Both the position numbers and the translations under genes were made by a program. DNA of 64,000 nt from an uncultured Gammaproteobacteria bacterium (GTDB taxonomy: Bacteria; Patescibacteriota; Patescibacteriia; Magasanikbacterales; UBA922), in NCBI GenBank assembly GCA_964566225.1, contig CAZMHV010000001.1, forward strand, positions 149,963 through 213,962. The letters are read 5' to 3'. Positions 1 to 64,000 of the stretch are shown one piece after another (the first letter of the stretch is position 1; each line of letters starts with the position of its first letter). The notes below the pieces were generated by a model. It ran no database searches. It was not told the origin of the DNA and worked only from the letters and a program-made list of their open reading frames with translations.

Positions 1-1
1 T

Positions 2-1012
2 GGCAGTTATAGTGCACACGAAGATGTTGCCCTTTTTGTCCGTGAAGAAAAAAATCTTGATGAAACAGAAAAAGAAATGCAAGAAGTAGAAGCCGTTCGT
101 GGGAATTCTATGGAAGACGGTGTTGCGTTGCACAACTTACCACTCTGGCAGCAAATGAAAAATGTGATGATGGTAGATGAAAAAGGAAATTTTGTTTTGG
201 CCGTTATTCGAGGGGATTTGGATGTCAACGAAACAAAACTTAAACATGTTGTCGATGCTCATGATTTGCGTTTTGCTACTGAAGAAGAAATTCGTGAACT
301 GGGCTCTGAACCTGGATTTATTTCTCCTGTTGGCATGAATAAAAAAGTGAAAATTATTGGAGATCAATCGTTACGGACTATAAAAAATGCGTATACTGGT
401 TCCAATAAAAAGCACCGAGATTTGGTGAATGTAAATATTGACCGAGATTATACCGTTGATACAGAAGCTGATATTGCCCTGGCTCAAGAAGGGTATACTG
501 CACAAAATGGAATGAAACTCGTAGCTACGAAAGGTATTGAAGTAGGAAATATTTTTCAACTTGGAAATCACTATAGTTCACGCATGCATGCAACATTTGT
601 GGACACCGAAGGCAAAGAGGTTGAATACTATATGGGTTGTTATGGTATTGGTATTGGCCGTACTTTGGCAACTATTGTTGAAAAATACCATGATGAAAAA
701 GGAATTCTTTGGCCAGAATCAGTGGCTCCATTTCGTGTTCACCTGATTTCTCTTTGTCGAACTGATGAACACAAGGCGCAAGCAGAAAGTCTGTATCAAG
801 AACTTTTAAGCAGAGGTATTGAAGTGCTCTTTGATGACCGTGAAGAAATGACTGCAGGGGCAAAATTTGCTGATTCTGATCTTATTGGTATTTCAACTCG
901 TGTCGTGGTAAGTCCACGAACACTTGAAAATAATAGTGTAGAAGTAAAAAAACGAAATGAATCTGATGCCAAAGTTGTATCAAGAGAGGAACTGTTTACT
1001 TTGTTTGCATAA
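2..1012 (+). CDS. proS: Prolyl-tRNA synthetase (bacterial type with INS editing domain), 5'-partial; only the C-terminal ~337 aa lie in the window
   Basis: The frame of the 77..1012 ORF stays open back to the window edge. The INS-like segment and C-terminal anticodon-binding domain (GCYGIGIGR, HLISL) are typical of class II ProRS. Confidence 0.88.
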   Translation, partial: GSYSAHEDVALFVREEKNLDETEKEMQEVEAVRGNSMEDGVALHNLPLWQQMKNVMMVDEKGNFVLAVIRGDLDVNETKLKHVVDAHDLRFATEEEIRELGSEPGFISPVGMNKKVKIIGDQSLRTIKNAYTGSNKKHRDLVNVNIDRDYTVDTEADIALAQEGYTAQNGMKLVATKGIEVGNIFQLGNHYSSRMHATFVDTEGKEVEYYMGCYGIGIGRTLATIVEKYHDEKGILWPESVAPFRVHLISLCRTDEHKAQAESLYQELLSRGIEVLFDDREEMTAGAKFADSDLIGISTRVVVSPRTLENNSVEVKKRNESDAKVVSREELFTLFA

Positions 1013-1054
1013 ATTGTTGTGTCGCATTCACAATTATTTCTTTGAAAGAATTGT

Positions 1055-2101
1055 ATGTTTGGTTTTGGAAAGAAAATGAATGATATTGGGATTGACCTTG
1101 GTACGGCCAATACTTTGGTATACATCAAAGAAAAAGGAATTGTGGTCAATGAACCAACGGTGGTTGCTCTCAATACCAAAACGGAACAGATTTTGGCAGT
1201 AGGAAATGAAGCTAAGCAAATGCTTGGCAAAACTCCACCTCATATTACGGTTACCCGGCCTCTCACCAATGGTATTATTTCTGACTACGAAGTAGCCGAA
1301 AAACTGTTGAAGCACTTTATAGAAAAGGTATTTGATCAAAATCCATCACTGTTTAGTCGTCCTCGCATTGTGATTGCTGTGCCAATGGGGGTGACTGAAG
1401 TAGAAGCCAAGGCCGTTGAAGACGCTGCTATTGCAGCAGGTGCTCGTGAAATTTCGATTGTCCAAGAACCTATGGCTGCTGCTATTGGTGCACGAATGCC
1501 AATCAATGATCCTATTGGGAATATGGTTATAGATATTGGTGGAGGAACTACTCAGGTTGCGGTTATTTCACTTCAGGGTGTTGTTGCTTGGAAATCAAGT
1601 CATATTGCAGGTGATGAACTCAATCGAAATATCATCCAATACGCACGTGATGTATTTAATTTATTTATTGGAGAAAGTTTAGCCGAAAATATAAAAACCA
1701 AAATTGGTTCTGCAACTGAACTTTCTGAACGAATGCAATTTGGTATGCGTGGCAGAGACGTGATGAGTGGGCTTCCAAAAGAAATCATGGTGACTGACCA
1801 TCATATTCGCGAAGCATTGTCTCGTTCAGTACGATCTATTGTAGATCTTATCAAAATGGCCCTTGAAGTGACTCCTCCGGAGCTTACCGCAGATATTCAT
1901 GAACGAGGGATCCTCCTTACGGGTGGGGGTTCATTGCTTCGAGGACTTGACACGATCATTCATAATGAAACAGAAATTCCTGTTCGTGTAGCCGACGACC
2001 CTTTGACTGCCGTGGTCCGAGGAACTGGAATTTTACTCGAAGACGAACAGCTTCTCAAACAAGTTGTTTTACCTTCTGCGAGAACGGCACGACATTATTA
2101 G
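1055..2101 (+). CDS. mreB: Rod shape-determining actin-like ATPase MreB (possible alternative start at 1076, MNDIGIDLG)
   Basis: Actin-fold phosphate motifs (IGIDLGTANT, DIGGGTT) and full-length similarity to MreB. Confidence 0.93.
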   Translation: MFGFGKKMNDIGIDLGTANTLVYIKEKGIVVNEPTVVALNTKTEQILAVGNEAKQMLGKTPPHITVTRPLTNGIISDYEVAEKLLKHFIEKVFDQNPSLFSRPRIVIAVPMGVTEVEAKAVEDAAIAAGAREISIVQEPMAAAIGARMPINDPIGNMVIDIGGGTTQVAVISLQGVVAWKSSHIAGDELNRNIIQYARDVFNLFIGESLAENIKTKIGSATELSERMQFGMRGRDVMSGLPKEIMVTDHHIREALSRSVRSIVDLIKMALEVTPPELTADIHERGILLTGGGSLLRGLDTIIHNETEIPVRVADDPLTAVVRGTGILLEDEQLLKQVVLPSARTARHY

Positions 2102-2126
2102 CATGGGTGATGATTTCACTCTCTAA

Positions 2127-2150
2127 CCCGGTTTTTCCGGGTTTTCGTTT
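2127..2150 (+). terminator. Intercistronic hairpin with T-tract between mreB and mreC (attenuator or partial terminator)
   Basis: AACCCGGTTTTTCCGGGTT followed by TTCGTTTCT. Confidence 0.45.
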
Positions 2151-2152
2151 CT

Positions 2153-2968
2153 ATGTACCGAAATCAATTTCAAAAATTTATTGGAATCTTGGTTGTCGTC
2201 GCACTTACGATTGCTTTGCATTTTTTGGGATGGCTTTCTCCTGTAGAAAATAGTATTCGATCGCTTTTGCAGCCTGGTTCAAAGTTGCTCTATCAATTAA
2301 GTCTGCGGATGCAACAAGAAAATCTTCCATTTACTGATGCTAATCAGTTTATCGCACACTATAAAAATTTGAGCATTGAAATTGACGAGTACAAACAAAA
2401 AGCAATTCAGTATGAAGTTCTCTCAGATGAGAATTCACAGTTACGTGAACAGCTTCACTTTTTTACAAGCACAACACTTGATCATGTCGGGGCAGAAGTT
2501 ATTGGAAAAAATATTGAACCACTCGCCAATACATTAGTACTTTCTCGAGGTGAAAGTGATGGGGTGCAAGTAGGTGATGCGGTAATAGTAAACAATGGGA
2601 TTCTGGTAGGAAAAATTTTACGCGTTGAAAAAGATATGTCCATTGCACGCTTGTTGAATGACCCACAGAGTAAAGTAGCGGCAACCGTACTCAACCAAAG
2701 CAAGAGTATTGGTTTGGTTGAAGGTGGATATGGGATTAGTGTGCGTATGAACTTTGTTCCACAAAATGAATTGATTGCTCCTGGTGATACGGTTATTACC
2801 TCTGGATTAGAAAAACAAATTCCTCGTGGACTTATTTTGGGAACAGTCGAAACAGTCCAAAAAGAAGCGTATGAACCATTTCAACAAGCTGTCCTTACCC
2901 CTGGAGCACCACTCGATAAAATCTATATTGTATCTATTCTGATTCATACACAGAATCAAACTCACTAA
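2153..2968 (+). CDS. mreC: Rod shape-determining protein MreC
   Basis: N-terminal TM segment, a coiled-coil segment and a C-terminal beta domain (GDAVIVNNGILVGKI...). It sits directly downstream of mreB. Confidence 0.82.
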   Translation: MYRNQFQKFIGILVVVALTIALHFLGWLSPVENSIRSLLQPGSKLLYQLSLRMQQENLPFTDANQFIAHYKNLSIEIDEYKQKAIQYEVLSDENSQLREQLHFFTSTTLDHVGAEVIGKNIEPLANTLVLSRGESDGVQVGDAVIVNNGILVGKILRVEKDMSIARLLNDPQSKVAATVLNQSKSIGLVEGGYGISVRMNFVPQNELIAPGDTVITSGLEKQIPRGLILGTVETVQKEAYEPFQQAVLTPGAPLDKIYIVSILIHTQNQTH

Positions 2969-2971
2969 AGC

Positions 2972-3505
2972 ATGAAATTTTTTCTTTCTCTTTTGACTAA
3001 AATTGTTTTTTTGCTGACGCTTGTTATTGCTCATTTTTTTATATCGTATTCTTTTGCGTTTCCTTATAATACTATCAATATTATCTTTGCCGCACTTATT
3101 TTATTTATGGTATTTTCAGAGACTGGAGTAATTGTGTGGATGTCTTTTTTTATGCATTTTTGTATTGAATTGTATAGTATCTCTCCATTTGGTGTTATTT
3201 TGCTGAGTAGTACTTTGAGTATTTTGTTTACGTATTGGCTTTTTCAAACCGTTTTTACCAACCGTTCATGGTATTCAACTATATTTTTAACGTTTGTTTC
3301 ATTATTTTTTTATCGGTTTCTTTCGTTGCTCTTTTTATTTCTTATATTTTTCTTTTTTCAAAAAAGTACAGAAATTTCTTGGGGGAATATGTTGATACTT
3401 TCTGGGTATGAGTTATTTTTTACAGAGATTTTGGTACTTATCAGTTATGCTTTTTTACCAAAATTTCGAAAAAGTTTAATACGCGTACGGTCAAAAGTTT
3501 TATGA
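2972..3505 (+). CDS. mreD: Polytopic membrane protein, probably MreD
   Basis: Five to six hydrophobic helices and no soluble domain. Position between mreC and PBP2 matches the conserved mreBCD-mrdA order. Confidence 0.55.
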   Translation: MKFFLSLLTKIVFLLTLVIAHFFISYSFAFPYNTINIIFAALILFMVFSETGVIVWMSFFMHFCIELYSISPFGVILLSSTLSILFTYWLFQTVFTNRSWYSTIFLTFVSLFFYRFLSLLFLFLIFFFFQKSTEISWGNMLILSGYELFFTEILVLISYAFLPKFRKSLIRVRSKVL

Positions 3506-5499
3506 AAAATTTGGGAACTCCATTTTTTGAAGGATTATTTGACGAGAGTTCGTACGAAGTTTCGTCAAAGCGAACAAAATTCAATTGGGTTGAGGAGTCT
3601 TTTGTATTTGATAAAGAAACAGGTAAACAGGTTGCCAGTATCCAGAGCAATGAGTATATTGGGAGTTCTCTCACGAGGCATAGACTCTATGCCTTCTTGG
3701 TTATTTTAGGTTGTATTTATGTTATTTTGTTGGTTAAAATAATTTTTTTGCAGCTGGTTCATGGTGGATCATATGCACAAAAAGCACAAGGTAACCGTCA
3801 ACGTATTATTCCTATTGCTGCTGAAAGAGGTCTTGTATTTGATCGCAATGGTGTGGAACTTACCAAAAATATTCCCAGTTTTTCGTTGGCTCTTATTCCA
3901 CAAGATTTGCCACGCAATTCTGCTGAACGTGAAAAAATTGTAACACGACTGGCAGAAATTACTCACCAAGATCAAAAAAGTATTCGTGATACACTTGAAG
4001 AATACGGCGCCTACAGCTACGAGTCTATTGTGATTGAAGAAGATATTGACTATGAAACAGCACTTCAACTACAAATTGAAAGTGCGGATCTGCCTGGTAT
4101 TTATATTAAGCGTGGAAGTAAACGCTTGTATATTTTGGGTGAAAATAGTCGCGGTGAGACAACAACGTCAACTTTGTTATCTCTCTCGCATATTTTAGGA
4201 TATGAGGGAAAATTGAATCGTAAAGAACTCGACAGTTTGTATACAAAAGGATATCTTCCGTCAGATACTATTGGCAAAAGCGGGATTGAAAAATATTATG
4301 AGACAGAGTTACGTGGAGTGTATGGAAAACAAAAAATCGAAGTCAATGCTGCTGGGAAACAACAATCGAGTATTGCTGAAGAAGCTCCTCACCCTGGGGC
4401 ACAACTCACGCTTTCGGTTGATACTATAATGCAAGAAAAGTTAGAAAGTATAATGAAAGATGAAATGAATAAAGCCGGCAAAAAACGTGGTGCTGGTGTG
4501 GTATTGAATCCAAATACTGGTGAAGTGTTGGCCTTGGTAAGTTTACCTTCTTTTGATAACAATGATTTCTCAGGAGGAATTTCTGTACAAAAATATAATG
4601 AATATATAAATGACCCTGATCATCCTTTATTTAACCGAGCTTTTGGTGGTAACTATCCTTCTGGATCAACGATCAAGCCGGTTTTTGCTGCGGCTGCATT
4701 GCAAGAAGGAATTGTTTCGCCTTCAACAGCATTTTTGAGTAATGGTGGTCTTCAGGTAGGCAAGTGGTTTTTTCCAGATTGGAAAGCAGGTGGTCATGGT
4801 ATGACCGATGTCCGTAAGTCTTTGGCTGAATCTGTCAACACATTTTATTATTACATAGGTGGTGGATACAAAGATTTTACAGGTATTGGTGTAGATAAAT
4901 TGGATGAATATTTACAAAAATTTCATTTTTCAAAGGCACTGGGTATTGATGTCCCTGGAGAAGTTGATGGTTTTGTCCCTACACGAGAGTCTCGAGAAAA
5001 ATTGGGTGAAAAGTGGTACGTAGGTGACACCTATAACTTGTCCATTGGACAGGGTGACTTACTCGTCACGCCTCTGCAGATTGCTTCGATGACATCATAC
5101 TTTGCCAATGGAGGAACAATGTATAGACCATTTGTTGCCAAGTCATTTACAGATCCTATTTCCAAAGTCTCTCGTGCTACTCCTCCCACTGTACTCACCA
5201 AAAATTTGGTGGACAAAAAAAATACTGAGATTGTTCGTCTCGGTATGAAAGATTGTGTCACTCAAGGCTCTTGTCGTCGACTGGCAACCCTTCCTTTTAG
5301 TGCCGCAGGCAAAACAGGAACGGCTCAGTGGAATGCTAACAAAGCCAATCATGCTTGGTTTACCTCTTTTGCTCCATTTGAAAATCCACAAGTTGTGGTA
5401 ACTATTTTGATAGAAGAAGGTGAAGAGGGAAGTCGTATTGCGGTACCTATTGCACATGAGTTTTATAAATGGTGGGGGACCTATGATAAAAAAAATTGA
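3502..5499 (+). CDS. mrdA: Penicillin-binding protein 2 (elongasome transpeptidase)
   Basis: N-terminal TM anchor plus PBP dimerisation domain, with transpeptidase motifs SxxK (STIKP), SxN-like SIGQGD and KTGTA. The 4-nt overlap with mreD suggests translational coupling. Confidence 0.9.
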   Translation: MKNLGTPFFEGLFDESSYEVSSKRTKFNWVEESFVFDKETGKQVASIQSNEYIGSSLTRHRLYAFLVILGCIYVILLVKIIFLQLVHGGSYAQKAQGNRQRIIPIAAERGLVFDRNGVELTKNIPSFSLALIPQDLPRNSAEREKIVTRLAEITHQDQKSIRDTLEEYGAYSYESIVIEEDIDYETALQLQIESADLPGIYIKRGSKRLYILGENSRGETTTSTLLSLSHILGYEGKLNRKELDSLYTKGYLPSDTIGKSGIEKYYETELRGVYGKQKIEVNAAGKQQSSIAEEAPHPGAQLTLSVDTIMQEKLESIMKDEMNKAGKKRGAGVVLNPNTGEVLALVSLPSFDNNDFSGGISVQKYNEYINDPDHPLFNRAFGGNYPSGSTIKPVFAAAALQEGIVSPSTAFLSNGGLQVGKWFFPDWKAGGHGMTDVRKSLAESVNTFYYYIGGGYKDFTGIGVDKLDEYLQKFHFSKALGIDVPGEVDGFVPTRESREKLGEKWYVGDTYNLSIGQGDLLVTPLQIASMTSYFANGGTMYRPFVAKSFTDPISKVSRATPPTVLTKNLVDKKNTEIVRLGMKDCVTQGSCRRLATLPFSAAGKTGTAQWNANKANHAWFTSFAPFENPQVVVTILIEEGEEGSRIAVPIAHEFYKWWGTYDKKN

Positions 5500-5603
5500 T
5501 TGTGGATAAAAATTTGACGAAACACAGCGAAAACGGTACAGTATAGAAAATAATCAATAAACTTTTTCAAATATCCGCCCTGGCGGGTATATTTTATTCT
5601 CGT

Positions 5604-6068
5604 ATGGACGACTCAGTGCTCTATGTTTCTTCTGACAAGCTGTGCAAACTTCAAGAAGAACTCAAAAACTTAAGAGATGAAAAAATTCCTACCATTGCCA
5701 AACGTATCGACGATGCTCGTCAAATGGGGGATTTATCAGAAAATGCCGAATATCATGCTGCCCGTGAAGAAATGGCATGGGTACAAAGTCGTGTACTCGA
5801 ACTTGAGTATATCATTCAAAATGCTCAAATTATTTCTGAAGACGTACACAGTGGAACTATCAATATTGGTTCTACTTTTACTGTGGAAGTAAACGGTAAA
5901 AATAAAGATTTTACCATTGTCGGTGGGCAAGAAGCAGACCCATTTAGTGGAAAGATTTCCAATGAGTCGCCACTTGGCATGGGCTTTTTGGGCAAAAAAA
6001 AGGGTGATGTGGTTGAGGTCAAAATTCCAGCTGGAGTGCAAAAGTATAAGATTGTCAAAGTTCAATAA
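5604..6068 (+). CDS. greA: Transcription elongation factor GreA
   Basis: N-terminal coiled coil carrying the acidic tip (DLSENAEYHAAREE) and a C-terminal FKBP-like domain. Confidence 0.9.
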   Translation: MDDSVLYVSSDKLCKLQEELKNLRDEKIPTIAKRIDDARQMGDLSENAEYHAAREEMAWVQSRVLELEYIIQNAQIISEDVHSGTINIGSTFTVEVNGKNKDFTIVGGQEADPFSGKISNESPLGMGFLGKKKGDVVEVKIPAGVQKYKIVKVQ

Positions 6069-6211
6069 TAGCTTAAATTAGGTAAAAATTTAAACTGTTC
6101 GCTTTTTTAAAAAAGGCGTACCTTGCCCGCCGTAGTAGAAGCTGCCGCGGGTTTGCTTTTTTCGCCCAAATTTGGTATGATTTTACAGTAATTTTAGAGA
6201 AGAACTGTTCT

Positions 6212-8119
6212 ATGAACACTGAAGAAAAACAAGTCAACATCAATGACGAACGTGAAGTACGTTTACATAAAGTAGCCGAACTCCAAAAAATGGGGATTCC
6301 TTCGTTTCCGGCACAAGCAAATAAAAAAGATTCTTTGGCATTTGCGCTTGAAGCAGCCGAAGGAACTGCCATTCAAACTGCAGGCCGTATCATGACCAAA
6401 CGCGACATGGGCAAACTTATGTTTTGTCATTTGCAAGACGAAAGTACTCGCATGCAAATTGCCCTCAAAAAAGATGACCTCGGCGAAGAAAAATACAAAA
6501 CATTTTCCAAATTGATTGATGGTGGAGACATTGTAGAAATTACTGGAGAAAAATTTATTACCCACAAAGGTGAACCTTCAATTTTAGTGAGAGATTGGAA
6601 GCTCTTGACCAAAGCAGTACGACCATTGCCAGACAAATTTCATGGCGTCTCAGATGAAGAATTAAGATTGCGCAAACGTTATTTGGATTTGGTCATGAAT
6701 CCAGAACTTCGTGAGATGTTCCACAAAAAATCTAAATTTTGGGATGTGACACGCACATTCATGAAAGAACATGGATTTTTTGAAGTAGAAACTCCACTCC
6801 TCGAAACAACGACTGGTGGAGCAGAAGCCACACCATTTAAAACACATCACAATGATTTTGATCTTGATGTGTATTTGCGTATTTCTGTAGGTGAACTTTG
6901 GCAAAAACGTTTGATGGCCGGAGGCTTTGAAAAAACGTTTGAAATTGGCCGCGTATTCCGCAATGAAGGTTCAAGTCCAGACCACTTGCAAGAATTTACC
7001 AACATGGAATTTTACTGGGCCTATGCCAACTACAAAGATGGCATGAAGCTCGCTCAAGAACTCTATCAGCGTATTGCGCTTGAAGTATTTGGTAAAACCA
7101 AATTTACGAGTAAAGGCTATGAATATGATTTGGCAGGGGAGTGGCCAGAAGTAGACTATGTGGGTGAAATCAAAAAACAAACGGGTGTAGATATTTTGTC
7201 TGCGACTGAAGAAGAAATGAAAGCAAAGCTGAGTGAACTCAAAGTGGTATACGAAGGACAAAATCGTGAACGTCTCACTGACACACTCTGGAAATACTGC
7301 CGCAAAAATATTGCTGGTCCTGCATTTTTGGTGAACCATCCAAAATTGGTTTCGGCTCTTTCAAAAGCACACTCAGAGAATCCAGAACTCACGGAACGTT
7401 TTCAAATTATTATTGCAGGAAGTGAAGTGGGCAATGGTTACTCTGAGTTGAACGATCCAATTGATCAACGCGCCCGTTTTGAAGTCCAACAAAAACTTAT
7501 TGAACGTGGTGACAGTGAAGCCATGATGCCTGACTGGGAGTTTGTGGAAATGCTTGAACATGGAATGCCACCAACCTGTGGATTTGGTTTTGGTGAACGT
7601 TTATTTGCATTCCTCATGGATAAACCAATTCGTGAATGTGTGCTCTTTCCGCTCATGAAACCAGAAGAAGGACAAGAATCTACCGAAGGAAAATCCAAAA
7701 AAACCATGGTGGCACATGCGGTCTTGCTCAACACTCCAGAAGTTCCAACCTGGAGTAAACTCAATGCTGCCGCACATCTTTCGGCATCACTGGCTGCCCG
7801 TGAAGGACGTAAACTCATTCATATTGATCATGCCACAACAACCGATGGTGAGTCTATTCCCATGAATATTCAACACGCCATCATGATGAAAGAAACTGAC
7901 TCACGAACCGCTCTTTTGGAACTCAAACGCAAAGCCGATGAACTTGGACTCGTGGTAACCTGTTTTACCGAAGAAATGCGTGATTCCAGTAATGACGAAA
8001 AAGTAAAAGCCAAACAAGAAGGAAAAAGTGCAAATGATATTTCTTTTCTTGGTGTATTAGTATTTGGTGAAATGAAAGTGGTCGAAAAATTGACTGCACA
8101 ATTTAGTCTTGTAAGTTAA
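6212..8119 (+). CDS. lysS: Class II lysyl-tRNA synthetase with an extra C-terminal PTH2/DUF2000-like domain of about 140 aa
   Basis: OB-fold anticodon domain and class II motifs 1-3 (FRNEG, GFGFGERL) are present. After residue ~490 the tail aligns to the peptidyl-tRNA hydrolase PTH2 fold (MVAHAV...KLNAAAHLSA...LLELKRKADELGL...LGVLVFG...FSLVS). Confidence 0.88.
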   Translation: MNTEEKQVNINDEREVRLHKVAELQKMGIPSFPAQANKKDSLAFALEAAEGTAIQTAGRIMTKRDMGKLMFCHLQDESTRMQIALKKDDLGEEKYKTFSKLIDGGDIVEITGEKFITHKGEPSILVRDWKLLTKAVRPLPDKFHGVSDEELRLRKRYLDLVMNPELREMFHKKSKFWDVTRTFMKEHGFFEVETPLLETTTGGAEATPFKTHHNDFDLDVYLRISVGELWQKRLMAGGFEKTFEIGRVFRNEGSSPDHLQEFTNMEFYWAYANYKDGMKLAQELYQRIALEVFGKTKFTSKGYEYDLAGEWPEVDYVGEIKKQTGVDILSATEEEMKAKLSELKVVYEGQNRERLTDTLWKYCRKNIAGPAFLVNHPKLVSALSKAHSENPELTERFQIIIAGSEVGNGYSELNDPIDQRARFEVQQKLIERGDSEAMMPDWEFVEMLEHGMPPTCGFGFGERLFAFLMDKPIRECVLFPLMKPEEGQESTEGKSKKTMVAHAVLLNTPEVPTWSKLNAAAHLSASLAAREGRKLIHIDHATTTDGESIPMNIQHAIMMKETDSRTALLELKRKADELGLVVTCFTEEMRDSSNDEKVKAKQEGKSANDISFLGVLVFGEMKVVEKLTAQFSLVS

Positions 8120-8126
8120 CCAGTAT

Positions 8127-8420
8127 ATGAAAAAATTTTTGTTTTTACTCTCATCTGTACTTATCGTCGTTGGAGCAGGATGTAATACCTCTGTTCAAAA
8201 GACTCGAGTCCCCGACACAGAGAACACCGTTCAAGAACCAGAAGTTACTCTTTCTGGTGAAGCCCAAAAAGCAAAAATAGAGTGTGAAAAACTTTCAGGT
8301 ATACCAGAAGTATATATCTCCGATATAAACATTCCGGATGAGAAAAGGATTGTTTGTAAATTTGCAGATAAAACTGAATGTGATCAAATAGATTTGAATG
8401 ATGGTTTTTGTAAAAGATAA
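8127..8420 (+). CDS. Small secreted lipoprotein with one DUF333 ('putative hemolysin'-type) Cys-rich domain
   Basis: Signal peptide with a lipobox-like VGAGC, followed by the C-x-G-x12-17-C-x-F-x-D-x-S-x-C-D pattern typical of PF03891. Confidence 0.5.
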   Translation: MKKFLFLLSSVLIVVGAGCNTSVQKTRVPDTENTVQEPEVTLSGEAQKAKIECEKLSGIPEVYISDINIPDEKRIVCKFADKTECDQIDLNDGFCKR

Positions 8421-8523
8421 ATTTTGTATAGTCTGCCAGCTGGGTATAAAATTAATACAGAGGTGATATACGTACAAAAGAAGAACTTGATTCAATTGTA
8501 AAATCATTGAAATTAAAATAAGT

Positions 8524-9069
8524 ATGCCCTTCCAAATTCTTTCTAAAAAAGAAATTTTCAAAGGAAAATTTAAAAGTCTCTGGGAGACTAAGTATTTAGA
8601 TAAAAATGGGAATGAACGAATTTGGGAATGGGTATTTAAAAAAGATTATGTTTCGGTGTTGGCGATTACGGCAGAGCAAGAGCTCGTCATTATAAAACAG
8701 TATAGAGTTGCCAATGAAAAGTATGTATATCAACCAGTGGCTGGTGAAATAGATACAACAGATGAAACACCGGAAGCAACCGCACAGCGTGAACTCATGG
8801 AAGAAATTGGTTATGGAGCAGAAAAATTTATTGCACTGCGTCCACAACTCAACTCACCTGGCACTCTCACCAACCTCTGCTATCCGTTTATTGCACTCAA
8901 CGCCTACCCAGTCAATAATAATCGTGGAGATGAGTCAGAAGAAATTGAGTTGGTGAAAATTCCCATGGATAAATTGTATGAATTTTATCAAAATTGTCCA
9001 GAGGATTGTGATTTTAGTATGCGAACTATTGCCACTTACGAAATAGCCAAACATTTACATTTACTATGA
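8524..9069 (+). CDS. Nudix hydrolase (ADP-ribose pyrophosphatase-like)
   Basis: Nudix box GEIDTTDETPEATAQRELMEEIGY. Confidence 0.8.
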   Translation: MPFQILSKKEIFKGKFKSLWETKYLDKNGNERIWEWVFKKDYVSVLAITAEQELVIIKQYRVANEKYVYQPVAGEIDTTDETPEATAQRELMEEIGYGAEKFIALRPQLNSPGTLTNLCYPFIALNAYPVNNNRGDESEEIELVKIPMDKLYEFYQNCPEDCDFSMRTIATYEIAKHLHLL

Positions 9070-9758
9070 AGTCACAAACTACATTTTATTTGTTTTTTAC
9101 AGTATTATTTTTGGTTGTGGTAGCCGAAGCAGCCTGGCAATTTTCAATACAAAAAGACAACTTGTTTGCCTCTCGTCGTATTGATGCGATTGATTTTCCA
9201 ATTACAGCGTCTTCCAAACAGCCTGAAACAAGTGGAGCACTTTTTAGTGATCCTGAATCTGATGTGACTTTTCAATATCCGCAAAGTTGGAGTCTTGAAA
9301 AAAAATTAGTTGAAAAAGAATTGCCACATGTTCGAGCTTGGCAGTTTCACGAAGGAGAAGTTATCAAAGCCAATTTTTTTTCTCCTATACATGAGACTTC
9401 TTTTGACGCATGTTCTACTGGTCAATATGCGTATTTGCATTCTTTTGGGACAAACGATCCAAGTACAAATGTCCTCGCAGAGGTTTGTGCTGCCTGTGAA
9501 GAGACAACCACAAGTACAAAAAATTGTTTTTTGAGCAATAAACCTGCAACTGCATATATTTATTGGGTACGGGGTATTCAAGCCAAAAAGCAAAAAGACC
9601 TTCTCTCAAATGTCGATACCCTTTCACTTATTCGTTTTGAACTCAAAAGTGACCAAGTTTCTATGGATCAAACGGTTGAAATGATAGAAAAAATTGCTGA
9701 AAGTTTACAATTTGTACCAATAACAAGTACATCATCTTTAATTCTTTCTTCATTGTAA
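9066..9758 (+). CDS. Hypothetical secreted protein
   Basis: N-terminal signal/TM segment and a Cys-containing soluble domain. The ATGA overlap with the upstream nudix gene suggests translational coupling. Confidence 0.45.
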   Translation: MKSQTTFYLFFTVLFLVVVAEAAWQFSIQKDNLFASRRIDAIDFPITASSKQPETSGALFSDPESDVTFQYPQSWSLEKKLVEKELPHVRAWQFHEGEVIKANFFSPIHETSFDACSTGQYAYLHSFGTNDPSTNVLAEVCAACEETTTSTKNCFLSNKPATAYIYWVRGIQAKKQKDLLSNVDTLSLIRFELKSDQVSMDQTVEMIEKIAESLQFVPITSTSSLILSSL

Positions 9759-9760
9759 GT

Positions 9761-10618
9761 ATGACAAAATTTTTTACCTATCTTATTTTTATTGGTCTGC
9801 TTATTTACGTGCTCCTCAATGGAGTCACCTGTGTTACCATCAAAAAAGAATTTTATTCTTCTTCAAATTCTGGTGATACGCCTGTGGTTGTGACAAATCC
9901 AAAACTCGCAAAAGCGAGTGAGCCAGTTCAACCACAAGAAATCACAACAGAAACAATTGCCAAACTTACGAGTCAAGGTGAAAACGCAAAGAAAATCTGT
10001 AAAGATTTACAAGGACAATCTGAACTGTATATTTCTCACGACCAAAAAATTCCAGAAGAACGAATTCGTTGTACTTTTAAACTGAGTGGATCGGGTGTAG
10101 TGACATGTGAACAACGTGAGTTGGCTGAACAAACGTGTTCTGTGCAGCTCTCCAATAAATGTAGCCAGCTTGGAGGGACATATATTCAAAGTGAAAAGTC
10201 TTCTGTCTGTTCTTTTGGTAAAGCTGGTGAGTGTACTTCAGACCAGTTGCAGTATGATAACTGTCGACTCCAAAATGTATATGTTCAAAATCTTACCTAT
10301 ACGGTTCCTGAGGCCTATACTGTTTCTATTTCAAAAACTCAGGCAACAGAAAATCCATTTATGATTACTTTTTTGAGAAAAGATATTTCCAAGTGTGGAA
10401 AATTAGAAATCTTTAAAATGGATTATTTTACCAAAAGAGAAGCCGTTGCTCCAGCTGGAACTGACGAAAGCAAATTGTGTAACTATATTCCACGAAAAAC
10501 ACAGAAAATAACTTTGGGTAACGAAACATTTGATGTATGGTTTTATGCGGATATTGCTGATGCTAACGTACTCGGTGAACTTGAAAACATTTTGACAACG
10601 ATTCAGATAAAAAAGTAG
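9761..10618 (+). CDS. Membrane-anchored secreted protein with two DUF333-like Cys-rich repeats
   Basis: N-terminal TM followed by two repeats (KKICKDLQGQSELYISHD...RCTF and CSQLGGTYIQSEKSSVCSFGKAGECTSD) resembling the 8127..8420 product. Confidence 0.5.
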   Translation: MTKFFTYLIFIGLLIYVLLNGVTCVTIKKEFYSSSNSGDTPVVVTNPKLAKASEPVQPQEITTETIAKLTSQGENAKKICKDLQGQSELYISHDQKIPEERIRCTFKLSGSGVVTCEQRELAEQTCSVQLSNKCSQLGGTYIQSEKSSVCSFGKAGECTSDQLQYDNCRLQNVYVQNLTYTVPEAYTVSISKTQATENPFMITFLRKDISKCGKLEIFKMDYFTKREAVAPAGTDESKLCNYIPRKTQKITLGNETFDVWFYADIADANVLGELENILTTIQIKK

Positions 10619-10620
10619 AT

Positions 10621-11040
10621 ATGAGGACCGTAATGATTTTTGGGACATTTGACGTCGTGCATCAAGGACATCTGCATTTTTTTCAGCAAGCCAGAAAATA
10701 TGGTGACTATCTCATCGCAGTTGTGGCTCGTGATGCTCGTGCAGAAAAGATTAAAAATAAAAAATTATTGCATACTGAAAAAGAAAGAAAATTTTTTTTG
10801 GAAGCAATCAAATATATTGATAAGGTTATACTTGGAGATAAAAAAGATGTGTATGCTGTTATTCACAAAATAAAACCAGATTGTATTGTACTTGGCTATG
10901 ATCAAAAGCATTTTACCGAAAAACTCCAAGAAAAAATTGAAGAGTTTGGATTACATACTACCGTAAAAAGATCCAAACCCTACAAACAAAATACTTTTAA
11001 AACAACACATATTCGTACTCAACTCGAAAAAAGAATGTAA
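10621..11040 (+). CDS. Cytidylyltransferase-fold nucleotidyltransferase (RibL-type FMN adenylyltransferase / TagD-like)
   Basis: (H/T)xGH motif IFGTFDVVHQGH, and the whole length resembles the archaeal FAD synthetase RibL and glycerol-3-phosphate cytidylyltransferase. Confidence 0.6.
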   Translation: MRTVMIFGTFDVVHQGHLHFFQQARKYGDYLIAVVARDARAEKIKNKKLLHTEKERKFFLEAIKYIDKVILGDKKDVYAVIHKIKPDCIVLGYDQKHFTEKLQEKIEEFGLHTTVKRSKPYKQNTFKTTHIRTQLEKRM

Positions 11041-11042
11041 CT

Positions 11043-12086
11043 ATGCCACATCGAAAACTTCTCATTGCTACACAAAACCCAGCCAAAGTGAAAGAAATCA
11101 TGCACGCGTTTGAAACGCTTCCTTTTGAGCTCGTTTCACTCAGTGATTTTTCAAATATCACTGTACCCGAAGAGCCCTATAACACGATTGAATTCAATGC
11201 TATTGCCAAGGCAAAGTACTATGCTGAGCAAACTGGACTCTTGTCACTCGCCGATGATTCTGGTATTTTTGTAGATGCTCTTGATGGCTGGCCTGGAGTC
11301 CACAGCGCACGCATTGGTGAAACCGATGACGAACGAATGAACAAAGTACTCGAGCAATTAAAAGATGTGCCCAAAGAACAACGTGGTGCCTCATTTCGGT
11401 GTGTGCTCGCGGTTGTGGATCCCAAAACAAATTCCATCCACACTTCATACGGCGAAGAGCAGGGGATACTGCTTGATGCGCCAGTGCAAGAACGTCGTGC
11501 TGGCTTTGGGTATGACCCAATCTTTTTTCTCCCAGAACTCGGCAAAACCTATGCAGAAATTCCCGTGGAAGAAAAAAATAAAACCAGTCACCGTGCCAAA
11601 GCACTGCACCAAATGGAATATGTTTTAAAAAAAGAATTTGGTGCACGTCACATTGTAGTGCCCTGTGGTTTCATTATCCAAAATGGACAACTCTATTTGC
11701 AAAAACGCAACGATCCATTCAGACCAGACTACCATGCTAAATGGGAATTTCCTGGCGGCGGAGTTGAATTCGGTGAACAAATTATTTCAAATGTGATTCG
11801 CGAAGTAAAAGAAGAAACTGGTTACGAAGTAGAAGTGGTGCAGCCACTCACTCACATTCAAGTAGAACCTCAAGAATATCCAAATTTTTCCTATCAAGTG
11901 TATCTCATTCCAATGGTCTGCAAAATAGTGGGTGGAAAATTTGAAGCACGAGATCACGAAGTGATGGAAGGAAAATGGTTTGACCTTGATGAAGTGCCAA
12001 GTTTACCACTGGTAGGGAATGATAAAGAGTTTTATGAAAAAGTGGTTGATGAGTTAAAACAAGTAGTTTTAAAATTCTCTTTATAG
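11043..12086 (+). CDS. rdgB: Fusion of RdgB/Ham1 non-canonical purine NTP pyrophosphatase (N-terminal ~200 aa) with a Nudix hydrolase domain (C-terminal ~140 aa)
   Basis: Ham1 motifs (ATQNPAKVKE, SLADDSGIFVDALDGWPGVHSAR, FGYDPIF), then the Nudix box GGGVEFGEQIISNVIREVKEETGY. Confidence 0.8.
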   Translation: MPHRKLLIATQNPAKVKEIMHAFETLPFELVSLSDFSNITVPEEPYNTIEFNAIAKAKYYAEQTGLLSLADDSGIFVDALDGWPGVHSARIGETDDERMNKVLEQLKDVPKEQRGASFRCVLAVVDPKTNSIHTSYGEEQGILLDAPVQERRAGFGYDPIFFLPELGKTYAEIPVEEKNKTSHRAKALHQMEYVLKKEFGARHIVVPCGFIIQNGQLYLQKRNDPFRPDYHAKWEFPGGGVEFGEQIISNVIREVKEETGYEVEVVQPLTHIQVEPQEYPNFSYQVYLIPMVCKIVGGKFEARDHEVMEGKWFDLDEVPSLPLVGNDKEFYEKVVDELKQVVLKFSL

Positions 12087-12091
12087 ATTCT

Positions 12092-12448
12092 ATGAAAGAC
12101 TCTGAACTAAGAGGTATTCCCCCCGAAGAATTCACTCCTCCAAAAGTCTGCTATCTTCTATTTGGTGATTATCATGCTAAGACAAATGAAGAGTTGAACA
12201 GTTTGGTAGAAAAAGTAATTGAAGAAGGGGATATGGATGCTGAACAAAAAGAGTGGTTACAAGATACCTATAAAAATGGAGGAGATTCAGACAAAAATGA
12301 TATTGCTCTGATGGCATTTATTCATTATTCACCCTATCGTGATCTGTTGCTTCAATATGCAAAAGAAAGAAAACTTGCGGGTCGCCAACCACACATTCAT
12401 AATATCGCTGATATCATGATGTCCTACTCTCGAATTTTTAAAGTATAA
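12092..12448 (+). CDS. Hypothetical protein
   Basis: ORF of native composition sitting between two annotated genes; no recognised motif. Confidence 0.4.
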   Translation: MKDSELRGIPPEEFTPPKVCYLLFGDYHAKTNEELNSLVEKVIEEGDMDAEQKEWLQDTYKNGGDSDKNDIALMAFIHYSPYRDLLLQYAKERKLAGRQPHIHNIADIMMSYSRIFKV

Positions 12449-12475
12449 ATCATATCTGTGTTTTAAGTAAGCCAT

Positions 12476-13711
12476 ATGCTCGACATGAAATTTATCCGTG
12501 AAAATGCGGAACTCGTAAAACAAAATTGTGTGAATCGTCATGTAAAGGTAGACATTGACGAACTTTTGCGTTTGGATGAACAACGAAGAGAAATAATTAA
12601 ATCACTCGAAGACTTACGTGCAGAAAAAAATAAAGGATCCAAAGGAAAACCAACTCCAGAAGAAATTGCCAAAATGAAAGAGCTCGGAGAAAAGGTGAAA
12701 GAACTCGAAGCCAAACAGATTGAAATTGATGCGCAGTACCGCGAAGTACTCATGCGTGTGCCAAACATGACACACAGTGAAACTCCAATTGGTGGTGAAG
12801 ATGATTTTACAGTACTCAGTAAAAAAGAACCACGTGATTTTGGTTTTACTCCCAAAGATCACGAAGAACTCATGCTCAATCTTGACCTCATTGATTTTGA
12901 ACGTGGTGCCAAAGTCGCTGGAGCCAAATTTTATTTTGCCAAAAATGACTTGGTTCGTCTCAATCAAGCCTTGCTCAATTACGGCATGGATGTCGTGACT
13001 GCACACGGATTTACCCTCATGGAAACTCCAGACATGGCCAAACAAGAAATTCTCGAAGGTGCAGGATTTAATCCTCGTGGAGAAGAAACACAAATTTATA
13101 CCATTCAAAACACAGACCTTTGTCTTGTAGGTACTGCAGAAATTACCGTGGGAGGTTTTCACAAAGACGAAATTCTCGATCTTTCAAACGGACCAAAAAA
13201 GTATGTGGCTATGTCACACTGTTTTCGTACCGAAGCTGGAGCGTACGGCAGAACCAGTAAAGGACTCTACCGTGTTCATCAATTTACCAAACTCGAAATG
13301 TTTATTTATTGTAAACCAGAAGAAAGTGAAGCCATGCACCAAGAATTGCTCGCTATTGAACGAGAGATCTGTGATGGTCTTGGATTCCCATATCGCGTGA
13401 TTGACATCGCCAGTGGCGATTTAGGAGGTCCTGCGTACCGCAAATACGACCTTGAGGCCTACATGACCATGAAACAAGACTACGGTGAAATTACTTCAAC
13501 CAGTAATTGTACAGACTACCAAGCCCGCCGCCTCAACATTCGTCACCGCAATGCCGAAGGAAATACTGAATTCGTGCACACACTCAATGGTACTGCCGTG
13601 GTACTCAGTCGTTTTCCCATTGCCATTTTAGAAAATTATCAAAATGAAGATGGAAGTATCACTGTTCCAGAAGTGCTCCGCAAATATATGGGAAAAGATA
13701 TTATTAAATAA
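12476..13711 (+). CDS. serS: Seryl-tRNA synthetase
   Basis: N-terminal long coiled coil plus a class II core (motif 2 FRTEAG..., motif 3 GSGLA-like region). Confidence 0.9.
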   Translation: MLDMKFIRENAELVKQNCVNRHVKVDIDELLRLDEQRREIIKSLEDLRAEKNKGSKGKPTPEEIAKMKELGEKVKELEAKQIEIDAQYREVLMRVPNMTHSETPIGGEDDFTVLSKKEPRDFGFTPKDHEELMLNLDLIDFERGAKVAGAKFYFAKNDLVRLNQALLNYGMDVVTAHGFTLMETPDMAKQEILEGAGFNPRGEETQIYTIQNTDLCLVGTAEITVGGFHKDEILDLSNGPKKYVAMSHCFRTEAGAYGRTSKGLYRVHQFTKLEMFIYCKPEESEAMHQELLAIEREICDGLGFPYRVIDIASGDLGGPAYRKYDLEAYMTMKQDYGEITSTSNCTDYQARRLNIRHRNAEGNTEFVHTLNGTAVVLSRFPIAILENYQNEDGSITVPEVLRKYMGKDIIK

Positions 13712-13715
13712 TTAC

Positions 13716-14441
13716 ATGAAAGACCAAACACTCGTGATTGTTCCAGGTTGGGGAGGAAGCCATGAAACATGGGAAAAATTTATGGTGGCTGCACGTCCGC
13801 ATTTTCAAGATGTGGTGTGTATTGATTTACCTTGTTTTGGTGGAAATGCTTGCCCAAAAACTGTGTGGGGTGTTGAGCAGTATGCTGAATACGTCAAATT
13901 AAAAATAAATAAAATTAAAGAAAATACATCAAACGAAATAATTCTCATGGGACACTCATTTGGTGGACAAGTTTCTGCCTACCTGGTTGCAAACAATCCC
14001 CACATTTGCGATAAATATATTCTCAATGCAGGAGCTGTATTTCGTCCCAGTCGTCCTATTCGTCGCGTATTTTTTTGGCTCTTGGCCAAGACAGGAAAAC
14101 TCGTTTTCAAAATTCCCATGATAGAACATGCTGGTGTGTGGGCCAAAAAAATGCTCTATAAAACTGCAGATTCACCAGATTATAGCAAAACCAGTGGCAT
14201 CCAAACCGAAATTTACAAAAAAATTATTCGCCAAGACCTCACCAATGAGCTCCCGAAAATCACCACTCCAACATTGATTGTGTGGGGAACCCTCGATAAA
14301 TATCTTCCGCTCAAAGATGGAATAAATGCCCAAAAACTCATCAAAGATTCAAAAATAGAAATCATTTCAGGCGGAACGCATGGTTTGCACCTGTTTAAAA
14401 CAGAAGAACTTTTACAAAAGGTAAAAGATTTTGTACAATAA
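13716..14441 (+). CDS. Alpha/beta-hydrolase fold protein
   Basis: Nucleophile elbow GHSFGG, and an HG-like segment near the C terminus. The start was moved to the first Met after the serS stop. Confidence 0.7.
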   Translation: MKDQTLVIVPGWGGSHETWEKFMVAARPHFQDVVCIDLPCFGGNACPKTVWGVEQYAEYVKLKINKIKENTSNEIILMGHSFGGQVSAYLVANNPHICDKYILNAGAVFRPSRPIRRVFFWLLAKTGKLVFKIPMIEHAGVWAKKMLYKTADSPDYSKTSGIQTEIYKKIIRQDLTNELPKITTPTLIVWGTLDKYLPLKDGINAQKLIKDSKIEIISGGTHGLHLFKTEELLQKVKDFVQ

Positions 14442-14446
14442 TTGAT

Positions 14447-16045
14447 ATGCCGACACTCTTGGTGGGAACAATTTATATACTCTGGCTTTTGAGCGCGCTT
14501 GTAGAGTACGCTGATTATTGTTCTCTTTGGCAACTCAAAGAATATCGTCGAGATCGATTTCGTGATTTCATGTCTACTGAGCAGGGGAAACGATACTTTA
14601 TTCGTTTTTCTTTTGTGTATCGTTTTTTAGCACTCTTTGCTGCTGTTTTTTGGCCAATAAATGATACTGAAAATATTCAGTTATTATTTTTGGGTGTACT
14701 TGCTTGTGATTTTTTTTATTTCATTTTTCGATTTTTTCGATATGGTTTGAAACGTCCCAAGCTTACCGTGAAGGCACTTCTTATTATACTCACATCAATG
14801 GCAGTAGGAGGGAGTATATTTTTTTTCAGTCAAGATTGGGTACTTCCATTTTTTCTTTTGGTAAGTCGGTTTTTTATCCTTACTGCTGTCGTGGCATTGT
14901 GGGAGTTGCCTACACGTATCTCCAAAAAATATCTTATTGCTTCCGCAACAAAAAAAATGAAAAATTATCCCAAGCTTACGGTTATTGGTATTACAGGCAG
15001 TTATGGAAAAAGTTCAGTCAAAGAATTTACATCACACCTTCTCTCACAAAAATATAATATTATCAAAACACCCAAAAATACCAATAGCGAAATTGGTATT
15101 GCCAAATTTATTTTACAAACAAATTTTTCAGAAGCTGATTTTTTTGTAGTAGAAATGGGAGCCTATACAATGGGAGAAATCAAGCTCATTTGTGATATGG
15201 TTCAACCTACCATAGGTGTACTTACTGCTGTTGCCGAGCAGCACCTTTCGCTTTTTGGGAGCATGAAAAACATCCAAACTGCCAAATATGAATTGTTGCG
15301 TTCTCTGCCACCGACTGGTCTTGTCATAACCAATGCTGACAACCATTACTGTACCGAATTACTTTCTGAACTTCAATGCAAAAATGTCATCACATTTGGT
15401 ACAGACGAAGAAAAACATCCAAATTGTCTTACCACAGATATTCGAGCTACTACCCGAGGAACAGAATTTGAAGGCACATTTGATGGTCATACCGGACGAG
15501 TTTCCACACCGGTTATTGGCGCTCATCATGCTTACAATATTGCCCCTGCAGCGATTATTGCTCTTCGTTTTGGCCTCACACGTGAACAAATTGAACATGG
15601 ATGTGCCACACTTCCTACGGATATTCATGGTTCATTGCAAATTTATCACTATGGCGCGGCAATCATTGTTGATGATAGTTACAATTCCAATCCACAAGGA
15701 TTTAAATCAGCGCTTGATGTGTTGGCTTCGTATTCATCTGAGAGAGAACGTATTGTTATCACTCGTGGTATGCTTGAACTGGGTGAAAAATCTTTTGAAA
15801 TGCACGAGCGTATTGGAGAAGAAATTGCTTTTGCGGCTGATCAATTGGTAGTGATTACACCAGATTTTTTGGAGCCACTGCAGCGTGGTGTTGGTCAAAA
15901 ATATCGCACCAAGGTTTTATTTATTGATGAGCCTGAAAAACTTTTGCAATATTTACAGACGTTGAAAGAAAAAAAATGTGTGGTCTTACTTGAAAATCGT
16001 CTTCCAGCAAATATTGTTTCTGAATTATCAACCTATCATTCATAA
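14447..16045 (+). CDS. MurF-like Mur ligase whose N-terminal substrate-binding domain is replaced by a ~170-aa polytopic membrane domain
   Basis: Five predicted TM helices, then the Mur ligase P-loop VIGITGSYGKSS and the C-terminal MurF/Mpl signature DDSYNSNP. Confidence 0.72.
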   Translation: MPTLLVGTIYILWLLSALVEYADYCSLWQLKEYRRDRFRDFMSTEQGKRYFIRFSFVYRFLALFAAVFWPINDTENIQLLFLGVLACDFFYFIFRFFRYGLKRPKLTVKALLIILTSMAVGGSIFFFSQDWVLPFFLLVSRFFILTAVVALWELPTRISKKYLIASATKKMKNYPKLTVIGITGSYGKSSVKEFTSHLLSQKYNIIKTPKNTNSEIGIAKFILQTNFSEADFFVVEMGAYTMGEIKLICDMVQPTIGVLTAVAEQHLSLFGSMKNIQTAKYELLRSLPPTGLVITNADNHYCTELLSELQCKNVITFGTDEEKHPNCLTTDIRATTRGTEFEGTFDGHTGRVSTPVIGAHHAYNIAPAAIIALRFGLTREQIEHGCATLPTDIHGSLQIYHYGAAIIVDDSYNSNPQGFKSALDVLASYSSERERIVITRGMLELGEKSFEMHERIGEEIAFAADQLVVITPDFLEPLQRGVGQKYRTKVLFIDEPEKLLQYLQTLKEKKCVVLLENRLPANIVSELSTYHS

Positions 16046-16053
16046 ATTTTTTT

Positions 16054-17310
16054 GTGTTAAAGCCATTATTTACTGGATTCATGCCAAATCTAAAGTCTGA
16101 AGATGTTGTAAAGGCGTTGTCTTTTTTGGCTCCTTGGAATGCATCAAAATTGCAGCAAGGAAATGCTGAAAAAAAAGTAGAAGAGTGGTTACAAAATTTT
16201 TATACAGGTTCCTCTGTTTTTTGTTTTGATAGTGGAAGAAGTGCACTTTATATAGCACTCAAAGCCTGCGAACTTGAACCTGGAGATGAAGTCTTGGTCC
16301 AGGCCTATACTTGTGGAGTCGTGAGTAATGCTATTGTGTGGAGTGGTGCTAAACCAGTATATGTAGACATTACTACAAATTTCACCATGGATGCTACTGA
16401 TCTTGAGAAAAAAATTACTCAAAAATCAAAGGTACTTATTATTCAACACACTTTTGGTATTCCTGCAGATATTGATGCACTTCAAGCACTTGCCAAACAG
16501 CATAATCTGCTCATAATTGAAGATTGTGCCCATGTTATGGGAGGAACATATCAAAATCAACTTTTGGGCACTTTTGGCGACATTGGCATGATGAGTTTTG
16601 GCACTGAAAAACCCGTCTCTTGTGGACGTGGAGGGGCGCTTCTGACCCAAAATTCAGCATTGGCACAAAAAATTTCTGCGTTACAAAGTTCACTCTCCTA
16701 TGCTCCAAAATCCGTTATCCAAAAACAACTGTTTACATTTGTAGTATTTTTTGTCAGTAAACCATTGTATTTTTGGGGAGTAGGGAAGTGGGTTCTTGGA
16801 TTATTCAAAAAGTTCAATCGTATAAGCAAAATTATTGAACCCCAAGAAAAAAGAGGAGAAAATCTTCCTTTTTATCCGTCACGACTTCCACATGCTTTGG
16901 CATATATTTTATTGAATCAGTTGTCTTCGTTGCAACAGTTCAATACTGTGCGACATGAGAGTGCCACCTACTATAAAACTGAGCTTGAATCAACTTCTTT
17001 TGTTCCTTCAAGTATACGAGAGTGTGATGAAATTATTTATTTTTTACGTTTTCCATTACTCGTACCAAATCCTGCCGAGCTCCATACTTTGGCCAAAGAA
17101 CAGGGGATTTTACTCGGGGATTGGTACTCCACTCCTATTGCACCTGCTGATGTACATGCTGAGCGTATGGGGTATGTTGCCAAGAGCTGTCCTGTGGCCG
17201 AAAAATTAGCCGCACAGTCAATTAATTTACCAACGCATTATAGTCTTACGCCTTCAGATCGAGAACGAATCGTCAAACTTGTACAAATGTATGCACGTTC
17301 AAATCATTAA
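16054..17310 (+). CDS. DegT/DnrJ/EryC1/StrS family PLP-dependent aminotransferase
   Basis: Family-typical N-terminal half (GDEVLVQAYTCGVVSNAIVWSGAKPVYVDI, AHVMGG), with the C-terminal part consistent with the sugar aminotransferase fold. Confidence 0.78.
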   Translation: MLKPLFTGFMPNLKSEDVVKALSFLAPWNASKLQQGNAEKKVEEWLQNFYTGSSVFCFDSGRSALYIALKACELEPGDEVLVQAYTCGVVSNAIVWSGAKPVYVDITTNFTMDATDLEKKITQKSKVLIIQHTFGIPADIDALQALAKQHNLLIIEDCAHVMGGTYQNQLLGTFGDIGMMSFGTEKPVSCGRGGALLTQNSALAQKISALQSSLSYAPKSVIQKQLFTFVVFFVSKPLYFWGVGKWVLGLFKKFNRISKIIEPQEKRGENLPFYPSRLPHALAYILLNQLSSLQQFNTVRHESATYYKTELESTSFVPSSIRECDEIIYFLRFPLLVPNPAELHTLAKEQGILLGDWYSTPIAPADVHAERMGYVAKSCPVAEKLAAQSINLPTHYSLTPSDRERIVKLVQMYARSNH

Positions 17311-18310
17311 AAATACAACAGATTGGGAACAATTTTTTTGCACGCAACCCTTTACTCCATTTGTTCAGTCTGGTCGTTATATTGATTTTTATAAACATTT
17401 ATCCGAAGATGGATTTATTTTGGGTATTTACGAAAAGGATACGATTATTGGTGGATCCGTGGTGGTTACCACTCATGCCAAACGTGGAAGTTTTTTGTAT
17501 TTGCCGTATGGTCCTTTGTTACCTGCACAGCAGACCAGTGAAGCTTTGGGTCTTTTTTTGAAATTTCTTACGGACTATGGGCGAGAAAAAAAATTCGATT
17601 TTATACGGGTAAGCCCATTTTTGGACGAAACTCTCACCACAAAAAATTTGTTTGAAACACATGGATTTCGTTCTGCTCCCATGCACGTGCTTGCCGAAAA
17701 TACCTGGCTTCTCGATGTAACTCCGAGTGAAGATGTATTGCTTCAAAACATGAATAAAAACCATCGTAATCTCATCCGTCGCTGTGAACGTGAAGGAGTT
17801 ATTATCAAGCAAACAACACTGCCTTCACATTTGTCTGGACTCAGTGATCTGCTCGATATTACAGCCAAACGTCATGGGTTTAGACGTTTTTCTGCAGAGT
17901 ATATTGAACAAGAATTCAAGAGTTACCTCCCTGACCATGTTGTTTTATTTGAGTCGTTTTTACCCGATGGTACCCTCGACGGAGCTGCTGTTATTATGTT
18001 TTATCATACCATGGCAGCATATAGGCACAGTGCGTCTTTGGGTCTTAACTCCAAACTTCCTACATCGTATTTACTTCAGTGGCGAGTGATACAAGAAGCC
18101 AAAAAAAGGGGAATGCACTGGTATAACTTCTGGGGTATTGCGCCCGAAGGATCTTCTTCAGAGCATCCATTTTTTGGTATAACTCATTTCAAAAAAGGTT
18201 TTGGAGGAATCAAAAAAGATCTTCTGCATTGTCATGATTATCCTCTCACCTATCGATATTGGCTCAACTGGATGGTTGAAACCCTGCGTCGTTTCAAACG
18301 TGGATTCTAA
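17279..18310 (+). CDS. FemAB/FemX-family aminoacyl-tRNA-dependent peptidyltransferase; start may be 17291
   Basis: C-terminal FemAB signature (YLLQWRVIQEAKKRGMHWYNFWGI...FKKGFGG). Confidence 0.72.
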   Translation: MYKCMHVQIIKNTTDWEQFFCTQPFTPFVQSGRYIDFYKHLSEDGFILGIYEKDTIIGGSVVVTTHAKRGSFLYLPYGPLLPAQQTSEALGLFLKFLTDYGREKKFDFIRVSPFLDETLTTKNLFETHGFRSAPMHVLAENTWLLDVTPSEDVLLQNMNKNHRNLIRRCEREGVIIKQTTLPSHLSGLSDLLDITAKRHGFRRFSAEYIEQEFKSYLPDHVVLFESFLPDGTLDGAAVIMFYHTMAAYRHSASLGLNSKLPTSYLLQWRVIQEAKKRGMHWYNFWGIAPEGSSSEHPFFGITHFKKGFGGIKKDLLHCHDYPLTYRYWLNWMVETLRRFKRGF

Positions 18311-18311
18311 T

Positions 18312-19316
18312 ATGAAAAAAAGCCTGTTCAACCCTTACAAGTTAAAACGAAAAGTAAAACGTGGTGTGTTTTCATCACAGCACGGTGTTGGTATTGACGA
18401 ACGACTCTCTCTTCGTCCATTTGATGGAGAAAAACGTTGGAGTCGAAATCCCTATGAACCTCGTCCTGCACAAGCACTCAAACGAAAAGTAGAAGTGGGA
18501 ATTTTTGTCGTATCACTGCTGACAATTTTTGGACTTTGCTTTTTTCATCCATATTTTTCAATTCGTGTGTATTCAGTCTCTGGACTTCACCGAATGAATG
18601 AAAGTGTTCTCACTCAATCAATTCAACATCAACTTGAAGGAAAAAAATATTTTGTTTTGAACAAAAATAACTATTTTGCTATTGATGTCTCCAAAGTACG
18701 AGATAATTTACTCAGTGAATATTCTTTTCAATCAATTCGAATTCAAAAGAAGTTTCCACATACGCTTGCGGTTGAAGCAGTTGAGAAAACACCGGTGTTT
18801 TTGTATGACAGTGGCAAGGAATACACCCTTATTGGTGAACAGGGAGAAAAACTTGAAGTTATTCGTGCTGTGGGTCCAGATGAGTGGAGTGTTGTTTCAC
18901 GTATGGTGAGTTCTACCAGCAGTACCGCAGAAGGATTTGCACAGCAAGAAATAGTAAGTCAAACACATCGTCCCAATACGGCCAACTTGGTTGTCGCCGG
19001 AGTAAGTTATCCTATTTTATTTGATGCACGTGAAATTTCACAAAGCCGTGAGTATATATTTCCAATTCATATTGTTCAAGGTATAAAAAAATGGAATGAA
19101 TTTCTCATATCCAAAGGCATGCCTCTTTCTTTTATTGAAATGCAAGGTGGGGGAGAAGAGGGGTATATTCATTCAACCAGTGGTTGTAACATTGCTATGA
19201 AGTTTGCTGATGCGGATATTGCTTTTCCTGTATTTTTGTCGCTTTTGCCACAAATTGATAAAAAGACATGTCAGTATGTGGATATGAGATATTTGAGTCG
19301 GGTGTATTGGAAATAA
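18312..19316 (+). CDS. ftsQ: Cell division protein FtsQ/DivIB-like (POTRA domain)
   Basis: Basic cytoplasmic N terminus, a single TM, then POTRA-like IRVYSVSGLHRMNESVL...FPHTLAVEAVEKTPVFLYD. The start was trimmed to the first Met after the femX stop. Confidence 0.62.
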   Translation: MKKSLFNPYKLKRKVKRGVFSSQHGVGIDERLSLRPFDGEKRWSRNPYEPRPAQALKRKVEVGIFVVSLLTIFGLCFFHPYFSIRVYSVSGLHRMNESVLTQSIQHQLEGKKYFVLNKNNYFAIDVSKVRDNLLSEYSFQSIRIQKKFPHTLAVEAVEKTPVFLYDSGKEYTLIGEQGEKLEVIRAVGPDEWSVVSRMVSSTSSTAEGFAQQEIVSQTHRPNTANLVVAGVSYPILFDAREISQSREYIFPIHIVQGIKKWNEFLISKGMPLSFIEMQGGGEEGYIHSTSGCNIAMKFADADIAFPVFLSLLPQIDKKTCQYVDMRYLSRVYWK

Positions 19317-20062
19317 ACCGAGTCAGTGGGGAAGTGTGGGCTGCTTGGTGTGAAGTTACACCATGAGTTGCCTACAAATGAGCTAAAAGAGGTGTGTTAT
19401 CAAAAGTAATATACTATGTCGCACAATGTATCTTATGCGACTTACTATACACAGGAAAGTATCTCTTACTCTTGAACTCTCTTGAGGTTATGGTATTTGA
19501 CCTTGGCTTGGAATCTGGATCTTGAGTGCTTATAATGTACTTTTTTACTGAAATATATAAACATATAACTCTGTGTTTATATGTAATATTTTTTATGGTC
19601 ACGTATCATTTGTGTACATATGTTCTGTCATTGAGGTTACATCATATACTTGAGAGGCTTTTCCCTCTGTGTAAAATCAAGTTTTAAGGTCCAATCATAC
19701 CAGCCCATTTTTTTGTTTTTTTGAGTGAGTAGTATGTTTGTACCTTTTTTTCAAAAATCGCAAAATTCAAAAAATTTTTATGTATGAAAAAAAATTATTT
19801 TTTCTTTTGAAAATATTTTTTTTATTTCTACAAAGTTTCGTTCCGGTATGAGTTGTATCTAATACAATGTTGTTCTTGTTGTTCACGTCTGTTGTCTACA
19901 AATCAGTGTCCCCTGGTGCCCTCTCTCTGACAAGGTTCAATATTGTGCGACACATGAGTAGGGTACCATGTTTTTAAACAAATAACGTGAATGCTTAGTT
20001 TTTTATATATAAAAAATATCCCTAGAATAAATCCAGGGATATTTTGATATAATGTAACTCAA

Positions 20063-20857
20063 TTACAGTAATGCTTGAATTTGAGCATCGAGTGACTCAA
20101 ATGGTTGTGCACCACTTACAGGGATCTTCTCCCCTTTTGGCCCAAGGATAATACTATGTGGAGTACCTTGTACACCGGCTCGTTGTCCATCAGCTTGATC
20201 TTCAGAGATTTTGGTAGCGTATTTTTTCTCTTTTACGCAGGCATCAAACTTACTGGTGTTGAGACCAATTGATTTGGCATATTCGGTGTAAGATCCAGTT
20301 GAAACAACTCCTTTTTCAAAAAGCATATCATGCATTTGCCAAAATTTGCCTTGTTCTGATGCACATTCTGATGCCAATGCTGCTGGCATAGCTTGTGGGT
20401 GAAAACTCAAAGGAAAGTGACGGTATACAACACGTACATCCTTTCCATATTTTTGTTCCACTTGTTTTACCGTTGCTTGAAATCTTTGACAAAATGGACA
20501 TTCAAAGTCAGAATATTCAACCAAAGTAATTTTAGCATTTTTATTTCCCAAAACATGGTCACGCTTTTCATCAACTTCACGTAAAGCAATATCTCCACTT
20601 GGGGCATCTGGAGCATCAACAATAGAAGGAGCCGCAACATCATTGTTGGCTACTGATTTTGGCATATCACCTCTCAAATACATTGAAAGCAATACAAAAA
20701 ATCCAATTGTACACAAAATTAAAAATCCACCACTGAGTCCTAAAATAAAGGTTTGTTTTGGACTGAGTGCGTTTAAAACTGAGTCACCTTTTTTTGGTGC
20801 ATCATGATGATGGTCATGTCCATGATGATCATGACTGTGGTTCTCCGTGTTTTCCAT
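20063..20857 (-). CDS. Membrane-anchored DsbA-like thiol:disulfide oxidoreductase with a His-rich N-terminal tail
   Basis: Thioredoxin CxxC motif (ECPFCQRF) in a DsbA-type domain, one TM helix, and an N terminus MENTENHSHDHHGHDHHHD. The start is set at the Met downstream of a TTGTGC-N17-TACAAT promoter, not at the ORF-track start 21028. Confidence 0.72.
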   Translation of the reverse strand: MENTENHSHDHHGHDHHHDAPKKGDSVLNALSPKQTFILGLSGGFLILCTIGFFVLLSMYLRGDMPKSVANNDVAAPSIVDAPDAPSGDIALREVDEKRDHVLGNKNAKITLVEYSDFECPFCQRFQATVKQVEQKYGKDVRVVYRHFPLSFHPQAMPAALASECASEQGKFWQMHDMLFEKGVVSTGSYTEYAKSIGLNTSKFDACVKEKKYATKISEDQADGQRAGVQGTPHSIILGPKGEKIPVSGAQPFESLDAQIQALL

Positions 20858-21030
20858 AGAGATAAAATTAAAAATATACCTAAATAAATAAGGTGACAGG
20901 ACAGCCGTATTGTAGCATAGCTCCAAAAAGGGCACAAGGGGAAAAAATATTCCCTTGTCAAGTCCACAGTAATATTTTGTTTTGCTCTCTTTAATACAAA
21001 CTTTTTTGGTTTTTTCTTTCATAAACAAAA

Positions 21031-21093
21031 AGAGAGGAAGGGGAAAATGATGCTATGCCTGTCAGCTAACATCATTTCCCCTTTCCTCTCTTT
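21031..21093 (-). terminator. Very long (~23-bp stem) hairpin downstream of lexA and upstream of the dsbA-like gene
   Basis: AAGAGAGGAAGGGGAAAATGATG-N17-CATCATTTCCCCTTTCCTCTCTT, with a U-rich tract after it on the minus strand. Confidence 0.5.
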
Positions 21094-21237
21094 TTGTGAA
21101 GAAAAATTGTATAGATCTTTCTTTCTATTATTTGTTTTTGTTTGTATTTGTTATTCATCTCTGCTCTAAAGAGCTATGACGAATAAAGCCTGCAGTTTTT
21201 CTGCTTACTGGATACTGGCTATGTTCCAATAAGATTA

Positions 21238-21816
21238 CTATATATATTTACGAACTACTCCTGTAACGACTCCTCCTACACGTAGTTGTTGGCGAGGATA
21301 TATATCTGGATACTTAGGATTTGCTGCTCGTAAAAAGACTTTGTTTCCTTTTTTCATAAAGTATTTCAGTGTCCATTCGTGATCAACCTCTGCAACTACC
21401 ATACTTCCTGGTTTTGCAGTACTGTTTTTGTTCACAATTACCATATCACCCTTTACAATACCAGCATCTTTCATAGAGTCGCCATTTACTGTGAGTAAAT
21501 AGGTGGCACTTGGTTCATGTATGAGGAGGTCATTGAGAGAAACGAAATCAACTACTTCATCTGCATCGGTTGGGAATCCTGCTTGGATAGTACCAAGCAC
21601 TCTGATGCCATAGAGTTTTGTGGTAGGGATAAGTGTCCCTCCATCACTCTTACGCATGAGTCCATCTTCAATAAATTTTTCGACATAGGAATGCACTGAT
21701 CCTTTGGATGTGATGCCAAAAACATTGGCAAGTTCCGTGTACGTGGGCAAACGTTTTTGTTTGCGATAGTACTTGATGAGTTGAGTTTTTCTTTTCTCAT
21801 AGAGGGTGTCAGTCAT
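21238..21816 (-). CDS. lexA: LexA repressor (S24 peptidase)
   Basis: N-terminal wHTH, and a C-terminal domain with the catalytic Ser in VNGDSM and the Lys in VVTGVVRKY. The start is set at the MTDTLYEK Met, which sits directly downstream of two SOS boxes. Confidence 0.85.
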   Translation of the reverse strand: MTDTLYEKRKTQLIKYYRKQKRLPTYTELANVFGITSKGSVHSYVEKFIEDGLMRKSDGGTLIPTTKLYGIRVLGTIQAGFPTDADEVVDFVSLNDLLIHEPSATYLLTVNGDSMKDAGIVKGDMVIVNKNSTAKPGSMVVAEVDHEWTLKYFMKKGNKVFLRAANPKYPDIYPRQQLRVGGVVTGVVRKYI

Positions 21817-21839
21817 ATGAAAAAAGTTAGAAGTAAAGA

Positions 21840-21851
21840 GAACGTACGTTC
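21840..21851 (-). promoter_or_regulatory. Cheo-type LexA operator (SOS box 1): GAACGTACGTTC, a perfect palindrome
   Basis: Matches the GAAC-N4-GTTC consensus of Gram-positive-type LexA boxes and lies ~25 nt upstream of the lexA start. Confidence 0.7.
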
Positions 21852-21866
21852 TATATATATTATAGA

Positions 21867-21878
21867 GAACATACGTTC
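21867..21878 (-). promoter_or_regulatory. Cheo-type LexA operator (SOS box 2): GAACATACGTTC
   Basis: Second GAAC-N4-GTTC site 27 bp from box 1, with an AT-rich -10-like TATATATATTAT between the two boxes. Confidence 0.65.
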
Positions 21879-22015
21879 TTGTGTCAACACGTGAGTTATC
21901 CACAACAAAATTCTTTTGGTTGAGAGAAAAATAGAAAAGGTACCGCTTACAAACGCTACCTTGTCTTATAACTTTTTGAAGAAAAAAGTGGATGGTGGTG
22001 TGCATCCTCCTTTCG

Positions 22016-22369
22016 TTATTTTTGGACCACATAACTCCAGCCTTTGAAGCATGAGCACGCCCACTGTCCAACAAGGGCGCTTTCGTAGCCAGAGGCTAGA
22101 GTTTGGTGAGAAGAGGCTTCCATGGCCTCCAAAAAGCCCTGTGACGCATGAAATTCAGCGATTTTGACGAGATCTGCACTGCTTTGACCGTGAGCCATCT
22201 GGCTTTGCGGATAGCAAGCAACAAATCCTCCGTCTCGCTGAAGTCCTTCGTTTGTACGGTGAATCCGTTTGAGGGCTTCTTGGTGGTCTTTGGTTACCTC
22301 TTGAGTGTGGTAGTAGGCTCCTCCACAACCATAAGAGACACAAACAGACACCAAAATGAGGCGCTGCAT
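22016..22369 (-). CDS. Hypothetical small lipoprotein-like protein (weak call)
   Basis: ORF with a signal-peptide/lipobox-like N terminus (LILVSVCVSYGCGG). GC content (~50%) is above the genome background. Confidence 0.3.
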   Translation of the reverse strand: MQRLILVSVCVSYGCGGAYYHTQEVTKDHQEALKRIHRTNEGLQRDGGFVACYPQSQMAHGQSSADLVKIAEFHASQGFLEAMEASSHQTLASGYESALVGQWACSCFKGWSYVVQK

Positions 22370-22390
22370 ACGACTCCTTATGACGCAGCG

Positions 22391-22711
22391 TCACTTCAAC
22401 AGGATGGTCCGACACCACCCAATTTTTTCTTCAATTACAAAGTCAGAGTGTACCTCAAAATTTTTATAAATGCAACCATCAAAAACAAAAACATCCCAAG
22501 TTGTCTTGAGATGTTTTATAGAAGCAAAGGCGCACGCGAACCCGAAGAGGTTCAACCAGTGGACGTCGATCAGGAGGCTGAAGACGCTGACCCTGCTGTA
22601 GATGGCACGGGAGATGAGCCCCATGGCAATCGTGGCCAGGATGGCCGCGCCGTAGACGAAGAAGGTGTTGAGGGTCCGATACTGAGAATCGTTCACGTTG
22701 ACTCCTGGTAG
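22391..22711 (-). pseudogene. GC-rich fragment encoding a membrane-protein-like peptide; probable remnant of horizontally acquired DNA
   Basis: Roughly 60% GC over ~170 bp, encoding ...YRTLNTFFVYGAAILATIAMGLISRAIYSRVSVFSLLIDVHW... with no credible start. It is overlapped by an antisense ORF and lies adjacent to a tRNA. Confidence 0.3.
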
Positions 22712-22844
22712 AGAAACAGCTGGGGAGGCTGTTTTGAAAAGAACCCCAGAGGGCGAGACTATTTTCCCCAAACGCCGCTCCGGAAGAAAACCCCCCTCTT
22801 TTGAGAGACTTTTTCTTCCAAAGCCAAGTTGACCAAAGATACTA

Positions 22845-22872
22845 ACAAAAAACAACCCTTTTGTCAAGGGCT
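22845..22872 (-). terminator. Rho-independent terminator downstream of tRNA-Val
   Basis: Hairpin AACAGCCCTTGACAAAAGGGTTGTT followed by TTTTTT on the minus strand. Confidence 0.6.
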
Positions 22873-22875
22873 GTT

Positions 22876-22952
22876 TGGTACGCACTGAGGGATTCGAACC
22901 CACGACCCTCTCGGTGTAAACGAGATGCTCTAACCAACTGAGCTAAGCGCGC
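22876..22952 (-). tRNA. tRNA-Val (anticodon TAC), CCA encoded
   Basis: The hand-folded cloverleaf has a 7-bp acceptor stem with two G-U pairs, D stem GCTC/GAGC, and a perfect 5-bp anticodon stem TCTCG/CGAGA with loop TTTACAC. The T arm GTGGG-TTCGAAT-CCCTC has one T-T mismatch. Confidence 0.8.
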
Positions 22953-23002
22953 ATTATGGGGAGTAGTATAATCTATCTCCCCTTTTTCGTCAAGTGCTTT
23001 TT

Positions 23003-24646
23003 TTATGACTTTTTCCCCAGTAGGGCTGCCTTCACAAATTCACGGAATAATGGGTGTGGACGCATGGGGCGAGATTTGAATTCAGGGTGGAATTGTGTGC
23101 CTACAAAAAATGGATGATTTTTGAGTTCGACAATTTCAACGAGTTCAGTTTCAGGATTAATTCCTACCACTTCAAGTCCTGCGCTGTCCATGGCTTCACG
23201 GTAGGTATTGTTAAATTCGTAGCGGTGGCGGTGACGCTCAGAAATAACATCTTCGCCATAGGCCTTGGCTGTTTTGGTGCCTTTGCGCAGTGCACAGTCA
23301 TAGGCTCCAAGACGCATGGTGCCACCGTATTTGCCTTCTTGAATATTGCGTGCTTGAAATGGATTCACTTGAATGACTGGATCTGGTGTTTTGGGATTTA
23401 CTTCCATGGTGTGGGCTTCTTTTTTGCCAAGTACATTGCGTACAAATTCAATACATGCCAATTGCATGCCATAGCAAAGTCCAAGGTATGGAATTTTATT
23501 TTCACGTGCAAAACGAATCGCATTTATAATTCCTTCAATACCACGTGATCCAAATCCACCTGGTACGAGAACTCCATCAAAATCTTTGAGCATTTTGACT
23601 GAAGCAGGATTTTTTTCAAATTCTTCGGAGTCAACCCAAGACAATTCTGGCTGTGCATTGTTGAACCAGCAAGCATGTTTGGCTGCTTCAATCACAGAAA
23701 TATAAGAATCAGCCAGTGTAAAGTTTCCTGTACCAAAGTATTTGCCCACCACGGCAATCTTCATGACTTTTTTGGCAGTTTTAATTTTGCCGACAAATCC
23801 TTCCCACGCAGAAAGATCAGTTTTTTTGTTTTTCATGCCAAAAATTTTGAGCAGTTTGTTGCCAACATCTTGAGACTCCAGCGTCATTGGAATTTGGTAA
23901 ATAGAAGGAACATCTGGTGCAGAAATAACATTATCCTTGTGTACCCCACAAAATACTCCGAGTTTTTCACGGCGAGGTTTATCCATTTCCATAGCACCAC
24001 GTGCCACAATCATGTCGGCATTAATACCTGCACTGTTGAGGGCACGTGCTGCATGCTGCGTTGGCTTGGTTTTCATTTCACCAATGTGTGAAGGAATTGG
24101 CAAATAACTTACCAAAACAAAAGCAACACTGTTTGGATCTTCAAGTTTCATCATGCGGGCAGCTTCGAGGAACAAAATATTTTGGTATTCACCCACGGTT
24201 CCACCAACTTCGATAATAGTAAACTCTGCCTTGTGACTACTGGCTGCGGTTTTGATACGACGAATTACTTCTTCTGGAATGTGTGGTACCACTTCTACAC
24301 AACGTCCTTTGTATTTCATGGCACGTTCATTTTCAATGACACTCAAATACACACGGCCCGTTGTCATGTAGTTTGGAGATTTTAAATCAACATCGAGAAA
24401 GCGTTCGTAGTTTCCCATGTCTTGATCGGTTTCGTCTCCATCGTCAGTCACAAATACTTCTCCATGTTCGGTTGGATTCATGGTTCCAGCATCAATGTTT
24501 ACGTACGGATCAATTTTGATGGCCGTTGCAGTAAACCCTTTGGCTTTCATAATGGCACCAATTGATGCAGAGGTAACTCCCTTGCCTACTCCACTAAGAA
24601 CACCACCAACCACGAAAATATATTTGTGCTTGAGTTGTTTTGCCAT
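23003..24646 (-). CDS. pyrG: CTP synthase
   Basis: N-terminal synthetase domain (KYIFVVGGVLSGVGKG) and a C-terminal glutamine amidotransferase with the catalytic Cys in GLCYGMQ. The start is set at MAKQLKHKYIF. Confidence 0.95.
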   Translation of the reverse strand: MAKQLKHKYIFVVGGVLSGVGKGVTSASIGAIMKAKGFTATAIKIDPYVNIDAGTMNPTEHGEVFVTDDGDETDQDMGNYERFLDVDLKSPNYMTTGRVYLSVIENERAMKYKGRCVEVVPHIPEEVIRRIKTAASSHKAEFTIIEVGGTVGEYQNILFLEAARMMKLEDPNSVAFVLVSYLPIPSHIGEMKTKPTQHAARALNSAGINADMIVARGAMEMDKPRREKLGVFCGVHKDNVISAPDVPSIYQIPMTLESQDVGNKLLKIFGMKNKKTDLSAWEGFVGKIKTAKKVMKIAVVGKYFGTGNFTLADSYISVIEAAKHACWFNNAQPELSWVDSEEFEKNPASVKMLKDFDGVLVPGGFGSRGIEGIINAIRFARENKIPYLGLCYGMQLACIEFVRNVLGKKEAHTMEVNPKTPDPVIQVNPFQARNIQEGKYGGTMRLGAYDCALRKGTKTAKAYGEDVISERHRHRYEFNNTYREAMDSAGLEVVGINPETELVEIVELKNHPFFVGTQFHPEFKSRPMRPHPLFREFVKAALLGKKS

Positions 24647-24696
24647 AGAAAAATAATTAGATTGATCGACAAAATTATAACATGAAATATATAAAA

Positions 24697-24725
24697 AAGA
24701 AACCGGTCGCCTCAGGCGACCGGTT
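24697..24725 (-). terminator. Rho-independent terminator after rplI
   Basis: Hairpin AACCGGTCGCCTGAGGCGACCGGTT (minus strand) followed by a U-run, starting right after the rplI stop. Confidence 0.75.
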
Positions 24726-25160
24726 TTAGGAGACGAGGACACTCATTTCTGCTTCGAGTCCATGTTTGAAGGCCACAAAACAGGTGTGTCTCCCAGATTC
24801 TTTGATGGGACGTTTTATTTTGATTTGTTCTGGTTTCAGGTTGACGCCAAATCGAGCCTTGATTGCTTTAACAATGTCTCCAGCCCCCACAGCAGCATAA
24901 AAAGCTCCATCTTGGGCAGAGGCTTCTATTTCGATTTCTTCACCATCAAGCTTGGCAGCCAGTTGTTGAAGTTTTTTGAGTTCTGCTTCACTCAGTTCTT
25001 TTTCTTTGGTTTTTTGTTGTTCTACTTTTTTGACCAGTTCAGGAGTAGCAAAAGTGGCTTGTTTTTGCTTGATCAAGTGACGTCCAAAACCCTCGGAAAC
25101 TTCAATAACCTGACTTTTTTGGCCAGTTTTAGGGATATCTTGAAGGAGGAGGATTTTCAT
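24726..25160 (-). CDS. rplI: Ribosomal protein L9
   Basis: N-terminal domain MKILLLQDIPKTGQKSQVIEVSEGFGRHLI and a C-terminal globular domain joined by a long helix. Confidence 0.85.
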   Translation of the reverse strand: MKILLLQDIPKTGQKSQVIEVSEGFGRHLIKQKQATFATPELVKKVEQQKTKEKELSEAELKKLQQLAAKLDGEEIEIEASAQDGAFYAAVGAGDIVKAIKARFGVNLKPEQIKIKRPIKESGRHTCFVAFKHGLEAEMSVLVS

Positions 25161-25340
25161 AAACCAGTGAGCAAAAAAGCAGTGCGCTTGCTCAGATTCT
25201 TTGGAGCAAACGAAATTTCTACTGTTTGCAAAGCAAGACAGAGAGTGAATTCTCCTTTTAGTATAGAGAAAACTTGAAATTTATGCAAGAGGGTGGTAGG
25301 ATAAGAGAATAATTCAATTGTTAAGCAAAGAATCAACCCT

Positions 25341-26318
25341 ATGGGCAAGAAACAGACAGAAGAACCAATAGTAAAAAAATCAGGCTTTGTTGCCCTTATT
25401 GGTCGTAGTAACGTGGGCAAATCAACCCTGCTCAATACATTGGTCGGCACCAAAATTGCGGCTACCAGTTTTCGTCCTCAAATGACTCGCCATATTATTC
25501 ATGGAGTTATGAATATGCCAAATGGTCAGGCTACATTTGTGGATACTCCAGGTATTTTAAAAATCAAAAAAAGTCGTCTCAGTGCAAAACTCCAACACAA
25601 AGTAGAAGATATTCTCAATGATATTGATGTACTTATTTATGTAGTTGATCCGACTCGTGATATTGGACAAGAAGAACGTGGTATTTTTGGTATGATCCGT
25701 CACCTTGATATTCCCAAGATTTTGGTTATCAATAAAAGTGACTTGCATAAAGAAGACCGTGCTTACCAAGATAGTTATGAACAGTGGTCCAAAGAATTTG
25801 ATGCTACATTTTCACTTTCTGCACTTCGTGCCTCACACATTGATCCACTCAAACAAAAAGTAATGGAATTTTTGCCAGAAGGTGAACCATTTTACTTGGA
25901 TGAACAACTCACCAACATTGATAATCGTTTTTGGATTGCAGAACTGATCCGTGAAAAAGTATTTTCTGTTTTTGAAAAAGAAGTCCCCTACTCTATTACA
26001 GTAGAAGTAGACAATGTCGAAGAAAAAATGGTTCCCAAAGCTGCTCCTAAAGTTCTCGACGAAAAGAAAAAAAATAGTTCACAGCGAAAGGCAGCTGCCA
26101 TTGCCAAAGCAGCACTTCCCAAAGAAGAAATGATTGTGATTCAAGCACGTATTCTTACAGACTTGGAACGTTTCAAAAAAGTTATTATTGGACATGGGGG
26201 AAATAAAATTAAAGAAATTGGTGTGATGGCAAGGCGTGAGCTTGAAGCAGCATTGAACCGAAGAGTATTTCTTGAGTTAGAAGTTGAAGTCGATCCACAT
26301 TGGGTGGAACGGATTTAG
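25341..26318 (+). CDS. era: GTPase Era
   Basis: G1 GRSNVGKST, G3 DTPG, G4 NKSD, and a C-terminal KH domain with an inserted Lys/Ala-rich segment. Confidence 0.88.
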   Translation: MGKKQTEEPIVKKSGFVALIGRSNVGKSTLLNTLVGTKIAATSFRPQMTRHIIHGVMNMPNGQATFVDTPGILKIKKSRLSAKLQHKVEDILNDIDVLIYVVDPTRDIGQEERGIFGMIRHLDIPKILVINKSDLHKEDRAYQDSYEQWSKEFDATFSLSALRASHIDPLKQKVMEFLPEGEPFYLDEQLTNIDNRFWIAELIREKVFSVFEKEVPYSITVEVDNVEEKMVPKAAPKVLDEKKKNSSQRKAAAIAKAALPKEEMIVIQARILTDLERFKKVIIGHGGNKIKEIGVMARRELEAALNRRVFLELEVEVDPHWVERI

Positions 26319-26327
26319 TATTTTTGT

Positions 26328-27692
26328 ATGTTGCATCTCTACAACTCTCTCACCAAACAAAAAGAAGCTTTTCATCCCCTGCACGAACATGAGGTAGGTT
26401 TGTATACCTGTGGACCAACGGTCTATCACTATGCACATATTGGCAACCTGCGTACCTATGTGTTTGAAGATATTTTGAAACGTGTTTTGAAATACAACAA
26501 CTACCATGTGAATCATGTGATGAATATCACGGATGTGGGACACCTCACTGATGATGGTGATAACGGTGAAGATAAAATGGAAAAGGGTTCCAAACGTGAA
26601 GGCAAAACTGCCTGGGAAATTGCCGAATTTTATACCAAAAAGTTCCAAGAAAACATGCAGGATTTGAATATATTGGAACCAAGTGTGTGGTGCAAGGCAA
26701 CGGACCATATTCCTGAACAAATTGCCATGGTTGAAACTCTCACCCAAAAAGGTTTTACCTACACCACCAGCGATGGCATTTATTTTGACACGACCAAAGT
26801 GCCGGACTATGGTAAGCTCGTAGATTTGCAAAATCAAGAACTTCAGGCTGGAGCACGCATTGATATGGGTGAAAAGAAAAATCCTCATGACTTTGCCTTG
26901 TGGAAATTTACTCCGGCAAATGAAAAACGACAAATGGAATGGGAAGCCTTTGGACGCATGGGATTCCCAGGTTGGCACATTGAGTGTAGTGCCATGGCTA
27001 CCAAGTACTTAGGGAATCAATTTGACATTCACTGTGGAGGCATTGACCACAAGCCTGTGCACCATACCAACGAAATTGCCCAAACTGAATCTGCAACGGG
27101 TTTGACTCCTTGGGTCAACACCTGGATGCACGGAGAGTTCCTCACCATTGATGGTGGCAAAATGGCCAAATCTGATGAAAATTTTCTCACACTGGAACTT
27201 CTTATCAAAAAAGGCTTTGATCCCCTCGCCTACCGCTATTTTTTGCTTCTAGCGCATTATCGTAAACAACTTTCATTCTCATTTGAAGCACTTGAGGCTG
27301 CTCAGAATGGTTTATACAACTTGCGCCGTAAAATTGCTGAAATCCCTGACCATGTGGCCAAAGACCAACACCACAGTGACGCATTTTTGGCAGCGATCAA
27401 TGATGATCTCAACATGCCAGAGGCATTGGCTGTGGTATGGAATGGTGTCAAAGAAGGCACTCTGAGTATAGAAACCATTATTCATTTTGATAAGGTACTC
27501 GGACTCAACTTGCACCAACCCAAAATGACCGAAGAACCTATTCCAGAATTTGTCCTCAAACTGCTCGGTGAACGTGCGAGTGCGCGTGAAGAAAAAAACT
27601 TTGAGCGCAGTGATGAACTTCGTGATGAAATGCTCCTTGCGGGATATATGGTAGAAGATACCAAAGATGGACAAAAATTGAAAAAACAATAA
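26328..27692 (+). CDS. cysS: Cysteinyl-tRNA synthetase
   Basis: HIGH-type motif HIGN in CGPTVYHYAHIGNLR, the KMSKS-type motif KMAKS, and Zn-binding Cys residues. Confidence 0.9.
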   Translation: MLHLYNSLTKQKEAFHPLHEHEVGLYTCGPTVYHYAHIGNLRTYVFEDILKRVLKYNNYHVNHVMNITDVGHLTDDGDNGEDKMEKGSKREGKTAWEIAEFYTKKFQENMQDLNILEPSVWCKATDHIPEQIAMVETLTQKGFTYTTSDGIYFDTTKVPDYGKLVDLQNQELQAGARIDMGEKKNPHDFALWKFTPANEKRQMEWEAFGRMGFPGWHIECSAMATKYLGNQFDIHCGGIDHKPVHHTNEIAQTESATGLTPWVNTWMHGEFLTIDGGKMAKSDENFLTLELLIKKGFDPLAYRYFLLLAHYRKQLSFSFEALEAAQNGLYNLRRKIAEIPDHVAKDQHHSDAFLAAINDDLNMPEALAVVWNGVKEGTLSIETIIHFDKVLGLNLHQPKMTEEPIPEFVLKLLGERASAREEKNFERSDELRDEMLLAGYMVEDTKDGQKLKKQ

Positions 27693-27697
27693 TAAAA

Positions 27698-27724
27698 AAC
27701 AGCCTGTATCAAGGCTGTTTTTTA
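27698..27724 (+). terminator. Bidirectional rho-independent terminator between cysS (+) and the downstream minus-strand gene
   Basis: Hairpin AAAACAGCCTGTATCAAGGCTGTTTTTT. Confidence 0.7.
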
Positions 27725-27739
27725 TTACATATAAAATTC

Positions 27740-28234
27740 CTAAAAGGTTACTGGGACCACATATTGATCATCGTTGGCTGGTTCACCCGATGGATTATCT
27801 TTTTTGAGAATCAATGTTCCTGTACTGCCTGCAGGTTGTGCTGGAAACGTAATGCTTACGGTAAATGGTACAAAGTTGGTGGTCATCCAGTCTGATTGGG
27901 CCTGTGCTACCCCGGTACCAATAACTACATTGGCGTTATTTTTGAGTTCTACAGGAAAGCTTGCCTCAAAATACCAGTTGCCTTTGGCTTCACCTGTTAA
28001 CACAAGTGGATTTGGAAGTGGAGAAGTTACTTGAGATGAGTTTACGTGAATGAGCTCATGTACAGGAAATGCAGGCGCAGGCAATATAGTAACAGACGTT
28101 TCTGCTGCAGAGGGGTTTCCTTCTGGGTATGAGTTGTTTTCCGTTTGTTGTATTGATTTTTGTAGGGGTATCAAAAATTTCCAAGCAAGAAAGATAATTA
28201 CTACGCAGATAATGATTCCAATAGTTTTTTTCAT
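27740..28234 (-). CDS. Secreted protein with a Gmad2-type immunoglobulin-like domain
   Basis: N-terminal TM/signal segment plus GEAKGNWYFEASFPVEL...FVPFTVSITF, resembling PF10648. Confidence 0.5.
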   Translation of the reverse strand: MKKTIGIIICVVIIFLAWKFLIPLQKSIQQTENNSYPEGNPSAAETSVTILPAPAFPVHELIHVNSSQVTSPLPNPLVLTGEAKGNWYFEASFPVELKNNANVVIGTGVAQAQSDWMTTNFVPFTVSITFPAQPAGSTGTLILKKDNPSGEPANDDQYVVPVTF

Positions 28235-28256
28235 AGGTATACAAAATAAATAAAAA

Positions 28257-28727
28257 TTATATCTTACTTTTTAAAAGAGCCATTTCAACGGCAGTATATC
28301 CCCAGCCATAACCATGATTATTTTTTCCTTTTGACCGTGTGGTTGCTTGCTTTTGGTTGAGGCAAGTAAGTACTCCAAAAACTACTGGAATTTTTTCATC
28401 CACATTGAGTTCCATGAGTCCCTGTGCTACAGAATTTGCAATATATTCAAAGTGCATCGTTTCTCCTTTGATAAGACAGCCAAGCGCAACAATAGCATCA
28501 AATTTCTTTTTGCTCTCTTGCATGGTTTTGGCTGCAAAGGGAAGTTCATATGAACCAGCAACATCAATTACTGTTATGTTTTTTTCCAAAACACCACACT
28601 CTTCAAGCGCCTGGAGTGTTCCAATCGTAAGTCCGGTGGTTATCTCTTGGTTCCAACGTGCAACCACAATACCAATTTTGAGTTTTGATCCATTGAGCTT
28701 TGGAAACAATGATTCTGTTGTCTTCAT
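28257..28727 (-). CDS. ribH: 6,7-dimethyl-8-ribityllumazine synthase
   Basis: KIGIVVARWNQEIT...VIDVAGSYELPFAAK...ALGCLIKGETMHFEY. Confidence 0.9.
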   Translation of the reverse strand: MKTTESLFPKLNGSKLKIGIVVARWNQEITTGLTIGTLQALEECGVLEKNITVIDVAGSYELPFAAKTMQESKKKFDAIVALGCLIKGETMHFEYIANSVAQGLMELNVDEKIPVVFGVLTCLNQKQATTRSKGKNNHGYGWGYTAVEMALLKSKI

Positions 28728-28729
28728 AT

Positions 28730-29338
28730 TTATTTTTTGAGTGAGTAAATATTTTGAACCGTATCGACAATGATTTTTGTATCCGTATCTATTTCAATGT
28801 TTACTTTGCTTCCCTTTTTTTGAGACCCAAAGGTCGTTGCCCGCAGTGTTTCTGGAATAAGCCACACCGCAAAGGTCCCCTTTTTCTTATTGGTTTCGTT
28901 CACGGTAAGGCTGCAGCCATTGATTGCCAAAAAACCTTTGTCAAAAATATATTTCATCCAAACAGGTTTTACTTGAAAAATCATTTTGACATTTTCTTTT
29001 TGTTTGTCTATACGCAATACCGTAGCGACATCACTTACATGTCCAGAGACTCTGTGTCCTCCCACCTCGTCACCAAAAGTTACCGATGGTTCAATATGAA
29101 CCATATCATTTACTTTGATTCGTGATATATTGGTAGCTCGTAAGGTTTCTTGCATGATATCAAAAAACAAAACATTTTTTTGAATTTTGGTGACCGTGAG
29201 GCAGACACCATTGACTGACACACTCGATCCGATCTTACATTTCTTAAGAATTTTTTGTAAACGAATACGAATATGAACTAAATTTTTTCCTTCAAGAGCC
29301 TCTACTTGTCCAAGCTGCGATATAATTCCTGTGAACAT
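28730..29338 (-). CDS. ribE: Riboflavin synthase alpha subunit
   Basis: Two lumazine-binding repeats (MFTGIISQLG..., SVNGVCLTV); start set at MFTGII. Confidence 0.85.
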   Translation of the reverse strand: MFTGIISQLGQVEALEGKNLVHIRIRLQKILKKCKIGSSVSVNGVCLTVTKIQKNVLFFDIMQETLRATNISRIKVNDMVHIEPSVTFGDEVGGHRVSGHVSDVATVLRIDKQKENVKMIFQVKPVWMKYIFDKGFLAINGCSLTVNETNKKKGTFAVWLIPETLRATTFGSQKKGSKVNIEIDTDTKIIVDTVQNIYSLKK

Positions 29339-29342
29339 AGTA

Positions 29343-29684
29343 TTAAAATATTTGTCGTATGGTTTCAATATCTCGTTCTATTTTTTGTTTGAGTTTTTCT
29401 TCTGATTCGTAGACTTCAATTTCACTTACTTTTTGGACTGGCTCAATTTCCATATATAAACCATAACAGTCTTCACCTTCATAATCAAATAAGTAGGCTT
29501 CTACTTTTTTTACATCTTCTTGAATGATAAGAGCTGCCTTATATTCTTTTTTTCGTAAATATGCCTTGGCAGCATAGACACCATCTTTACACTTGGTAAC
29601 ACGTGGAGCAATATTAAGATTGGCTGTGGGATATCCCAAGCCTTTACCTAATCCATCTCCGTGTACTACAATTCCTCCAAACAT
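29343..29684 (-). CDS. Monofunctional riboflavin kinase (RibF C-terminal-domain homolog only)
   Basis: RFK motif GDGLGKGLGYPTANL. At 113 aa there is no room for an N-terminal FMN adenylyltransferase domain. Confidence 0.75.
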   Translation of the reverse strand: MFGGIVVHGDGLGKGLGYPTANLNIAPRVTKCKDGVYAAKAYLRKKEYKAALIIQEDVKKVEAYLFDYEGEDCYGLYMEIEPVQKVSEIEVYESEEKLKQKIERDIETIRQIF

Positions 29685-29685
29685 A

Positions 29686-30936
29686 TTATTTTTTTGTAGT
29701 TAAAATTTCCATTGCTTTTTCTATACCGAGATCACGGTATCCTTTGGGGGTTTTTTTGTCTTCTTTGAGTTGATCACCCTCTATAACAACATCTGGAGTA
29801 ACACCGAGTTTATCAATAGCACGATCTTTGGGAGTAAACCAGTTTGCAATGGTGAGTTTCAGAGCTGACCCATCATCGAGTGGTTCAACGGTTTGTACAG
29901 ATCCTTTTCCAAACGTTTTTTTGCCTACCAAGGTAGCAAGCCCATAATCTTGAAGTGCTCCTGCTACAATTTCTGATCCAGAAGCGGTCCCTTCGTCAAC
30001 CAATACTACGGTAGGAATTCCCAAAAATCGATGATTTCCTATACTGGTGTATTCTTTTACTGTTTTATCATTGAATCGTTCACGCACAATGACTCCTTCT
30101 TTGATCCATTCACTCGCTACTGCTACCGAAGTATCCAAGTACCCACCTGGATTACTTCTCATGTCCAAAATCAATCCTGTTGGGTGAATAGCCAAGATTT
30201 CAGCAACACTTTTGCGAAATTGTTCCATGGTTTCTTGATTGAAAATACTCACCCGTAGGTATGCTACTCCCTTGTCTTTTTTTTCCCAAACTACTGTCGG
30301 AACCACAATTTTATCTCGTTTTATGACAATATCCTGCATTTTTTCGGGCCCTTCGTGGCTCAGGGTCAAGGTTACTTCAGTACCATGTTCACCACGGATC
30401 ATTTTGACCGCTTCTTCTACTTCAAGAGTGGTGGCATCTTTTTTATCAATAGCATAAATTTTATCTCCTGGCCTTACTCCAGCTTTTTCGGCAGGTGAAC
30501 CAGGAAGTGGTGCAATAATGGTAAGGAGATTGTCTTTTTTACCAATTTCAGCACCAATGCCTTCAAATTTACCAGAAAGATCTCCAGCAAATTCTTCGGC
30601 CTTTTTAGGAGGAAAATATACGGTATAGGGGTCTTCGAGACCAGCTACCATTCCTTGGATCGCTCCATAAAAAAGTTTTGTTTCATCAACGGGTTGATGA
30701 ACATAACTTTTTTTGACCATATCCCACACTTGCCAAAATTGATCAAACTTTACTTCGCTGGAGCGAGTTTTGGAATACAAATCGAGTACTTTGGTAATTT
30801 CAACATTACCACTGCTATCGGTGAGTTGTTTTTGAATATTGTGAGTGGTGCCAGCAAAAAATCCAAGTACAAATGCCAGGACTATATTGATAAGGGCAAC
30901 GGCTATAAAAATTTTCTTTTTGGAATGTGATTCCAT
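29686..30936 (-). CDS. ctpA: Carboxyl-terminal processing protease (S41) with PDZ domain
   Basis: N-terminal TM, PDZ (PGSPAEKAGVRPGDKI), and an S41 catalytic region (GTASGSEIVAGAL, VGKKTFGKGSVQ). Confidence 0.85.
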   Translation of the reverse strand: MESHSKKKIFIAVALINIVLAFVLGFFAGTTHNIQKQLTDSSGNVEITKVLDLYSKTRSSEVKFDQFWQVWDMVKKSYVHQPVDETKLFYGAIQGMVAGLEDPYTVYFPPKKAEEFAGDLSGKFEGIGAEIGKKDNLLTIIAPLPGSPAEKAGVRPGDKIYAIDKKDATTLEVEEAVKMIRGEHGTEVTLTLSHEGPEKMQDIVIKRDKIVVPTVVWEKKDKGVAYLRVSIFNQETMEQFRKSVAEILAIHPTGLILDMRSNPGGYLDTSVAVASEWIKEGVIVRERFNDKTVKEYTSIGNHRFLGIPTVVLVDEGTASGSEIVAGALQDYGLATLVGKKTFGKGSVQTVEPLDDGSALKLTIANWFTPKDRAIDKLGVTPDVVIEGDQLKEDKKTPKGYRDLGIEKAMEILTTKK

Positions 30937-30973
30937 AGGTGAAATAAAAGATGTGAAATGAAATTTTGAAAAA

Positions 30974-32275
30974 TTAATCTATACGTTCAATTTTTACACC
31001 TATACTGTGCAAACGTTCAATTAAATTTTCGTATGCTCGTTCAATTGGGTAAATATTTCGTAAAATGGAAGTCCCTTTGGCGGCGCACATAGCAATGAGT
31101 AAGGCCATGCCGGGACGGATAGCAGGTGGACAAACAACTTCGTTGCCTATGAGCTTGGTAGGTCCTTGTACGAGCAAACGGTGTGGGTCCATGAGGATCA
31201 CGTTGGCACCGAGTTTTTGAAATTCAAGGCTATACACCGCTCTATTTTCATATGGCCAGTCGTGTACCAATGTTTGACCCTTGGCTTGCGTGGCAATAGG
31301 AACAAACAGAGGGAGACTATCAATATTTAAACCAGGAAATGGTCGACCATAAATCTTATCAGGGAGTGCTTTGAGTGTAGAGGGTTCAATGACCACATCT
31401 GCCACATCAAAAAATTTACTTTTGGATTTTCGTCTGTTGATAAGGGTAAATTTTTGTCCCATTACACGGAGTTTTTCAAGTTCAAGTTCCAAAAATTCAA
31501 GAGGACAATTTTTTATGGTCATCTTGGATTTAGTAGTCACTGCCAGTGAAATCCAGGCCATAGCGTCAACTGGATCTGGAACCATATAGTAGTTACTCAC
31601 TGGTTTTAGTTTTTTTACGCCTTCAATGACCAGTGTTGTCGTACCAATACCAGAAATTTTGGCACCTGCTTGTACCAAAAAGTTACACACATCTTGTACC
31701 ATATAATTGGCCGATGCCATTTTGAGTGTAGTAGTGCCTTTGGCCAGCACGGCTGCCATCACTGCATTTTCGGTTGGGGTATCTCCGGACTCATACATGA
31801 CAATATAGGCAGCCCTCAGTGGATCATTTTTTACATCGTAGTACTCATCTTTGGACTCTACGTGGATACCAAACTGCTCCAGTACCAAGGTATGTGGTCG
31901 AATACTTCGAGCACCAAGTTTACATCCACCTGTCTTATACAATTTGAAAGTCTTTTTTCGTGCAGCCAAAGCTCCGAGGAGCAAAATAGATACACGAGTG
32001 TTACTACACACCTGCTTGTTTATTTTTTCCATCAAAAGAGGACCACTGGCATCAACTTCCAAAGTTTGTTTGTCTCCCCAAGTCACCTTGACCCCAATGC
32101 TTTCCAAAATCTCAATCATGCGAAAGACCTCTTCTACCTTGGGCATTTCTCGAAAAGTGGTTTTTCCTTCAATAAGAAGAGTCGCACACAAAAGTGCTAC
32201 GGGAGAGTTTTTTCCTGAACCAACTACAATCTCACCTCCGAGTTTTTGTCCACCTTGAATTTTATAATAAGGCAT
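30974..32275 (-). CDS. murA: UDP-N-acetylglucosamine 1-carboxyvinyltransferase
   Basis: EPSP-synthase fold with the MurA signature (KIQGGQKLGGEIVVGSGKNS, catalytic Cys region KLGARSI...); start set at MPYYKIQGG. Confidence 0.9.
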   Translation of the reverse strand: MPYYKIQGGQKLGGEIVVGSGKNSPVALLCATLLIEGKTTFREMPKVEEVFRMIEILESIGVKVTWGDKQTLEVDASGPLLMEKINKQVCSNTRVSILLLGALAARKKTFKLYKTGGCKLGARSIRPHTLVLEQFGIHVESKDEYYDVKNDPLRAAYIVMYESGDTPTENAVMAAVLAKGTTTLKMASANYMVQDVCNFLVQAGAKISGIGTTTLVIEGVKKLKPVSNYYMVPDPVDAMAWISLAVTTKSKMTIKNCPLEFLELELEKLRVMGQKFTLINRRKSKSKFFDVADVVIEPSTLKALPDKIYGRPFPGLNIDSLPLFVPIATQAKGQTLVHDWPYENRAVYSLEFQKLGANVILMDPHRLLVQGPTKLIGNEVVCPPAIRPGMALLIAMCAAKGTSILRNIYPIERAYENLIERLHSIGVKIERID

Positions 32276-32356
32276 AAGAGAAAAAAATTGCAAAAATGGC
32301 TAAAGTACGGTATTATTGTATCGTATATTGCTTTGTCTGTCTACCCATATATTTTT

Positions 32357-33721
32357 ATGTCAAATAAGCCACAAAAACCAATTCCTCCCCTCCCCTATCC
32401 TCTTTCACGCAAAACTCGGGTGGCTATTATGCTGACTTTGCTGAGTGTCTTTTTGATTTTGACTCCTGTTATTGTGATGTATGCCCGTGGATATACCTAT
32501 GATTTCAAAGAAAAAACCCTTATCCATGGAGGAGCCCTGAGTATTGAAACCACCCCCCGAGACGTTACTATTTCAATGAATGGTATCACCCTCAGTACTC
32601 TCCCCCCAGTGCGTTTACCAAATGTTTTGCCTGGGAATTATCACATAAAAATTGAAAAGGACGGATACTTCACTTGGGAAAAAAATATTTCTTTGGTGAG
32701 CAATCAAACCACCTATCTCCACGATATTGATTTGTTTCCTCAGCAAAAACCTGAAATGGCAATAACAAATGCCAACAATATTGTTCGTTTTTTTGCGTCT
32801 CCAAGTGCAAATGCTCTTTTGCTTTTGCGAAAACAGGGAGAAAATTTTGAATTGTCGCTCTACAACCCACTTCTTTCGCAAGAAACTTTTATCACCAAAA
32901 TTCTCTCTCCCAAGGTACCACCTCAAGTTGAGTGGTCACCAAGTGGTGAATTGATACGTATTGAATCAGTACGTGGAAATGAAAAAAACATCATGCTGCT
33001 CAATCCACTGAATCCAACCCTCATACAAACCAATAGTACCTCGAGTGAGGCAAACCAAATATTTCAATGGGAAGAAGGGTTACTTTCTACCGCACTTCTG
33101 TTGCAAGAAGGTACACAAATTCAAAGAATTGATTTAAATTCACTCCGTACGGTTTTTGATGTTACGCCATCTACTACCTCTTGGTACGCAGAAAATCAAA
33201 ATATTCTATGGCAGTATGCAGATCATACACTGAGTAAATACAAAAATGGAGTTGAAGTTTTTTCTGTACCTATCAAACAAAGTATCACTTCATTTTTGCA
33301 AACCAATCAAAACAGAATTCTGGCAACCAACGGAAGTAATTTGGTTATGATGGTACTCAAAGAAGATGGTACGGTAGAAGAAAATGAACTCCCCCTTTCG
33401 CATATATCCATGGTCAAAGACCAAGACTATTACTTAGCATGGCAAAATGGTGAACTGTGGGCTTTGTCTCCAGAAGGCACCGCGACACTTATCAATCGTT
33501 TCAGTGACGATATTATGTCAGTTATACCACTGACCAAAAGTGGCACCTTGCTGATTGCTACCCAAAATAAACTGTATACATTTCATCCTCGATACTATAT
33601 CACTCACGAACTTGTTTCCGCCGAAAATATTGAACGCGTGAGTGTTGATACCAGTAGTCGTCAAATCTTTTTTTTGGGAACGGTTGAAGGAAAAAATGCA
33701 GTTTGGAAGTTGGGGTATTAG
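32357..33721 (+). CDS. Membrane-anchored PEGA-domain protein with a large C-terminal beta-rich domain
   Basis: TM helix followed by a PEGA-like segment (DVTISMNGITLSTLPPVRLPNVLPGNYHIKIEKDGYFTWEK). The start was moved to the first Met outside the murA overlap. Confidence 0.55.
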   Translation: MSNKPQKPIPPLPYPLSRKTRVAIMLTLLSVFLILTPVIVMYARGYTYDFKEKTLIHGGALSIETTPRDVTISMNGITLSTLPPVRLPNVLPGNYHIKIEKDGYFTWEKNISLVSNQTTYLHDIDLFPQQKPEMAITNANNIVRFFASPSANALLLLRKQGENFELSLYNPLLSQETFITKILSPKVPPQVEWSPSGELIRIESVRGNEKNIMLLNPLNPTLIQTNSTSSEANQIFQWEEGLLSTALLLQEGTQIQRIDLNSLRTVFDVTPSTTSWYAENQNILWQYADHTLSKYKNGVEVFSVPIKQSITSFLQTNQNRILATNGSNLVMMVLKEDGTVEENELPLSHISMVKDQDYYLAWQNGELWALSPEGTATLINRFSDDIMSVIPLTKSGTLLIATQNKLYTFHPRYYITHELVSAENIERVSVDTSSRQIFFLGTVEGKNAVWKLGY

Positions 33722-36700
33722 GCAGCGTTACTTTGCCAGTCGTAGTTGGGAGTTGAATCAAGTTCTAAGTTTTCTTTTGTATTTTTTAGACTTACCCAGT
33801 ACACTTTCTCACCAGGGATAGTGTATTTTTGATTTACGTGACTTCCGCCAATGGTATCCACGTACTCGGTATCTCCAGGTCCACCGTAGGATACGAGTTG
33901 TCCATCGTACGGAGGAAGGATTTGGTTGGGTCGAAATTTGGCAGATACCACCAAATCTATGCCCATTTTGGTTGCTTTTTCTTGAGCGAGACGGAATAAC
34001 AGTTCATTACTGGTTTGAACAGAAGCGTCACTGCGGTGATAGCTGTGTTCCATGTTAATAACAGGTTTCTCCGCTTCTTCATCGTACAAAATTCTCATAA
34101 TGGCACGAGAAACAATATCGCCGGCTGCATCACGAACTACCACTGTTTTTACTTTGCCATCCATTAAGTAAGAAATAAGATTTCGGTTGAGACTTGGAGT
34201 ACCGTTCACATTCTGACAGGAACCAACCACATCAGTTCCCATACGTAACATAAGGTCAGGGTCTTCGGTTTCTTCAGCATAGAGTCCAGCAGTGGTATTT
34301 TGCACTGCTGGTTTTTCTTTTTGGAGTTCTCCAATGACGGTTTCCATATCACTCACATCTTGTAAAAATTGTGAGCCTTCGGTAAACGCTGCTTTTATTT
34401 CTGCCAGTAATTCAGATATTTTCTTTTCTTGCATGCCAGTCGAAGTTTTTTCTTTTATTATTCCTTCTTTGAATTGCTCCACTTTGAGTGACAAAAGTTT
34501 CATTGTGTTGTACAAAGCCACTGCTGTTTTTTCTGAAGCACTCAGATTTTTTTCTTTTTCAAAAGCGGCAACTTTGTCTTGCCAAACTTTTCTTATTTTG
34601 GCGCGTTCGATATCAGTACTCTCTAAGTACTGTTCCATAACTTCTTTAAATTCACCTTCAACGTGACTATGACGAATAGCTTCGGTAATAAATTCTTTGA
34701 CACGTTGTTTTACCATCATTTCACTATTTTCTGAAGTATCCGTCACTTCTCCTTTGTGGGAGAGTCGTGAGTCCATTTTCCACAATTTTTCTAAACGTGC
34801 GTCTCCGTTGAAAACTTTATCTAAATGTTCTCGGTGTTCATATCTTACGTGTGAAAGATTTCCTTTGGCTACTGCTTCAATGAATTTTTGAAACAAGGCA
34901 CGTTGGTGAGGGTATGCTTCCAATTTTGCTAAGTACACTACTACCAACTGAGGATTTTTGAATCTTTCAAGAAAACGATTGACTTCTTCTTTGCTAAGTT
35001 CAACTCCACACTTTTCGGCAAACAATTTTGGTACAAGATCTGAGAATTCATTGACAACTTGCTCTAGTTGCTGCTGTAGCACCTGAGCCGCTTGCTTTTT
35101 GTGCTCTGCCAAATCACGACCTTCAGGACCACGTGCTATTTGAGATTGTTTTTTTCTTATTTTTTGTTCAACTTTTTTGTATTGTTTTTCGTCATCTTGC
35201 ACAGTTTGTAGTTCTGCTGAAAGTGCCACTATCTCAGCTTGCAGGGGCTCTGACCATTCTTGTTTTTTTGCATTCAAAAAGTTACCATAATTTTGGTGTA
35301 CTTCCAAAAGTTTATTATTCATGAGAGTGAGTCCCTGACGAAAAAATGAACCTTGCAAAAAGGAACAACTTCTGAGGAGTTGACTCATTTCAAAAACTTT
35401 TTTCTTACACTCAGGGACTGCTTCCATAAGAGGAGTCGATCGATTGACAAAATTTCTTATATCATTTGCTTGTATCCCTTCACGAGTGATCTTATCTTGA
35501 TCTATTTTCTCATGCATTTCAACTAAAAAATATAAAAATCTGTCTTTATCTGTCTGTTTCTTGAGTACTTGTCCACTAAACATGTGGCCTGAAAACTCTT
35601 GTGCTTCTTTCACACTAAAATTAAAACTATTTGCTAGGAGGTGAAGTACTGGATATGTAGCTTCAGGGAAAGATTTAAGAATTTCTGCACTACAAGCCAG
35701 TGGAGACTGTTCAAAGATGTGAAATAAACGCAAACGTAAATTTTTATTGGCCAGAGCTTCTTGCGCTCCAATCATAGATAAAATAGAACGAATTTTATCT
35801 TGAGGAGAAAGAATTCTGAAATTTTCTTTTGCTCCTGTTACTTCCTCTGCTTTTTTTATGTGCTTTGCTATTTCTCCTACTTGTGCCCAGGCAAAGTCAA
35901 AATCTCTGTCAGTATTCAAATGTTTTTTTATAATATCGGCAATAACTTTACCACCTTGTTCTTCAAGCAAAGTCATTCTTCTGAGCAAGGATTCCCGCAT
36001 CTTCAAAGCAACATCAGTAGGCATTCTGTAACAGAGTGACCAGTCAAATGGTTGCTCTGGATTTTCGATTGCTTCTTGGAGAGCAGACTTAAATTTATTT
36101 ACATAGATTTCACAGCTTTCTTTGCCGCCTGTTTTAAATAAAAATTCTGACTCTGTATAATTATTGACACGGTGCTTAATACTCAAATGGTCTTCGGGCT
36201 GCTTTTCTGAAGATACAATCTCTAGGTTGTTACTTTGACCAATATAACGTGCCAAACAGGTTTGTTCTTGATCAGGAGTAAGCTCAATCACGCCTGCTTC
36301 CTGGTGCCAAAAAATGAGTCTTGCAGCCATACCATCGGTACAGATAGGAACCAGAGCGTCGGCTATTTTTTGACGGTATTCGGTAAGTCTTGTATCACTA
36401 AATGAAGTATCTAACAGTATCTCTACAACAGATACTTCTTGAGAGTCAATAATTCTTTGAACTATTTGGGGTATGAGTTCATTATCAACCTTATTTTTAC
36501 CATACGTGCTTCGAAGTATAATAAGTAAATTTTCAGCAGTTCCTCTTTCTAAAAGAGAACGGACAAAAAGAGAGTCGTCTTCTCGTGAAAATTCAACATT
36601 TTGATTTTGATGTCCAAGTCCACCAAGTATATCCATGAGCAGAGCTGAGCTTCCTACTTCAGCTATTCTCTTTTTTAAAATTTGTTGCTCTTGGGATGAA

Positions 36701-38883
36701 AAAGTGCAATGCATCCACGTATGTCCATTATACCCTGCACTCTGTGTGGATTTGTAAATAATATTTACACTTGCCTCATCTGTAGTAGGCAAAATCATTT
36801 TACAAATTCGTTCAAAGTGTCCTGGTCCTAATTGTAGACTATACTCATTACCCACTTTAATCTGATTCATAATCATTTGTGCTACCGCAGTATCACCTGT
36901 TGCGAGCATTTTTTCTATAATTTCTTTGCGAATATCTGAGCATTCTTTGGGTGAGGCAAAAGAATCTTCATAGGAACGCAATGAAAGATGGAGTTGAAAC
37001 CAAAATTTTGGATTTTCAAGTTTAAGAAACCCTTGGAGTAACTCTTTAAATGAAGCTTCTGAATTTTTGTCAATTTCTATACCAAAAAATTCTTTAAAAA
37101 AGGCAACCTCACCAGTTGTTTTTTTAGTACGACGAGAATAACCATGTTGGTGATACCCTTCATAAGTATTTTTAAACTGTCTAACAATTGGTTCAAAAAA
37201 TAAACATGATTTTGCATACTCTCTACGTAAAAATTCTTTTGTTTCTTTGCTGATCGCTGGTGATGCAAGTATTGGAGAAAAAAATTCTATTTTTTTGTTT
37301 TCATATTCAGGGTTCACAACGAGGCCAGGGTCAACAACTAACGCTTTGATTTGTTCCAAAAAAAGAAGACACCATTCTCTCAGAGCGTTCTCGACTTCTT
37401 CTTTTGTAAACTCTGGAAATTTTTCTTTGTACAATAAAATGGATTCAAAAAACTGAATCCTTGTTCGATAGGTATGAAGGTTACTTCGAGAGGAGTCCTG
37501 AGATACCTTTTGATTTTCAAAAAATTCTCTTTTTTCTTCTGGAGTTACGCCCCACAGTTCACCATTGAGAAGAGTGGAAAATGGATAGTCTGCTCTATTG
37601 GCTGCCATTGCTGCTTCTATCTGTTCATGTGAATTATATAACTGAAGAGCCAGATTGTCTTTTAGAATTTCATATTCGTCTGAAGTAATAGACACATAGC
37701 TTAAAAATTTGTCTGACAAAGGAAGACACCCTCTACCCACAGCAGCAAAAACCCTTTTAATGAGTTCAATTTTCTTTTTTGCAGGGAGCGCTCCTATTTC
37801 TTTATAAAAAACATCAGCATGGTTAATTATTTCTTTGGGATTCCACTGGTAGTATGCTTCAAAAAGTTGAACTCGAGTTTGGTCATCAATATAATCCGGA
37901 TTGAGTCCCTCGGAGGAATAATCTTCGAGAACAAACTCAGCCACCACTGCATTTCGTTGAGGAATATCACGTAATCTCTTGAGAACTTCTACTTGCTCGT
38001 CGTAGCTGCCCTTTCGTTGGTGTGGAGCAGGGGTATTAAGATCAATAACAGTAATAGCATAAATATCTGGATACTGTTTCAAAAATGCATTTTTTTGTTC
38101 AGTGATGAGCCTCTTTGCTGATTGTTTTGACTCTGAGTAAAGTAAAACTTCTTCTTTTTTTCTAAAATGTATTTGAATAGCTTTTTCAATCATTTTGGCT
38201 GTTTCGACATTTTGGTCAGGAGAAGCTTGCCAAAGCAAAAGAACTTGGTCAAGCATGTGTTCACGAACCTTTTCATCTGTCTCAATAGAAATTCTATGAA
38301 GACCATGACTTCCCAGAAGATCCATTATTTGTTGATTCAATATATCTCTTATAGGTTTATCTACCTGTCGCCATAATGTAGTATTCTCTCTTTGGGCCTG
38401 TATTGAAATAGCGTGTATGCTCTGTATTTCGGCCAACGGGAAGCTTTTTGGATCAGAATGTTTTCTTTGAGAGTACTGTTTTATCATTTTTTTCACTCTG
38501 TTTTCAAGTTCTCTAATGATTTTTGGATTATCTGTCACAGACAATTCTTGCTGTCTTTTTTGTTCCTGCCAATTTTTTACTGTTTCAATCGGTGCCGATA
38601 AGAATTTTCCTACTCTACCGAGAAACGAATTTTCAATCCGAGCGAGCTCTGCTTTGATTTCTTCGAGTTCACGTACCGTATCATGGTCTTCGGACATACC
38701 CGGGAGTGACTCCAGGGCATGACGAAGCTGAGCGCGCAGGTCTGCGGCTTGATCGGTAATGTGAGATTCGGCTTCTGAGAGTTTCTCTTTATCGGTAAGT
38801 TCAACTGGCTCAACTTTCTTTTCGTCGACACTTTCTAGATCAACTTCTCTAATTTTTTCTTCTTGGTCTGTTGGCATAGACAA
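33718..38883 (-). CDS. Giant hypothetical protein (1721 aa), soluble, largely alpha-helical/repetitive, with no recognised catalytic motif
   Basis: A single uninterrupted 5.2-kb ORF of native codon composition. It has an acidic low-complexity N terminus and a conserved-looking C-terminal ~200 aa (DVVGSCQNVNGTPSLNRNLISYLMDG...YGGPGDTEYVDTIGG). Confidence 0.7.
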   Translation of the reverse strand: MSMPTDQEEKIREVDLESVDEKKVEPVELTDKEKLSEAESHITDQAADLRAQLRHALESLPGMSEDHDTVRELEEIKAELARIENSFLGRVGKFLSAPIETVKNWQEQKRQQELSVTDNPKIIRELENRVKKMIKQYSQRKHSDPKSFPLAEIQSIHAISIQAQRENTTLWRQVDKPIRDILNQQIMDLLGSHGLHRISIETDEKVREHMLDQVLLLWQASPDQNVETAKMIEKAIQIHFRKKEEVLLYSESKQSAKRLITEQKNAFLKQYPDIYAITVIDLNTPAPHQRKGSYDEQVEVLKRLRDIPQRNAVVAEFVLEDYSSEGLNPDYIDDQTRVQLFEAYYQWNPKEIINHADVFYKEIGALPAKKKIELIKRVFAAVGRGCLPLSDKFLSYVSITSDEYEILKDNLALQLYNSHEQIEAAMAANRADYPFSTLLNGELWGVTPEEKREFFENQKVSQDSSRSNLHTYRTRIQFFESILLYKEKFPEFTKEEVENALREWCLLFLEQIKALVVDPGLVVNPEYENKKIEFFSPILASPAISKETKEFLRREYAKSCLFFEPIVRQFKNTYEGYHQHGYSRRTKKTTGEVAFFKEFFGIEIDKNSEASFKELLQGFLKLENPKFWFQLHLSLRSYEDSFASPKECSDIRKEIIEKMLATGDTAVAQMIMNQIKVGNEYSLQLGPGHFERICKMILPTTDEASVNIIYKSTQSAGYNGHTWMHCTFSSQEQQILKKRIAEVGSSALLMDILGGLGHQNQNVEFSREDDSLFVRSLLERGTAENLLIILRSTYGKNKVDNELIPQIVQRIIDSQEVSVVEILLDTSFSDTRLTEYRQKIADALVPICTDGMAARLIFWHQEAGVIELTPDQEQTCLARYIGQSNNLEIVSSEKQPEDHLSIKHRVNNYTESEFLFKTGGKESCEIYVNKFKSALQEAIENPEQPFDWSLCYRMPTDVALKMRESLLRRMTLLEEQGGKVIADIIKKHLNTDRDFDFAWAQVGEIAKHIKKAEEVTGAKENFRILSPQDKIRSILSMIGAQEALANKNLRLRLFHIFEQSPLACSAEILKSFPEATYPVLHLLANSFNFSVKEAQEFSGHMFSGQVLKKQTDKDRFLYFLVEMHEKIDQDKITREGIQANDIRNFVNRSTPLMEAVPECKKKVFEMSQLLRSCSFLQGSFFRQGLTLMNNKLLEVHQNYGNFLNAKKQEWSEPLQAEIVALSAELQTVQDDEKQYKKVEQKIRKKQSQIARGPEGRDLAEHKKQAAQVLQQQLEQVVNEFSDLVPKLFAEKCGVELSKEEVNRFLERFKNPQLVVVYLAKLEAYPHQRALFQKFIEAVAKGNLSHVRYEHREHLDKVFNGDARLEKLWKMDSRLSHKGEVTDTSENSEMMVKQRVKEFITEAIRHSHVEGEFKEVMEQYLESTDIERAKIRKVWQDKVAAFEKEKNLSASEKTAVALYNTMKLLSLKVEQFKEGIIKEKTSTGMQEKKISELLAEIKAAFTEGSQFLQDVSDMETVIGELQKEKPAVQNTTAGLYAEETEDPDLMLRMGTDVVGSCQNVNGTPSLNRNLISYLMDGKVKTVVVRDAAGDIVSRAIMRILYDEEAEKPVINMEHSYHRSDASVQTSNELLFRLAQEKATKMGIDLVVSAKFRPNQILPPYDGQLVSYGGPGDTEYVDTIGGSHVNQKYTIPGEKVYWVSLKNTKENLELDSTPNYDWQSNAA

Positions 38884-38908
38884 AAACCTGCACCAAAGCA
38901 GGTTGGGA

Positions 38909-39070
38909 TTAGAGTGATTGGATGTTGCTGATGATATTTTTCAAATGTTCAACACGATGTTCCTCGTATTTCTTGAGTACAGCGTGAAATTTGTGACGTA
39001 AACGGTTCATTTCACTATCAAACTCACTGAGTAACTCATCAACTGCTCTTTGTTTTTGAGAAATTTGCAT
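38909..39070 (-). CDS. Small hypothetical coiled-coil protein (53 aa) immediately upstream of the giant ORF
   Basis: ATG-initiated ORF MQISQKQRAVDELLSEFDSEMNRLRHKFHAVLKKYEEHRVEHLKNIISNIQSL, below the 60-aa cut-off of the ORF track and separated from the giant gene by a short hairpin. Confidence 0.3.
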   Translation of the reverse strand: MQISQKQRAVDELLSEFDSEMNRLRHKFHAVLKKYEEHRVEHLKNIISNIQSL

Positions 39071-39107
39071 AGAAAATATTTTATTTATTATACCATTTTT
39101 TTACACT

Positions 39108-39141
39108 TTCTAAAACAAAAAACCCGGGGGTGAACCGGGTT
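39108..39141 (-). terminator. Rho-independent terminator after leuS
   Basis: Minus-strand hairpin AACCCGGTTCACCCCCGGGTT followed by TTTTTGTTTT. Confidence 0.7.
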
Positions 39142-39157
39142 GTTGTGTGTATAAGTT

Positions 39158-42100
39158 TTACACTACAATACTCACTAATTTTCCTTTGACATAAATCACT
39201 TTTTGAGGAGTTTTGCCATCGAGAAATTTTTGAACATTTTCTTGTGCTATTGCTTGTGCTGTAATATCTTCTTCAGTAATATTTGCATCAACTTCGAGAC
39301 TGGCACGAACCTTGCCATTGACCTGCACCACAATCGTGAGTGTATCTGAGACGATTTTTGCAGCATCATGAGTTGGAAATGGTTGAATCGTTACAGAATC
39401 GGTGTGTCCTTGATTTGCCCACATTTCTTCGGCAATATGTGGTGCAAATGGTGCCAAAATTTTGATAAACAGTTCAAAGTGTTCCGGTGCAATAGTTTCT
39501 TCTTTGCTGAGCACGTTGACGAGTTCCATCATTTTGGCAATCGCTGTGTTATATTGCATATTTGATAGGTCTTCACCAACTTTTTTGACAGTGAGGTGAA
39601 CGGTTCGTTCGGCTTCGGATGAAGGTGCTGCTGATGCAGTCACTTTTTCTTGCAATTTCCACACACGATCAAAAAATCTGCGTACGCCTTTGACACTGTC
39701 CGTATTCCAAGGCTTGGTTTGCTCGAGTGGACCCATGAACATTTCATACACGCGCATGGTGTCTGCGCCGTATTCGTTGATCACATCCGTTGGATTGATC
39801 ACATTCCCCCATCGTTTACTCATTTTGCGATTGTCTTCGCCGAGAATAAGACCTTGGTGACGAGTTTTGGTAAATGGTTCGTCAAAGGTGATATAACCAG
39901 CATCGTACAAAACTTTGGTAAAGAAACGTGAGTAGAGCAAATGTCCATTCACATGTTCTTCTCCGCCAAGATAGAAATCTACTGGCATCCATGTTTTGAG
40001 AGCCTCAGGGGAAGCAAACGCACCATCATTTTTTGGATCAAGATAACGATAATAATACCATGATGAACACATGAATGTGTCGAGGGTGTCCGGTTCACGT
40101 TTCCAACCTTTGCCATATTTTTCTTCGACTCCTGCATTGAATGATTCAGCATACATGAGTGGAGATTGACCGGTTGGTTTGAAGTCGACGTCGTCGGGGA
40201 GGATGACCGGAAGGTCTGTTTCGGGAAGTGCTTTCAAATCCATGCGAACTGGCGCGAGAACTTCTTGCAATAATTGAGGGAATTCTACAAAACCATCTTG
40301 CGCACCAAAGTGCCCAGCATTGCGCATACGTGTAACACGTGCAAAAGGCAAATGCTGATTGAAAAATTGTTGGGTAGAAGCCAGATCAATGTATGGATCA
40401 GTAGTAGAAAGAATAACCACAACTTCACCTACATTTTCTTGCACTTTTTGGAAATCAACAGGAGTACTCATGAATGTTTTGAGCATCTCCCACATGTTGT
40501 CTCCATCACAAAAATTACGAATGTTGGTGTACCAAATATCTGTTGGCAAAGTCGGTGCAATGAGCACAAGCTTACGCAATTTGTGAGTCTCTGCTAATTT
40601 TAAAGCATTCCAACAACTGAGTGATCGTCCAATAACAATACTATTTCCATCTCCGACTACTGGTTCTGCAACAGCTTGCCATTTTTCAAAGACGGGTAAA
40701 TTTGCTTCGGGAAGTTCAGGCGTAGAAACGTTGATGTTTTTTGCTCTCAACTTTTCTCCAAGCCATGGATGAAAATGATCAGCAGGACTACTTCCCCATG
40801 CATGAAGTTGCAACACTGAACTTGGTGCCTGTTGGTATTGTTCCAATAATTCTGGCGAAACATTTTCAACATGAAGCATCGGAATCGGTGCACCCCAAAA
40901 ACGCTGGCGAGACACAGACCAGTCGCGGAGTTTGTATTGCACTTTGCGGGTGCCGATTTCACGTTGTTCGAGGTGTTCGATGATTTTCTTTTTGGCTTCT
41001 TCCACAGAAAGACCGTTCAAAAAATCTGAATTTGTGAGGTGACCAGATCCGGTGTGAGGTTGGTTGGTAATTTCCATATCGGGTCCTTTCACCACTTGAC
41101 GAATTGTTAAACCAAACTTCGTTGCAAACTCAAAATCCCGCTCATCATGCGCAGGCACAGCCATAATCGCACCGGTTCCGTAGGATGCAAACACATAATC
41201 TGCCATCCACACAGGAATCTCTTCACCTGAAACAGGATTTACAGCCTTGAGGCCCTTGAGTTCAACACCTGACTTTTCTTTTTGGGTTTGACGATCCATG
41301 TCTGTTTTCAATTTTGTTTCATCAATATATTTTTTTACTTCATCCCAATTCGTGATCAAAGATTGCAATTCGGGAACCAAAGCATGTTCTGGAGCAACCA
41401 CCAAATACGTTGCACCAAAAATAGTATCTGGGCGTGTGGTAAACACTCGAATATTTTTGGCAGTTTGCAAAACAGGAAAATCAACTTCTGCACCTTCACT
41501 TCGTCCAATCCAATTGCGCTGGCGCATTTTGGTTTCTTCGGGCCAGTCGATGCGATCAAGTCCTTCAAGAAGTTTGTCAGCGTAGTCAGTGATTTTTAAA
41601 TACCATTGTTCCATGGGGCGTTGCACCACAACCGTGTCACAGCGTTCACATTTTCCTTCACCAGTCACCTGTTCGTTGGCGAGCGCAGTTTTACAACTAT
41701 CACACCAATTTACATTTTGATTTTTGCGATATGCCAAACCTTGTTTGTACATGAGGAGAAAAAACCACTGTGTCCATTTGTAATAATCACTATTGTGACT
41801 CCCCACTTCTCTGTCCCAGTCAACTGAAATTCCGAGGCCTTTGATTTGACTCCGAAAGTTATCAATGGCAGCGTTAGTACTCACGCGTGGATGTACATTG
41901 GTTTTAATCGCATAATTTTCAGCAGGCAAACCAAAAGAATCCCAGCCAATCACCTGGAGCACCTTTTTGCCCATCATACGTTGATAGCGCGCATAAATGT
42001 CACACGCTGTGTACACTTCGGCATGACCCACGTGAAGACCGCTTCCTGAAGGGTATGGAAGCTGTGGGAGGATGTACATTTTATTTTCGGGAGTAACATT

Positions 42101-42181
42101 GGTGGGTGTCTTATACAGGTTTTGCTTTTCCCACTCTGCTTGCCACTTTGGTTCAATTTCTTTGGGGTTGTATTGATTCAT
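39158..42181 (-). CDS. leuS: Leucyl-tRNA synthetase carrying a ~215-aa inserted RBBP9/YdeN-type serine hydrolase domain
   Basis: HIGH (HVGHAE), CP1 editing motifs (TTRPDT, AHDERD) and KMSKS (KMSKR) are all present. Residues ~436-655 align to the PF06821 family (HFHPWLGEKL, GRSLS, TTDPYI, NAGHFGAQDGFVEFP). Confidence 0.9.
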   Translation of the reverse strand: MNQYNPKEIEPKWQAEWEKQNLYKTPTNVTPENKMYILPQLPYPSGSGLHVGHAEVYTACDIYARYQRMMGKKVLQVIGWDSFGLPAENYAIKTNVHPRVSTNAAIDNFRSQIKGLGISVDWDREVGSHNSDYYKWTQWFFLLMYKQGLAYRKNQNVNWCDSCKTALANEQVTGEGKCERCDTVVVQRPMEQWYLKITDYADKLLEGLDRIDWPEETKMRQRNWIGRSEGAEVDFPVLQTAKNIRVFTTRPDTIFGATYLVVAPEHALVPELQSLITNWDEVKKYIDETKLKTDMDRQTQKEKSGVELKGLKAVNPVSGEEIPVWMADYVFASYGTGAIMAVPAHDERDFEFATKFGLTIRQVVKGPDMEITNQPHTGSGHLTNSDFLNGLSVEEAKKKIIEHLEQREIGTRKVQYKLRDWSVSRQRFWGAPIPMLHVENVSPELLEQYQQAPSSVLQLHAWGSSPADHFHPWLGEKLRAKNINVSTPELPEANLPVFEKWQAVAEPVVGDGNSIVIGRSLSCWNALKLAETHKLRKLVLIAPTLPTDIWYTNIRNFCDGDNMWEMLKTFMSTPVDFQKVQENVGEVVVILSTTDPYIDLASTQQFFNQHLPFARVTRMRNAGHFGAQDGFVEFPQLLQEVLAPVRMDLKALPETDLPVILPDDVDFKPTGQSPLMYAESFNAGVEEKYGKGWKREPDTLDTFMCSSWYYYRYLDPKNDGAFASPEALKTWMPVDFYLGGEEHVNGHLLYSRFFTKVLYDAGYITFDEPFTKTRHQGLILGEDNRKMSKRWGNVINPTDVINEYGADTMRVYEMFMGPLEQTKPWNTDSVKGVRRFFDRVWKLQEKVTASAAPSSEAERTVHLTVKKVGEDLSNMQYNTAIAKMMELVNVLSKEETIAPEHFELFIKILAPFAPHIAEEMWANQGHTDSVTIQPFPTHDAAKIVSDTLTIVVQVNGKVRASLEVDANITEEDITAQAIAQENVQKFLDGKTPQKVIYVKGKLVSIVV

Positions 42182-42201
42182 AAAATAAGTCCAAAAAAAG
42201 T

Positions 42202-43008
42202 TTATTCTAAATTATTATTTACCATATCCAAAACTCTTTTGTGGAGAAGTGGATTTGAGATAACATAATCTTGTCTGCCGCGTTTCCATGGATTGCCATG
42301 ACTATCACTTACCACAGCACCAGCCTGTTCACAAATAAATAAATTTGGAAGTAAGTCCCAATCAAGGCCAGCATTTCCAAATGCAAAATCAATTGATCCT
42401 TTTGCAATATACGACAGCATTCCTGCACATCCAAAGTTTGACATGGCAGCATTGGTACTCAGAGCAAAATTTGATACGGCTGCTCTGTATTTTTCAAAAT
42501 AATCACCATATAAACCAAAAGGAGAACAACGAAACATTATCCCATACCCTTTTTCAAGGGTATCTGTATTGTTCACCATAATTTTTTTGTCATTCACAAA
42601 TGCACCCACTCCTTGCTCAGCAAAAAAAAGTTCATCAGAAATTGGATGGTATACCGCAGCCATATGCATGGTTCCATTTTTCAAAACAGCAATCATCACT
42701 GCCCAGACTGGAATACCAATTGCAAAATTTCTCGTGCCATCAATGGGATCAATCACCCATTCATATTCAGTCTCAGCTGCATTGATATCTTCGGTAAGCT
42801 CTTCACTTTTAATATGATGCGTTGGATACTTGGAATGAATTTGCTTTACCAAAAATTCACTTACTGCTAAATCAGCTATCGTAACAAAGTCTTTGCTATC
42901 TGCTTTGGTTTGAATTTCTACTCCTTGATAAAAATAAGGTTTGGCAATATCCCCCGCTTCACGAATAATCTGCTTTAAAAAGTCTCTCATATCAGAATTT
43001 GGTGTCAA
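42202..43008 (-). CDS. Inositol monophosphatase family protein (SuhB-like)
   Basis: Metal-binding motifs WVIDPIDGT and a WAVMIAV...GGMHMAAV-type core. Confidence 0.8.
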   Translation of the reverse strand: MTPNSDMRDFLKQIIREAGDIAKPYFYQGVEIQTKADSKDFVTIADLAVSEFLVKQIHSKYPTHHIKSEELTEDINAAETEYEWVIDPIDGTRNFAIGIPVWAVMIAVLKNGTMHMAAVYHPISDELFFAEQGVGAFVNDKKIMVNNTDTLEKGYGIMFRCSPFGLYGDYFEKYRAAVSNFALSTNAAMSNFGCAGMLSYIAKGSIDFAFGNAGLDWDLLPNLFICEQAGAVVSDSHGNPWKRGRQDYVISNPLLHKRVLDMVNNNLE

Positions 43009-43094
43009 AAATATACCCGGTATGATACAAAATTTTCTCTAAAATTGCAAGAGTTTTGGCTTTTTTGGCTTGACAGAGAGAGAAAAATAGTATA

Positions 43095-43375
43095 GTGTAC
43101 GACTGGCTCAAAAGGAGGGAGCCAAGCTATGGTGGTTGCCACCATGCATTTCACGTCTCTCGAAGATGCGGTCACGTTTTTGTTGACCGCAGCGGCAGTG
43201 TTTGGAGTTCTGCTCAGCGTGGGAATTTCACGACGCAACAAGCGTGACCCACGACGACTGCGACTACCGGGCGAGGAATAAGTCCCCTCGCCACCCCCGA
43301 GAGACTCTTCCCCTAGGCTTTGTCGAGCCCAGAGGAAGAAAAAGATCCCTGTCTATGAGGGATCTTTTTTATTTT
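43095..43375 (+). ncRNA. Candidate GC-rich structured small RNA; alternatively a 50-aa membrane peptide ORF at 43129..43281
   Basis: Promoter-like TTGACA-N17-TAGTGT, four or more stable hairpins in ~250 nt, ~55% GC against a ~38% genome, and an intrinsic terminator at 43341..43375. No + strand gene lies downstream. Confidence 0.35.
43341..43375 (+). terminator. Bidirectional rho-independent terminator, shared by the small + strand unit and minus-strand gdhA
   Basis: Hairpin AGATCCCTGTCTATGAGGGATCT flanked by T-runs on both strands. Confidence 0.75.
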
Positions 43376-43379
43376 TGTA

Positions 43380-44612
43380 TTATCCACGAGCCTTCATGGC
43401 ATCGCTGACTCTTTCTACTGCCCGGACAAATGCAGCTACACGCATATTCACATTATATTTTTCTTTGGTTGCCCAGACTTCATTAAAGGCACGCACCATG
43501 ATTGTTTCAAGTTTTGCCAAAACTTCTTCTTCGGTCCAATAGTAATTGGAAGCATTTTGTACTTGTTCAAAATAACTGACGGTCACACCACCGGCATTGG
43601 ACAAAATATCTGGTACAAACAAAATTCCTTTGCTGTGCAAAATTTCATCGGCTTCTGGAGTGACTGGGCCATTGGCAAGTTCTACAATCATCTTGGCTTG
43701 AATACGTGCGGCATTTTCACCAGTAATAACATTTTCAAGTGCGGCTGGAACAAGAATGTGGACACCGAGTTCGAGCAATGCTTCGTTGCTCACCGCTTCA
43801 CTGCCAGCAAAGCCAACCACAGAACCAGTTTGTTCTTTGTGTGATTCAAGTGCGGCGACATCAAGACCATTCATATTCATCACACCACCTTTGGAGTCAC
43901 TCGCAGCAACAATTTTGTATCCTTCATGGGCCAAAATTTTCGCCATAAAACTTCCAGCATTGCCAAACCCTTGTACTGCCACAGTCACGTCACTCGCATT
44001 CCATCCCATTTTTTTGACTGCTTCTTTGGTTACATACACACCACCTTGCGCAGTAGAAAATCCACGTCCAGCAGAACCACCCAGGCTGAGGGGTTTGCCC
44101 GTAATCATTCCTGGTGCATGTTGCCCCACCAACTTTTCGTATTCATCGAGCATCCAGCCCATGATTTGTGGTGTGGTATATACGTCTGGTGCAGGCACAT
44201 CTTGTGTTGGGCCAAGGTACTTATAGATTTGACCAATGTAACCACGAGAGAGACGTTCGAGTTCAGCTTCGGAAAGTTCTTTGGGATTAACAATAATACC
44301 ACCTTTGCCACCACCAAGTGGAATACCCACCACAGAACACTTCATGGTCATCCAAAATGACAAAGCTTTTACTTCGTCGAGACTCACATTCCAGTGATAG
44401 CGAATACCACCTTTGTATGGGCCACAGGCATTGTTGTATTGACTTCGAAATCCCGTAAACACTTTGACCTCTCCACTATCCATTTTTACAGGGATAGATA
44501 CGGTGAGCACACGATTTGGCTGCTGGAGCTCTGCCAAAATATTTTTATCAAGATTGAGTGTAGAGGCTGCCAAAGAAAGCTGCTTCATGGCATTTTCAAA
44601 TGGATTATTCAT
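43380..44612 (-). CDS. gdhA: Glutamate dehydrogenase
   Basis: Glu/Leu/Phe/Val dehydrogenase signature (KGGIRYH, GGGKGG) and a Rossmann region (VAVQGFGNAG); start set at MNNPFENAMKQ. Confidence 0.9.
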   Translation of the reverse strand: MNNPFENAMKQLSLAASTLNLDKNILAELQQPNRVLTVSIPVKMDSGEVKVFTGFRSQYNNACGPYKGGIRYHWNVSLDEVKALSFWMTMKCSVVGIPLGGGKGGIIVNPKELSEAELERLSRGYIGQIYKYLGPTQDVPAPDVYTTPQIMGWMLDEYEKLVGQHAPGMITGKPLSLGGSAGRGFSTAQGGVYVTKEAVKKMGWNASDVTVAVQGFGNAGSFMAKILAHEGYKIVAASDSKGGVMNMNGLDVAALESHKEQTGSVVGFAGSEAVSNEALLELGVHILVPAALENVITGENAARIQAKMIVELANGPVTPEADEILHSKGILFVPDILSNAGGVTVSYFEQVQNASNYYWTEEEVLAKLETIMVRAFNEVWATKEKYNVNMRVAAFVRAVERVSDAMKARG

Positions 44613-44887
44613 ATGCAATACAAATAGAAGTAAGTACACAGTAGTGTACCTAAAACAGTCAACCACCGTCAAGTATGGTGAGGAAAAATAAAACAGCCCC
44701 TGCAGAGGGCTGTTTCCGAGCTCGTTGTTCCCCCCTGCTGTTGCAACAACAGAGAAGAGAAGTTTTTTTTCTTTTTGCCTTTAGGTAAATTTTTCCCATT
44801 GGCAATGTTTGTTTGATTTGTGATAATTATACTCTTTTTTTTGGTTTTAATCAAACCAAGTTTTACACAGTTTCTACACAGTATAAA

Positions 44888-44916
44888 ATGCCCCTTTTTG
44901 GGGGCATTTTTCATTA
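44888..44916 (-). terminator. Rho-independent terminator after trxA (bidirectional)
   Basis: Hairpin GCCCCCAAAAAGGGGC flanked by A/T runs. Confidence 0.65.
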
Positions 44917-45237
44917 CATGTGTTTTTCCATAAAAGCCTTGAGCTTGTCTTTGGGCATACCACCCATTTCTTCTCCTACTACCTCACCATTTTTGAAAAT
45001 AAGAAAGGTAGGAATACTCATAATATTGTACTTGCCTGGAGTTTGTGAATTTTCGTCACAGTTCATTTTGCCGATTTTGAGTTTACTCGAATCTATTTCT
45101 GCAGCCAATTCCTCTACCATTGGCCCCATTTGTTGACATGGTCCACACCAAGGCGCCCAAAAATCTACAAATACTGGAATTGGTGAGTTTAACACTTCCT
45201 CCTGAAAATTGTCGTCGGTAAAAATTGTATCTTCCAT
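44914..45237 (-). CDS. trxA: Thioredoxin
   Basis: WCGPC active site within a ~105-aa thioredoxin fold. Confidence 0.9.
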   Translation of the reverse strand: MEDTIFTDDNFQEEVLNSPIPVFVDFWAPWCGPCQQMGPMVEELAAEIDSSKLKIGKMNCDENSQTPGKYNIMSIPTFLIFKNGEVVGEEMGGMPKDKLKAFMEKHM

Positions 45238-45277
45238 AAAATAAAATTAATGAATACGGGAACTGATTGTAACATGT

Positions 45278-46324
45278 TTATGCTGCGGCTGCAAGATCTG
45301 GGGAGTCCTCGGCAGGAGCCTGGGTTTCTGCGGCGTTGGCAGCGTTTCTTTGCATCTGTACTACCGTGGCAGTAGGAGTTTGTTCGTCATCTCGTGCTAC
45401 CGGAGGAGCTTCTTCTTTTTGTGCAGGTGTTTCGACTGCCTGTGCCGTTTGTGCCTCTTTTAGTTCTTTTTGTTTTTGTCGTTCTGCTCTTTTTTGAGCA
45501 ACCATGTCTTCAACCTGTGCCGCTGGCATATTTTTTATTTCTTCTTTCACTTCTTCTGGTGTTTTTTCTTTTGCTGGTTGTTCTTTTTTGGAGGCTTCTA
45601 TTGTTTTTGCAGTCTCTGCCTTTTGTTTGGCTTCTGCAACTTCTTGGCTATCATCAAAATAAAAAAATGTGAGTTTGGCTTCTTGGGGTTTGCCGTTCAG
45701 CATATATCTGTGAACTGCTTCAAAACCAGTGTCTTTATTGAGTGTATCTCTGTGTTTAATATGAAATAGTCCTTGTGCTTCACCAAGTCCTGCCGAAGCG
45801 TTTCGTAATAAGTTTTGCATCTCTTGTGCTCGACTAAAGGGAATAACAAACTGTCCACCTTCAATTTCACTTTTTTGATTGCCGAGCTTGGCCATATTCA
45901 CCTCATTTTTCACAGCATACACTTCTTTAAATTGTTCACATGCTTCAGACCACATTTTAAAAATATTTCCAGAAACATTTGATTTTTCAACTTGTTTTTG
46001 TACTACTTGTTTGCCTTCTTCAAGTTGATCTCCTTTCATAAGCGCACTTGCCTCAGCAGCAGTATCAACTTCTGTTTCTTTTACCAAATTAACAGATTGT
46101 CCGAGTGCATCTTTTACTTTTACACGCTGCAATTCTACTTCTGGACCATGACCATCATGTCCAAGACGAGCTTTTCTTTCTCCAAACAAAGACCGGAATG
46201 TTTCTACTTTTCCACTTCCTATTTCTTGAGAAGGTTGCTCTGCTTGTTTTTCTTGTTCTCGGTCATCGTTTGCTGCCTCAGGAGGAAGTTCTTGTGAGGC
46301 AATTTGTCTGGCGGTTTGGGTCAT
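45278..46324 (-). CDS. Hypothetical protein, Glu/Lys/Gln/Ala-rich with low-complexity termini
   Basis: Long ORF of native composition between trxA and infB; no recognised motif. Confidence 0.45.
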   Translation of the reverse strand: MTQTARQIASQELPPEAANDDREQEKQAEQPSQEIGSGKVETFRSLFGERKARLGHDGHGPEVELQRVKVKDALGQSVNLVKETEVDTAAEASALMKGDQLEEGKQVVQKQVEKSNVSGNIFKMWSEACEQFKEVYAVKNEVNMAKLGNQKSEIEGGQFVIPFSRAQEMQNLLRNASAGLGEAQGLFHIKHRDTLNKDTGFEAVHRYMLNGKPQEAKLTFFYFDDSQEVAEAKQKAETAKTIEASKKEQPAKEKTPEEVKEEIKNMPAAQVEDMVAQKRAERQKQKELKEAQTAQAVETPAQKEEAPPVARDDEQTPTATVVQMQRNAANAAETQAPAEDSPDLAAAA

Positions 46325-46394
46325 AGTGAAAAAATAAAGAGACACCCCAGTCAGGGCGTCTCATGTTTGGGGTATGGTAATAATACCAAATTTT

Positions 46395-48422
46395 TTATTG
46401 GAATACAATTTTACGTACTTTGGATTCTTCGGTATAAAATTCAAGCACATCATCTACTTCAATTTTGGTTTTTCCTTCAAAAGTAAGTCCACATTCACTT
46501 CCACCTGGAATTTCTTTCATTTCTTGTTTGCCAGTTTGACACTTACTAATTTTACCCGTAGCAATGATTTCACCATCACGTTTAATACGTGCCAAACAAT
46601 CACGTTTTACTTTACCACTTTCTACACGTCCACCAACAATCATAGAAGTTTTTTCGGTACGGAAAATAGCCAGTACTTTGAAATTACCAAGTTCAGTAAC
46701 AATTTTTTCATGCTCGAGCAATTTTTCAAGTTCGCCTTTGACCCAGTCAAAGAGAGCATAGATCACTTCAAATTGATAAAATGGCATGTTTTTTTCACGC
46801 ATGAGACTCTCGGCATCTGGTGTTTGACGAACTTTAAATCCTACTACCAAACCATTGCCGGCTTCGGCTTTGTGAATATCGTCTTCATTAATATTTCCAA
46901 GTCCTTTTCCAATAATTTGGATACCTACTTCGTCGTGTTTAATTTTTTCAAAACTTCCAATAATGGCTTCGAGAGATCCAAGTACATCGGTTTTGACCAC
47001 CAAATTAAGCATTTTCTTTTTGGTTTCTTCGTCAGCCTGCGTAGCGACTTGTTGCACGGTCTGTTTTTCGGCACCCGTTTGCTGTGTTCGTTTTTGTTTT
47101 ACATCAATTTTTTCGGCAGTTGCGGCAAGTGAGACATCCAAAATATCTCCTACTTCTGGAGCAACTTTGAAACCAATAATTTGTACTGGCACCGAAGGAC
47201 CCGCATCATCGACTTGGATACCTTTATAGTTTTTCATGGCGCGCATTTTGCCGTAAATTTCTCCGTGTACTACGAGAGGGTCGTTTTTGTGCAAGGTTCC
47301 AGCTTGGATAAGAATAGTCGCTACTGGTCCAGTGTGTTTGTCAAGATGAGATTCAATAACCGTTCCGACTGCAGGAATTTGTGGATCTGCTTGGATACTA
47401 CTTTCATTTAAGTCAGTAACCAGAAGCAATACATCGAGCAGTTTGTCGATGTTCATTTTTTTCTTGGCAGAAATTTGTACTACAGGCACAGTTCCACCCC
47501 ATTCTTCGGTCAAAATATCATGCTTTGAAAGTTCTGTGAGCACTCGTTGTGGGTCAGCACCTTCTTTATCAATTTTGTTCATGGCCACTACAAATGGAAT
47601 TTTGGCAGCTTTGATAATTTGGATAACTTCTTCGGTTTGAGGTTTCACACCGTCATCAGCCGCAACCACAAGAATAGCAATATCTGCTACTTTGGCACCA
47701 CGACTTCGCATCACAGTAAACGCTTCGTGTCCTGGAGTATCAATAAATGTAAGGGCACGTTCTTCCTTGGTTTTGGGATCTTTCCAAATAGTTTGGTACG
47801 CACCAATATGCTGAGTGATACCACCAGATTCACCACTGGCAATATTGGCTTCACGAATAGTATCAAGCAGAGTTGTTTTACCATGATCAACGTGACCCAT
47901 GACCACAATAACTGGTGGACGAGTTTGCAGATCTTTGGCATTTTTGAGTGCCGCTTCAAGGGCTTCGGATTGAACGGTTTGTTTTTCTTGATCAACTTTT
48001 CCTTCGGCTTCTCTGTCTACATTGTAGCCCATTTCACCGGCAAGAATCGCAGCAGTATCAAAATCGATATTTTGATTTTGGTTGGCCAAAATACCATTTT
48101 TCATGAGCTCGGTAATAATTTGTGTCACTGGAAGTTGTAAACGTTCAGCAAAATCACGCACCGTAATAATAGAAGGAAGAATTACAGAAAGTCCACTTTC
48201 GCGGCGGAGTTCTTTTTCTTTGAGTTTTTTTTCTTCGGCTTCTTTACGTTTTTTTTCTTCTAAGTCTCGCTTGATAAATTTCCATTGTTTGATAATTTGA
48301 CTTGCAACTTTATCATCAATTTTTACCGCTTTCATACCAATATCAAAACCATACTGAGGCAGTACAGTCAGCATTTCTTTGGGGTGTGCACGAAGTTGGC
48401 GGGCGAGTTCGGAGACGTTCAT
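46395..48422 (-). CDS. infB: Translation initiation factor IF-2
   Basis: G domain ([21 protein letters not shown]), beta-barrel domains, and an N-terminal Lys/Glu-rich region. Confidence 0.95.
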
Positions 48423-48514
48423 AGAGTGGATCGAAAATACGAAATATACGAAGTTAAAAAGTTGGCCTCAGTGTAGCAGAATTTTGCGATTTCGTCAATT
48501 TTTGTTTGTTCTGA

Positions 48515-48541
48515 TACAAAAAAACGTCTCAAGGGACGTTT
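48515..48541 (-). terminator. Rho-independent terminator between ppa and infB (bidirectional hairpin)
   Basis: AACGTCTCAAGGGACGTT flanked by A7/T7 runs; a TTGACG-N17-TACACT promoter-like element follows upstream of infB. Confidence 0.65.
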
Positions 48542-48560
48542 TTTTGCTCTAAAATCAGGC

Positions 48561-49097
48561 TTATTTTGCGTATTTTTCGTTATACATCTCAATTGATTTT
48601 TCTACGGCTGCCATAGCTTCTGCCTTGCCTTTCACCGCATTCACAGTCACTACATCACCTTTGCCTTTGAGAATTTTGTAGGTTTCCCAAAAATGAGAAA
48701 ATTCTTTGAGACTGTGTGGGTTTACATCAGCGATATCTTGTACGTGATCAAAACGTTTGTCGTTTGCTGGTACAGCAATCACTTTGTAATCAGAGTCCCC
48801 AGAATCAATCATTTCCATGATTCCGACTGGTCGAACCGCAACCTGAATTCCAACATTGAGTGGATAGGTAGTGAGCACAATTACATCGAGTGCATCACCG
48901 TCGTCCCACAAAGTTTGGGGTACATATCCATAGTCAAATGGATATGGGGCAGAACTGTAGTTGACACGGTCAAGGGCAATCAGCCCAGTTTCTTTGTCAA
49001 TTTCGTATTTGTTATATGATCCTTTTGGAATTTCAATAATAACATTTACTTCGTTTGGTGCATTTTTGCCACGTGGTACATCATGCCAAAGATTCAT
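48561..49097 (-). CDS. ppa: Inorganic pyrophosphatase (family I)
   Basis: Signature DGDALDVIVL together with family I pyrophosphatase metal-binding Asp residues. Confidence 0.9.
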   Translation of the reverse strand: MNLWHDVPRGKNAPNEVNVIIEIPKGSYNKYEIDKETGLIALDRVNYSSAPYPFDYGYVPQTLWDDGDALDVIVLTTYPLNVGIQVAVRPVGIMEMIDSGDSDYKVIAVPANDKRFDHVQDIADVNPHSLKEFSHFWETYKILKGKGDVVTVNAVKGKAEAMAAVEKSIEMYNEKYAK

Positions 49098-49161
49098 AGA
49101 GTAATATTAAGAATGATTGCTGTAGGATAGCAAAAAGTGATAAAAAAATCAAGTCTTTTGT

Positions 49162-49638
49162 TTAGAGAGAAATTCCCCCGGAGCGTGCAGACCCGGGTTT
49201 CTTTTTTGGAGACCCAACACCTGGTGTATACCCGCCAAAAGATATTCCCGCAGAGCGATCAGTCTTGGACTTTTGATCCTGCGCCTCTTGTTCTTTACGG
49301 TGAGCATCTCTGTCGGCCTGACGAAGATATGACGTGGCACGATAGTATGCTTGTCGTACCGCATCCAATTCGTTTTTGAGACTATACACTTTTCGTTTGG
49401 CAACACTTTGGTCCAAACTTGTGTCAGGAAACAAAATCAATTTTTTGTATTCAGCGTTTAAGTGGTTGACTTTGGCCTCTATAGAATTTTTTTCGCGTGA
49501 CCAAATTTCTTGAACCGTACGAGCCATTTTGGGGACTTCTCTCTCCCAATGTGACATTTTTTCGACAAAGATATCAACCTCAGACTTCATACCCTGTGCC
49601 TGAAGTATTACTTTGTCCCAAGGGGTTGAATTTGTCAT
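49162..49638 (-). CDS. Hypothetical coiled-coil protein with a Gly/Lys-rich C-terminal tail
   Basis: ORF of native composition; no recognised motif. Confidence 0.4.
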   Translation of the reverse strand: MTNSTPWDKVILQAQGMKSEVDIFVEKMSHWEREVPKMARTVQEIWSREKNSIEAKVNHLNAEYKKLILFPDTSLDQSVAKRKVYSLKNELDAVRQAYYRATSYLRQADRDAHRKEQEAQDQKSKTDRSAGISFGGYTPGVGSPKKKPGSARSGGISL

Positions 49639-49680
49639 ATGTTTTGATATACTATTATCTCTTTACTTTGATTGTAGCAC

Positions 49681-50367
49681 ATGCCTTTCATTCTTATCAA
49701 CAAAGAAGCTGGGTGGACCAGTCATGACGTGGTTGGATATTTGCGCAAAGTCACCCGCCTCAAAAAAATTGGCCATGCCGGAACCCTGGACCCATTTGCT
49801 ACGGGTTTGCTTATTGTTGGCATTGGACGGGACGCTACCAAGCGCCTCGATGAATTTAAAAATAAAAAAAAGACGTATGAGGCCACGGTGCATTTGGGAG
49901 CAGTGAGTGATACCTATGATAGCACCGGAATTATAACCCCTACTGGGGCAAATATAAAAAGTATTCAAAAAGAACAAATTGAGCTGTTACTAGCACAATT
50001 TTTTGGTACTCAAGAGCAAATTCCACCTATGTACTCTGCCAAAAAAGTAGGTGGTGAAAAATTGTATGACCTGGCAAGAAAAGGTATAGAAATAGAGCGC
50101 AAACCCCATACTATTACCATCGAGAGTATTCGCCTTGGAGAAATCAAGGACAATGAATTTACTCTACAAGTGACCTGCTCGCCTGGGACCTATATTCGTA
50201 CCCTAGTGCATGATATTGGAAGTAAACTTGGCGTAGGCGCCTACTGTGAGACGCTCAAACGAACAGCCATTGGTGAATTTTTGGTTGAGAGTGCCCATGA
50301 AGTAAAAACCCTCACCCGTGAAAATTGGGAGACCGTGTGCTTTGACCTGCCCACCTTGTCCCCATGA
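49681..50367 (+). CDS. truB: tRNA pseudouridine(55) synthase
   Basis: Catalytic Asp motif GHAGTLDPFATGLL. Short form lacking a PUA domain. Confidence 0.9.
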   Translation: MPFILINKEAGWTSHDVVGYLRKVTRLKKIGHAGTLDPFATGLLIVGIGRDATKRLDEFKNKKKTYEATVHLGAVSDTYDSTGIITPTGANIKSIQKEQIELLLAQFFGTQEQIPPMYSAKKVGGEKLYDLARKGIEIERKPHTITIESIRLGEIKDNEFTLQVTCSPGTYIRTLVHDIGSKLGVGAYCETLKRTAIGEFLVESAHEVKTLTRENWETVCFDLPTLSP

Positions 50368-50474
50368 CAAGACTTGACAGAGGTGGTATTATAGGATATA
50401 TTTGGCTATCTTTCCGCAATTCTGCGGCGAGATCTGGCTCTGTGCCAGAATCCTTAAAACCAACTCTGTGGTAG

Positions 50475-51068
50475 GTGAATATGGACCACCCTGTCGACAT
50501 CATGTTCGACAATCCTCGGGTGGACAAGTTCACCCGTGATTTATTTGTCGATCTTGCGATCGACCTCGGACTCGGCTTGTCTGAGCCAGACATTGAATTG
50601 ACCACCCTGGTGGTGAAGCAATTCATGAATGGTTTGTACACGCTCCTGTGTGAGTGGGAGGCTGGAACCGGGAGAACTGACAACCCGTACGCTTTGCTGC
50701 TCCTGCTGAACGAAATGGCAACGTTTCCCATGCGAGAGGACTGGAAAGCGCGCACACGGCAGCAGTTCGAATGCTTCCAGTTTCAACTGAGGCACCGATT
50801 CGAGCAAGAACCATGGGCCAAACGTCAGTCACCGCAGGATCCGACCATCCGAGAAGTCCAACCTGCTCGGTGGTGGAAGATCATGACCGGCACCGGCATG
50901 ATCTTGTTTCACAGGTTCCTCGTGAGAGACCTGAGGAAACGCGACCTGCACATTCGACGTGGGATACGTACGGTCGCACGAGCGAACCGAGCCAAGCGCA
51001 TGCCCATGGCTACGGCCACAGCCGAAACTGATGCTACGTCCGACGACGAGCACAAGCGTTCGGCCTGA
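50475..51068 (+). CDS. Hypothetical protein encoded in a GC-rich (~58-60%) island
   Basis: ORF with balanced amino-acid composition and GC-rich codon usage unlike flanking genes; the competing antisense ORFs are Arg/Pro-rich. Confidence 0.45.
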   Translation: MNMDHPVDIMFDNPRVDKFTRDLFVDLAIDLGLGLSEPDIELTTLVVKQFMNGLYTLLCEWEAGTGRTDNPYALLLLLNEMATFPMREDWKARTRQQFECFQFQLRHRFEQEPWAKRQSPQDPTIREVQPARWWKIMTGTGMILFHRFLVRDLRKRDLHIRRGIRTVARANRAKRMPMATATAETDATSDDEHKRSA

Positions 51069-51451
51069 GCTACCCTACAGAGGAAATCACGTGGTGGTTG
51101 TAGAATCGTATTCTCTCCACCACGTTCCCCTGCCCTTTGGTATCAAACATGTTTGGTAACAGTGGGCAGGGTTTTGTATTTTGCAAAACAAAAAAAGAAT
51201 GTTATACTTTTTTTGTTTTGATTCTGAAACTCCGTAAATAAAACCTTTGTTCTTTACTTATAATCAACTTGAATAGAGTGAATGTTTGATGGGTAAAAAA
51301 ATAATTTTTCAATTTTCAAGAATTATTTTTCAACCCGTCAACGTTTCTCTGTTCCCCGAAAATCACCGGGGTCGTTGACTAGCCACTGTTTCAAAAAGGC
51401 AATTTCTGCCTTGCGAGACTTTGCCGATAATACGGAGAAGGGGTAAGGGTC

Positions 51452-51907
51452 TTGAAGAAACTTTTTGACCTGATCGAGGCGTTTCAAAGGCTCCTCCTGG
51501 CTCGGATCGCCGAGTACAACCTGGGCAGTCCCCCTGCCCTCTCGAGCGACCAACTGGCTACCCTGCTGGAACTCTTCAGCAAGCTCGACCGCTACGACGC
51601 GGCGTCCCTCGCCATGAGGCACACTGGCGCCAAGGCGGGCAACCGCCTCTATGAGGCGAAGCGCGAGCAGTTCTGTCTCGCCCTCCCCGAGGAGCTGCGC
51701 CCGTTCTTCGTCGAGGCGCAGACGATGGGGCGTGTCATCGCCGAGGCAGGGTGCTACACCCTGAATGACGCTCGTTGGTGGGATCCCCCACAGGTTCCGC
51801 TGCAACGGCGAGTCTTGGCGGTGCGACCGCTGCCAAGTGTCGACACTGCGTCGGAGACAGTCCGGCGAGCAATGCTCTCCCCTCGAACCGCGCGCATCGG
51901 GCCGTAG
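51452..51907 (+). CDS. Hypothetical protein in a GC-rich island (TTG start per the ORF track, preceded by GGAGAAGGGG)
   Basis: Balanced composition on the + strand against Arg-rich antisense frames, with an SD-like purine tract upstream and a strong terminator downstream. Confidence 0.4.
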   Translation: MKKLFDLIEAFQRLLLARIAEYNLGSPPALSSDQLATLLELFSKLDRYDAASLAMRHTGAKAGNRLYEAKREQFCLALPEELRPFFVEAQTMGRVIAEAGCYTLNDARWWDPPQVPLQRRVLAVRPLPSVDTASETVRRAMLSPRTARIGP

Positions 51908-51936
51908 ACCTCCCAGGTCTCCGGCTTGTATCTTTT

Positions 51937-52010
51937 GGCGCACGAACGTTTCGTGCGCCAGTCCTGATTTTTTTTATCACACTCTGTGGTAGAAAAAATC
52001 AGGACTTTTT
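51937..52010 (+). terminator. Tandem hairpin terminator closing the GC-rich island, possibly also serving minus-strand uvrC
   Basis: GGCGCACGAACGTTTCGTGCGCC followed by AGTCCTGATTTTTTTT...AAAAAATCAGGACTTTTTTATTTT. Confidence 0.7.
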
Positions 52011-53362
52011 TATTTTCGAGAAATTTTTCTTTGTTTGCGTTGAAACGTAATAGCAAAGCGATGTGCTTCGTCACGAGTACGAATGAGAATTTCTTGATGT
52101 TCGTTCACCCAGTTCACAAAATTTCTTCTGGCTTCCAAAACATCTCGCGCCACTTGCTCAGAGTTTTCAAAGAGTGAACGTGCAAAAGTAAACTCATTTT
52201 TTTTACGATCTGGGCCTTTGGCAATACCCACGAGTGGAATAAAAATGTGAAGTTCTTGGAGAACGTGGTCCACACGATTGACTTGTGGTTTACCACCATC
52301 AATGAGGAGCACATCTGGAAATGGCCACTCAGGATGATTGAACCTTCGGCGCATTACTTCTTCAAGACAGTCAACATCACTTTGACCTTCGACTGTTTTT
52401 ATTTTAAATTTTCGATATTCAGATTTTACTGGTCCGGCACTATCTGATACAACCATACTTGCTACCTTACCAGTGGTACCGAGATTAGAAATATCATAGC
52501 CTTCAATACGACGAACACGATACTCAGTTTCGTCAGTCGTAGAAATTTGTCCTGGCAAACTTACGTCAGAAACCATTTCACGATTGATGAGTGTCACATC
52601 TTGGATATGATACAGTGACTGCAGTATATCTCGCACTCTCCCTGCTTCTTCAAAATTTTCTTCTTTGGCCGAGCGTGTCATTTTCTTTTCAAGTTCTTGA
52701 ATCAGTTTTTTCTTTTCACCTTTCAAAAACATGATGAGTGGACGAATGACTTTTGCTTTGTATTCTGCTGGAGAAATTGCACGCACACAAACACCCAAAC
52801 ACTGCCCCATTTGATAATACAAACACGGACGCTTTTGATCGGGCACACAGGATGAAAAGTGAAAAATTTGTCTGAGTATTTTGAGCGCTGCTGCAGTGTT
52901 GAGTCCAGGGTAAGGACCAAACACATATTGAAATTGTTTCAAATCCATTTCATCTTTTTCATCAAATTTTTTTCCTTGTTTTTCGGCTTTTTTGCGCAAT
53001 TCAAATTCGTGCTGACGCATGGTTTTGATATGTGGGTATTCGTCTTTGGTTATGACAATGTAATTCCAACTTCGATTGTCCTTGCCAAGCACATTGTATT
53101 TGGGCAAGTACGCTTTGATGGTGTTGGCTTCCAAAATAACTGCTTCGAGCACTGAATCGGTAACTTTGTATTTGATACTCACCACTTCGTGCATCATGGC
53201 CTCAATAGGACGAGTCACTTTTTTGATACGAAAATAACTCCGCACACGGTTGATGAGCGAAGTCGCTTTGCCAACATACACCAGCTCCTTTTGATTATTG
53301 TAAAACAAATAAATTCCAGGAGAGTCGGGTAAATGGAGTTGTTCAAATTGTTCTTTGGTCAT
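52010..53362 (-). CDS. uvrC: Excinuclease ABC subunit C, short form lacking the C-terminal (HhH)2 domain
   Basis: GIY-YIG N terminus (GIYLFYNNQKELVYVGKATSLINRVRSYF), a Cys-containing UvrBC region, and an RNase H-like endonuclease domain (YDISN...IDGGKPQ). Confidence 0.8.
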   Translation of the reverse strand: MTKEQFEQLHLPDSPGIYLFYNNQKELVYVGKATSLINRVRSYFRIKKVTRPIEAMMHEVVSIKYKVTDSVLEAVILEANTIKAYLPKYNVLGKDNRSWNYIVITKDEYPHIKTMRQHEFELRKKAEKQGKKFDEKDEMDLKQFQYVFGPYPGLNTAAALKILRQIFHFSSCVPDQKRPCLYYQMGQCLGVCVRAISPAEYKAKVIRPLIMFLKGEKKKLIQELEKKMTRSAKEENFEEAGRVRDILQSLYHIQDVTLINREMVSDVSLPGQISTTDETEYRVRRIEGYDISNLGTTGKVASMVVSDSAGPVKSEYRKFKIKTVEGQSDVDCLEEVMRRRFNHPEWPFPDVLLIDGGKPQVNRVDHVLQELHIFIPLVGIAKGPDRKKNEFTFARSLFENSEQVARDVLEARRNFVNWVNEHQEILIRTRDEAHRFAITFQRKQRKISRK

Positions 53363-53569
53363 ACGCTATATAATAGCACAAAATTTTAAACTTATCCACA
53401 TGCCAAAATTGACAAGAGTATAAAAAATTGCATAAAGTATGCTCATATGATGAAAAAAGTACAGAGATTTTTTGACCTGTCACCGTTTTCACCGTTTCGT
53501 CCGGATATTCTTTTTTATAGGTAAACTGTACGCCCACGTTTGGGCGTTTTTTATTTTTTATTTTCGCGT

Positions 53570-54244
53570 ATGCGGATACTCATTATTGAAGACCAAATAG
53601 AAATCCTCGACTTTTTGAAAATGAATTTGGAAGCAAACTGTTTTGTGGTAGATACGGTGACCGACGGACGACAAGGTGCCCGACTCGCCTGTGCCTTTAA
53701 TTATGATTTGATTGTACTTGATAACCACTTACCTTCAAAAAAGGGCATTGATATTTGCACCGAAATCCGTGAAGCAGGCAGGAGAACCCCCATTTTGATG
53801 CTGTCTGTAGAATCTGACGTGGTCAAAAAAGTTCAAGTACTTGAAAAAGGTGCTGATGATTACATGACCAAACCATTTGCTTTTGAAGAACTTCTCGCTC
53901 GAATACGAGCACTTATTCGTAGGCCGTCGCACATGATTCACGAAACCTATCAACTTGAAGATTTAGTTGTTAACTTTAGCACACTCCAAGTAACCCGTGG
54001 TCAAACCGTGTTACGTCTCACCAAAAAAGAATTTATGATCTTACAACAGCTTATACGCAATCGTGGTGAGGTTGTTTCTCGCGTATCACTCATGGAGCAT
54101 GTATGGGACGTACAAGGAGATTTGTTTTCCAATACCATTGAGACCCACATGGCGACACTGCGCAAAAAAATTGATGCCAAATTTGATAAAAAACTTATCC
54201 ACACGGTATCAGGGAGAGGTTACAAAATAGCGGCTTACCTATAG
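53570..54244 (+). CDS. OmpR-family response regulator
   Basis: Receiver domain (phospho-acceptor D in LIVLDNHLP, conserved T/K) plus a winged-helix trans_reg_C domain; start set at MRILIIED. Confidence 0.85.
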   Translation: MRILIIEDQIEILDFLKMNLEANCFVVDTVTDGRQGARLACAFNYDLIVLDNHLPSKKGIDICTEIREAGRRTPILMLSVESDVVKKVQVLEKGADDYMTKPFAFEELLARIRALIRRPSHMIHETYQLEDLVVNFSTLQVTRGQTVLRLTKKEFMILQQLIRNRGEVVSRVSLMEHVWDVQGDLFSNTIETHMATLRKKIDAKFDKKLIHTVSGRGYKIAAYL

Positions 54245-54345
54245 TTTTTCTCTCTTTTTAGCCCCATTTTTGTGACCGTGAGACTTTATGAAAACTTTAT
54301 CTCCACTTTGCTATACTACACAGGAGTTACTCTTGACCCCTCTCT

Positions 54346-54972
54346 ATGAGCGAAACATCTTTGAAAGAAATGGAAACACTTTCTTCCAACCTTTTTCACA
54401 ATATTCTCAATCCACTCACCGTCCTTTCGCTTCAAATTGACGATCAGTTTCGTCGTGGTCCCAACATGCAACGACAGATCGACGCAATGATTCACCACAT
54501 AACACATTTGGAATACTTTGTTTCACTCTTGTGTGAAAACATTACCCCCACTTCTTTTGAAAAAAAATTTTCTGTCAACGAAGAAATTGAGTCCGCATTG
54601 GAGATAACTTCATACCGAGCCAAAAAAAATAATATTCAAGTGTTGTCCCTCCTGCTCCAAGAAACTTCGTTGCAAGGAAACCAACTCCAATTTCATAAAC
54701 TTTTGCTTGATCTCATGAGTATTTTTATGAACGAAGCGAAGTTAGAAGAAAATTTTGATATTGAAGTTGTGCATGAAAAAAAAATTGAAATTTTACTGGA
54801 AAAACGAAAAAGAAATAGTGTCCTCATATTTTCGGTAACTGGTATACCTGTGCACGAAGAAACACTGCAAGACTTACGTCAGCTGTTTGAATATGCCTTT
54901 GATATGAAAGGTGAAGTATTTGTACGTGGAACCCGAGCAGAGATAACCTTACGGTTTAGTTCCGAAAAATAA
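54346..54972 (+). CDS. Sensor-less, cytoplasmic histidine kinase-like protein (HisKA H-box plus a degenerate HATPase_c)
   Basis: H-box FHNILNPLTVL, an N-box-like HKLLLDLMSIFMNEAK, and weak G-boxes. No TM or sensor domain, and adjacent to the response regulator. Confidence 0.55.
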   Translation: MSETSLKEMETLSSNLFHNILNPLTVLSLQIDDQFRRGPNMQRQIDAMIHHITHLEYFVSLLCENITPTSFEKKFSVNEEIESALEITSYRAKKNNIQVLSLLLQETSLQGNQLQFHKLLLDLMSIFMNEAKLEENFDIEVVHEKKIEILLEKRKRNSVLIFSVTGIPVHEETLQDLRQLFEYAFDMKGEVFVRGTRAEITLRFSSEK

Positions 54973-54981
54973 TACCAGTAG

Positions 54982-55686
54982 TTATTTGAGATGCAAATAG
55001 TACTTTCTTTTGAGAGGAGAAAATTTTTCAATAGCATAGCGAAGCATCGTACGAGGCATTTTGTGAGCATGTTTATCCAAAAATGCTTCTTCGATCACTT
55101 GGTCACGCTTGCCAACTTCCCGCAGCATCCAGCCTACGGCTTTGTGTATGAGATCGTGTTTGTCGTGGAGTAAAATTGTGGCAATGTCAAATGTAGGTTG
55201 AAATTTATTTTTGCGAATAAATGCAGCCGTGGCAACTATGGCAATGCGTCTTTCCCACAAATTTTGAGAATGTGCCAGTGTGGTCAAAATACTCACGTCT
55301 TTATCGAGAAGGTATTCACCCACGATTTTGTGTGCCGAAGTATCTACCAAGTCCCAGTTGTTGATGTGTTTGGTGTTTTGCAAATAAAAATTATATACTT
55401 TTTCTTTTTGTATTTCCGTACCCTTTTCAAATTGGTGGACCAAAATAATCAGCGCGATAAGACGTGATTCGTGTACTGGTGAATCCAAAAGTTTTTTTAT
55501 TTCATCAAAAGCAAGGGTGAAAAACTCTTTGGCAATTTTACGCGACTGTGGCACGGTGATGCCATAAAATACATCACCCTCACCATATTGCCCTTTGCCA
55601 GTTTTAAAAAAGCCACTGAGTAATTTGGCTTTGATTGGATCTTTGTGTGCAGTAAGTTTTTGGTGAACGTCTTTTGAGTGTAACAT
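54982..55686 (-). CDS. alkD: DNA alkylation repair enzyme (AlkD/AlkC-like HEAT-repeat glycosylase)
   Basis: PF08713-like helical repeats with WDLVDTSA and WERRIAIVATAAF. Confidence 0.72.
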   Translation of the reverse strand: MLHSKDVHQKLTAHKDPIKAKLLSGFFKTGKGQYGEGDVFYGITVPQSRKIAKEFFTLAFDEIKKLLDSPVHESRLIALIILVHQFEKGTEIQKEKVYNFYLQNTKHINNWDLVDTSAHKIVGEYLLDKDVSILTTLAHSQNLWERRIAIVATAAFIRKNKFQPTFDIATILLHDKHDLIHKAVGWMLREVGKRDQVIEEAFLDKHAHKMPRTMLRYAIEKFSPLKRKYYLHLK

Positions 55687-55705
55687 ATTTTGTAATCAAG
55701 TTCGC

Positions 55706-56191
55706 TTAGGGTTGCAAAAGATATACCACCAAAAGTGCCACACTCCCCCACCATCCAATGTCTGAAACAATCAAACTCAGTGCAATTTTGGTTTGCCACA
55801 CAGCAGGCAATAATTCTTTTTGTTTTCCTTTTTTTTCTCGCTCAAGCATGTAGGGGCTCACCACAAACGACAGAAAACAACCATTGAGTATCAGCAGCAC
55901 CCCAAGCAAAGCATGCAGGGCGGGAATTCCCCAAAAGGGTTGTTGTCGATACAAAAATATTCCTCCAATGGTAGCAAGTATAATGCCTACCCAAATCATG
56001 GGTTTGGTCACTTTGTGTGTGCGAGTGGTTGCTTCTGTCCAATAGGCAGATTTTCGTCCCAAAAATCCGTGTATATCAATAACGGTGACCGCACCAAGTC
56101 CAATAATGAACCCTGCAATAAACGAAAAAAGCCCAATAAAATCCAATACATTAATTGAGAGACCAAATAGCATAATTGAGGTAACTAGCAA
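55706..56191 (-). CDS. Hypothetical integral membrane protein
   Basis: Four predicted TM helices; overlaps the tspO 3' end. Confidence 0.45.
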   Translation of the reverse strand: MLVTSIMLFGLSINVLDFIGLFSFIAGFIIGLGAVTVIDIHGFLGRKSAYWTEATTRTHKVTKPMIWVGIILATIGGIFLYRQQPFWGIPALHALLGVLLILNGCFLSFVVSPYMLEREKKGKQKELLPAVWQTKIALSLIVSDIGWWGSVALLVVYLLQP

Positions 56192-56666
56192 AACTCACCC
56201 AGAGTAAATATGGAATAAGTAAATACGCTGCGACTCGAGAGATTCTGTAAAACGAAAGCATGGTCGCCACAATAGCAAGCCACAAAGCAGCAATTTCAAG
56301 CAAAGCAAGTCCAGGACTTTGGAGACCAAAAAATAAAATTGACCACAGTGTGTTGAGAAATAACTGAAACAGAAACAGGGCCAGCGCCATGGTAATGTGG
56401 TTGTGCATGCCTGTAAACTTATAAATTTGTTTGCGAATACCAGACCCAGGCAAACGGCGCCATACCAAAAAAGCTGCGACGCCCATGAGAATAAACAGCA
56501 GTGTCCACACAGGACCAAATACCCATGAAGGTGGATTGAGTGCGGGTTTTTCAAGAGCTGCATACCAGGTAGGAATGCGAGACGAAGTAAACAGTGCTCC
56601 AATGCCTCCAGCGAGCTGTGGCAAAAGTAGTGAAACAAAAAGTTTGATGGGGTGTTTGATGGTCAT
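56151..56666 (-). CDS. tspO: TspO/MBR family tryptophan-rich sensory protein
   Basis: WYAALEKPALNPPSWVFGPVWTLLFILMGVAAFLVW and five TM helices. Confidence 0.72.
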   Translation of the reverse strand: MTIKHPIKLFVSLLLPQLAGGIGALFTSSRIPTWYAALEKPALNPPSWVFGPVWTLLFILMGVAAFLVWRRLPGSGIRKQIYKFTGMHNHITMALALFLFQLFLNTLWSILFFGLQSPGLALLEIAALWLAIVATMLSFYRISRVAAYLLIPYLLWVSFASYLNYAIWSLN

Positions 56667-56706
56667 ATGTAGAGAATTGTATCACAAATAGCACTGGTGG
56701 TGAATG

Positions 56707-57921
56707 TTATTTGGTTTGTTCACTCAGATCACTCTTTTGATCCACTGACTCCACCACAAAACTCATGCGGCCCAGCACCTGTCCATTTGCGGTTTTTACA
56801 TACACGCGCCACTTGCCTGCAGGAACATTATTTTTGAACGAAAATCCACGGAATCCTTGACTGCGTCCACCCGTGAGCACAAACGACAAATCACTTTTGT
56901 TTACCCACTCTTTTTTGGTTTCATCAAAATATTTCCACTCATGAATAATTTTGGTTTGAAGTTTGCCTGGTGCAAAAATAGCGGTGTACACATACACACT
57001 TTCGCCGCTACTTTTGTGAAATACTTCAGTTTGAAATAATTTTTGCCACCAGGTGCGAGGTTCTACGCTCACCGTATAGCCACTCGCATTTTTTTCAATG
57101 CTGTGCGCCAGTGACATTTCACGAATAGAAAGTGGAATAGGTGGAATGAGTTTGGCAAAATACAGTGCGTTCAAAAAGACAAAAAGTGTGAGAATGGTTG
57201 AAGCCACTCGAATGCGAAATTTTTGGATATCTTTGTTGGCAAACATGAGCAGCTCAGCAAAGCCAAACATAAACACCAAACTTGAAACTCCAGCGATAAC
57301 AAATACTTTGGCGGACAAAGACTGCGTAGCAAAAGCAACAAAAATAGTTGACAGGGTAAACAAAATAAAATAGTACACGCCCAGTTGTATGGTGATGCGT
57401 GAATAGTATTTTTTGAATACGTCGTTGGAAACCATGAGCAGCACCAATAATGCCAAGAGGAGCCAACTCACAAAAAATGTTCCACTAAAAAAGTAAAAAA
57501 TAAATACGCCACTAAGGAGCGCTCCATAGGTGAGCTGCACTACCAATGGTGAAAGCAGCCGCAGGTACTCAAATGCTCGGTAGTGAGGCAAACGGTGGGC
57601 ATCGTAGGCTTGCATCCACACCAGTGTGCCACTCGCAATGGCAAAGTAAATGCCGAGCAAAATAAACGTGGAAGTAATGTTGATGTTTTGAAATGTAAAC
57701 GCATCAAGCAGCACACCAAAAACAAGCGTGGCCGGCATAAGCACACGCTCGTATTTTTGATACCAGTGTTTTATTTTTTGAAAACGAAGAAGTGAGGTGA
57801 GGTGGTGAAGAATTGGCACAGGGTGGAAATAAATATGTGTGTAGTGTAGCAAAAAAGTTGTTTTGTGGCAAAACAAAAACACACCATTCCCTTCTCCTCC
57901 GCAAGACATTGAATGCATCAA
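56707..57921 (-). CDS. Hypothetical polytopic membrane protein with a C-terminal soluble beta-rich domain; start uncertain, possibly Met62 at 57738
   Basis: Seven to eight TM helices then a ~120-aa soluble tail; the first ~60 codons lack TM character. Confidence 0.5.
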   Translation of the reverse strand: MMHSMSCGGEGNGVFLFCHKTTFLLHYTHIYFHPVPILHHLTSLLRFQKIKHWYQKYERVLMPATLVFGVLLDAFTFQNINITSTFILLGIYFAIASGTLVWMQAYDAHRLPHYRAFEYLRLLSPLVVQLTYGALLSGVFIFYFFSGTFFVSWLLLALLVLLMVSNDVFKKYYSRITIQLGVYYFILFTLSTIFVAFATQSLSAKVFVIAGVSSLVFMFGFAELLMFANKDIQKFRIRVASTILTLFVFLNALYFAKLIPPIPLSIREMSLAHSIEKNASGYTVSVEPRTWWQKLFQTEVFHKSSGESVYVYTAIFAPGKLQTKIIHEWKYFDETKKEWVNKSDLSFVLTGGRSQGFRGFSFKNNVPAGKWRVYVKTANGQVLGRMSFVVESVDQKSDLSEQTK

Positions 57922-58015
57922 TATATTGCGGCGTTGCGGGAATGATGTGTTGTTTGTTTCCCCACGAACGTGAACAGGATGTTCATGTTCGTGCGCCTGG
58001 GCGCGTGGTGTTGGC

Positions 58016-58867
58016 TTAGGCGGCCGAGGCCACCTGCTCCTGATAGCCGAGCACCAGCGCGCTGAAGCGATCGTAGGCCAGGCGGCCCGCTTCGGTGACC
58101 TCGTCGTGCGAGAGCTCGGCGCCGGTGATGCCGGCCGCCATGTTGGTCATGAGCGACACACCGGCCACACGCAGACCACACCAGTTGGCCGCGATGGCCT
58201 CGGGCACGGTCGACATGCCCACGGCATCAGCCCCGAGGACGCGGAGCATCCGAATCTCGGCAGGGGTCTCGTAGTTGGGCCCCTTGAACGCGGCGTAAAC
58301 ACCCTGCTGGAGTTCCCCCACTCCACACTTGCTGGCCGCTTGCATGAGCATCAGCTCACCGTGACGGTACAGATTGCTCTGCCCGGGGAAACGCGGTCCG
58401 AGCTTGTTGTTGTTCGGCCCGACCAGGGGGTTCTCGCCCGTGAGGTTGAGGTGATCCACGATGGCCATGAGGTCACCACGCTTCCAATCCACCCGGATGC
58501 ACCCGGCGGCGTTGGTGAGCAGGATGTCGTTGACACCCATCTCCTTGGCCAAAAGCACCGACTGCACCACCTGCTGGGCCGTGTAGCCCTCGTTGAGGTG
58601 CAGACGACCCGCGAACGCGATGGTGGGCACGCCACTGAGCATACCCATGAACACCTTGCGGTCGTGGCCCTCGACCTCGGTGTTGATGAACGGCCACAGG
58701 GTGCGGAAGTCCACCACCAGCGCCCCCTGGTCGAACTTCTCGACCAGCTTGCCGAGGCCGCTCCCGAGCACGAGCGCGACCTTGGGGCCGGTCCAGCCAT
58801 TGGGCTTTTTCCAGGCCGCGAGACGGGGCAAGAGCACAGACATCACAGTCGAATCGAGTCGAAGCAT
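58016..58867 (-). CDS. Purine nucleoside phosphorylase / 5'-methylthioadenosine phosphorylase family (PNP family 2)
   Basis: VALVLGSGLG phosphate loop, MSTVPEA and NMAAG motifs. About 65% GC. The start is set at MLRLDS, preceded by AAGGAGAAG 7 nt upstream. Confidence 0.8.
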   Translation of the reverse strand: MLRLDSTVMSVLLPRLAAWKKPNGWTGPKVALVLGSGLGKLVEKFDQGALVVDFRTLWPFINTEVEGHDRKVFMGMLSGVPTIAFAGRLHLNEGYTAQQVVQSVLLAKEMGVNDILLTNAAGCIRVDWKRGDLMAIVDHLNLTGENPLVGPNNNKLGPRFPGQSNLYRHGELMLMQAASKCGVGELQQGVYAAFKGPNYETPAEIRMLRVLGADAVGMSTVPEAIAANWCGLRVAGVSLMTNMAAGITGAELSHDEVTEAGRLAYDRFSALVLGYQEQVASAA

Positions 58868-58925
58868 CGCAGCTTCTCCTTTGCGGTAAAGCCCAGTACA
58901 CATTGACTGGGACGGTTGTGGCCGG

Positions 58926-58954
58926 ATACTACCCTTTTTTAAAAAAATTTGCAA
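58926..58954 (-). promoter_or_regulatory. Sigma70-like promoter TTGCAA-N17-TAGTAT driving the GC-rich PNP gene
   Basis: Near-consensus -35/-10 hexamers with 17-nt spacing, upstream of the Shine-Dalgarno sequence and start. Confidence 0.5.
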
Positions 58955-58966
58955 GGGGCCAAGCAC

Positions 58967-58994
58967 AAAAAATCACCTCTTGTAAGGTGATTTT
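58967..58994 (-). terminator. Rho-independent terminator after the DUF1697 gene, end of the accessory operon
   Basis: Hairpin AAAATCACCTTACAAGAGGTGATTTT with flanking T-runs. Confidence 0.7.
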
Positions 58995-59008
58995 ATTTTT
59001 ATTCTTTT

Positions 59009-59536
59009 TTACTTTTCTTCACAAAGTTTCCGCGCTGTGTTCACATTGCGCACAGTCATGAGTTTGTAATACTTGTGGCTAATAACTTTGTTCAAATGAC
59101 TCTTGTTTACATTCTCTCGGCGTATATTCCAAATCAAGGCACCCTTTACATAGCGAATATCCACACATTCTTTTTTGATGGGAAGTTCATCAATAGTTTT
59201 TTTGGAGTCAATTTCTGGGAATAAATAGGCAACGTCGGTTCTTTGGATAGCATCATTGGCCCACTCAGGCGGAATGGCCTTGGCAATGGTCTGCATTTGT
59301 GTGCGAGTTTTAACAAGCGTCGCAACTTCAAAACCAAATGTTTTTTCAATTGCTTTTTCCATTTCTTTTTGGAGCAGCTCAGGTTTTTTGTTTGATTCAA
59401 ACAGTACGTTGCCAGAGTTGATGTAGGTGGAAACGTTGGAGTAGCCAAGTGACTCACACATGGCTTTGAGTTTTTTCATGTTGACTTGGCGAGTGGTGCC
59501 GACGTTGATGCCGCGCAGGAGGGCGATGTGGTGCAT
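59009..59536 (-). CDS. DUF1697 family protein
   Basis: N-terminal signature IALLRGINVG...STYINSGNVLF; start set at MHHIALLRG. Confidence 0.7.
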   Translation of the reverse strand: MHHIALLRGINVGTTRQVNMKKLKAMCESLGYSNVSTYINSGNVLFESNKKPELLQKEMEKAIEKTFGFEVATLVKTRTQMQTIAKAIPPEWANDAIQRTDVAYLFPEIDSKKTIDELPIKKECVDIRYVKGALIWNIRRENVNKSHLNKVISHKYYKLMTVRNVNTARKLCEEK

Positions 59537-59550
59537 AAAAATATACCTAA

Positions 59551-59835
59551 TTAACAAACACTAAACGCAGAACTTTCATCGATAGAAATATCATCTGTTT
59601 TACACTTTGGACATCGGTCAGCTGCATTTTGACAGACCTCTCCCCCACACGCTTCGCACACTCCAATTTGTTCTGGCAAAAGAACAACTTCGTAGGCTCG
59701 TCGTTCAGGATGGTCGATTCGTTTTGATTTTCCGCAGTCTTTGCATTTGTACAGGGTAAAATAAAAACCACGACCACCTGAGACCGTACACTCTTCACCA
59801 CACACATTACATTTTGCAAAAAAGTAGGTTGCCAT
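59551..59835 (-). CDS. Small zinc-ribbon protein with four CxxC pairs
   Basis: CNVCGEEC...CKDCGK...CEACGGEVC...CPKC. Confidence 0.5.
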   Translation of the reverse strand: MATYFFAKCNVCGEECTVSGGRGFYFTLYKCKDCGKSKRIDHPERRAYEVVLLPEQIGVCEACGGEVCQNAADRCPKCKTDDISIDESSAFSVC

Positions 59836-59840
59836 AAAAT

Positions 59841-60593
59841 TTAGAGAGCTTTACCCACCGCCCCCACATACGCACAAAAATCACAGTTCGCACTCGCCTT
59901 GGGCACACTTTTTTTATCAAGACATTTTTTGGCAGCGACAATTGCGTCCTCCACCCATGCGTCGTCGCCATCGTACGCAATGAGTGTAATATCAAATTCA
60001 AGTTTGGCGTCAAAGGCTTTTCGGTCGGTTTGACCATTGCAGTACACAAAGTATCCGGTGCTCGAAACTTTGTATCCATTGCAGCGAAGCAGCCACTGAT
60101 ACATTTCCATTTGGCGTTTGTATCCGTCTTGCCAGTCTTTGTTTAGCTCGGTAATTTCTTCACTCTTCGAAGTTGACTTGTAGTCCACCACAATATACTC
60201 GCCTTTTGAATTTTGCCACAAATCATCAATGGCACCAAACACCAAAAAATTGGTGGCCTCATGGAGATATTGAACACCGGTAAAATTGTGTCGCCACGCA
60301 TCCAAATTTTCATGCGCTACAGGCCGAGCATCCACACCATATTTTTTGATTAAAGGATGCGCATTGCCACTGGCGCGATGAATATCAAACTCAAGCTTGA
60401 GCAAATGATCAACCGCCGAATTGAGCGCAAACGGAAATCCAGGTGGCCGCCCTACGCCGAGGCGTCGATCGAGGTAGAAGCAACGTGGACAGTCGAGAAA
60501 GAGTTCAATTTTGGAGCGGGAGAGTTTGAAGGGGGTTTCTTGTTTAGGCGTGTAGAGGTTTTTGGTGCGGTGAGGGGTGTAGTACTCGGACAT
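59841..60593 (-). CDS. Cas4-like PD-(D/E)XK nuclease with probable Fe-S cluster cysteines (stand-alone, no CRISPR array)
   Basis: RecB-fold motifs (GAIDDL, VVDYKSTSK, QMEMYQWLL) plus Cys at the N terminus (CPRCFY) and C terminus (C...CDFCAY). Confidence 0.65.
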   Translation of the reverse strand: MSEYYTPHRTKNLYTPKQETPFKLSRSKIELFLDCPRCFYLDRRLGVGRPPGFPFALNSAVDHLLKLEFDIHRASGNAHPLIKKYGVDARPVAHENLDAWRHNFTGVQYLHEATNFLVFGAIDDLWQNSKGEYIVVDYKSTSKSEEITELNKDWQDGYKRQMEMYQWLLRCNGYKVSSTGYFVYCNGQTDRKAFDAKLEFDITLIAYDGDDAWVEDAIVAAKKCLDKKSVPKASANCDFCAYVGAVGKAL

Positions 60594-60607
60594 AAAAAAT
60601 AGTTAAT

Positions 60608-60994
60608 CTACAAAATATCTTTATACTCAGGATAATTTTCTCGAATAATATTTTTCCAAATAGAAGTTTCATTCCCTCCAGCAATATCATTTTTATGATA
60701 TACCAAAAGCACATGCACCCTGCCACTTTCTTTGTACACTGCCACAATACATCGATTCCCCGAAGCATGACGAGAAACATTTGTCCCCGCAATTTTAAAT
60801 TCTGTTTTGCAAATTTGGATTTCACCAGCTTCAACAATAACCTCTGCCACACTTTTTTGAAATAACAAATCAATTTGCTCAAACTCTTTTTGCAAAAGTG
60901 TCAAAGTAAAATCCCAAGCAGTTTTATATTTTTTGGCAAAAGTTTTTATGAAATGCCTCTCGGCATAATTTTCAAAAACAACTTCATAACCCAT
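60608..60994 (-). CDS. Putative toxin, RelE/ParE-fold-like, cognate to the Panacea-domain antitoxin
   Basis: The C-terminal beta-strands (RCIVAVYKESGRVHVLLVYHKND) resemble the RelE/ParE core, and the gene lies 3 nt downstream of the antitoxin gene. Confidence 0.45.
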   Translation of the reverse strand: MGYEVVFENYAERHFIKTFAKKYKTAWDFTLTLLQKEFEQIDLLFQKSVAEVIVEAGEIQICKTEFKIAGTNVSRHASGNRCIVAVYKESGRVHVLLVYHKNDIAGGNETSIWKNIIRENYPEYKDIL

Positions 60995-60996
60995 AG

Positions 60997-61671
60997 TTAA
61001 AAAATCTCATCAGGATCCTCCTGAGTAAACAGACCATACGAGACTATCTCATTTTCTTTGGCATACAAATATGGAAACTGTTTATGGGTAAAATCAACAA
61101 TTTCAGACGTTTTTTTATTTTTCCATTTTTTTTCAATTTTTTGAATCAACTTTTTTTCTTCGTTATTTAAAAGAGACAAATCAACTTTTGCGCCACTTCG
61201 CGACTGCGAAATCATCATGGCTCCATCTCGAGTTTGGGTAATATTAATTTCACCATTTTCAAACATTTCATCAACCAGTCGAAAATACACCTCTGAAACG
61301 GGGCCGTAGGGCAGCTTGCGATACTGCATTCCGCTCATGCTTTCGAGATGAAAGTAGAACCACCCAAAATCTGCAAAATACAAAAGCTTGGCAAGTTTTG
61401 TTTTGGTAATTTCCCCATCCAAACGCAAAAAAGCCAATATCATTTGTCTGTATTTTTCATAATTTGGGATATCTCCGTTTTCAAGCTCCTGCAATGAAAT
61501 GCCAAAAAGATTCGAAAGCTTTTGCGCTTCAGAAAGAGTGAGCTCTTTTTTGCCTTGTTCGAGAGCAATATAGGAAGGACGAGAAATACCAAGCCGAGTG
61601 GCAATTTCTGCTTGGGAAATATTGGCCTTGAGACGGAGGTCTTTTAATTTTATGCGTGTGGGTTGATTCAT
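60997..61671 (-). CDS. HTH-XRE plus Panacea (DUF4065/SocA-like) domain antitoxin (PanA-type)
   Basis: N-terminal XRE HTH (LRLKANISQAEIATRLGISRPSYIALEQG) and C-terminal KLAKLLYFADFGWFYFHLESMSGMQYRKLPYGPV, typical of PF13274. Confidence 0.7.
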   Translation of the reverse strand: MNQPTRIKLKDLRLKANISQAEIATRLGISRPSYIALEQGKKELTLSEAQKLSNLFGISLQELENGDIPNYEKYRQMILAFLRLDGEITKTKLAKLLYFADFGWFYFHLESMSGMQYRKLPYGPVSEVYFRLVDEMFENGEINITQTRDGAMMISQSRSGAKVDLSLLNNEEKKLIQKIEKKWKNKKTSEIVDFTHKQFPYLYAKENEIVSYGLFTQEDPDEIF

Positions 61672-61750
61672 ATGTATTTATACTACAAAATTTGTGTTAA
61701 GATGTCAAACATTGGGTGTTAGGATATTTGACACCCATGTCTTAAAACCA

Positions 61751-62014
61751 CTATGAATTAGATTTTTTCATAGCTTTTATTGACCAAACTATAGATCTGA
61801 CAAACTGAACAAAAAAATACGGTAATAATATAAATAGGTATACTCCTTCCTCTCGATCGAAAATTGCTATAAAAAATCTTTTATATATCTTTGAAAAAGT
61901 GTGCTCGTCAGCTATGAATAAATTTATAATTACAGGAAGTATTAACAAACCAAATAATACGGATAAAATTAAAATAATCCACTCTTTTGCAAATATTTTT
62001 TTTTCAAACTTCAT
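61751..62014 (-). CDS. Small hypothetical membrane protein (2 TM)
   Basis: ORF with two hydrophobic helices in the accessory island. Confidence 0.35.
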   Translation of the reverse strand: MKFEKKIFAKEWIILILSVLFGLLILPVIINLFIADEHTFSKIYKRFFIAIFDREEGVYLFILLPYFFVQFVRSIVWSIKAMKKSNS

Positions 62015-62051
62015 AAATTTAATAATAAAAGTAATATTTTAAAAATCCACA

Positions 62052-62507
62052 CTAAAAATTCCATTCAATTTTTTCAATCTTTAAAGTCCAAACTCGAAAT
62101 TCAATTTTTTGATTATCAATCAATGTACTTTCCCCTTGACCTAATATTATATATTTTGAATCATACTCATCAGTCAACCAAACTCTTAAATTAAATTCTC
62201 CACTGGATGGTATATTCCCATCAACAGGTAACCAATAAAATGATGCATCCAAACTCCCTGCGGGTATTAGTCGTCCTTTTTTAAAAAATTTAGTTACATT
62301 GCCTATCTCAAAACCGTGAATATATAAATTAATTTTTCCAGTATTTAAGACTTTAATTTTATTTTCCATAGGCAAAAAAGAAGCTGCAACAAAATCATTT
62401 AACTTCTTTAAACGTCTATTAATTAAAATTTGCCATACCGCAAATATACAAGCAGCGATTCCGGTAATACCCTGAATCCCTAACGAATATATTTCATACT
62501 GTGTCAT
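62052..62507 (-). CDS. Hypothetical membrane-anchored protein translationally coupled to the DUF2075 ATPase
   Basis: ATGA start/stop overlap with the upstream gene; an N-terminal TM then a beta-rich ~110-aa domain. Confidence 0.5.
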   Translation of the reverse strand: MTQYEIYSLGIQGITGIAACIFAVWQILINRRLKKLNDFVAASFLPMENKIKVLNTGKINLYIHGFEIGNVTKFFKKGRLIPAGSLDASFYWLPVDGNIPSSGEFNLRVWLTDEYDSKYIILGQGESTLIDNQKIEFRVWTLKIEKIEWNF

Positions 62508-64000
62508 ATACTAGTTTTTACTGATTTATTTTTAAACCACTCCCTCGCCTCATCATCCACAAAATACACATAACACCCCTTCATCCCTCGTGTCATCAAT
62601 GTACGATATGTATTTTTTATAATCCTATCCGCGGTCTTCATTGCACTTTCAGGATCCTTTTTATATTGAGTTTTAAAACCTTGTAAAGATTTATCTGTTT
62701 TAGCACGCTTAAACGGATCGGTCACAATTTTTCCATTTCGTACGGTTAAATCTGGTCCAACGATAACTCCAACATAGTCCATTTCAAGCCCCTGACAAGT
62801 ATGAATGCAGCCAACTTCATTGACTGATTTTGACGCCATGATCCACAAATTTCCATCACTTGCCAAATTCCATTTCATACCAAAATTTTTTTCAGGAATT
62901 TGAATATCCGCAACTTCAGGATTTTTTTTGCTTACCCAGTTCCAACAGTATCCAGCGACAAGACGTGCTTTATTTGCAAGTTTATTTTTCTCAAAAATAA
63001 TATCTCGAAGAATATTTGGATCATCAATAACTTGAAAATCATACTCAATATCTTTCAAATCAGTATTTGCCGTTTCATGAATTTGCAAAGCATTATCGAG
63101 CCATGCTAAGTAACCATCTGATCCATTACATCGAAATTGTGAACTGAGTTGTAATGTATGAACATTGGCTCTTTCAAATCCCGCCCACATTTTAATTTCT
63201 CCTATTTCTCCGATGTCACTCATGGTGACTTTTTGGTCTTCATCTATAAAAAATACAGAAAATTTTGAAGCTTGAATAATTTCTTTAATCTGATTTTCTC
63301 CAAGATGTTTAAACATTCCTGATTTTTCATTAAGTCGATGTGCTTCATCTACGATAAGTGCATCAAAAAAGTTATTTTCAACATCAATAAAAGCACCTGA
63401 CCCTGTAAAAAAATGAGAAAACTCTGTTCTTTTCATCTGCCCTGTCAGTTTACTCTCATAAACAGCACGTGGAGCTGCATTTTTTGTAACATACTTTGCA
63501 AGTAAATTATATTTTTTTGTCAGCTCTACAAGCAAGTTTACTGCCACTACAGTTTTGCCTGTTCCAGGACCTCCTTCAATAATTAAAACATTCTTATTAT
63601 TTTCAGAAGATTGTCTCGCAAGATTTAGTGCTGTTTCATATACTACTTTTTGATCATCAATCATGATAAACTCTTTGTTCCCTTTCAATAACTTTCCAAG
63701 ACTATCAGCCAAACTTTTTGAAGGTCGAATTTTTCCATTTTCAATTCGATACATTATTTTATTTTTATCACCTTGTTTTACAAATCGTTTAATGAATGCT
63801 TGCAATTTTTTTGCATCTCCACGAAAAAAAGCTGGCGCTTTCTGCAAGTATTCTGAATAAAAATCATTATCAATAACATTATCCTGTAAATAATTATGCA
63901 AATAAGCACACGGTTGTAATAGAATATTTTCTTGATAAACAGTTTCATTAAAACTTTGTAACAACGATGTATACGACCAAGCTTGATATGATGGATGACT
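62504..64000 (-). CDS. DUF2075 domain ATPase (AAA/helicase-like), 5'-partial; N terminus lies beyond the window
   Basis: The frame stays open to the window edge. Walker A GGPGTGKT, Walker B LIVDEAHRL, and a PF09848-typical C-terminal region (YRTLMTRGMKGCYVYFVD). Confidence 0.8.
   Translation of the reverse strand, partial: SHPSYQAWSYTSLLQSFNETVYQENILLQPCAYLHNYLQDNVIDNDFYSEYLQKAPAFFRGDAKKLQAFIKRFVKQGDKNKIMYRIENGKIRPSKSLADSLGKLLKGNKEFIMIDDQKVVYETALNLARQSSENNKNVLIIEGGPGTGKTVVAVNLLVELTKKYNLLAKYVTKNAAPRAVYESKLTGQMKRTEFSHFFTGSGAFIDVENNFFDALIVDEAHRLNEKSGMFKHLGENQIKEIIQASKFSVFFIDEDQKVTMSDIGEIGEIKMWAGFERANVHTLQLSSQFRCNGSDGYLAWLDNALQIHETANTDLKDIEYDFQVIDDPNILRDIIFEKNKLANKARLVAGYCWNWVSKKNPEVADIQIPEKNFGMKWNLASDGNLWIMASKSVNEVGCIHTCQGLEMDYVGVIVGPDLTVRNGKIVTDPFKRAKTDKSLQGFKTQYKKDPESAMKTADRIIKNTYRTLMTRGMKGCYVYFVDDEAREWFKNKSVKTSI

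What the first reader, a model, noticed from the sequence alone, without database searches (positions are those of the whole stretch)
7694..8119. Lysyl-tRNA synthetase fused to a C-terminal PTH2/DUF2000-like domain
After a complete class II LysRS core (ending ...CVLFPLMKPEEG) the ORF continues for ~140 aa. Its pattern resembles the peptidyl-tRNA hydrolase 2 fold: KTMVAHAVLL..SKLNAAAHLSAS vs PTH2 KMVlVVRtDL..GKIAAQcaHAAv, then LLELKRKADELGL vs LlelkkkAkelGL, then LGVLVFGE..KLTAQFSLVS vs LGIGPaP...vTGhLKLl. The canonical PTH2 D-A-G-x-T-Q catalytic segment is replaced by a Lys/Glu-rich insert, so it is closer to the DUF2000 branch or is a degenerate binding module. A tRNA-3'-end-handling fold fused to an aaRS parallels the leuS insertion (39158..42181). 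Together they suggest this lineage grafts hydrolase-fold modules onto synthetases.
Basis: partly seen in the sequence, partly recalled or inferred. Interest (0 to 1): 0.6.

Follow-up and report, generated by a model that had tools for sequence, protein, structure and literature searches.

The report
Lysyl-tRNA synthetase with PTH2-fold tail
The lysine-charging enzyme of this small-genome (Patescibacteria-type) bacterium ends in a conserved extra domain, built like a peptidyl-tRNA hydrolase and of unknown function, which may be a proofreading module that this enzyme was thought to lack.

Summary
ORF 6212..8119(+) encodes a complete class II LysRS (aa 1-485), a flexible linker of about 15 aa, and a 137-aa C-terminal domain. 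That domain is a clear DUF2000/PF09391 member (68.8 bits, cutoff 25). Its model (pLDDT 92) matches Atu0240/2GAX first and then only PTH2 hydrolases.

It is not an artefact. About 70 of the 120 closest LysRS carry the same tail. Two relatives carry it at a syntenic locus. Its dN/dS (0.11-0.17) is close to that of the core.

DUF2000 is fused only to LysRS among the synthetases I found. Two DUF2000 subtypes are involved, across many Patescibacterial phyla. Some fusions also carry AlaX-type, B3/4 or HDIG domains. Free-standing copies sometimes lie next to lysine genes (LysO, DapF, lysS).

The PTH2 motifs GKGK and DAGxT are absent. The helix-1 His and the C-terminal Thr are kept, together with a DUF2000-specific invariant polar set (W, N, H, D, N, E-M, D). 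Canonical pth sits a few kb from three fused genes, so the tail does not replace Pth.

Best reading (inferred, not shown): a hydrolase acting on esters at the tRNALys 3' end, that is cis proofreading. I found no paper that mentions DUF2000.

The parts
6212..8119 (+). lysS gene: class II LysRS fused to a C-terminal DUF2000 domain (635 aa plus stop codon)
   Evidence: Single ORF. Pfam and NCBIfam domain calls. 54 full-length fused homologues align end to end.
6377..6607 (+). OB-fold anticodon-binding domain (aa 56-132)
   Evidence: PF01336, E 8.5e-14.
6653..7657 (+). Class II catalytic core (aa 148-482)
   Evidence: PF00152, E 8e-71. The lysS equivalog models pass their cut-offs.
7658..7705 (+). 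Flexible Lys/Glu/Gly/Ser-rich linker (aa 483-498, KPEEGQESTEGKSKKT). It contains an A7 run.
   Evidence: pLDDT below 50 at aa 490-495 in the full-length model. The tail-less relative P0010 ends inside this linker, at ...PEDGQKTEE. DNA read.
7706..8116 (+). DUF2000 domain with a PTH2-like fold (aa 499-635): a four-strand, four-helix core plus a beta-hairpin insert (aa 540-550) and a helical insert (aa 595-603)
   Evidence: PF09391, 68.8 bits. 2gax_A by sequence, E 1.6e-4. AF2 pLDDT 92.2. Foldseek hits 2GAX and then only PTH2 structures. hhalign to PTH2 90.7%.
7751..7777 (+). Helix-1 signature W514-x3-N518-x3-H522, on one helix face. H522 aligns with the invariant His of the PTH2 AAQxxH motif.
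   Evidence: Invariant or near-invariant in 130, 44 and 54 sequences. Also conserved in the free-standing subtype. Register.
7844..7867 (+). D545 and the P-x-N552-x-Q motif in and after the hairpin insert
   Evidence: D545 and N552 are invariant in the fused subfamily. PRNSQ is invariant in the free-standing subtype.
7964..7996 (+). F585-T586-x-E588-M589 ... N594-D595. This occupies the position of the PTH2 DAGxT catalytic segment.
   Evidence: F585, M589 and D595 are invariant; T586 is at least 90% conserved and E588 is E or D in most sequences. Alignment to PTH2.
8093..8095 (+). T628 in the C-terminal LTxxFxL motif, which aligns with the invariant Thr of the PTH2 'TGxLKL' motif

Best explanation
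Shown: the gene encodes a working-looking class II lysyl-tRNA synthetase. A flexible linker of about 15 residues joins its C-terminus to a folded 137-aa DUF2000 domain. DUF2000 is a remote relative of peptidyl-tRNA hydrolase 2 with the same fold. The fusion is old, is inherited vertically at a syntenic locus, is under purifying selection as strong as that on the catalytic core, and is repeatedly lost. Among aaRS, only LysRS was found fused to DUF2000.

Inferred mechanism: the tail is a small ester hydrolase, not a passive appendage. LysRS holds tRNALys by its anticodon and acceptor stem. The tethered domain samples the acylated CCA end and hydrolyses esters that should not be there. The most likely substrates are tRNALys charged with a near-cognate amino acid or lysine analogue (post-transfer proofreading in cis). 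Free-standing copies would do the same in trans. The pocket would be formed by the invariant W514/N518/H522 face of helix 1, by D545 and N552, and by E588-M589/D595. The last group lies where PTH2 has its DAGxT catalytic segment. The substrate and the catalysis itself are untested.
For: Identity and fold:
- PF09391 at 68.8 bits and 2gax_A by sequence.
- AF2 pLDDT 92.2 and pTM 0.85.
- Foldseek: 2GAX at TM 0.79/0.82, then 12 PTH2 chains at E 3e-5 to 8e-4, then nothing below E 0.02.
- hhalign DUF2000 against PTH2: 90.7%, E 1.2e-6, with the His and Thr of PTH2 retained.

Real and selected:
- About 70 of 120 nearest LysRS are fused.
- Synteny in L090 and L091.
- dN/dS is 0.11-0.17 for the tail and 0.09-0.15 for the core.
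- 13 invariant tail positions across 54 fused proteins whose tails are only 35-80% identical.

Specific link to LysRS and tRNA esters:
- All 29 representative clusters that carry an aaRS part score as LysRS.
- In 80 GTDB species loci of a second DUF2000 subtype, 33 are fused to LysRS and 4 more (L019, L036, L047, L054) have a LysRS-like ORF within 4 kb. In L036 the match is weak (E 2.8e-11). About 2-3% would be expected by chance.
- Some fusions also hold recognised aa-tRNA editing modules: AlaXM-like at 125 bits (P0132) and B3/4 at 72.6 bits (P0181).

Not a basic RNA-affinity tag: tail pI is 6.5 and the free-standing median is 5.6.

Flexible tether: linker pLDDT below 50.

Lysine context of free copies: LysO directly upstream in L012 and L019, and DapF overlapping in L009.
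Against: - No activity has ever been reported for any DUF2000 protein. No paper in the library mentions DUF2000, PF09391 or Atu0240.
- The PTH2 residues I recall as catalytic (GKGK Lys, DAGxT Asp/Thr) are not conserved. Catalysis would therefore need a different residue set.
- I could not obtain model coordinates, so clustering of the invariant residues in 3D is inferred from topology only.
- No LysRS core position co-varies with presence of the tail.
- The nearest relatives do without the tail, so it is dispensable.
- Most free-standing copies have no translation-related neighbours.
- The solved member Atu0240 lacks H522, D545 and N552, so the family may not share one function.
Confidence: 0.45

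Rival explanations
1. Dedicated N-blocked or peptidyl-tRNALys hydrolase. The tail keeps the ancestral PTH2 job but serves one tRNA. It strips dropped-off peptidyl-tRNALys and hands the tRNA straight to the synthetase for recharging.
For: PTH2 fold and remote homology. An exclusive partnership with LysRS fits the known fact that Pth deficiency in E. coli kills through starvation for Lys-tRNALys (Heurgue-Hamard et al. 1996, EMBO J 15:2826, listed as reference 5 in PMC11994314). A requirement for an N-blocked substrate would explain how a hydrolase can sit next to Lys-tRNALys safely.
Against: Canonical Pth1 genes lie 2-4 kb from fused lysS-DUF2000 genes in L057, L061 and L074, so Pth activity is already present. 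The PTH2 motifs GKGK and DAGxT are lost. The tail is dispensable in the closest relatives.
Confidence: 0.15
2. Non-catalytic module. The tail would be a ligand sensor (lysine or a lysine-related metabolite) or a docking surface that regulates LysRS or recruits a partner. It would reuse the PTH2 scaffold without hydrolysis.
For: The catalytic PTH2 motifs are absent. Free-standing copies lie beside the lysine exporter LysO (L012, L019), DapF (L009) and, in 10 of 47 loci, a ~215-aa protein with a weak ACT-like C-terminus. The tail is dispensable.
Against: Nine or more invariant or near-invariant polar residues (N, H, D, N, T, E, D, K, T) in 137 aa, shared by two subtypes that are only about 30% identical, look more like an active site than a docking surface. 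The domain co-occurs with true editing hydrolases in one chain. The pI is acidic to neutral, so it is not a general tRNA-affinity tag.
Confidence: 0.15
3. Clean-up enzyme for a small-molecule side product of LysRS. Candidates are non-cognate aminoacyl-adenylates, or the lactone, thiolactone and lactam products of pre-transfer editing. The neighbouring HDIG variants might likewise remove Ap4A.
For: In sister LysRS the same C-terminal position holds an HDIG phosphohydrolase. Its best PDB sequence hits, though not significant, are YqeK-type Ap4A hydrolases. Free copies are acidic and often have no translation genes nearby.
Against: The YqeK hits have E 0.1 and 0.66. DUF2000 and HDIG also occur together in one protein (P0137, P0145, P0149), so they are not equivalents. 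The only characterised relatives of the fold act on tRNA esters.
Confidence: 0.1
4. Lys-tRNALys-consuming transferase. It would follow the logic of mycobacterial LysX (LysRS fused to MprF), with the tail passing lysine from tRNA to a lipid or cell-wall acceptor.
For: There is precedent for LysRS fused to a user of its product (NCBIfam LysX model). One DUF2000 protein is fused to a membrane fatty-acid-desaturase domain (P0208). The window gene sits among cell-wall genes: mreBCD, PBP2, Mur ligase.
Against: No transferase is known with this fold. There is no membrane segment in the tail. The lipid link rests on a single fusion. The cell-wall neighbours are ordinary conserved synteny.
Confidence: 0.04
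5. Artefact: a frameshift, a mis-assembly or read-through that joins lysS to a separate downstream gene.
For: There is an A7 run in the linker DNA. Some database entries of about 150 aa start at the internal Met of ...PLMKP.
Against: Dozens of independent assemblies from different sources show the same fusion with the same linker register. Composition is equal in core and tail. Syntenic orthologues are also fused. The ~150-aa 'MKP...' entries start at the internal Met of the LysRS ...PLMKP motif. I read them as truncated gene calls, though I did not check their contigs.
Confidence: 0.01

Closest known systems
DUF2000 / PF09391 (structure 2GAX, Atu0240 of Agrobacterium tumefaciens)
   Same: The Pfam score is well above the gathering score over the whole profile. 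Fold TM is 0.79/0.82. W, N518, E-M and D595 are shared.
   Different: Atu0240 is a free-standing 135-aa protein and lacks H522, D545, N552 and T586. The window domain belongs to a LysRS-fused subfamily with its own invariant set. No member has a known function.
Peptidyl-tRNA hydrolase 2 (PTH2, PF01981; 1XTY, 1Q7S, 3ERJ, 2ZV3, 1WN2, 1RLK)
   Same: It has the same four-strand, four-helix alpha/beta fold. Profile-profile homology is 90.7%. The helix-1 His (AAQxxH) and the C-terminal Thr (TGxLKL) are conserved.
   Different: There is no PF01981 hit. The GKGK and DAGxT motifs are absent. Two insertions are present (a hairpin at aa 540-550 and a helix at aa 595-603). The domain is fused to an aaRS and occurs in bacteria that also have Pth1.
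Appended or free-standing aa-tRNA editing domains (AlaX/tRNA_SAD, PheRS B3/4, YbaK/ProXp, DTD-like N2 domain of archaeal ThrRS)
   Same: It is a small hydrolase-type domain tethered to a synthetase, it has free-standing paralogues, and in some relatives it sits in the same chain as AlaX-type or B3/4 domains.
   Different: The fold differs from all of these. LysRS is not known to have any post-transfer editing domain (my own knowledge). Activity is untested.
LysX (MprF-LysRS fusion of mycobacteria)
   Same: It is a LysRS fused to a second domain that deals with Lys-tRNALys.
   Different: In LysX the extra part is an N-terminal membrane transferase. Here it is a C-terminal soluble PTH2-fold domain. 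Only the LysRS part matches the LysX model, and the score (452.6) is far below its cut-off of 742.

Membership tests
Class II lysyl-tRNA synthetase (LysS) | Equivalog or subfamily HMM above the curated cut-off | tested here: met
   PRK00484 521.7 bits (cut-off 468) and TIGR00499 463 bits (cut-off 427.6), covering aa 10-485.
Class II lysyl-tRNA synthetase (LysS) | N-terminal OB anticodon-binding domain plus a class IIb catalytic core | tested here: met
   PF01336 at aa 56-132 and PF00152 at aa 148-482. The core residues that are invariant across 54 homologues are present in the window protein.
DUF2000 (PF09391) | Pfam HMM above the gathering score over most of the profile | tested here: met
   68.8 bits against 25; profile positions 9-132 of 133.
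DUF2000 (PF09391) | Same fold as the solved member 2GAX | tested here: met
   Foldseek E 6.2e-10, TM 0.79/0.82, rmsd 2.5 A over 139 columns.
PTH2 (PF01981) | Pfam PTH2 HMM match | tested here: not met
   No PF01981 hit, even at E<=10.
PTH2 (PF01981) | PTH2 fold and remote homology | tested here: met
   12 PTH2 chains at E 3e-5 to 8e-4, TM 0.49-0.72. hhalign with the diverse DUF2000 alignment gives 90.7%. The narrow fused subfamily alone gives only 12%.
PTH2 (PF01981) | Conserved GKGK (Lys) and DAGxT (Asp, Thr) segments. These are invariant in the five solved PTH2 sequences. That they are the active-site residues is my own recollection of the Sulfolobus Pth2 mutagenesis work. | tested here: not met
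   K17-G18-K19, D83, G85 and T87 are invariant in A5. The tail has W-S-K at the first position, and F-T-E-E-M plus an insert at the second.
PTH2 (PF01981) | Hydrolysis of N-blocked aminoacyl-tRNA or peptidyl-tRNA | not testable with these tools
   This needs an enzyme assay.
Known aaRS editing-domain families (CP1, YbaK/INS, AlaX/tRNA_SAD, B3/4, DTD-like) | Sequence membership in one of these families | tested here: not met
   The only Pfam hit of the tail above threshold is DUF2000, and there is no NCBIfam hit. AlaX-type and B3/4 domains occur as separate, additional domains in relatives P0132 and P0181.
Known aaRS editing-domain families (functional class) | Deacylation of mischarged tRNA | not testable with these tools
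   This needs a deacylation assay with mischarged tRNALys.

The most novel reading that the evidence does not exclude
DUF2000 is a previously unrecognised structural class of aminoacyl-tRNA proofreading domain, built on the PTH2 fold. It would give class II LysRS, an enzyme thought to rely only on pre-transfer editing, a post-transfer editing site. It would act in cis in much of the Patescibacteria and in trans in Chlamydiae, Babeliales and others. It may form part of a defence against lysine analogues, together with the LysO exporter.
Probability: 0.35. Interest if true: 0.8.

Novelty: new variant of a known kind. Interest (0 to 1): 0.6.

Why it matters
As far as I know, LysRS is one of the synthetases with no known post-transfer editing domain, and its class II form is known to accept lysine analogues. 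Here a domain related to peptidyl-tRNA hydrolase is conserved and selected, is found on no other synthetase in the data searched, and occurs across a large part of the Patescibacteria, sometimes in tandem with AlaX-type or B3/4 editing domains. That gives a concrete, testable function for an orphan family (DUF2000, structure solved in 2006, no literature found). If the tail deacylates tRNALys, it adds a new fold to the small set of proofreading modules. It would also say something about how reduced-genome, host-dependent bacteria keep translation accurate while scavenging amino acids. If instead the tail senses lysine or removes a LysRS by-product, it still reveals an unknown accessory function of an essential enzyme.

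Tried and rejected
- Literature searches found nothing relevant: DUF2000; PF09391/Atu0240/2GAX; Pth2+LysRS+fused; aaRS+Patescibacteria+fusion.
- The first related-loci run, with the diverse alignment A2, failed for lack of a conserved stretch. It worked with the narrower A3.
- I looked for LysRS core positions that track presence of the tail, as a sign of a relaxed active site. There were none.
- I looked for pth in the window using an E. coli Pth sequence recalled from memory. There was no hit. This is uninformative for a 64-kb window, but pth was found next to fused lysS in three other genomes.
- No tRNA genes lie next to free-standing DUF2000 genes, except an unrelated tRNA-Thr.
- The Powers et al. 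2005 PTH2 paper (PMC2253226) is not held. The statement on PTH2 catalytic residues therefore rests on my memory plus the invariant columns.
- Model coordinates are not returned by the tools. I could not measure whether the invariant residues cluster, or how far the tail can reach towards the LysRS active site.
- I rejected the idea that this lineage recently gained the tail. P0010 (89% core identity, syntenic) ends inside a recognisable remnant of the linker. Fused orthologues at 66-74% core identity share the locus. Loss in P0010 is therefore more likely. However, the mosaic identity pattern (tail 79-81% to P0011/P0012 against 66-68% for the core) leaves room for recombination.
Full report
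**1. What is in the sequence**

Window 6212..8119(+) is one ORF of 635 codons. Pfam finds an OB anticodon-binding domain (aa 56-132), the class II D/K/N catalytic core (aa 148-482) and DUF2000/PF09391 (aa 509-634). The 141-aa tail alone (7694..8116) scores E 5.8e-19 and 68.8 bits against a gathering score of 25, and it covers profile positions 9-132 of 133. NCBIfam lysS models pass their cut-offs over aa 10-485 and give nothing for the tail. No PTH2 (PF01981) hit appears even at E<=10. GC and GC3 are the same in core and tail, and there are no ambiguous bases. The folded domain begins at aa 499 (nt 7706), after the linker KPEEGQESTEGKSKKT.

**2. Fold**

I built an alignment of 44 tails (A1). 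The AlphaFold2 model from it has pLDDT 92.2 and pTM 0.85. Its order of elements is strand-helix-(hairpin)-strand-helix-strand-helix-(helix)-strand-helix.

- Foldseek against the PDB puts 2GAX (Atu0240, the solved DUF2000 protein) first, with E 6e-10 and TM 0.79/0.82.
- The next 12 hits are all PTH2 enzymes: MJ0051, AF2095, Sulfolobus Pth2, human Bit1/PTRH2, Ta0108 and PH1539, at E 3e-5 to 8e-4.
- After these, only two further PTH2 chains appear (E 0.025 and 0.12), and everything else is above E 0.7.
- By sequence, 2gax_A is the only significant PDB hit, at E 1.6e-4.
- I retrieved five PTH2 sequences from the PDB and aligned them (A5). hhalign of a diverse DUF2000 alignment (A2) against A5 gives 90.7% probability and E 1.2e-6 over 114 columns. 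The narrow fused subfamily alone gives only 12%, over the C-terminal half.

H522 falls on the invariant His of the PTH2 AAQxxH motif. T628 falls on the Thr of TGxLKL. The PTH2 GKGK and DAGxT segments, invariant in A5, have no counterpart. At the DAGxT position the tail has F-T-x-E-M followed by an insertion of about 12-20 residues. PTH2 proteins are described as four strands plus four helices and 116-120 aa long (PMC11202043). The tail is that core plus two insertions.

In the full-length model (pLDDT 84.4, pTM 0.70) the tail folds on its own, and aa 490-495 have pLDDT below 50. This indicates a flexible tether.

**3. Not an artefact, and under selection**

- Of the 120 best LysRS homologues, about 70 have the same ~630-aa architecture. 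They come from NCBI, JGI, ENA and Logan assemblies named Magasanikbacteria, Pacebacteria/Paceibacterota, Minisyncoccia and Patescibacteria.
- Two fused relatives sit in the same gene order as the window: mreB-mreC-mreD-PBP2-greA-lysS-CTP_transf_like-Ham1/NUDIX-serS-...-Mur ligase-DegT.
- Nei-Gojobori dN/dS is 0.11-0.17 for the tail and 0.09-0.15 for the core. dS is near saturation, so these values are rough.
- Across 54 full-length fused proteins the tail has 13 invariant positions: W514, H522, L523, L535, D545, N552, I557, F585, M589, D595, G614, G619 and others. N518, T586 and T628 are at least 90% conserved.
- The 'Lys/Glu-rich insert' contains E588, M589, D595 and K605, so it is not degenerate.

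**4. Distribution and history**

A neighbour-joining tree of 127 LysRS cores shows the tail in all deep branches and in two large clades. The Magasanikbacteria-like clade that holds the window is mostly tail-less. A few of its members are fused (the window, P0006-9, P0019, P0096), and several carry a C-terminal HDIG domain of about 210 aa instead.

The nearest cores, at 89, 86, 80, 79 and 76% identity, all lack the tail. The closest, P0010, is syntenic and stops inside a recognisable remnant of the linker...LMKPEDGQKTEE. The simplest history is an old fusion with repeated loss. One caveat applies. The window's tail is 79-81% identical to those of P0011 and P0012, whose cores are only 66-68% identical, and the identity profile along the protein is mosaic. 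Recombination may therefore have played a part.

**5. Partnership with LysRS**

The exhaustive search with the tail found 85 representative clusters.

- Every one with a synthetase part matches the LysRS core: 29 of 84, with full-length proteins at 278-470 bits. No other aaRS was found.
- Variant architectures include LysRS-DUF2000-AlaXM-like (P0132, 125 bits to the AlaXM model), LysRS-B3/4-DUF2000 (P0181, B3_4 at 72.6 bits), LysRS-DUF2000-HDIG (P0137, P0145, P0149) and one fatty-acid-desaturase-DUF2000 (P0208).
- A second subtype, about 30% identical and marked by the motifs QDFS...W..N...H...PRNSQ...EMIE..DD (A3), is mostly free-standing at about 140 aa. It occurs in many Patescibacterial phyla, in Chlamydiae, in Babeliales and in some MAGs labelled Gammaproteobacteria.
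- In 80 GTDB species loci of this subtype, 33 have it in the same ORF as LysRS. Four more (L019, L036, L047, L054) have a LysRS-like ORF within 4 kb; in L036 the match is weak (E 2.8e-11). A given gene would be expected in a 20-kb window about 2-3% of the time.

So two DUF2000 subtypes are fused to LysRS.

**6. Other context clues**

- Free-standing copies lie directly after the lysine exporter LysO in L012 and L007/L019, where an M20 peptidase and lysS follow within 3 kb.
- One free-standing copy overlaps the end of dapF in L009.
- Free-standing copies lie next to an Exo_endo_phos gene in Paceibacterota and Chlamydiae.
- In 10 of 47 loci they lie next to a ~215-aa protein. Two of the three members I scanned gave a weak, sub-threshold ACT_9 match at the C-terminus.
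- Most other neighbours are unrelated.
- Canonical Pth1 genes lie 2-4 kb from fused lysS-DUF2000 in L057, L061 and L074. The tail is therefore not a substitute for a missing Pth.
- The tail is near neutral (pI 6.5) and free copies are acidic (median pI 5.6). This argues against a basic, non-specific tRNA-affinity appendage.
- No LysRS core position tracks presence of the tail.

**7. Mechanism**

Shown: domain identity, fold, remote homology to PTH2, conservation, selection, tethering, and the restriction of aaRS fusions to LysRS.

Inferred: the domain is an ester hydrolase that works on the acylated 3' end of tRNALys held by the synthetase. Four reasons support this.
- The only characterised relatives of the fold hydrolyse the tRNA-A76 ester.
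- The substrate of a fused domain is most simply a product of LysRS.
- Sister architectures add recognised aa-tRNA deacylase modules at the same place.
- The dense invariant polar set suggests an active site. It lies on one face of helix 1 and at the topological position of the PTH2 catalytic loop.

Pth1 co-exists with the fusion, and a hydrolase next to Lys-tRNALys must spare the cognate product. I therefore favour proofreading of mischarged tRNALys (0.45) over peptidyl-tRNALys recycling (0.15). The recycling idea remains attractive because Pth deficiency in E. coli acts through Lys-tRNALys starvation (Heurgue-Hamard 1996, cited in PMC11994314). The residue types of the invariant set (Asn, His, Asn, Glu-Met, Asp) resemble those reported for the unrelated Pth1 active site (Asn9, His19, Asn57, Glu83, Met84 in T. 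thermophilus Pth). I record this as a curiosity, not as evidence. The remaining rivals are a lysine or ligand sensor (0.15), a by-product hydrolase (0.10), a LysX-like transferase (0.04) and an artefact (0.01).

**8. Comparison with what is known, and novelty**

The protein is a member of LysS and of DUF2000. It is not a member of Pfam PTH2: the HMM and the conserved motifs fail, although fold and profile homology hold. It belongs to none of the known editing-domain families.

The architecture is visible in public databases, where it is annotated simply as 'lysine--tRNA ligase'. I found no paper that mentions DUF2000, PF09391 or Atu0240, and none on a PTH2-like domain on LysRS. I rate it a new variant of a known kind: a synthetase with an appended hydrolase-type domain, here of a fold not reported in that role. 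Interest 0.6.

**9.

LeuRS (39158..42181, minus strand, 1006 aa) has a Pfam Ser_hydrolase (alpha/beta hydrolase) domain inserted at aa 457-637. It scores E 8e-12 and 45.8 bits against a cut-off of 22, and lies just after the CP1 editing domain at aa 221-404. The leuS_bact model is split at about aa 446. The parallel is real at the domain level. I did not study it further.

Noticed in passing
window 39158..42181 (-): LeuRS of 1006 aa carries an inserted alpha/beta-hydrolase 'Ser_hydrolase' (PF06821) domain at aa 457-637 (E 8e-12, 45.8 bits, cut-off 22), directly after the CP1 editing domain. This is a second synthetase in the window with an extra hydrolase-fold module.
   Followed up: partly
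relatives P0025, P0028, P0029, P0050, P0055, P0069 (LysRS of the same clade): These proteins carry a C-terminal HDIG domain of about 210 aa in place of DUF2000. Its two best PDB sequence hits are YqeK-type Ap4A hydrolases, but they are not significant (E 0.1 and 0.66). LysRS is a main source of Ap4A, so this deserves a proper test.
   Followed up: partly
relatives P0132, P0181, P0137, P0145, P0149: Three-part LysRS architectures occur: LysRS-DUF2000-AlaXM-like (125 bits), LysRS-B3/4-DUF2000, and LysRS-DUF2000-HDIG.
   Followed up: partly
L007/L019 3133..4426; L012 about 9006..10423; L009 3094..4426: Free-standing DUF2000 genes lie directly after the lysine exporter LysO in two unrelated genomes, and one overlaps the end of dapF.
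   Followed up: partly
L005 4229..4876 (-), L007 2388..3029 (-), L075 8740..9696 (-), and 7 other loci: A ~215-aa protein lies next to the free-standing DUF2000 gene in 10 of 47 loci from several phyla. It is on the opposite strand in the three loci I checked. It has no Pfam family above threshold. Two of the three members I scanned gave a weak ACT_9 match at the C-terminus. By eye the N-terminus looks like a possible helix-turn-helix.
   Followed up: partly
window 8127..10618 (+): Four genes lie between lysS and the CTP_transf_like gene: a 97-aa lipoprotein-like product, a 181-aa NUDIX, a 230-aa product and a 285-aa product. They are absent from the syntenic loci L090 and L091. The 97-aa and 285-aa products share a Cys-rich motif (ECEKLSGIPEVYISDINIPDEKRIVCKF / ICKDLQGQSELYISHDQKIPEERIRCTF).
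   Followed up: no
window 50001..52000 and 58001..60000: GC is 0.51-0.52 here against a window mean of 0.40. The ORFs there have no Pfam hits (50481..51068), or carry DUF1697 just beside the high-GC block (59009..59536). This may be foreign DNA.
   Followed up: no
window 6212..7693 compared with P0006-P0012: The identity pattern along LysRS is mosaic. The OB domain (aa 51-150) is 80-84% identical to P0011/P0012 but 55-70% to P0006-8. The catalytic domain (aa 176-450) is mostly 72-100% identical to P0006 and P0008 (64-94% to P0007) but 36-84% to P0011/P0012. This suggests recombination within lysS.
   Followed up: partly
L057 4000..4482, L061 5629..6135, L074 978..1469: Canonical pth (Pth1) genes lie 2-4 kb upstream of the fused lysS-DUF2000 gene in three Patescibacterial genomes. 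An M20 peptidase gene lies directly upstream of lysS in 7 loci.
   Followed up: partly
window 11043..12086 (+): This is a Ham1 (ITPase)-NUDIX fusion protein of 347 aa. It is conserved at the same position in relatives.
   Followed up: no

What the first reader, a model, noticed from the sequence alone, without database searches (positions are those of the whole stretch)
14447..19316. Cell-wall cluster with a membrane-anchored MurF-like ligase next to DegT, FemX and FtsQ
The 532-aa protein keeps the Mur ligase ATPase core (VIGITGSYGKSS) and the MurF/Mpl C-terminal signature DDSYNSNP. Its N-terminal UDP-MurNAc-tripeptide-binding domain is replaced by ~170 aa with five predicted TM helices. It is followed, with overlaps, by a DegT-type PLP aminotransferase, a FemAB/FemX tRNA-dependent peptidyltransferase and an FtsQ-like protein. 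A membrane-tethered Mur ligase suggests ligation onto a lipid-linked precursor, or a non-canonical stem-peptide or cross-bridge modification pathway.
Basis: partly seen in the sequence, partly recalled or inferred. Interest (0 to 1): 0.55.

Follow-up and report, generated by a model that had tools for sequence, protein, structure and literature searches.

The report
Membrane-embedded MurF cell-wall ligase
This gene encodes the enzyme that adds the last two amino acids to the bacterial cell-wall building block, in an undescribed form embedded in the membrane and always paired with a small hydrolase; the form is widespread, occurring in candidate-phyla bacteria, many gut Firmicutes and Poribacteria.

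Summary
Window 14447-16045 encodes a 532-aa protein with five N-terminal membrane helices (about 172 aa) followed by MurF central and C-terminal domains. The canonical N-terminal domain, which binds the UDP precursor, is absent. This is not a frameshift: independent assemblies and more than 700 sequence clusters share the architecture. The membrane domain has no Pfam family and no PDB fold match. Residues Q29, Y33, P104 and T107, on the predicted cytoplasmic side, are conserved across phyla.

The ligase is most likely the housekeeping MurF, not an accessory enzyme. In Poribacteria it sits in the murF slot (murE-hydrolase-ligase-ddl-mraY). In 40 of 41 non-CPR loci it lies next to ddl. In CPR relatives it lies in arrays with mraY, murD and ftsW, with no other murF nearby.

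A cytoplasmic alpha/beta serine hydrolase (13716-14441) lies directly upstream in 66 of 74 loci with room. DegT, FemX and the FtsQ-like gene are a CPR-specific extension occupying the position ddl holds elsewhere.

Whether the substrate is UDP-linked or lipid-linked is unresolved. So is whether the same genome also has a canonical murF. Verdict: a new variant of a known enzyme, testable in cultured Firmicutes.

The parts
12476..13711 (+). Seryl-tRNA synthetase, a conserved upstream neighbour in CPR relatives
   Evidence: Pfam context in relatives. A SerRS lies upstream in 26 of the 31 CPR-type loci that have room. Any link to the tRNA-dependent FemX is speculative.
13716..14441 (+). Cytoplasmic alpha/beta serine hydrolase (241 aa), the most constant partner of the ligase
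   Evidence: Abhydrolase_1 E 1e-20. The public gene call is 241 aa. The triad S81/D194/H222 is 99-100% conserved across 71 sequences from several phyla. It lies directly upstream of the ligase in 66 of 74 loci with room. The best NCBIfam match is the EstV-family lipase at 81.7 bits against a cut-off of 300. It has no signal peptide or TM segment (sequence).
14447..14962 (+). N-terminal five-helix membrane domain of the ligase (residues 1-172)
   Evidence: Hydropathy; AlphaFold2 pLDDT 93; positive-inside charge pattern. No Pfam family: only 1 of 30 members gives any hit. No PDB fold match, best E 3.3. The domain profile finds 721 clusters, nearly all of them 500-570-aa ligases.
14528..14569 (+). 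Conserved predicted-cytoplasmic loop-1 motif WQLKEYRxDRFRDF (residues 28-41)
   Evidence: Q29, K31, Y33, R34 and D36 are invariant in 34 CPR sequences. Q29 (99%) and Y33 (97%) are conserved in 74 sequences across phyla.
14750..14773 (+). Conserved predicted-cytoplasmic loop-3 motif KRPxxTxK (residues 102-109)
   Evidence: P104 is 95%, T107 97% and K102 80% conserved across phyla.
14990..15559 (+). Mur ligase central (ATP-binding) domain, residues 182-371
   Evidence: Pfam E 5e-41. P-loop G181-S190, E236, H266 and K280 are conserved. K280 aligns with E. coli MurF K202.
15659..15988 (+). Mur ligase C-terminal domain, residues 405-514, carrying DDSYNSNP
   Evidence: Pfam E 6e-12. D409, N415, E444 and L445 are conserved.
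16054..17310 (+). DegT/DnrJ/EryC1-family PLP aminotransferase with a conserved insertion (about residues 213-275)
   Evidence: Pfam E 1e-66. No NCBIfam equivalog reaches its cut-off. K186 and D157 are conserved, and so is the insertion (Y239, G244, E265, K266). It lies next to the ligase in 27 of 32 CPR-type loci and in no non-CPR locus.
17291..18310 (+). FemAB/FemX-family (tRNA-dependent) peptidyltransferase, short form of 339 aa
   Evidence: Pfam FemAB 110.9 bits. The PDB best match is S. aureus FemX 6snr, E 4.5e-7. It lies downstream of the ligase in 31 of 32 CPR-type loci.
18312..19316 (+). FtsQ/DivIB-like bitopic membrane protein (334 aa)
   Evidence: POTRA_1 scores 21.3 bits, below the cut-off of 23. 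NCBIfam FtsQ gives E 1.6e-7. A homolog follows FemAB in at least 19 CPR loci. The public gene call is 334 aa.

Best explanation
The 532-aa protein is most likely this organism's MurF, the ATP-dependent enzyme that adds D-Ala-D-Ala to the MurNAc-tripeptide precursor. It is an integral-membrane variant.

[quoted passage not shown] ATP activates the stem-peptide carboxylate as an acyl-phosphate, and the dipeptide then attacks it. The canonical domain 1, which normally binds the UDP precursor, has been replaced by a five-helix membrane domain with N-out, C-in topology. Its conserved loops (Q29/Y33 and K102-P104-T107), placed on the cytoplasmic side by the topology prediction, are inferred to take over recognition of the precursor's carrier end.

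This holds the active site at the inner face of the membrane, near MraY. I consider UDP-MurNAc-tripeptide the more likely substrate, with the product handed directly to MraY.

A co-conserved cytoplasmic serine hydrolase works with the ligase in an unknown role. In CPR bacteria the operon continues with a DegT aminotransferase (role unknown), a FemX-type transferase and an FtsQ-like protein. The FemX-type enzyme would add a side-chain amino acid from aminoacyl-tRNA to the pentapeptide precursor.

Shown: the architecture, its conservation and the gene context. Inferred: the enzyme activity, the substrate carrier, and the roles of the loops, the hydrolase and DegT.
For: Identity of the core:
- MurF is by far the best family: TIGR01143 scores 253 bits, against 72 for MurE, 63 for MurD, 40 for Mpl and 19 for PgsB.
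- The best PDB sequence and fold matches are all MurF: 1gg4 at E 6e-39, and 4qf5 and 3zl8 at E 1e-24 to 1e-26.
- Catalytic residues are conserved: the P-loop, E236, H266, K280 (aligned with E. coli K202) and DDSYNSNP. The Lys at this position is carbamoylated and essential in MurD, MurE and MurF (PMC3060825).

A real fusion:
- Homologs of 514-545 aa cover 95-100% of the query.
- The N-domain profile finds 721 clusters, essentially only in ligases of this length.
- All 80 genome loci have the P-loop near residue 180 behind hydrophobic helices.

Housekeeping role:
- Poribacteria L047 reads rsmH-ftsI-murE-hydrolase-ligase-ddl-mraY-murD-ftsW-..-murC, with no other murF. Four more Poribacteria loci are alike.
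- ddl is adjacent in 40 of 41 non-CPR loci.
- CPR L054 holds MurE, MurC, MurD and MraY plus this ligase as the only MurF-like gene.
- CPR L086 and L087 place it in one array with mraY, murI, murD, ftsW and murG, with no canonical murF within 21 kb. L070 and L012 also have dcw genes nearby.
- RefSeq names the Waltera intestinalis member MurF.

Topology and functional loops.

Hydrolase partnership.
Against: - No biochemical data exist.
- Whole genomes could not be scanned, so a second, canonical murF in the same genome is not excluded. The window itself has none.
- The protein falls below the TIGR01143 curated cut-off (253 against 288.6) and lacks the domain that normally binds the UDP precursor (PMC6522912). 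Use of the UDP-linked substrate is therefore an assumption.
- In CPR loci ddl is never adjacent (0 of 32), and I did not verify ddl elsewhere in those genomes.
- The obligatory hydrolase has no place in the textbook MurF reaction.
Confidence: 0.68

Rival explanations
1. The chemical step is the same but the carrier differs. The membrane domain binds undecaprenyl-pyrophosphate-linked MurNAc-tripeptide (lipid I or II), so D-Ala-D-Ala is added after MraY at the membrane surface. The lipase-like hydrolase might belong to that membrane-side process.
For: - The domain that binds the UDP precursor in other Mur ligases (PMC6522912) is missing. It is replaced by a membrane domain whose Lys/Arg-rich, conserved loops face the cytoplasm.
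- The N-domain is never found apart from this ligase, so it looks more than a simple anchor.
- Precedent from my own knowledge: MurT, a Mur-ligase-fold enzyme without domain 1, acts on lipid II. MurT structures appear among the fold matches.
- The hydrolase's nearest named family is a lipase.
Against: - There is no direct evidence.
- Gene order (murE-ligase-ddl-mraY) is the classical one.
- From my own knowledge, MraY is not known to process tripeptide precursors efficiently.
- Conserved Gln, Tyr, Lys and Thr in the loops could bind a uridine diphosphate equally well.
Confidence: 0.2
2. It is an accessory MurF paralogue that coexists with a canonical MurF. It would serve a non-canonical modification, such as an alternative C-terminal dipeptide or depsipeptide or a cross-bridge, with the hydrolase acting as an editing or trimming enzyme. 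In CPR, DegT and FemX would supply or decorate the unusual residue.
For: - Whole genomes were not scanned.
- A VanX-like dipeptidase lies near the module in Waltera.
- In CPR, DegT and FemAB replace ddl at the adjacent position.
- A serine esterase could act on D-Ala-D-Lac-type esters (inference).
Against: - It occupies the only murF slot in five Poribacteria dcw clusters.
- It is the only MurF-like gene in the CPR dcw-like arrays L054, L086 and L087.
- CPR genomes are about 1 Mb and rarely keep paralogues of Mur ligases (own knowledge).
- The family is very large and spans several phyla.
Confidence: 0.1
3. It is an annotation or assembly artefact: an upstream membrane-protein gene joined to a truncated murF by a frameshift.
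For: None found.
Against: - The same ORF appears in independent assemblies.
- The architecture is conserved at 29-69% identity in hundreds of clusters and in cultured isolates.
- AlphaFold2 gives a confident single-chain model, pTM 0.82.
Confidence: 0.01

Closest known systems
Canonical soluble MurF (UDP-MurNAc-tripeptide:D-Ala-D-Ala ligase; E. coli 1GG4, T. maritima 3ZL8, A. baumannii 4QF5)
   Same: [quoted passage not shown] The P-loop, Mg-binding Glu, the Lys equivalent to K202 and the DDSYNxNP motif are present. Relatives sit next to ddl and in the murF slot of dcw clusters.
   Different: Domain 1 (about 85-100 aa) is absent. It is replaced by a 172-aa five-helix membrane domain with its own conserved motifs. 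The protein scores below the TIGR01143 cut-off. It is always paired with an alpha/beta serine hydrolase.
MurT of the MurT/GatD lipid II amidotransferase
   Same: It has the Mur-ligase fold without the UDP-binding N-domain, and it acts at the membrane face on a lipid-linked precursor (own knowledge). It is a weaker fold match than MurF.
   Different: MurT has no TM helices, carries a DUF1727 C-terminal extension and needs GatD. None of these is seen here. Sequence similarity is far lower than to MurF.
Natural Mur chimeras (MurE-MurF, MurC-Ddl, MurD-FtsW and others; PMC10214165)
   Same: They are architectural variants of Mur ligases, interpreted as a means of channelling intermediates.
   Different: Those are fusions of whole pathway enzymes. 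Here a domain is swapped for a membrane domain. That survey treats MurC-F as cytoplasmic and does not mention a transmembrane MurF.
FemX (Weissella) and FemXAB (S. aureus) aminoacyl-tRNA-dependent transferases
   Same: The window's 339-aa protein matches Pfam FemAB at 110.9 bits. Its length is like Weissella FemX (own knowledge) and far shorter than the 420-426-aa S. aureus proteins it aligns with.
   Different: It is far below the FemX equivalog cut-off (21 bits against 500). The donor amino acid and the acceptor are unknown.
ddl-murF operons of Firmicutes such as Bacillus subtilis (own knowledge)
   Same: The ligase is adjacent to ddl in 40 of 41 non-CPR loci.
   Different: Here the order is hydrolase-ligase-ddl and the MurF is membrane-embedded. 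In CPR, ddl is replaced at that position by DegT and FemAB.

Membership tests
MurF (TIGR01143) | Mur ligase central domain with an ATP-binding P-loop | tested here: met
   Pfam Mur_ligase_M at 182-371, E 5e-41. GITGSYGKSS is invariant.
MurF (TIGR01143) | Mur ligase C-terminal domain with the DDSYNxNP motif | tested here: met
   Pfam Mur_ligase_C at 405-514, E 6e-12. The motif lies at 409-416 and is conserved.
MurF (TIGR01143) | Closer to MurF than to any other Mur-ligase family | tested here: met
   253 bits for murF against 72 for murE, 63 for murD, 59 for murC, 40 for mpl, 35 for cyanophycin synthetase and 19 for PgsB. The top PDB hits are all MurF.
MurF (TIGR01143) | Score at or above the curated family cut-off | tested here: not met
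   253.4 bits against a cut-off of 288.6. Only model positions 61-403 of 418 are matched. The Poribacteria, Waltera and L054 members also score 228-254 bits.
MurF (TIGR01143) | N-terminal domain 1, which binds the UDP precursor | tested here: not met
   No match to model positions 1-60. E. coli MurF aligns from its residue 99 and T. maritima MurF from residue 71. Residues 1-172 form five TM helices.
MurF (TIGR01143) | Conserved Lys that is carbamoylated in MurD, MurE and MurF | tested here: met
   K280 aligns with E. coli K202. It is invariant in 34 sequences and 89% conserved in 74. Its role is taken from PMC3060825; carbamoylation itself cannot be tested here.
MurF (TIGR01143) | Gene context of the D-Ala-D-Ala branch or dcw cluster | tested here: met
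   Met in relatives: the murE-...-ligase-ddl-mraY order, ddl adjacent in 40 of 41 loci, and CPR arrays with mraY, murD and ftsW. In the window itself the neighbours are a hydrolase, DegT, FemAB and an FtsQ-like gene, with MreBCD-PBP2 10 kb upstream.
MurF (TIGR01143) | ATP-dependent addition of D-Ala-D-Ala to UDP-MurNAc-tripeptide | not testable with these tools
   Requires an enzyme assay.
MurF (TIGR01143) | Being the only murF in the genome | not testable with these tools
   There is no other Mur ligase in the 64-kb window.
MurT (lipid II amidation) | DUF1727 C-terminal domain and a GatD partner | tested here: not met
   Pfam gives no such domain. The neighbours are a hydrolase and DegT, not a glutamine amidotransferase.
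PgsB/CapB, Mpl, cyanophycin synthetase | Family-level profile match | tested here: not met
   19.4 bits against 222.7 for PgsB, 39.6 against 388.7 for Mpl, and 35.1 against 850 for cyanophycin synthetase.
DegT/DnrJ/EryC1/StrS aminotransferases | Family profile plus the PLP-binding Lys and Asp | tested here: met
   Pfam 225.7 bits. K186 and D157 are at least 90% conserved in 29 sequences. No equivalog cut-off is reached: PseC scores 157 against 423. The substrate is unknown.
FemAB family | Family profile match | tested here: met
   Pfam FemAB scores 110.9 bits against a cut-off of 24. The FemX equivalog scores 21 against 500, so that test is not met.
FtsQ/DivIB | POTRA domain following a single TM helix | tested here: inconclusive
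   POTRA_1 scores 21.3 bits, below the cut-off of 23. NCBIfam FtsQ scores 30.8 against 353. A hydrophobic segment VEVGIFVVSLLTIFGLCFF precedes it. No ftsA or ftsZ lies downstream.
Alpha/beta hydrolase fold | Fold profile and a Ser-Asp-His triad | tested here: met
   Abhydrolase_1 scores 74.9 bits. S81, D194 and H222 are 99-100% conserved. The specific subfamily is unknown: EstV lipase scores 81.7 against 300.

The most novel reading that the evidence does not exclude
The last cytoplasmic Mur ligase step is carried out on the membrane in a large part of the bacterial world. An integral-membrane MurF has exchanged its UDP-precursor-binding domain for a lipid-facing five-helix domain. It ligates the terminal dipeptide onto lipid-linked MurNAc-tripeptide, that is, after MraY. 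The co-conserved serine hydrolase would be an obligatory part of the reaction cycle. In CPR bacteria the ddl position is taken by a DegT aminotransferase and a tRNA-dependent FemX, hinting at a non-Ddl supply or decoration of the stem-peptide end.
Probability: 0.15. Interest if true: 0.9.

Novelty: new variant of a known kind. Interest (0 to 1): 0.62.

Why it matters
MurC-F are described as soluble cytoplasmic enzymes with three domains, and MurF is an antibiotic target (PMC10214165, PMC6522912).

Here a large, cross-phylum MurF lineage lacks the UDP-precursor-binding domain. It is embedded in the membrane and is invariably partnered with a serine hydrolase. The lineage includes CPR/Patescibacteria, abundant gut Lachnospiraceae and Erysipelotrichaceae, Poribacteria and others.

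This raises three questions:
- How is the precursor recognised?
- Does the pathway order or its channelling to MraY differ?
- What does the hydrolase do?

The variant occurs in cultured strains (Waltera intestinalis, Eubacterium yurii ATCC 43715), so these questions can be answered by experiment. Uncultured CPR organisms are not needed for that.

It also matters for annotation. These proteins miss the curated MurF cut-off and could be scored as absent. It matters for inhibitor design as well, where inhibitors target MurF domain interfaces.

Tried and rejected
- Frameshift or fusion artefact: rejected.
- PgsB, Mpl, cyanophycin synthetase or MurT identity: rejected on scores and domains.
- Hydrolase-ligase gene fusions (Rosetta-stone evidence): none found. 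The long ORF in L063 is a GC-rich over-extension.
- Genes inserted between DegT and FemAB in some CPR loci: a miscellaneous set (MgsA, XseA, M20 peptidase, CvpA/CAP, MBL, PKD, Ldh_2) that tells nothing.
- Homolog search with the hydrolase: only generic names, such as 'alpha/beta hydrolase' and 'pimeloyl-ACP methyl ester carboxylesterase'. PDB sequence hits were also generic.
- Extending beyond the window on its own contig: the look-ups returned only short Logan contigs or nothing.
- Literature: six searches for a membrane-anchored or transmembrane MurF, or for CPR MurF and FemAB, found nothing relevant. Neither the Mur-chimera survey nor the Erysipelotrichales peptidoglycan-gene paper mentions it. 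The Parcubacteria genome paper notes only that peptidoglycan genes and a Fem-type gene are common.
- Promoter and terminator scan of the operon: not different from shuffled sequence for promoters, so uninformative.

Full report
**What is in the sequence**

Window 14447-16045 (+) is a 532-aa ORF. Its product is identical to a public gene call (P0001). The same ORF is found in two independent Logan assemblies.

Residues 182-371 and 405-514 are the Mur-ligase central and C-terminal domains (Pfam E 5e-41 and 6e-12). Residues 1-172 contain five hydrophobic segments.

AlphaFold2, run on a 34-sequence alignment, gives a confident model (pLDDT 89.7, pTM 0.82). It shows helices 4-30, 54-68, 74-98, 108-127 and 132-171, plus two short helices at 35-51.

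Lys and Arg are concentrated in loop 1, loop 3 and the linker helix, with means of 6.6, 3.1 and 6.0. They are nearly absent from the N-terminus, loop 2 and loop 4, with means of 0, 0 and 0.6. This places the N-terminus outside and the ligase domains in the cytoplasm.

The operon is tight, with all junctions short or overlapping:
- SerRS ends at 13711.
- Hydrolase: 13716-14441.
- Ligase: 14447-16045.
- DegT: 16054-17310.
- FemAB: 17291-18310.
- FtsQ-like: 18312-19316.

These starts match the public gene calls of 241, 418, 339 and 334 aa.

**What kind of ligase it is**

Among NCBIfam models MurF is far ahead. TIGR01143 scores 253 bits, against 72 for MurE, 63 for MurD, 59 for MurC, 40 for Mpl, 35 for cyanophycin synthetase and 19 for PgsB.

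The match starts only at model position 61 of 418. That is why the score stays below the curated cut-off of 288.6.

Against solved structures, all the best sequence hits are MurF. E. coli 1gg4 (E 6e-39) aligns from its residue 99 and T. maritima 3zl8 from residue 71. Foldseek with the full model gives MurF first (4qf5 E 3.5e-26, 3zl8), then MurE and MurC.

[quoted passage not shown] So the domain assigned to precursor binding is the one missing here.

The catalytic set is intact. This includes K280, which aligns with E. coli K202, the Lys that is carbamoylated and essential in MurD, MurE and MurF (PMC3060825).

**The fusion is real, old and widespread**

The 120 best homologs are 514-545 aa long and cover 95-100% of the query.

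A profile of the N-domain alone was searched against 1.84 billion cluster representatives. It finds 721 clusters at E<=1e-3, and almost all are 500-570 aa ligases; the rest are fragments. The domain is therefore not seen apart from this ligase.

In all 80 loci kept, the P-loop lies about 180-200 residues from the start, behind hydrophobic helices.

These loci are not only CPR (Magasanikbacteria, Nealsonbacteria, Staskawiczbacteria, Yanofskybacteria, Wildermuthbacteria and MAGs labelled Saccharibacteria). They also include:
- Firmicutes: the cultured Waltera intestinalis and Eubacterium yurii ATCC 43715, plus MAGs of Lachnospiraceae, Oscillospiraceae, Erysipelotrichaceae and Bacilli;
- Poribacteria;
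- a Bryobacteraceae MAG and a Synergistaceae MAG.

The 90%-identity cluster of the Waltera protein has 6672 members, and RefSeq names that protein MurF.

A 74-sequence alignment across phyla keeps Q29 (99%), Y33 (97%), P104 (95%), T107 (97%) and A167 (99%) in the N-domain. Q29, Y33, P104 and T107 lie at or beside loops 1 and 3, which the topology places on the cytoplasmic side; A167 lies in the cytoplasmic linker helix. The domain is therefore more than a generic anchor.

It has no Pfam family and no PDB fold match (best E 3.3).

**Gene context says it is the MurF step**

In Poribacteria locus L047, Pfam annotation gives rsmH, ftsI, murE, alpha/beta hydrolase, this ligase, ddl, mraY, murD, ftsW and murC, with no other murF. 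Four further Poribacteria loci look the same.

The loci fall into two classes.

| Feature | Non-CPR loci (42) | CPR-type loci (34) |
|---|---|---|
| ddl directly adjacent | 40 of 41 with room | 0 of 32 |
| DegT directly after the ligase | none | 27 of 32 |
| FemAB downstream | none | 31 of 32 |
| SerRS upstream | none | 26 of 31 with room |

 In Waltera a VanX-like dipeptidase also lies nearby.

Yet the CPR clusters are linked to dcw genes:
- L054 carries MurE (379 bits), MurC (356), MurD (340) and MraY, with this ligase as the only MurF-like gene.
- L086 reads S11 carboxypeptidase, mraY, murI, murD, ftsW, murG..., SerRS, hydrolase, ligase, DegT, FemAB.
- L087 reads hydrolase, FemAB, ligase, DegT, Maf, FemAB, FtsQ-like..., murD, ftsW, murG.

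No canonical murF appears in any of these 21-kb stretches. L088 likewise shows no murF upstream of mraY.

In the window itself, MreB, MreC and PBP2 lie 10 kb upstream and MurA lies 15 kb downstream. No other Mur ligase is present.

**The overlooked partner**

An alpha/beta hydrolase of about 240-260 aa lies immediately upstream of the ligase in 66 of 74 loci with room. That is 28 of 31 CPR-type, 36 of 39 ddl-type and 2 of 4 other loci.

Its Ser-Asp-His triad (S81, D194, H222) is 99-100% conserved across 71 sequences. So are family-specific residues W12, W51, Y56, D155, Y156 and W190. It has no signal peptide or TM segment.

Its nearest named family is the EstV lipase, at 81.7 bits against a cut-off of 300. 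PDB and homolog searches give only generic esterase names. No fusion with the ligase was found. Its role is unexplained.

**The CPR-specific genes**

DegT keeps the PLP Lys (K186) and Asp (D157). It carries a conserved insertion of about 50-60 aa (213-275, partly hydrophobic; Y239, G244, E265 and K266 conserved) that is absent from solved sugar aminotransferases. It reaches no equivalog cut-off, so its substrate is unknown.

The FemAB protein is a short FemX-type member (Pfam 110.9 bits). Its best solved relative is S. aureus FemX, at E 4.5e-7.

The FtsQ-like protein has a TM segment and a sub-threshold POTRA match. It follows FemAB in many CPR loci.

**Most likely mechanism**

The protein performs the MurF reaction at the inner face of the membrane. 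The conserved cytoplasmic loops replace domain 1 in holding the carrier end of the precursor. The product passes to MraY, and FemX then adds a side-chain residue.

- Shown: the architecture, its conservation and the context.
- Inferred: the enzyme activity, the carrier and the role of the loops.

The main rival keeps the chemistry but puts it on lipid-linked tripeptide. This is consistent with the loss of the UDP-precursor-binding domain and with the MurT precedent (own knowledge), but it has no direct support. An accessory-paralogue reading is made unlikely by the dcw evidence. It is not excluded, because whole genomes could not be scanned.

**Novelty**

Databases already name these proteins MurF. 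However, six literature searches found no description of a transmembrane MurF or of the hydrolase partnership. A 2023 survey of Mur architectures found none either.

I rate it a new variant of a known kind, of moderate to high interest. It contradicts the 'soluble three-domain Mur ligase' picture for a large set of bacteria, and it is testable in cultured strains.

Noticed in passing
window 39158-42181 (-): This leucyl-tRNA synthetase (1007 aa) carries a Pfam Ser_hydrolase (PF06821) match at residues 458-638 (E 8e-12). The match lies between the editing and anticodon-binding domains, so an alpha/beta hydrolase domain sits inside an aaRS.
   Followed up: no
window 33718-38883 (-): A 1721-aa ORF has no Pfam match at E<=1e-4.
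   Followed up: no
window 6212-8119 (+) and 11043-12086 (+): Two fusion proteins. One is a class II Asp/Lys-type aaRS with a C-terminal DUF2000; the same fusion occurs in L002. The other is a Ham1 (ITPase) + NUDIX fusion, conserved in L001 and L002.
   Followed up: partly
window 12476-13711 (+) and CPR loci L001-L078: A seryl-tRNA synthetase lies directly upstream of the hydrolase-ligase pair in 26 of the 31 CPR-type loci with room. That is unusually stable synteny for an aaRS. It may relate to a Ser-tRNA-dependent FemX, but this is speculative.
   Followed up: partly
window 16690-16878 (DegT residues about 213-275): The CPR DegT subfamily has a conserved, partly hydrophobic insertion that is absent from solved sugar aminotransferases.
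   Followed up: partly
L087 1-6888 (Staskawiczbacteria contig, 738 kb): Two FemAB genes flank the ligase (hydrolase-FemAB-ligase-DegT-Maf-FemAB-FtsQ-like). A CAP-domain protein and a sortase lie just downstream, before murD-ftsW-murG. L037 and L045 also have a second FemAB upstream.
   Followed up: no
L086 7064-9892: In this CPR contig mraY is preceded by an S11 D-Ala-D-Ala carboxypeptidase and followed by glutamate racemase, then murD. This is a non-classical dcw order.
   Followed up: no
L004, L006, L024, L054, L070, and L044, L046, L077, L079-L081: Several MAG titles conflict with the gene content of the loci. Examples are 'uncultured Gammaproteobacteria', 'Bacteroides sp.', 'Muribaculaceae' and 'Staphylococcus sp.'. 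The loci show CPR-type or Firmicutes-type operons, so these records are probably mislabelled.
   Followed up: no
window 50001-52000 and 58001-60000: Two patches have GC 0.51-0.52 against a background of about 0.39. They hold two ORFs without Pfam hits (50475-51068, 51338-51943) and a PNP_UDP_1 phosphorylase (58016-58966).
   Followed up: no
window 62504-63964 (-): A Schlafen-group-3-like helicase (PF09848, E 9e-103) lies at the AT-rich end of the window. The exact product is not on record in the contig collection.
   Followed up: no

Follow-up and report, generated by a model that had tools for sequence, protein, structure and literature searches.

Evidence for a rare two-gene cassette of Patescibacteria-type genomes that pairs a small helical ORF with a giant modular protein ending in a predicted GNAT-like domain

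Background

LXG polymorphic toxins with Lap targeting factors belong to the type VIIb secretion system (T7SSb) of Bacillota (Klein et al. 2024, PMC10801868). In that system a conserved helical N-terminal domain is combined with variable C-terminal enzymatic domains, small alpha-helical partners are encoded directly upstream and a Sec signal is absent.

The GNAT superfamily includes the toxins AtaT and TacT, and in the AtaT-AtaR and TacT-TacA modules a toxin-specific antitoxin with a DNA-binding domain is encoded upstream of the toxin. GNATs and GlnD/GlnE-type nucleotidyltransferases are classical intracellular regulators. The Pol-beta nucleotidyltransferases (GlnE/GlnD/DUF294-type) also include the AMPylating domain of Legionella DrrA/SidM.

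Giant genes have been reported from Omnitrophota and other ultra-small bacteria (West-Roberts et al. 2023, bioRxiv 10.1101/2023.11.21.568195; Seymour et al. 2023, PMC10066038). They are reported to concern very large proteins of small-celled, probably host-dependent bacteria with a proposed role in cell-cell interaction, which resembles the case considered here; the reported proteins are much larger, however, and have been linked to the breakdown of cell walls. We found no sequence relationship between giants of this type and the protein analysed in this study.

Results and discussion

The window, by which we mean the whole 64,000-nucleotide stretch that was analysed, carries on its minus strand an uninterrupted ORF (33718..38883) that encodes 1721 amino acids when read from its TTG start (ORF scan). 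The true start is probably the ATG two codons into the ORF, because public gene calls use this position and because relatives have an MP(T/I)D N-terminus at the aligned position; read from there the protein begins MPTDQEEK. The original prediction had placed a 53-aa ORF and a hairpin with a T-tract next to this ORF, and all three are present in the window sequence (Table 1). It had also considered a chimera of several genes. The same protein is encoded by a 324,723-bp NCBI contig and by a Logan assembly, and the relative P0003 aligns collinearly over aa 1-665 and 937-1718, which rules out a chimera or a sequencing artefact. The composition, which had been called native, is close to that of the neighbouring genes and at the same time slightly more AT-rich (GC 0.377 and GC3 0.283, against 0.39-0.44 and 0.29-0.37). 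For the single close pair of loci L004 and L005 the giant gene has a dN/dS of 0.20, which indicates purifying selection.

Table 1. Positions of the features of the locus within the window
Feature	Position	Strand	Description or source
Type-A C-terminal module, aa ~940-1719	33721..36060	minus	Helical scaffold and terminal alpha/beta domain
Predicted GNAT-like alpha/beta domain, aa ~1533-1700	33778..34281	minus	Alignments, AF2, Foldseek against PDB, BFVD
Giant gene	33718..38877	minus	1719 aa from the probable ATG start at 38877; ORF open to TTG at 38883
Conserved N-terminal head, aa 22-190	38308..38814	minus	Motifs LRxxLxxALExLPG (aa ~45-60) and DNPKII (aa 116)
Intercistronic hairpin and U-tract	38880..38904	minus	7-bp stem, 6-nt loop, terminator-like
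Small partner gene	38909..39070	minus	53 aa, amphipathic helical protein; ORF list, relatives' loci
Promoter-like site	39087..39114	minus	TTTAGA, 16-nt spacer, TG-extended TATAAT, 5' of small ORF
leuS intrinsic terminator	39121..39141	minus	Splits leuS from the small-ORF/giant unit

Searches of Pfam, NCBIfam, PADLOC and PDB sequences with the whole protein, with nine tiles of 200-319 aa and with profiles gave zero significant matches. As first described, the protein is soluble and rich in helices, and its sequence shows no catalytic motif that we could recognise. It lacks any transmembrane or signal-peptide-like segment (the highest 19-aa Kyte-Doolittle mean is 1.63) and its first 35 residues carry a net charge of -7; signal peptides and transmembrane segments are absent from all other family members as well. 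The homology to a known family that had been named as a possible objection did not emerge from the Pfam, NCBIfam, PDB and tile searches, and membership of the SMC, cytoskeletal or LXG families is rejected at the sequence level. A very long, predicted largely helical protein, which in the syntenic clade adjoins a membrane-anchored PEGA protein, could be a non-enzymatic structural, cytoskeletal or surface filament (SMC-like, coiled-coil or adhesin) that uses its C-terminal domain as a binding module. We regard this as very improbable indeed: SMC, Walker and coiled-coil family matches are absent from the Pfam and NCBIfam searches with the whole protein and all nine tiles, there is no signal peptide, transmembrane segment or cell-wall anchor, the PEGA neighbour is missing in the other four genomic contexts, and the intact nucleotidyltransferase catalytic motif of an alternative module, described below, points to enzymes.

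The protein had been taken for an orphan. An exhaustive HMMER search and an all-vs-all BLAST instead defined a small family with about 15 giant relatives of 1108-2612 aa among 15 billion proteins, which relatives, weak DUF294 and PADLOC hits aside, likewise have no Pfam, NCBIfam or PDB sequence match. The named relatives come from metagenome-assembled genomes of Candidatus Uhrbacteria and Magasanikbacteria, and it is on these names, and on no marker from the window itself, that its presumed CPR affiliation rests in this analysis. Conservation within the family is widest in a head at aa 22-190, common to relatives with different C-terminal modules, beyond which weaker similarity reaches aa ~500-665. 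The N-terminal ~90 residues had been described as low complexity; only aa 1-21 are variable and acidic, and the conserved head follows directly. The literature that we searched holds no description of the family, and the locus is a previously undescribed, rare two-gene cassette of CPR/Patescibacteria-type genomes. The giant gene appears to be single-copy in the window and lies among housekeeping genes, in a chromosomal slot between leuS and murA-like/ctpB that is stable across six genomes. A phage origin was rejected after a scan of viral contigs, none of which carries the C-terminal domain.

Directly upstream of the giant gene, 10 of the 11 complete loci have a helical ORF of 50-55 aa, in five genomic contexts (the window, L002, L004, L005, L007, L008, L010, L012, L013 and L014). 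Identity to the window's copy is 50-70 % across six syntenic loci and dN/dS is 0.30 for the one close pair, L004/L005; the small ORF, unannotated so far, is thus a genuine conserved gene. The copies of the window and of L002 are 70 % identical, and these two loci carry different C-terminal modules (type A and type B, respectively), so the small ORF tracks the conserved head and not the enzymatic tail. It has no RHH/HTH, LXG or WXG100 match in Pfam or NCBIfam, and PDB profile searches with the head and with the small ORF were empty. Together, these data support the view that the small ORF and the giant gene form a single unit.

The two genes of the window are separated by a hairpin, AACCTGC-TTTGGT-GCAGGTT followed by TTTG (38904..38885), with a folding energy of -10.8 kcal/mol (z = -2.9); the element ends about 10 nt 5' of the giant ATG. 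It is kept in six loci: the stem is the same in all of them, the loop differs and the T-run is retained (-8.8 to -13.7 kcal/mol). In four more distant loci the hairpin is absent and the small ORF stops 3-5 nt before the giant ATG. The hairpin is thus specific to the leuS-slot clade, and attenuation is not a feature that defines the module. For this clade, the attenuated bicistron of the original prediction seems a reasonable reading of a conserved terminator-like sequence. A role as an occluder of the ribosome-binding site was rejected, since Shine-Dalgarno motifs precede 0 of 33 genes. The TGnTATAAT element upstream of the small ORF is conserved in 6/6 syntenic loci, and the intrinsic terminator of leuS separates that gene from the unit both in the window's genome and in L002. 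The hairpin with its U-tract may act as a leaky terminator, in which case transcripts initiated at the promoter-like site 5' of the small ORF would leave the small protein in excess over the giant one.

A globular, conserved domain had been predicted at the C-terminus and is borne out by alignments of the relatives. It closes the type-A module, which is 30-49 % identical in P0003, P0004, P0014, P0006, P0007 and P0015, and contains the invariant motifs GSCQN (1552-1556, with Cys1554), ExSYH (1610-1614), GGPG (1665-1668) and EYVD (1671-1674). An AF2 model from a seven-sequence alignment has a mean pLDDT of 73, with 80-90 in the core (a model from the single sequence, at 50, was too poor for use). 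With this model, the best 50 Foldseek hits in the PDB are GNAT enzymes in 50/50 cases, the AtaT toxin among them, with probability ~1, E ~1e-2 and target-normalised TM-scores of up to 0.63; compact BFVD matches are of GNAT/NMT type too. The predicted order of elements, beta-alpha-alpha-beta-beta-beta-alpha-beta-beta, follows the GNAT core fold (beta1-alpha1-alpha2-beta2-beta3-beta4-alpha3-beta5-alpha4-beta6) except for helix alpha4, which is not predicted.

These results suggest a GNAT-like acyltransferase fold, albeit a non-canonical one. Among GNAT family profiles (Acetyltransf_1 and others) only IDM1_C was matched, at E = 0.23 and by 1/8 members, and the PDB profile search was empty. The CoA pyrophosphate motif A (Q/R-x-x-G-x-G/A after beta4) is degenerate (HRSDAS / HRSGAP / HREGAP), and the two most conserved motifs, GSCQN and GGPGxTEYVD, are not known from GNATs and sit in low-confidence loops of the model. 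The domain also differs from GNATs in its placement as the terminal part of a protein of 1719 aa. A word-indexed search that used the C-terminal 240 residues as query found no stand-alone copy, and in profile scans of genomes, metagenomes and viruses the domain occurs solely at the ends of giant proteins or on truncated contigs.

In sister lineages the same chromosomal slot holds a giant gene with a C-terminal module, type B, that is unrelated to type A (hhalign probability 2 %). The type-B proteins P0002, P0010 and P0012 share the invariant GS.GR.E..L.SD.DY.L.VDD, an intact Pol-beta nucleotidyltransferase motif with the G-S-x-G-R-x-E...S-D-x-D signature of GlnE/GlnD/DUF294-type enzymes; the signature belongs to these relatives and not to the window's protein. 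Three relatives give weak DUF294 matches, with Pfam scores below or near the cut-off. The nearest relative of the window (MurA 92 %, CtpB 72 % identical) has type B, while more distant genomes carry type A. When L004 is compared with L005, DNA identity is 85-96 % over the C-terminal two-thirds of the giant gene, as against ~78 % in the flanks and 64-71 % in the PEGA gene, with a sharp fall at the 3' end of the giant gene, and dS is 0.37 for the giant gene compared to 1.1-2.3 for the flanks. The identity profiles and the low dS indicate that the tail module was recently exchanged by recombination. We rejected the description of a hypervariable gene between 92 %-identical flanks, as the other flanks are only 41-77 % identical and type-A modules evolve approximately like RibE and PEGA. 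The unusual feature is module replacement and recent exchange rather than the overall evolutionary rate.

Defence genes typically swap effector modules and move horizontally. It is conceivable that the locus is a toxin-antitoxin or anti-phage-like pair, in which a giant sensor-effector, whose GNAT-like or nucleotidyltransferase head is toxic once activated, is held by a small antitoxin or inhibitor, supplied in excess through the leaky terminator. The small gene comes first, as in GNAT-type toxin-antitoxin modules, a terminator after it would yield a surplus of its product, AtaT is among the fold hits, and relatives have weak PADLOC matches to CD-NTase cyclase and PDC-M70A. The conservation of the small protein in front of both module types (70 % identity) is, however, unlike a head-specific antitoxin, and the small protein has no match to a DNA-binding domain (RHH/HTH). 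The window's protein has no PADLOC hit, the locus lies outside a defence island and no copy was found on viral contigs. We therefore consider this explanation distinctly improbable.

The arrangement of a conserved helical N-terminal domain, variable C-terminal enzymatic domains, a small helical partner gene directly upstream and no Sec signal is shared with the LXG-Lap system, and the window's head has an L-x-G tripeptide (LPG, aa 58-60) between two predicted helices, which we treat as a lead. The differences are considerable. Tiles of the head and the small ORF have no Pfam LXG (PF04740) or WXG100 match at E <= 1, there is one partner of ~53 aa compared to two of ~100 aa or more, no downstream immunity gene was found and the phylum is another. 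The proteins are 3-5 times longer, and the exchanged unit is at least ~780 aa compared to a toxin domain of ~150 aa. No T7SS component was seen in the window or the loci, and the 64-kb window has no ORF of EssC/EccC size or family.

Our preferred reading, which we hold tentatively and as possible rather than probable, is that of a partner-assisted, effector-like modular transferase cassette with swapped tails and a leaky terminator between its genes. It builds on what the sequences show: two paired genes, a family of modular build, an assigned fold, exchanged modules and a hairpin that is conserved. The giant protein would consist of the family-wide helical head, an extended helical scaffold and, at the C-terminus, an enzymatic head that can be exchanged: a GNAT-like fold with an invariant motif set containing Cys, His, Glu and Tyr in the window, and a Pol-beta nucleotidyltransferase motif in the sister lineages. 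To these parts the reading adds partner binding, catalytic activity, export and attenuation. The small protein may bind the conserved head, and not the variable one, as a stabilising or targeting partner. The enzymatic heads would covalently modify a target, by acyl transfer in the window's protein and by nucleotidyl transfer in type-B relatives. Tails may be swapped by recombination because the target varies, following the logic of effectors and polymorphic toxins, and the target would most plausibly lie inside a host cell or a competitor, which the protein would enter independently of Sec. A host-interaction factor, as originally suggested, is compatible with the data. Counting against the preferred reading are the missing GNAT sequence match, the degenerate motif A, the missing alpha4 and the placement of key motifs in low-confidence loops. 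Beside the loci no secretion signal, secretion machinery or immunity gene is visible, and the downstream genes vary with context (a convergent PEGA gene, FtsH, NusA, or a 130-aa ORF and PDDEXK), none being conserved.

Alternatively, the protein may be a cytoplasmic housekeeping or regulatory enzyme, an intracellular scaffold with a modifying head and a small regulatory subunit, which is not exported and acts on proteins or metabolites (GNAT-type acylation here, GlnE/GlnD-type nucleotidylylation in relatives). The housekeeping surroundings, stable position and single copy fit such a role equally well. The lack of a signal peptide or transmembrane segment throughout the family, the stable slot in six genomes, purifying selection, the lack of an immunity gene and the classical regulatory roles of both enzyme classes speak for it. 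We nevertheless judge it somewhat unlikely, as whole-module replacement between close relatives and recent horizontal exchange are not what is usual for a core regulator, family members are extremely rare and patchily distributed, and the dN/dS of the giant gene is 4-6 times higher than that of its flanks.

Conclusions

To our knowledge, host exploitation by CPR/Patescibacteria is largely unknown and almost no sequence-defined candidate effectors exist. The cassette offers a searchable signature, an ORF of ~53 aa encoding a helical protein followed by a giant protein with an LRxxLxxALExLPG / DNPKII head, and supplies two predicted enzymatic heads together with clear evidence of tail exchange between lineages. 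Even if the protein is cytoplasmic, the locus defines a new protein family with a conserved, non-canonical GNAT-like domain (GSCQN, ExSYH, GGPGxxEYVD) and an obligate micro-protein partner; the domain family and the micro-protein are both unannotated at present. We further speculate, and hold it to be quite unlikely, that the small protein and the head form a novel bipartite CPR export or targeting signal that delivers interchangeable enzymatic heads (a non-canonical GNAT-fold transferase, or Pol-beta nucleotidyltransferases) into host cells, functionally analogous to LXG-Lap or PE-PPE and evolutionarily unrelated to them. If this were true, the locus would be the first recognisable effector-delivery cassette of ABY1-type Patescibacteria.

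The giant gene and its family

The ORF underlying the giant gene is single and uninterrupted, as originally predicted. Translation likely starts at the ATG at 38877 and yields a protein of 1719 aa (MPTDQEEK...); this ATG is the start in public gene calls and lines up with the N-termini of the relatives, which read MP(T/I)D. The anticipated lack of a TM segment or signal peptide is borne out, with a maximum KD19 of 1.63 and an acidic N-terminus. The composition had been described as native and is indeed not foreign-looking, although slightly more AT-rich than that of the neighbours. Searches with the whole protein and with nine tiles found no match in Pfam, NCBIfam, PADLOC or PDB sequences.

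The description as an orphan does not hold. Apart from the query itself, a word-indexed search returned a single relative, P0002 (2511 aa), with similarity confined to aa 22-180 (38% identity), while an exhaustive HMMER search with aa 1-1200 as query revealed 12 relatives, nearly all giant, that form a rare mosaic family. By BLASTP against the full protein, a head at aa ~22-190 is common to P0002, P0003, P0005 and P0009-P0013, with similarity continuing weakly to aa ~500-665. A C-terminal module at aa ~940-1719, which we call type A, is found in P0003 (46.5% identity), P0004 (49%), P0014 (47%), P0006 (38%), P0007 (39%) and P0015 (30%); the NCBI annotation of P0015 reads hypothetical protein, Candidatus Uhrbacteria.

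A search of 185,579 species-representative genomes gave a single match, a Candidatus Magasanikbacteria MAG; one metagenome scan added just two loci and the viral contigs scanned contained no copy. The family is therefore very rare and, as far as its members are named, belongs to CPR/Patescibacteria. The searchable literature, Pfam and NCBIfam hold no description of the family, its partner micro-protein or its C-terminal domain, and within that scope all three are undescribed.

The Candidatus Uhrbacteria homologue (GCA_009691315.1, locus L003, 8474-13327) appears to be divided into three consecutive ORFs of 364, 111 and 1108 aa that run collinear with P0006, with a HicAB pair just upstream. The 364-aa and 111-aa ORFs show weak but collinear similarity to the N-terminal part of P0006, which suggests a fragmented gene; the split could stem from pseudogenisation, a programmed frameshift or a faulty assembly.

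Features of the giant-gene region, and unrelated loci with a small ORF upstream of a giant relative
Feature	Location	Strand	Remark
Giant-gene ORF	33718..38883	-	uninterrupted
Hairpin AACCTGC-TTTGGT-GCAGGTT then TTTG	38904..38885	-	ends ~10 nt before giant-gene ATG
Small ORF, 53 aa	38909..39070	-	upstream of giant gene
Promoter-like site, TG-extended -10	39114..39087	-	upstream of small ORF
leuS terminator	39141..39121	-	upstream of small ORF
L010	locus of P0006		50-55-aa ORF upstream
L012	locus of P0007, between S1-domain gene and ftsH		50-55-aa ORF upstream
L013	locus of P0012, between UPF0102 gene and nusA		50-55-aa ORF upstream
L014	locus of P0009		50-55-aa ORF upstream

A small partner gene and a conserved hairpin

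The unannotated small ORF predicted upstream of the giant gene is present and conserved in the loci of the relatives. In six syntenic loci (the window, L002, L004, L005, L007 and L008) its product has 52-53 aa and is 50-70% identical to that of the window; in an alignment of four syntenic small proteins, identity to the window's is 65-70%. Four other, unrelated genomic contexts have a 50-55-aa helical ORF ending 3-5 nt before the giant-gene ATG, with a similar amphipathic pattern and in some cases a C-terminal LKK(I)xxxIK motif. The Uhrbacteria locus is the sole exception. These sequences mark the small ORF as an obligate partner of the giant gene. The small protein is 70% identical in front of a type-A tail and of an alternative, type-B tail, and therefore travels with the conserved head and not with the enzymatic end, which argues against a tail-specific immunity or antitoxin role. 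A defence or toxin-antitoxin-like system is a possible reading of the gene pair that we disfavour, since the small protein is conserved independently of the tail.

The predicted hairpin with its T-tract lies between the two genes and is kept in six loci. The CCTGC/GCAGG stem and T-run are found in 6/6, while the loops vary (TTTGGT, GTCAAG, TTCCC, TTTGTG). The window hairpin folds at -10.8 kcal/mol (z = -2.9) and all six are stable (-8.8 to -13.7 kcal/mol, z -2.9 to -4.3). The stem has no compensatory double substitutions among the six loci, so the hairpin is supported by how it is conserved and not by covariation. Because there is no space for a promoter between hairpin and ATG, transcripts of the giant gene must run through the hairpin. 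The simplest reading is a clade-specific leaky terminator that would give the small protein in excess over the giant protein.

Across the window (1-64000), 0/33 sampled genes have GGAG, GAGG or AGGA at -20..-4 and most have T at -1 (TATG). Translation initiation in this genome appears to proceed without Shine-Dalgarno pairing, and this absence rules out classical RBS sequestration by the hairpin.

A promoter-like element, TGGTATAAT, lies across the leuS stop codon and just ~9 nt upstream of the small-ORF ATG in L004 (~2160-2183) and L005 (~9790-9812), and has the same placement in L007 (~450-473) and L008 (~8670-8696). This position suggests that the small ORF is transcribed with no leader, or almost none, in these four loci. 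The arrangement differs in the window and L002, where leuS and the small ORF have become separated by an inserted terminator and a new TGnTATAAT element.

A GNAT-like C-terminal domain

As predicted, the C-terminus looks globular and conserved: conservation within the protein peaks in its last ~190 aa, where eight sequences share 58 invariant columns and the motifs EExExPDxxLRxGxDVxGSCQN, LNRNLISYxMDGKxK, VRD, ExSYH, GGPGxxEYVD and Y-x-I. An AF2 model of aa 1270-1719 (7-sequence alignment, mean pLDDT 73) has a helical stretch and, after it, an alpha/beta domain whose strands and helices follow the order of a GNAT. Foldseek against PDB gave nothing below E = 1e-3; the best 50 matches are GNAT enzymes in 50/50 cases (NatD, RimI, AAC(3), Hpa2, GNA1, SSAT and AtaT). 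These matches have a probability of ~1, span 84-163 aligned columns and reach target-normalised TM-scores of up to 0.63. Compact BFVD matches are likewise of GNAT/NMT type. Compared with canonical GNAT, motif A is degenerate and helix alpha4 is absent from the model; profile searches with the domain gave no match and the GSCQN and GGPG..EYVD motifs sit in low-confidence loops. For these reasons we speak of a GNAT-like fold and not of a demonstrated acetyltransferase. The domain combines this fold with a non-canonical set of motifs that are probably catalytic or ligand-binding.

Exchange of tails in a stable chromosomal slot

Six genomes share the gene order gdh - inositol-phosphatase - leuS - small ORF - giant gene - PEGA (convergent) - murA-like - ctpB - ribF..., and the giant gene in this slot encodes 1255-2511 aa. 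L002 is the closest relative of the window, yet the two giant proteins have only the head in common, while the more distant L004, L005 and L007 have the type-A module of the window (47-49%).

Identity of proteins encoded at two syntenic loci to their window counterparts
Protein	L002	L004
MurA-like	92%	71%
CtpB	72%	71%
RibF	69%	68%
Small ORF	70%	68%
PEGA	41%	35%
Giant protein	38% over 170 aa only	49% over 853 aa

The L002 tail is of type B, also present in P0010 and P0012; types A and B are unrelated (hhalign probability 2%). The invariant type-B motif GS.GR.E..L.SD.DY.L.VDD is the Pol-beta nucleotidyltransferase signature of GlnE/GlnD/DUF294 type; DUF294 matches among the relatives are weak, and P0005 has a weak CD-NTase-like match. 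The tails are of transferase type. It is very improbable that the giant protein is a structural protein.

Between L004 and L005, the giant gene is 85-96% identical at the DNA level over its C-terminal two-thirds, against ~78% for the housekeeping flanks and 64-71% for PEGA, and identity falls sharply at the 3' end of the giant gene. Correspondingly, dS is lower in the giant gene (0.37) than in the flanks (1.1-2.3). These differences in identity profile and dS indicate a recent transfer of the tail module by recombination. In this pair the dN/dS values, 0.20 (giant gene) and 0.30 (small ORF), mark both as functional genes, although the ratio is 4-6 times higher than in the flanks. Purifying selection, the stable housekeeping slot and the single copy speak for a cytoplasmic regulatory enzyme, which we consider a somewhat doubtful explanation, nearly as likely as an effector-type transferase.

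The convergent PEGA-domain gene (32357-33721, +; ORF open from TTG at 32246) encodes a membrane-anchored protein, and its stop codon overlaps that of the giant gene by 4 nt. No other gene of the neighbourhood evolves as fast: it shows 30-41% identity where CtpB has 56-72%; between L004 and L005, PEGA is 62% identical compared to 86-91% for most other locus genes (RibE 70%).

Other features of the window

The remaining window genes are housekeeping (MreB/C, PBP2, Mur ligase, several aaRS, IF2, CTP synthase, UvrC). LeuRS is an essential aaRS with variable enzyme-domain insertions: that of the window (39158-42181, -, 1007 aa) carries an alpha/beta-hydrolase domain at about aa 443-650 (Pfam Ser_hydrolase, E = 8e-12), that of L008 (5837-8686, 949 aa) a NUDIX domain instead, at a different site (aa ~383-507), and that of L005 (7283-9802, 839 aa) has no insert. 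A class II aaRS (tRNA-synt_2, Asp/Lys/Asn type; 6212-8119, +) is fused to a C-terminal DUF2000 domain (E = 1.4e-17), and a 347-aa protein (11043-12086, +) joins a Ham1-type non-canonical NTP pyrophosphatase to a NUDIX domain.

The window end (62001-64000) has low GC (0.32) and strong GC skew (-0.27), contains a Schlafen group-3-like DNA/RNA helicase (62504-63964, -, E = 9e-103) and may be foreign or defence-related. GC reaches 0.51-0.52 at 50001-52000 and 58001-60000 compared to ~0.39 for the remaining window; Rfam found no rRNA or other RNA in these stretches, the second of which includes a PNP_UDP_1 phosphorylase gene that has a long ORF on its antisense strand.

A candidate for host interaction

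The pair joins an obligate micro-protein partner to a conserved helical head whose swappable, transferase-type tails are exchanged by recombination; it lacks a Sec signal and occurs in a lineage of host-dependent, reduced-genome bacteria. These features resemble the logic of polymorphic effectors, and we tentatively propose that the giant protein could be a partner-assisted modular effector-type transferase. The most similar system is that of LXG toxins with upstream Lap helper proteins (PMC10801868); no sequence-based criterion places the cassette in the LXG family. Neither an immunity gene nor secretion machinery can be seen. The architecture is a variation on a known design of conserved head, polymorphic enzymatic tails and helical helper. 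The cassette provides a new GNAT-like domain and, with its putative function, a concrete candidate for CPR host interaction.
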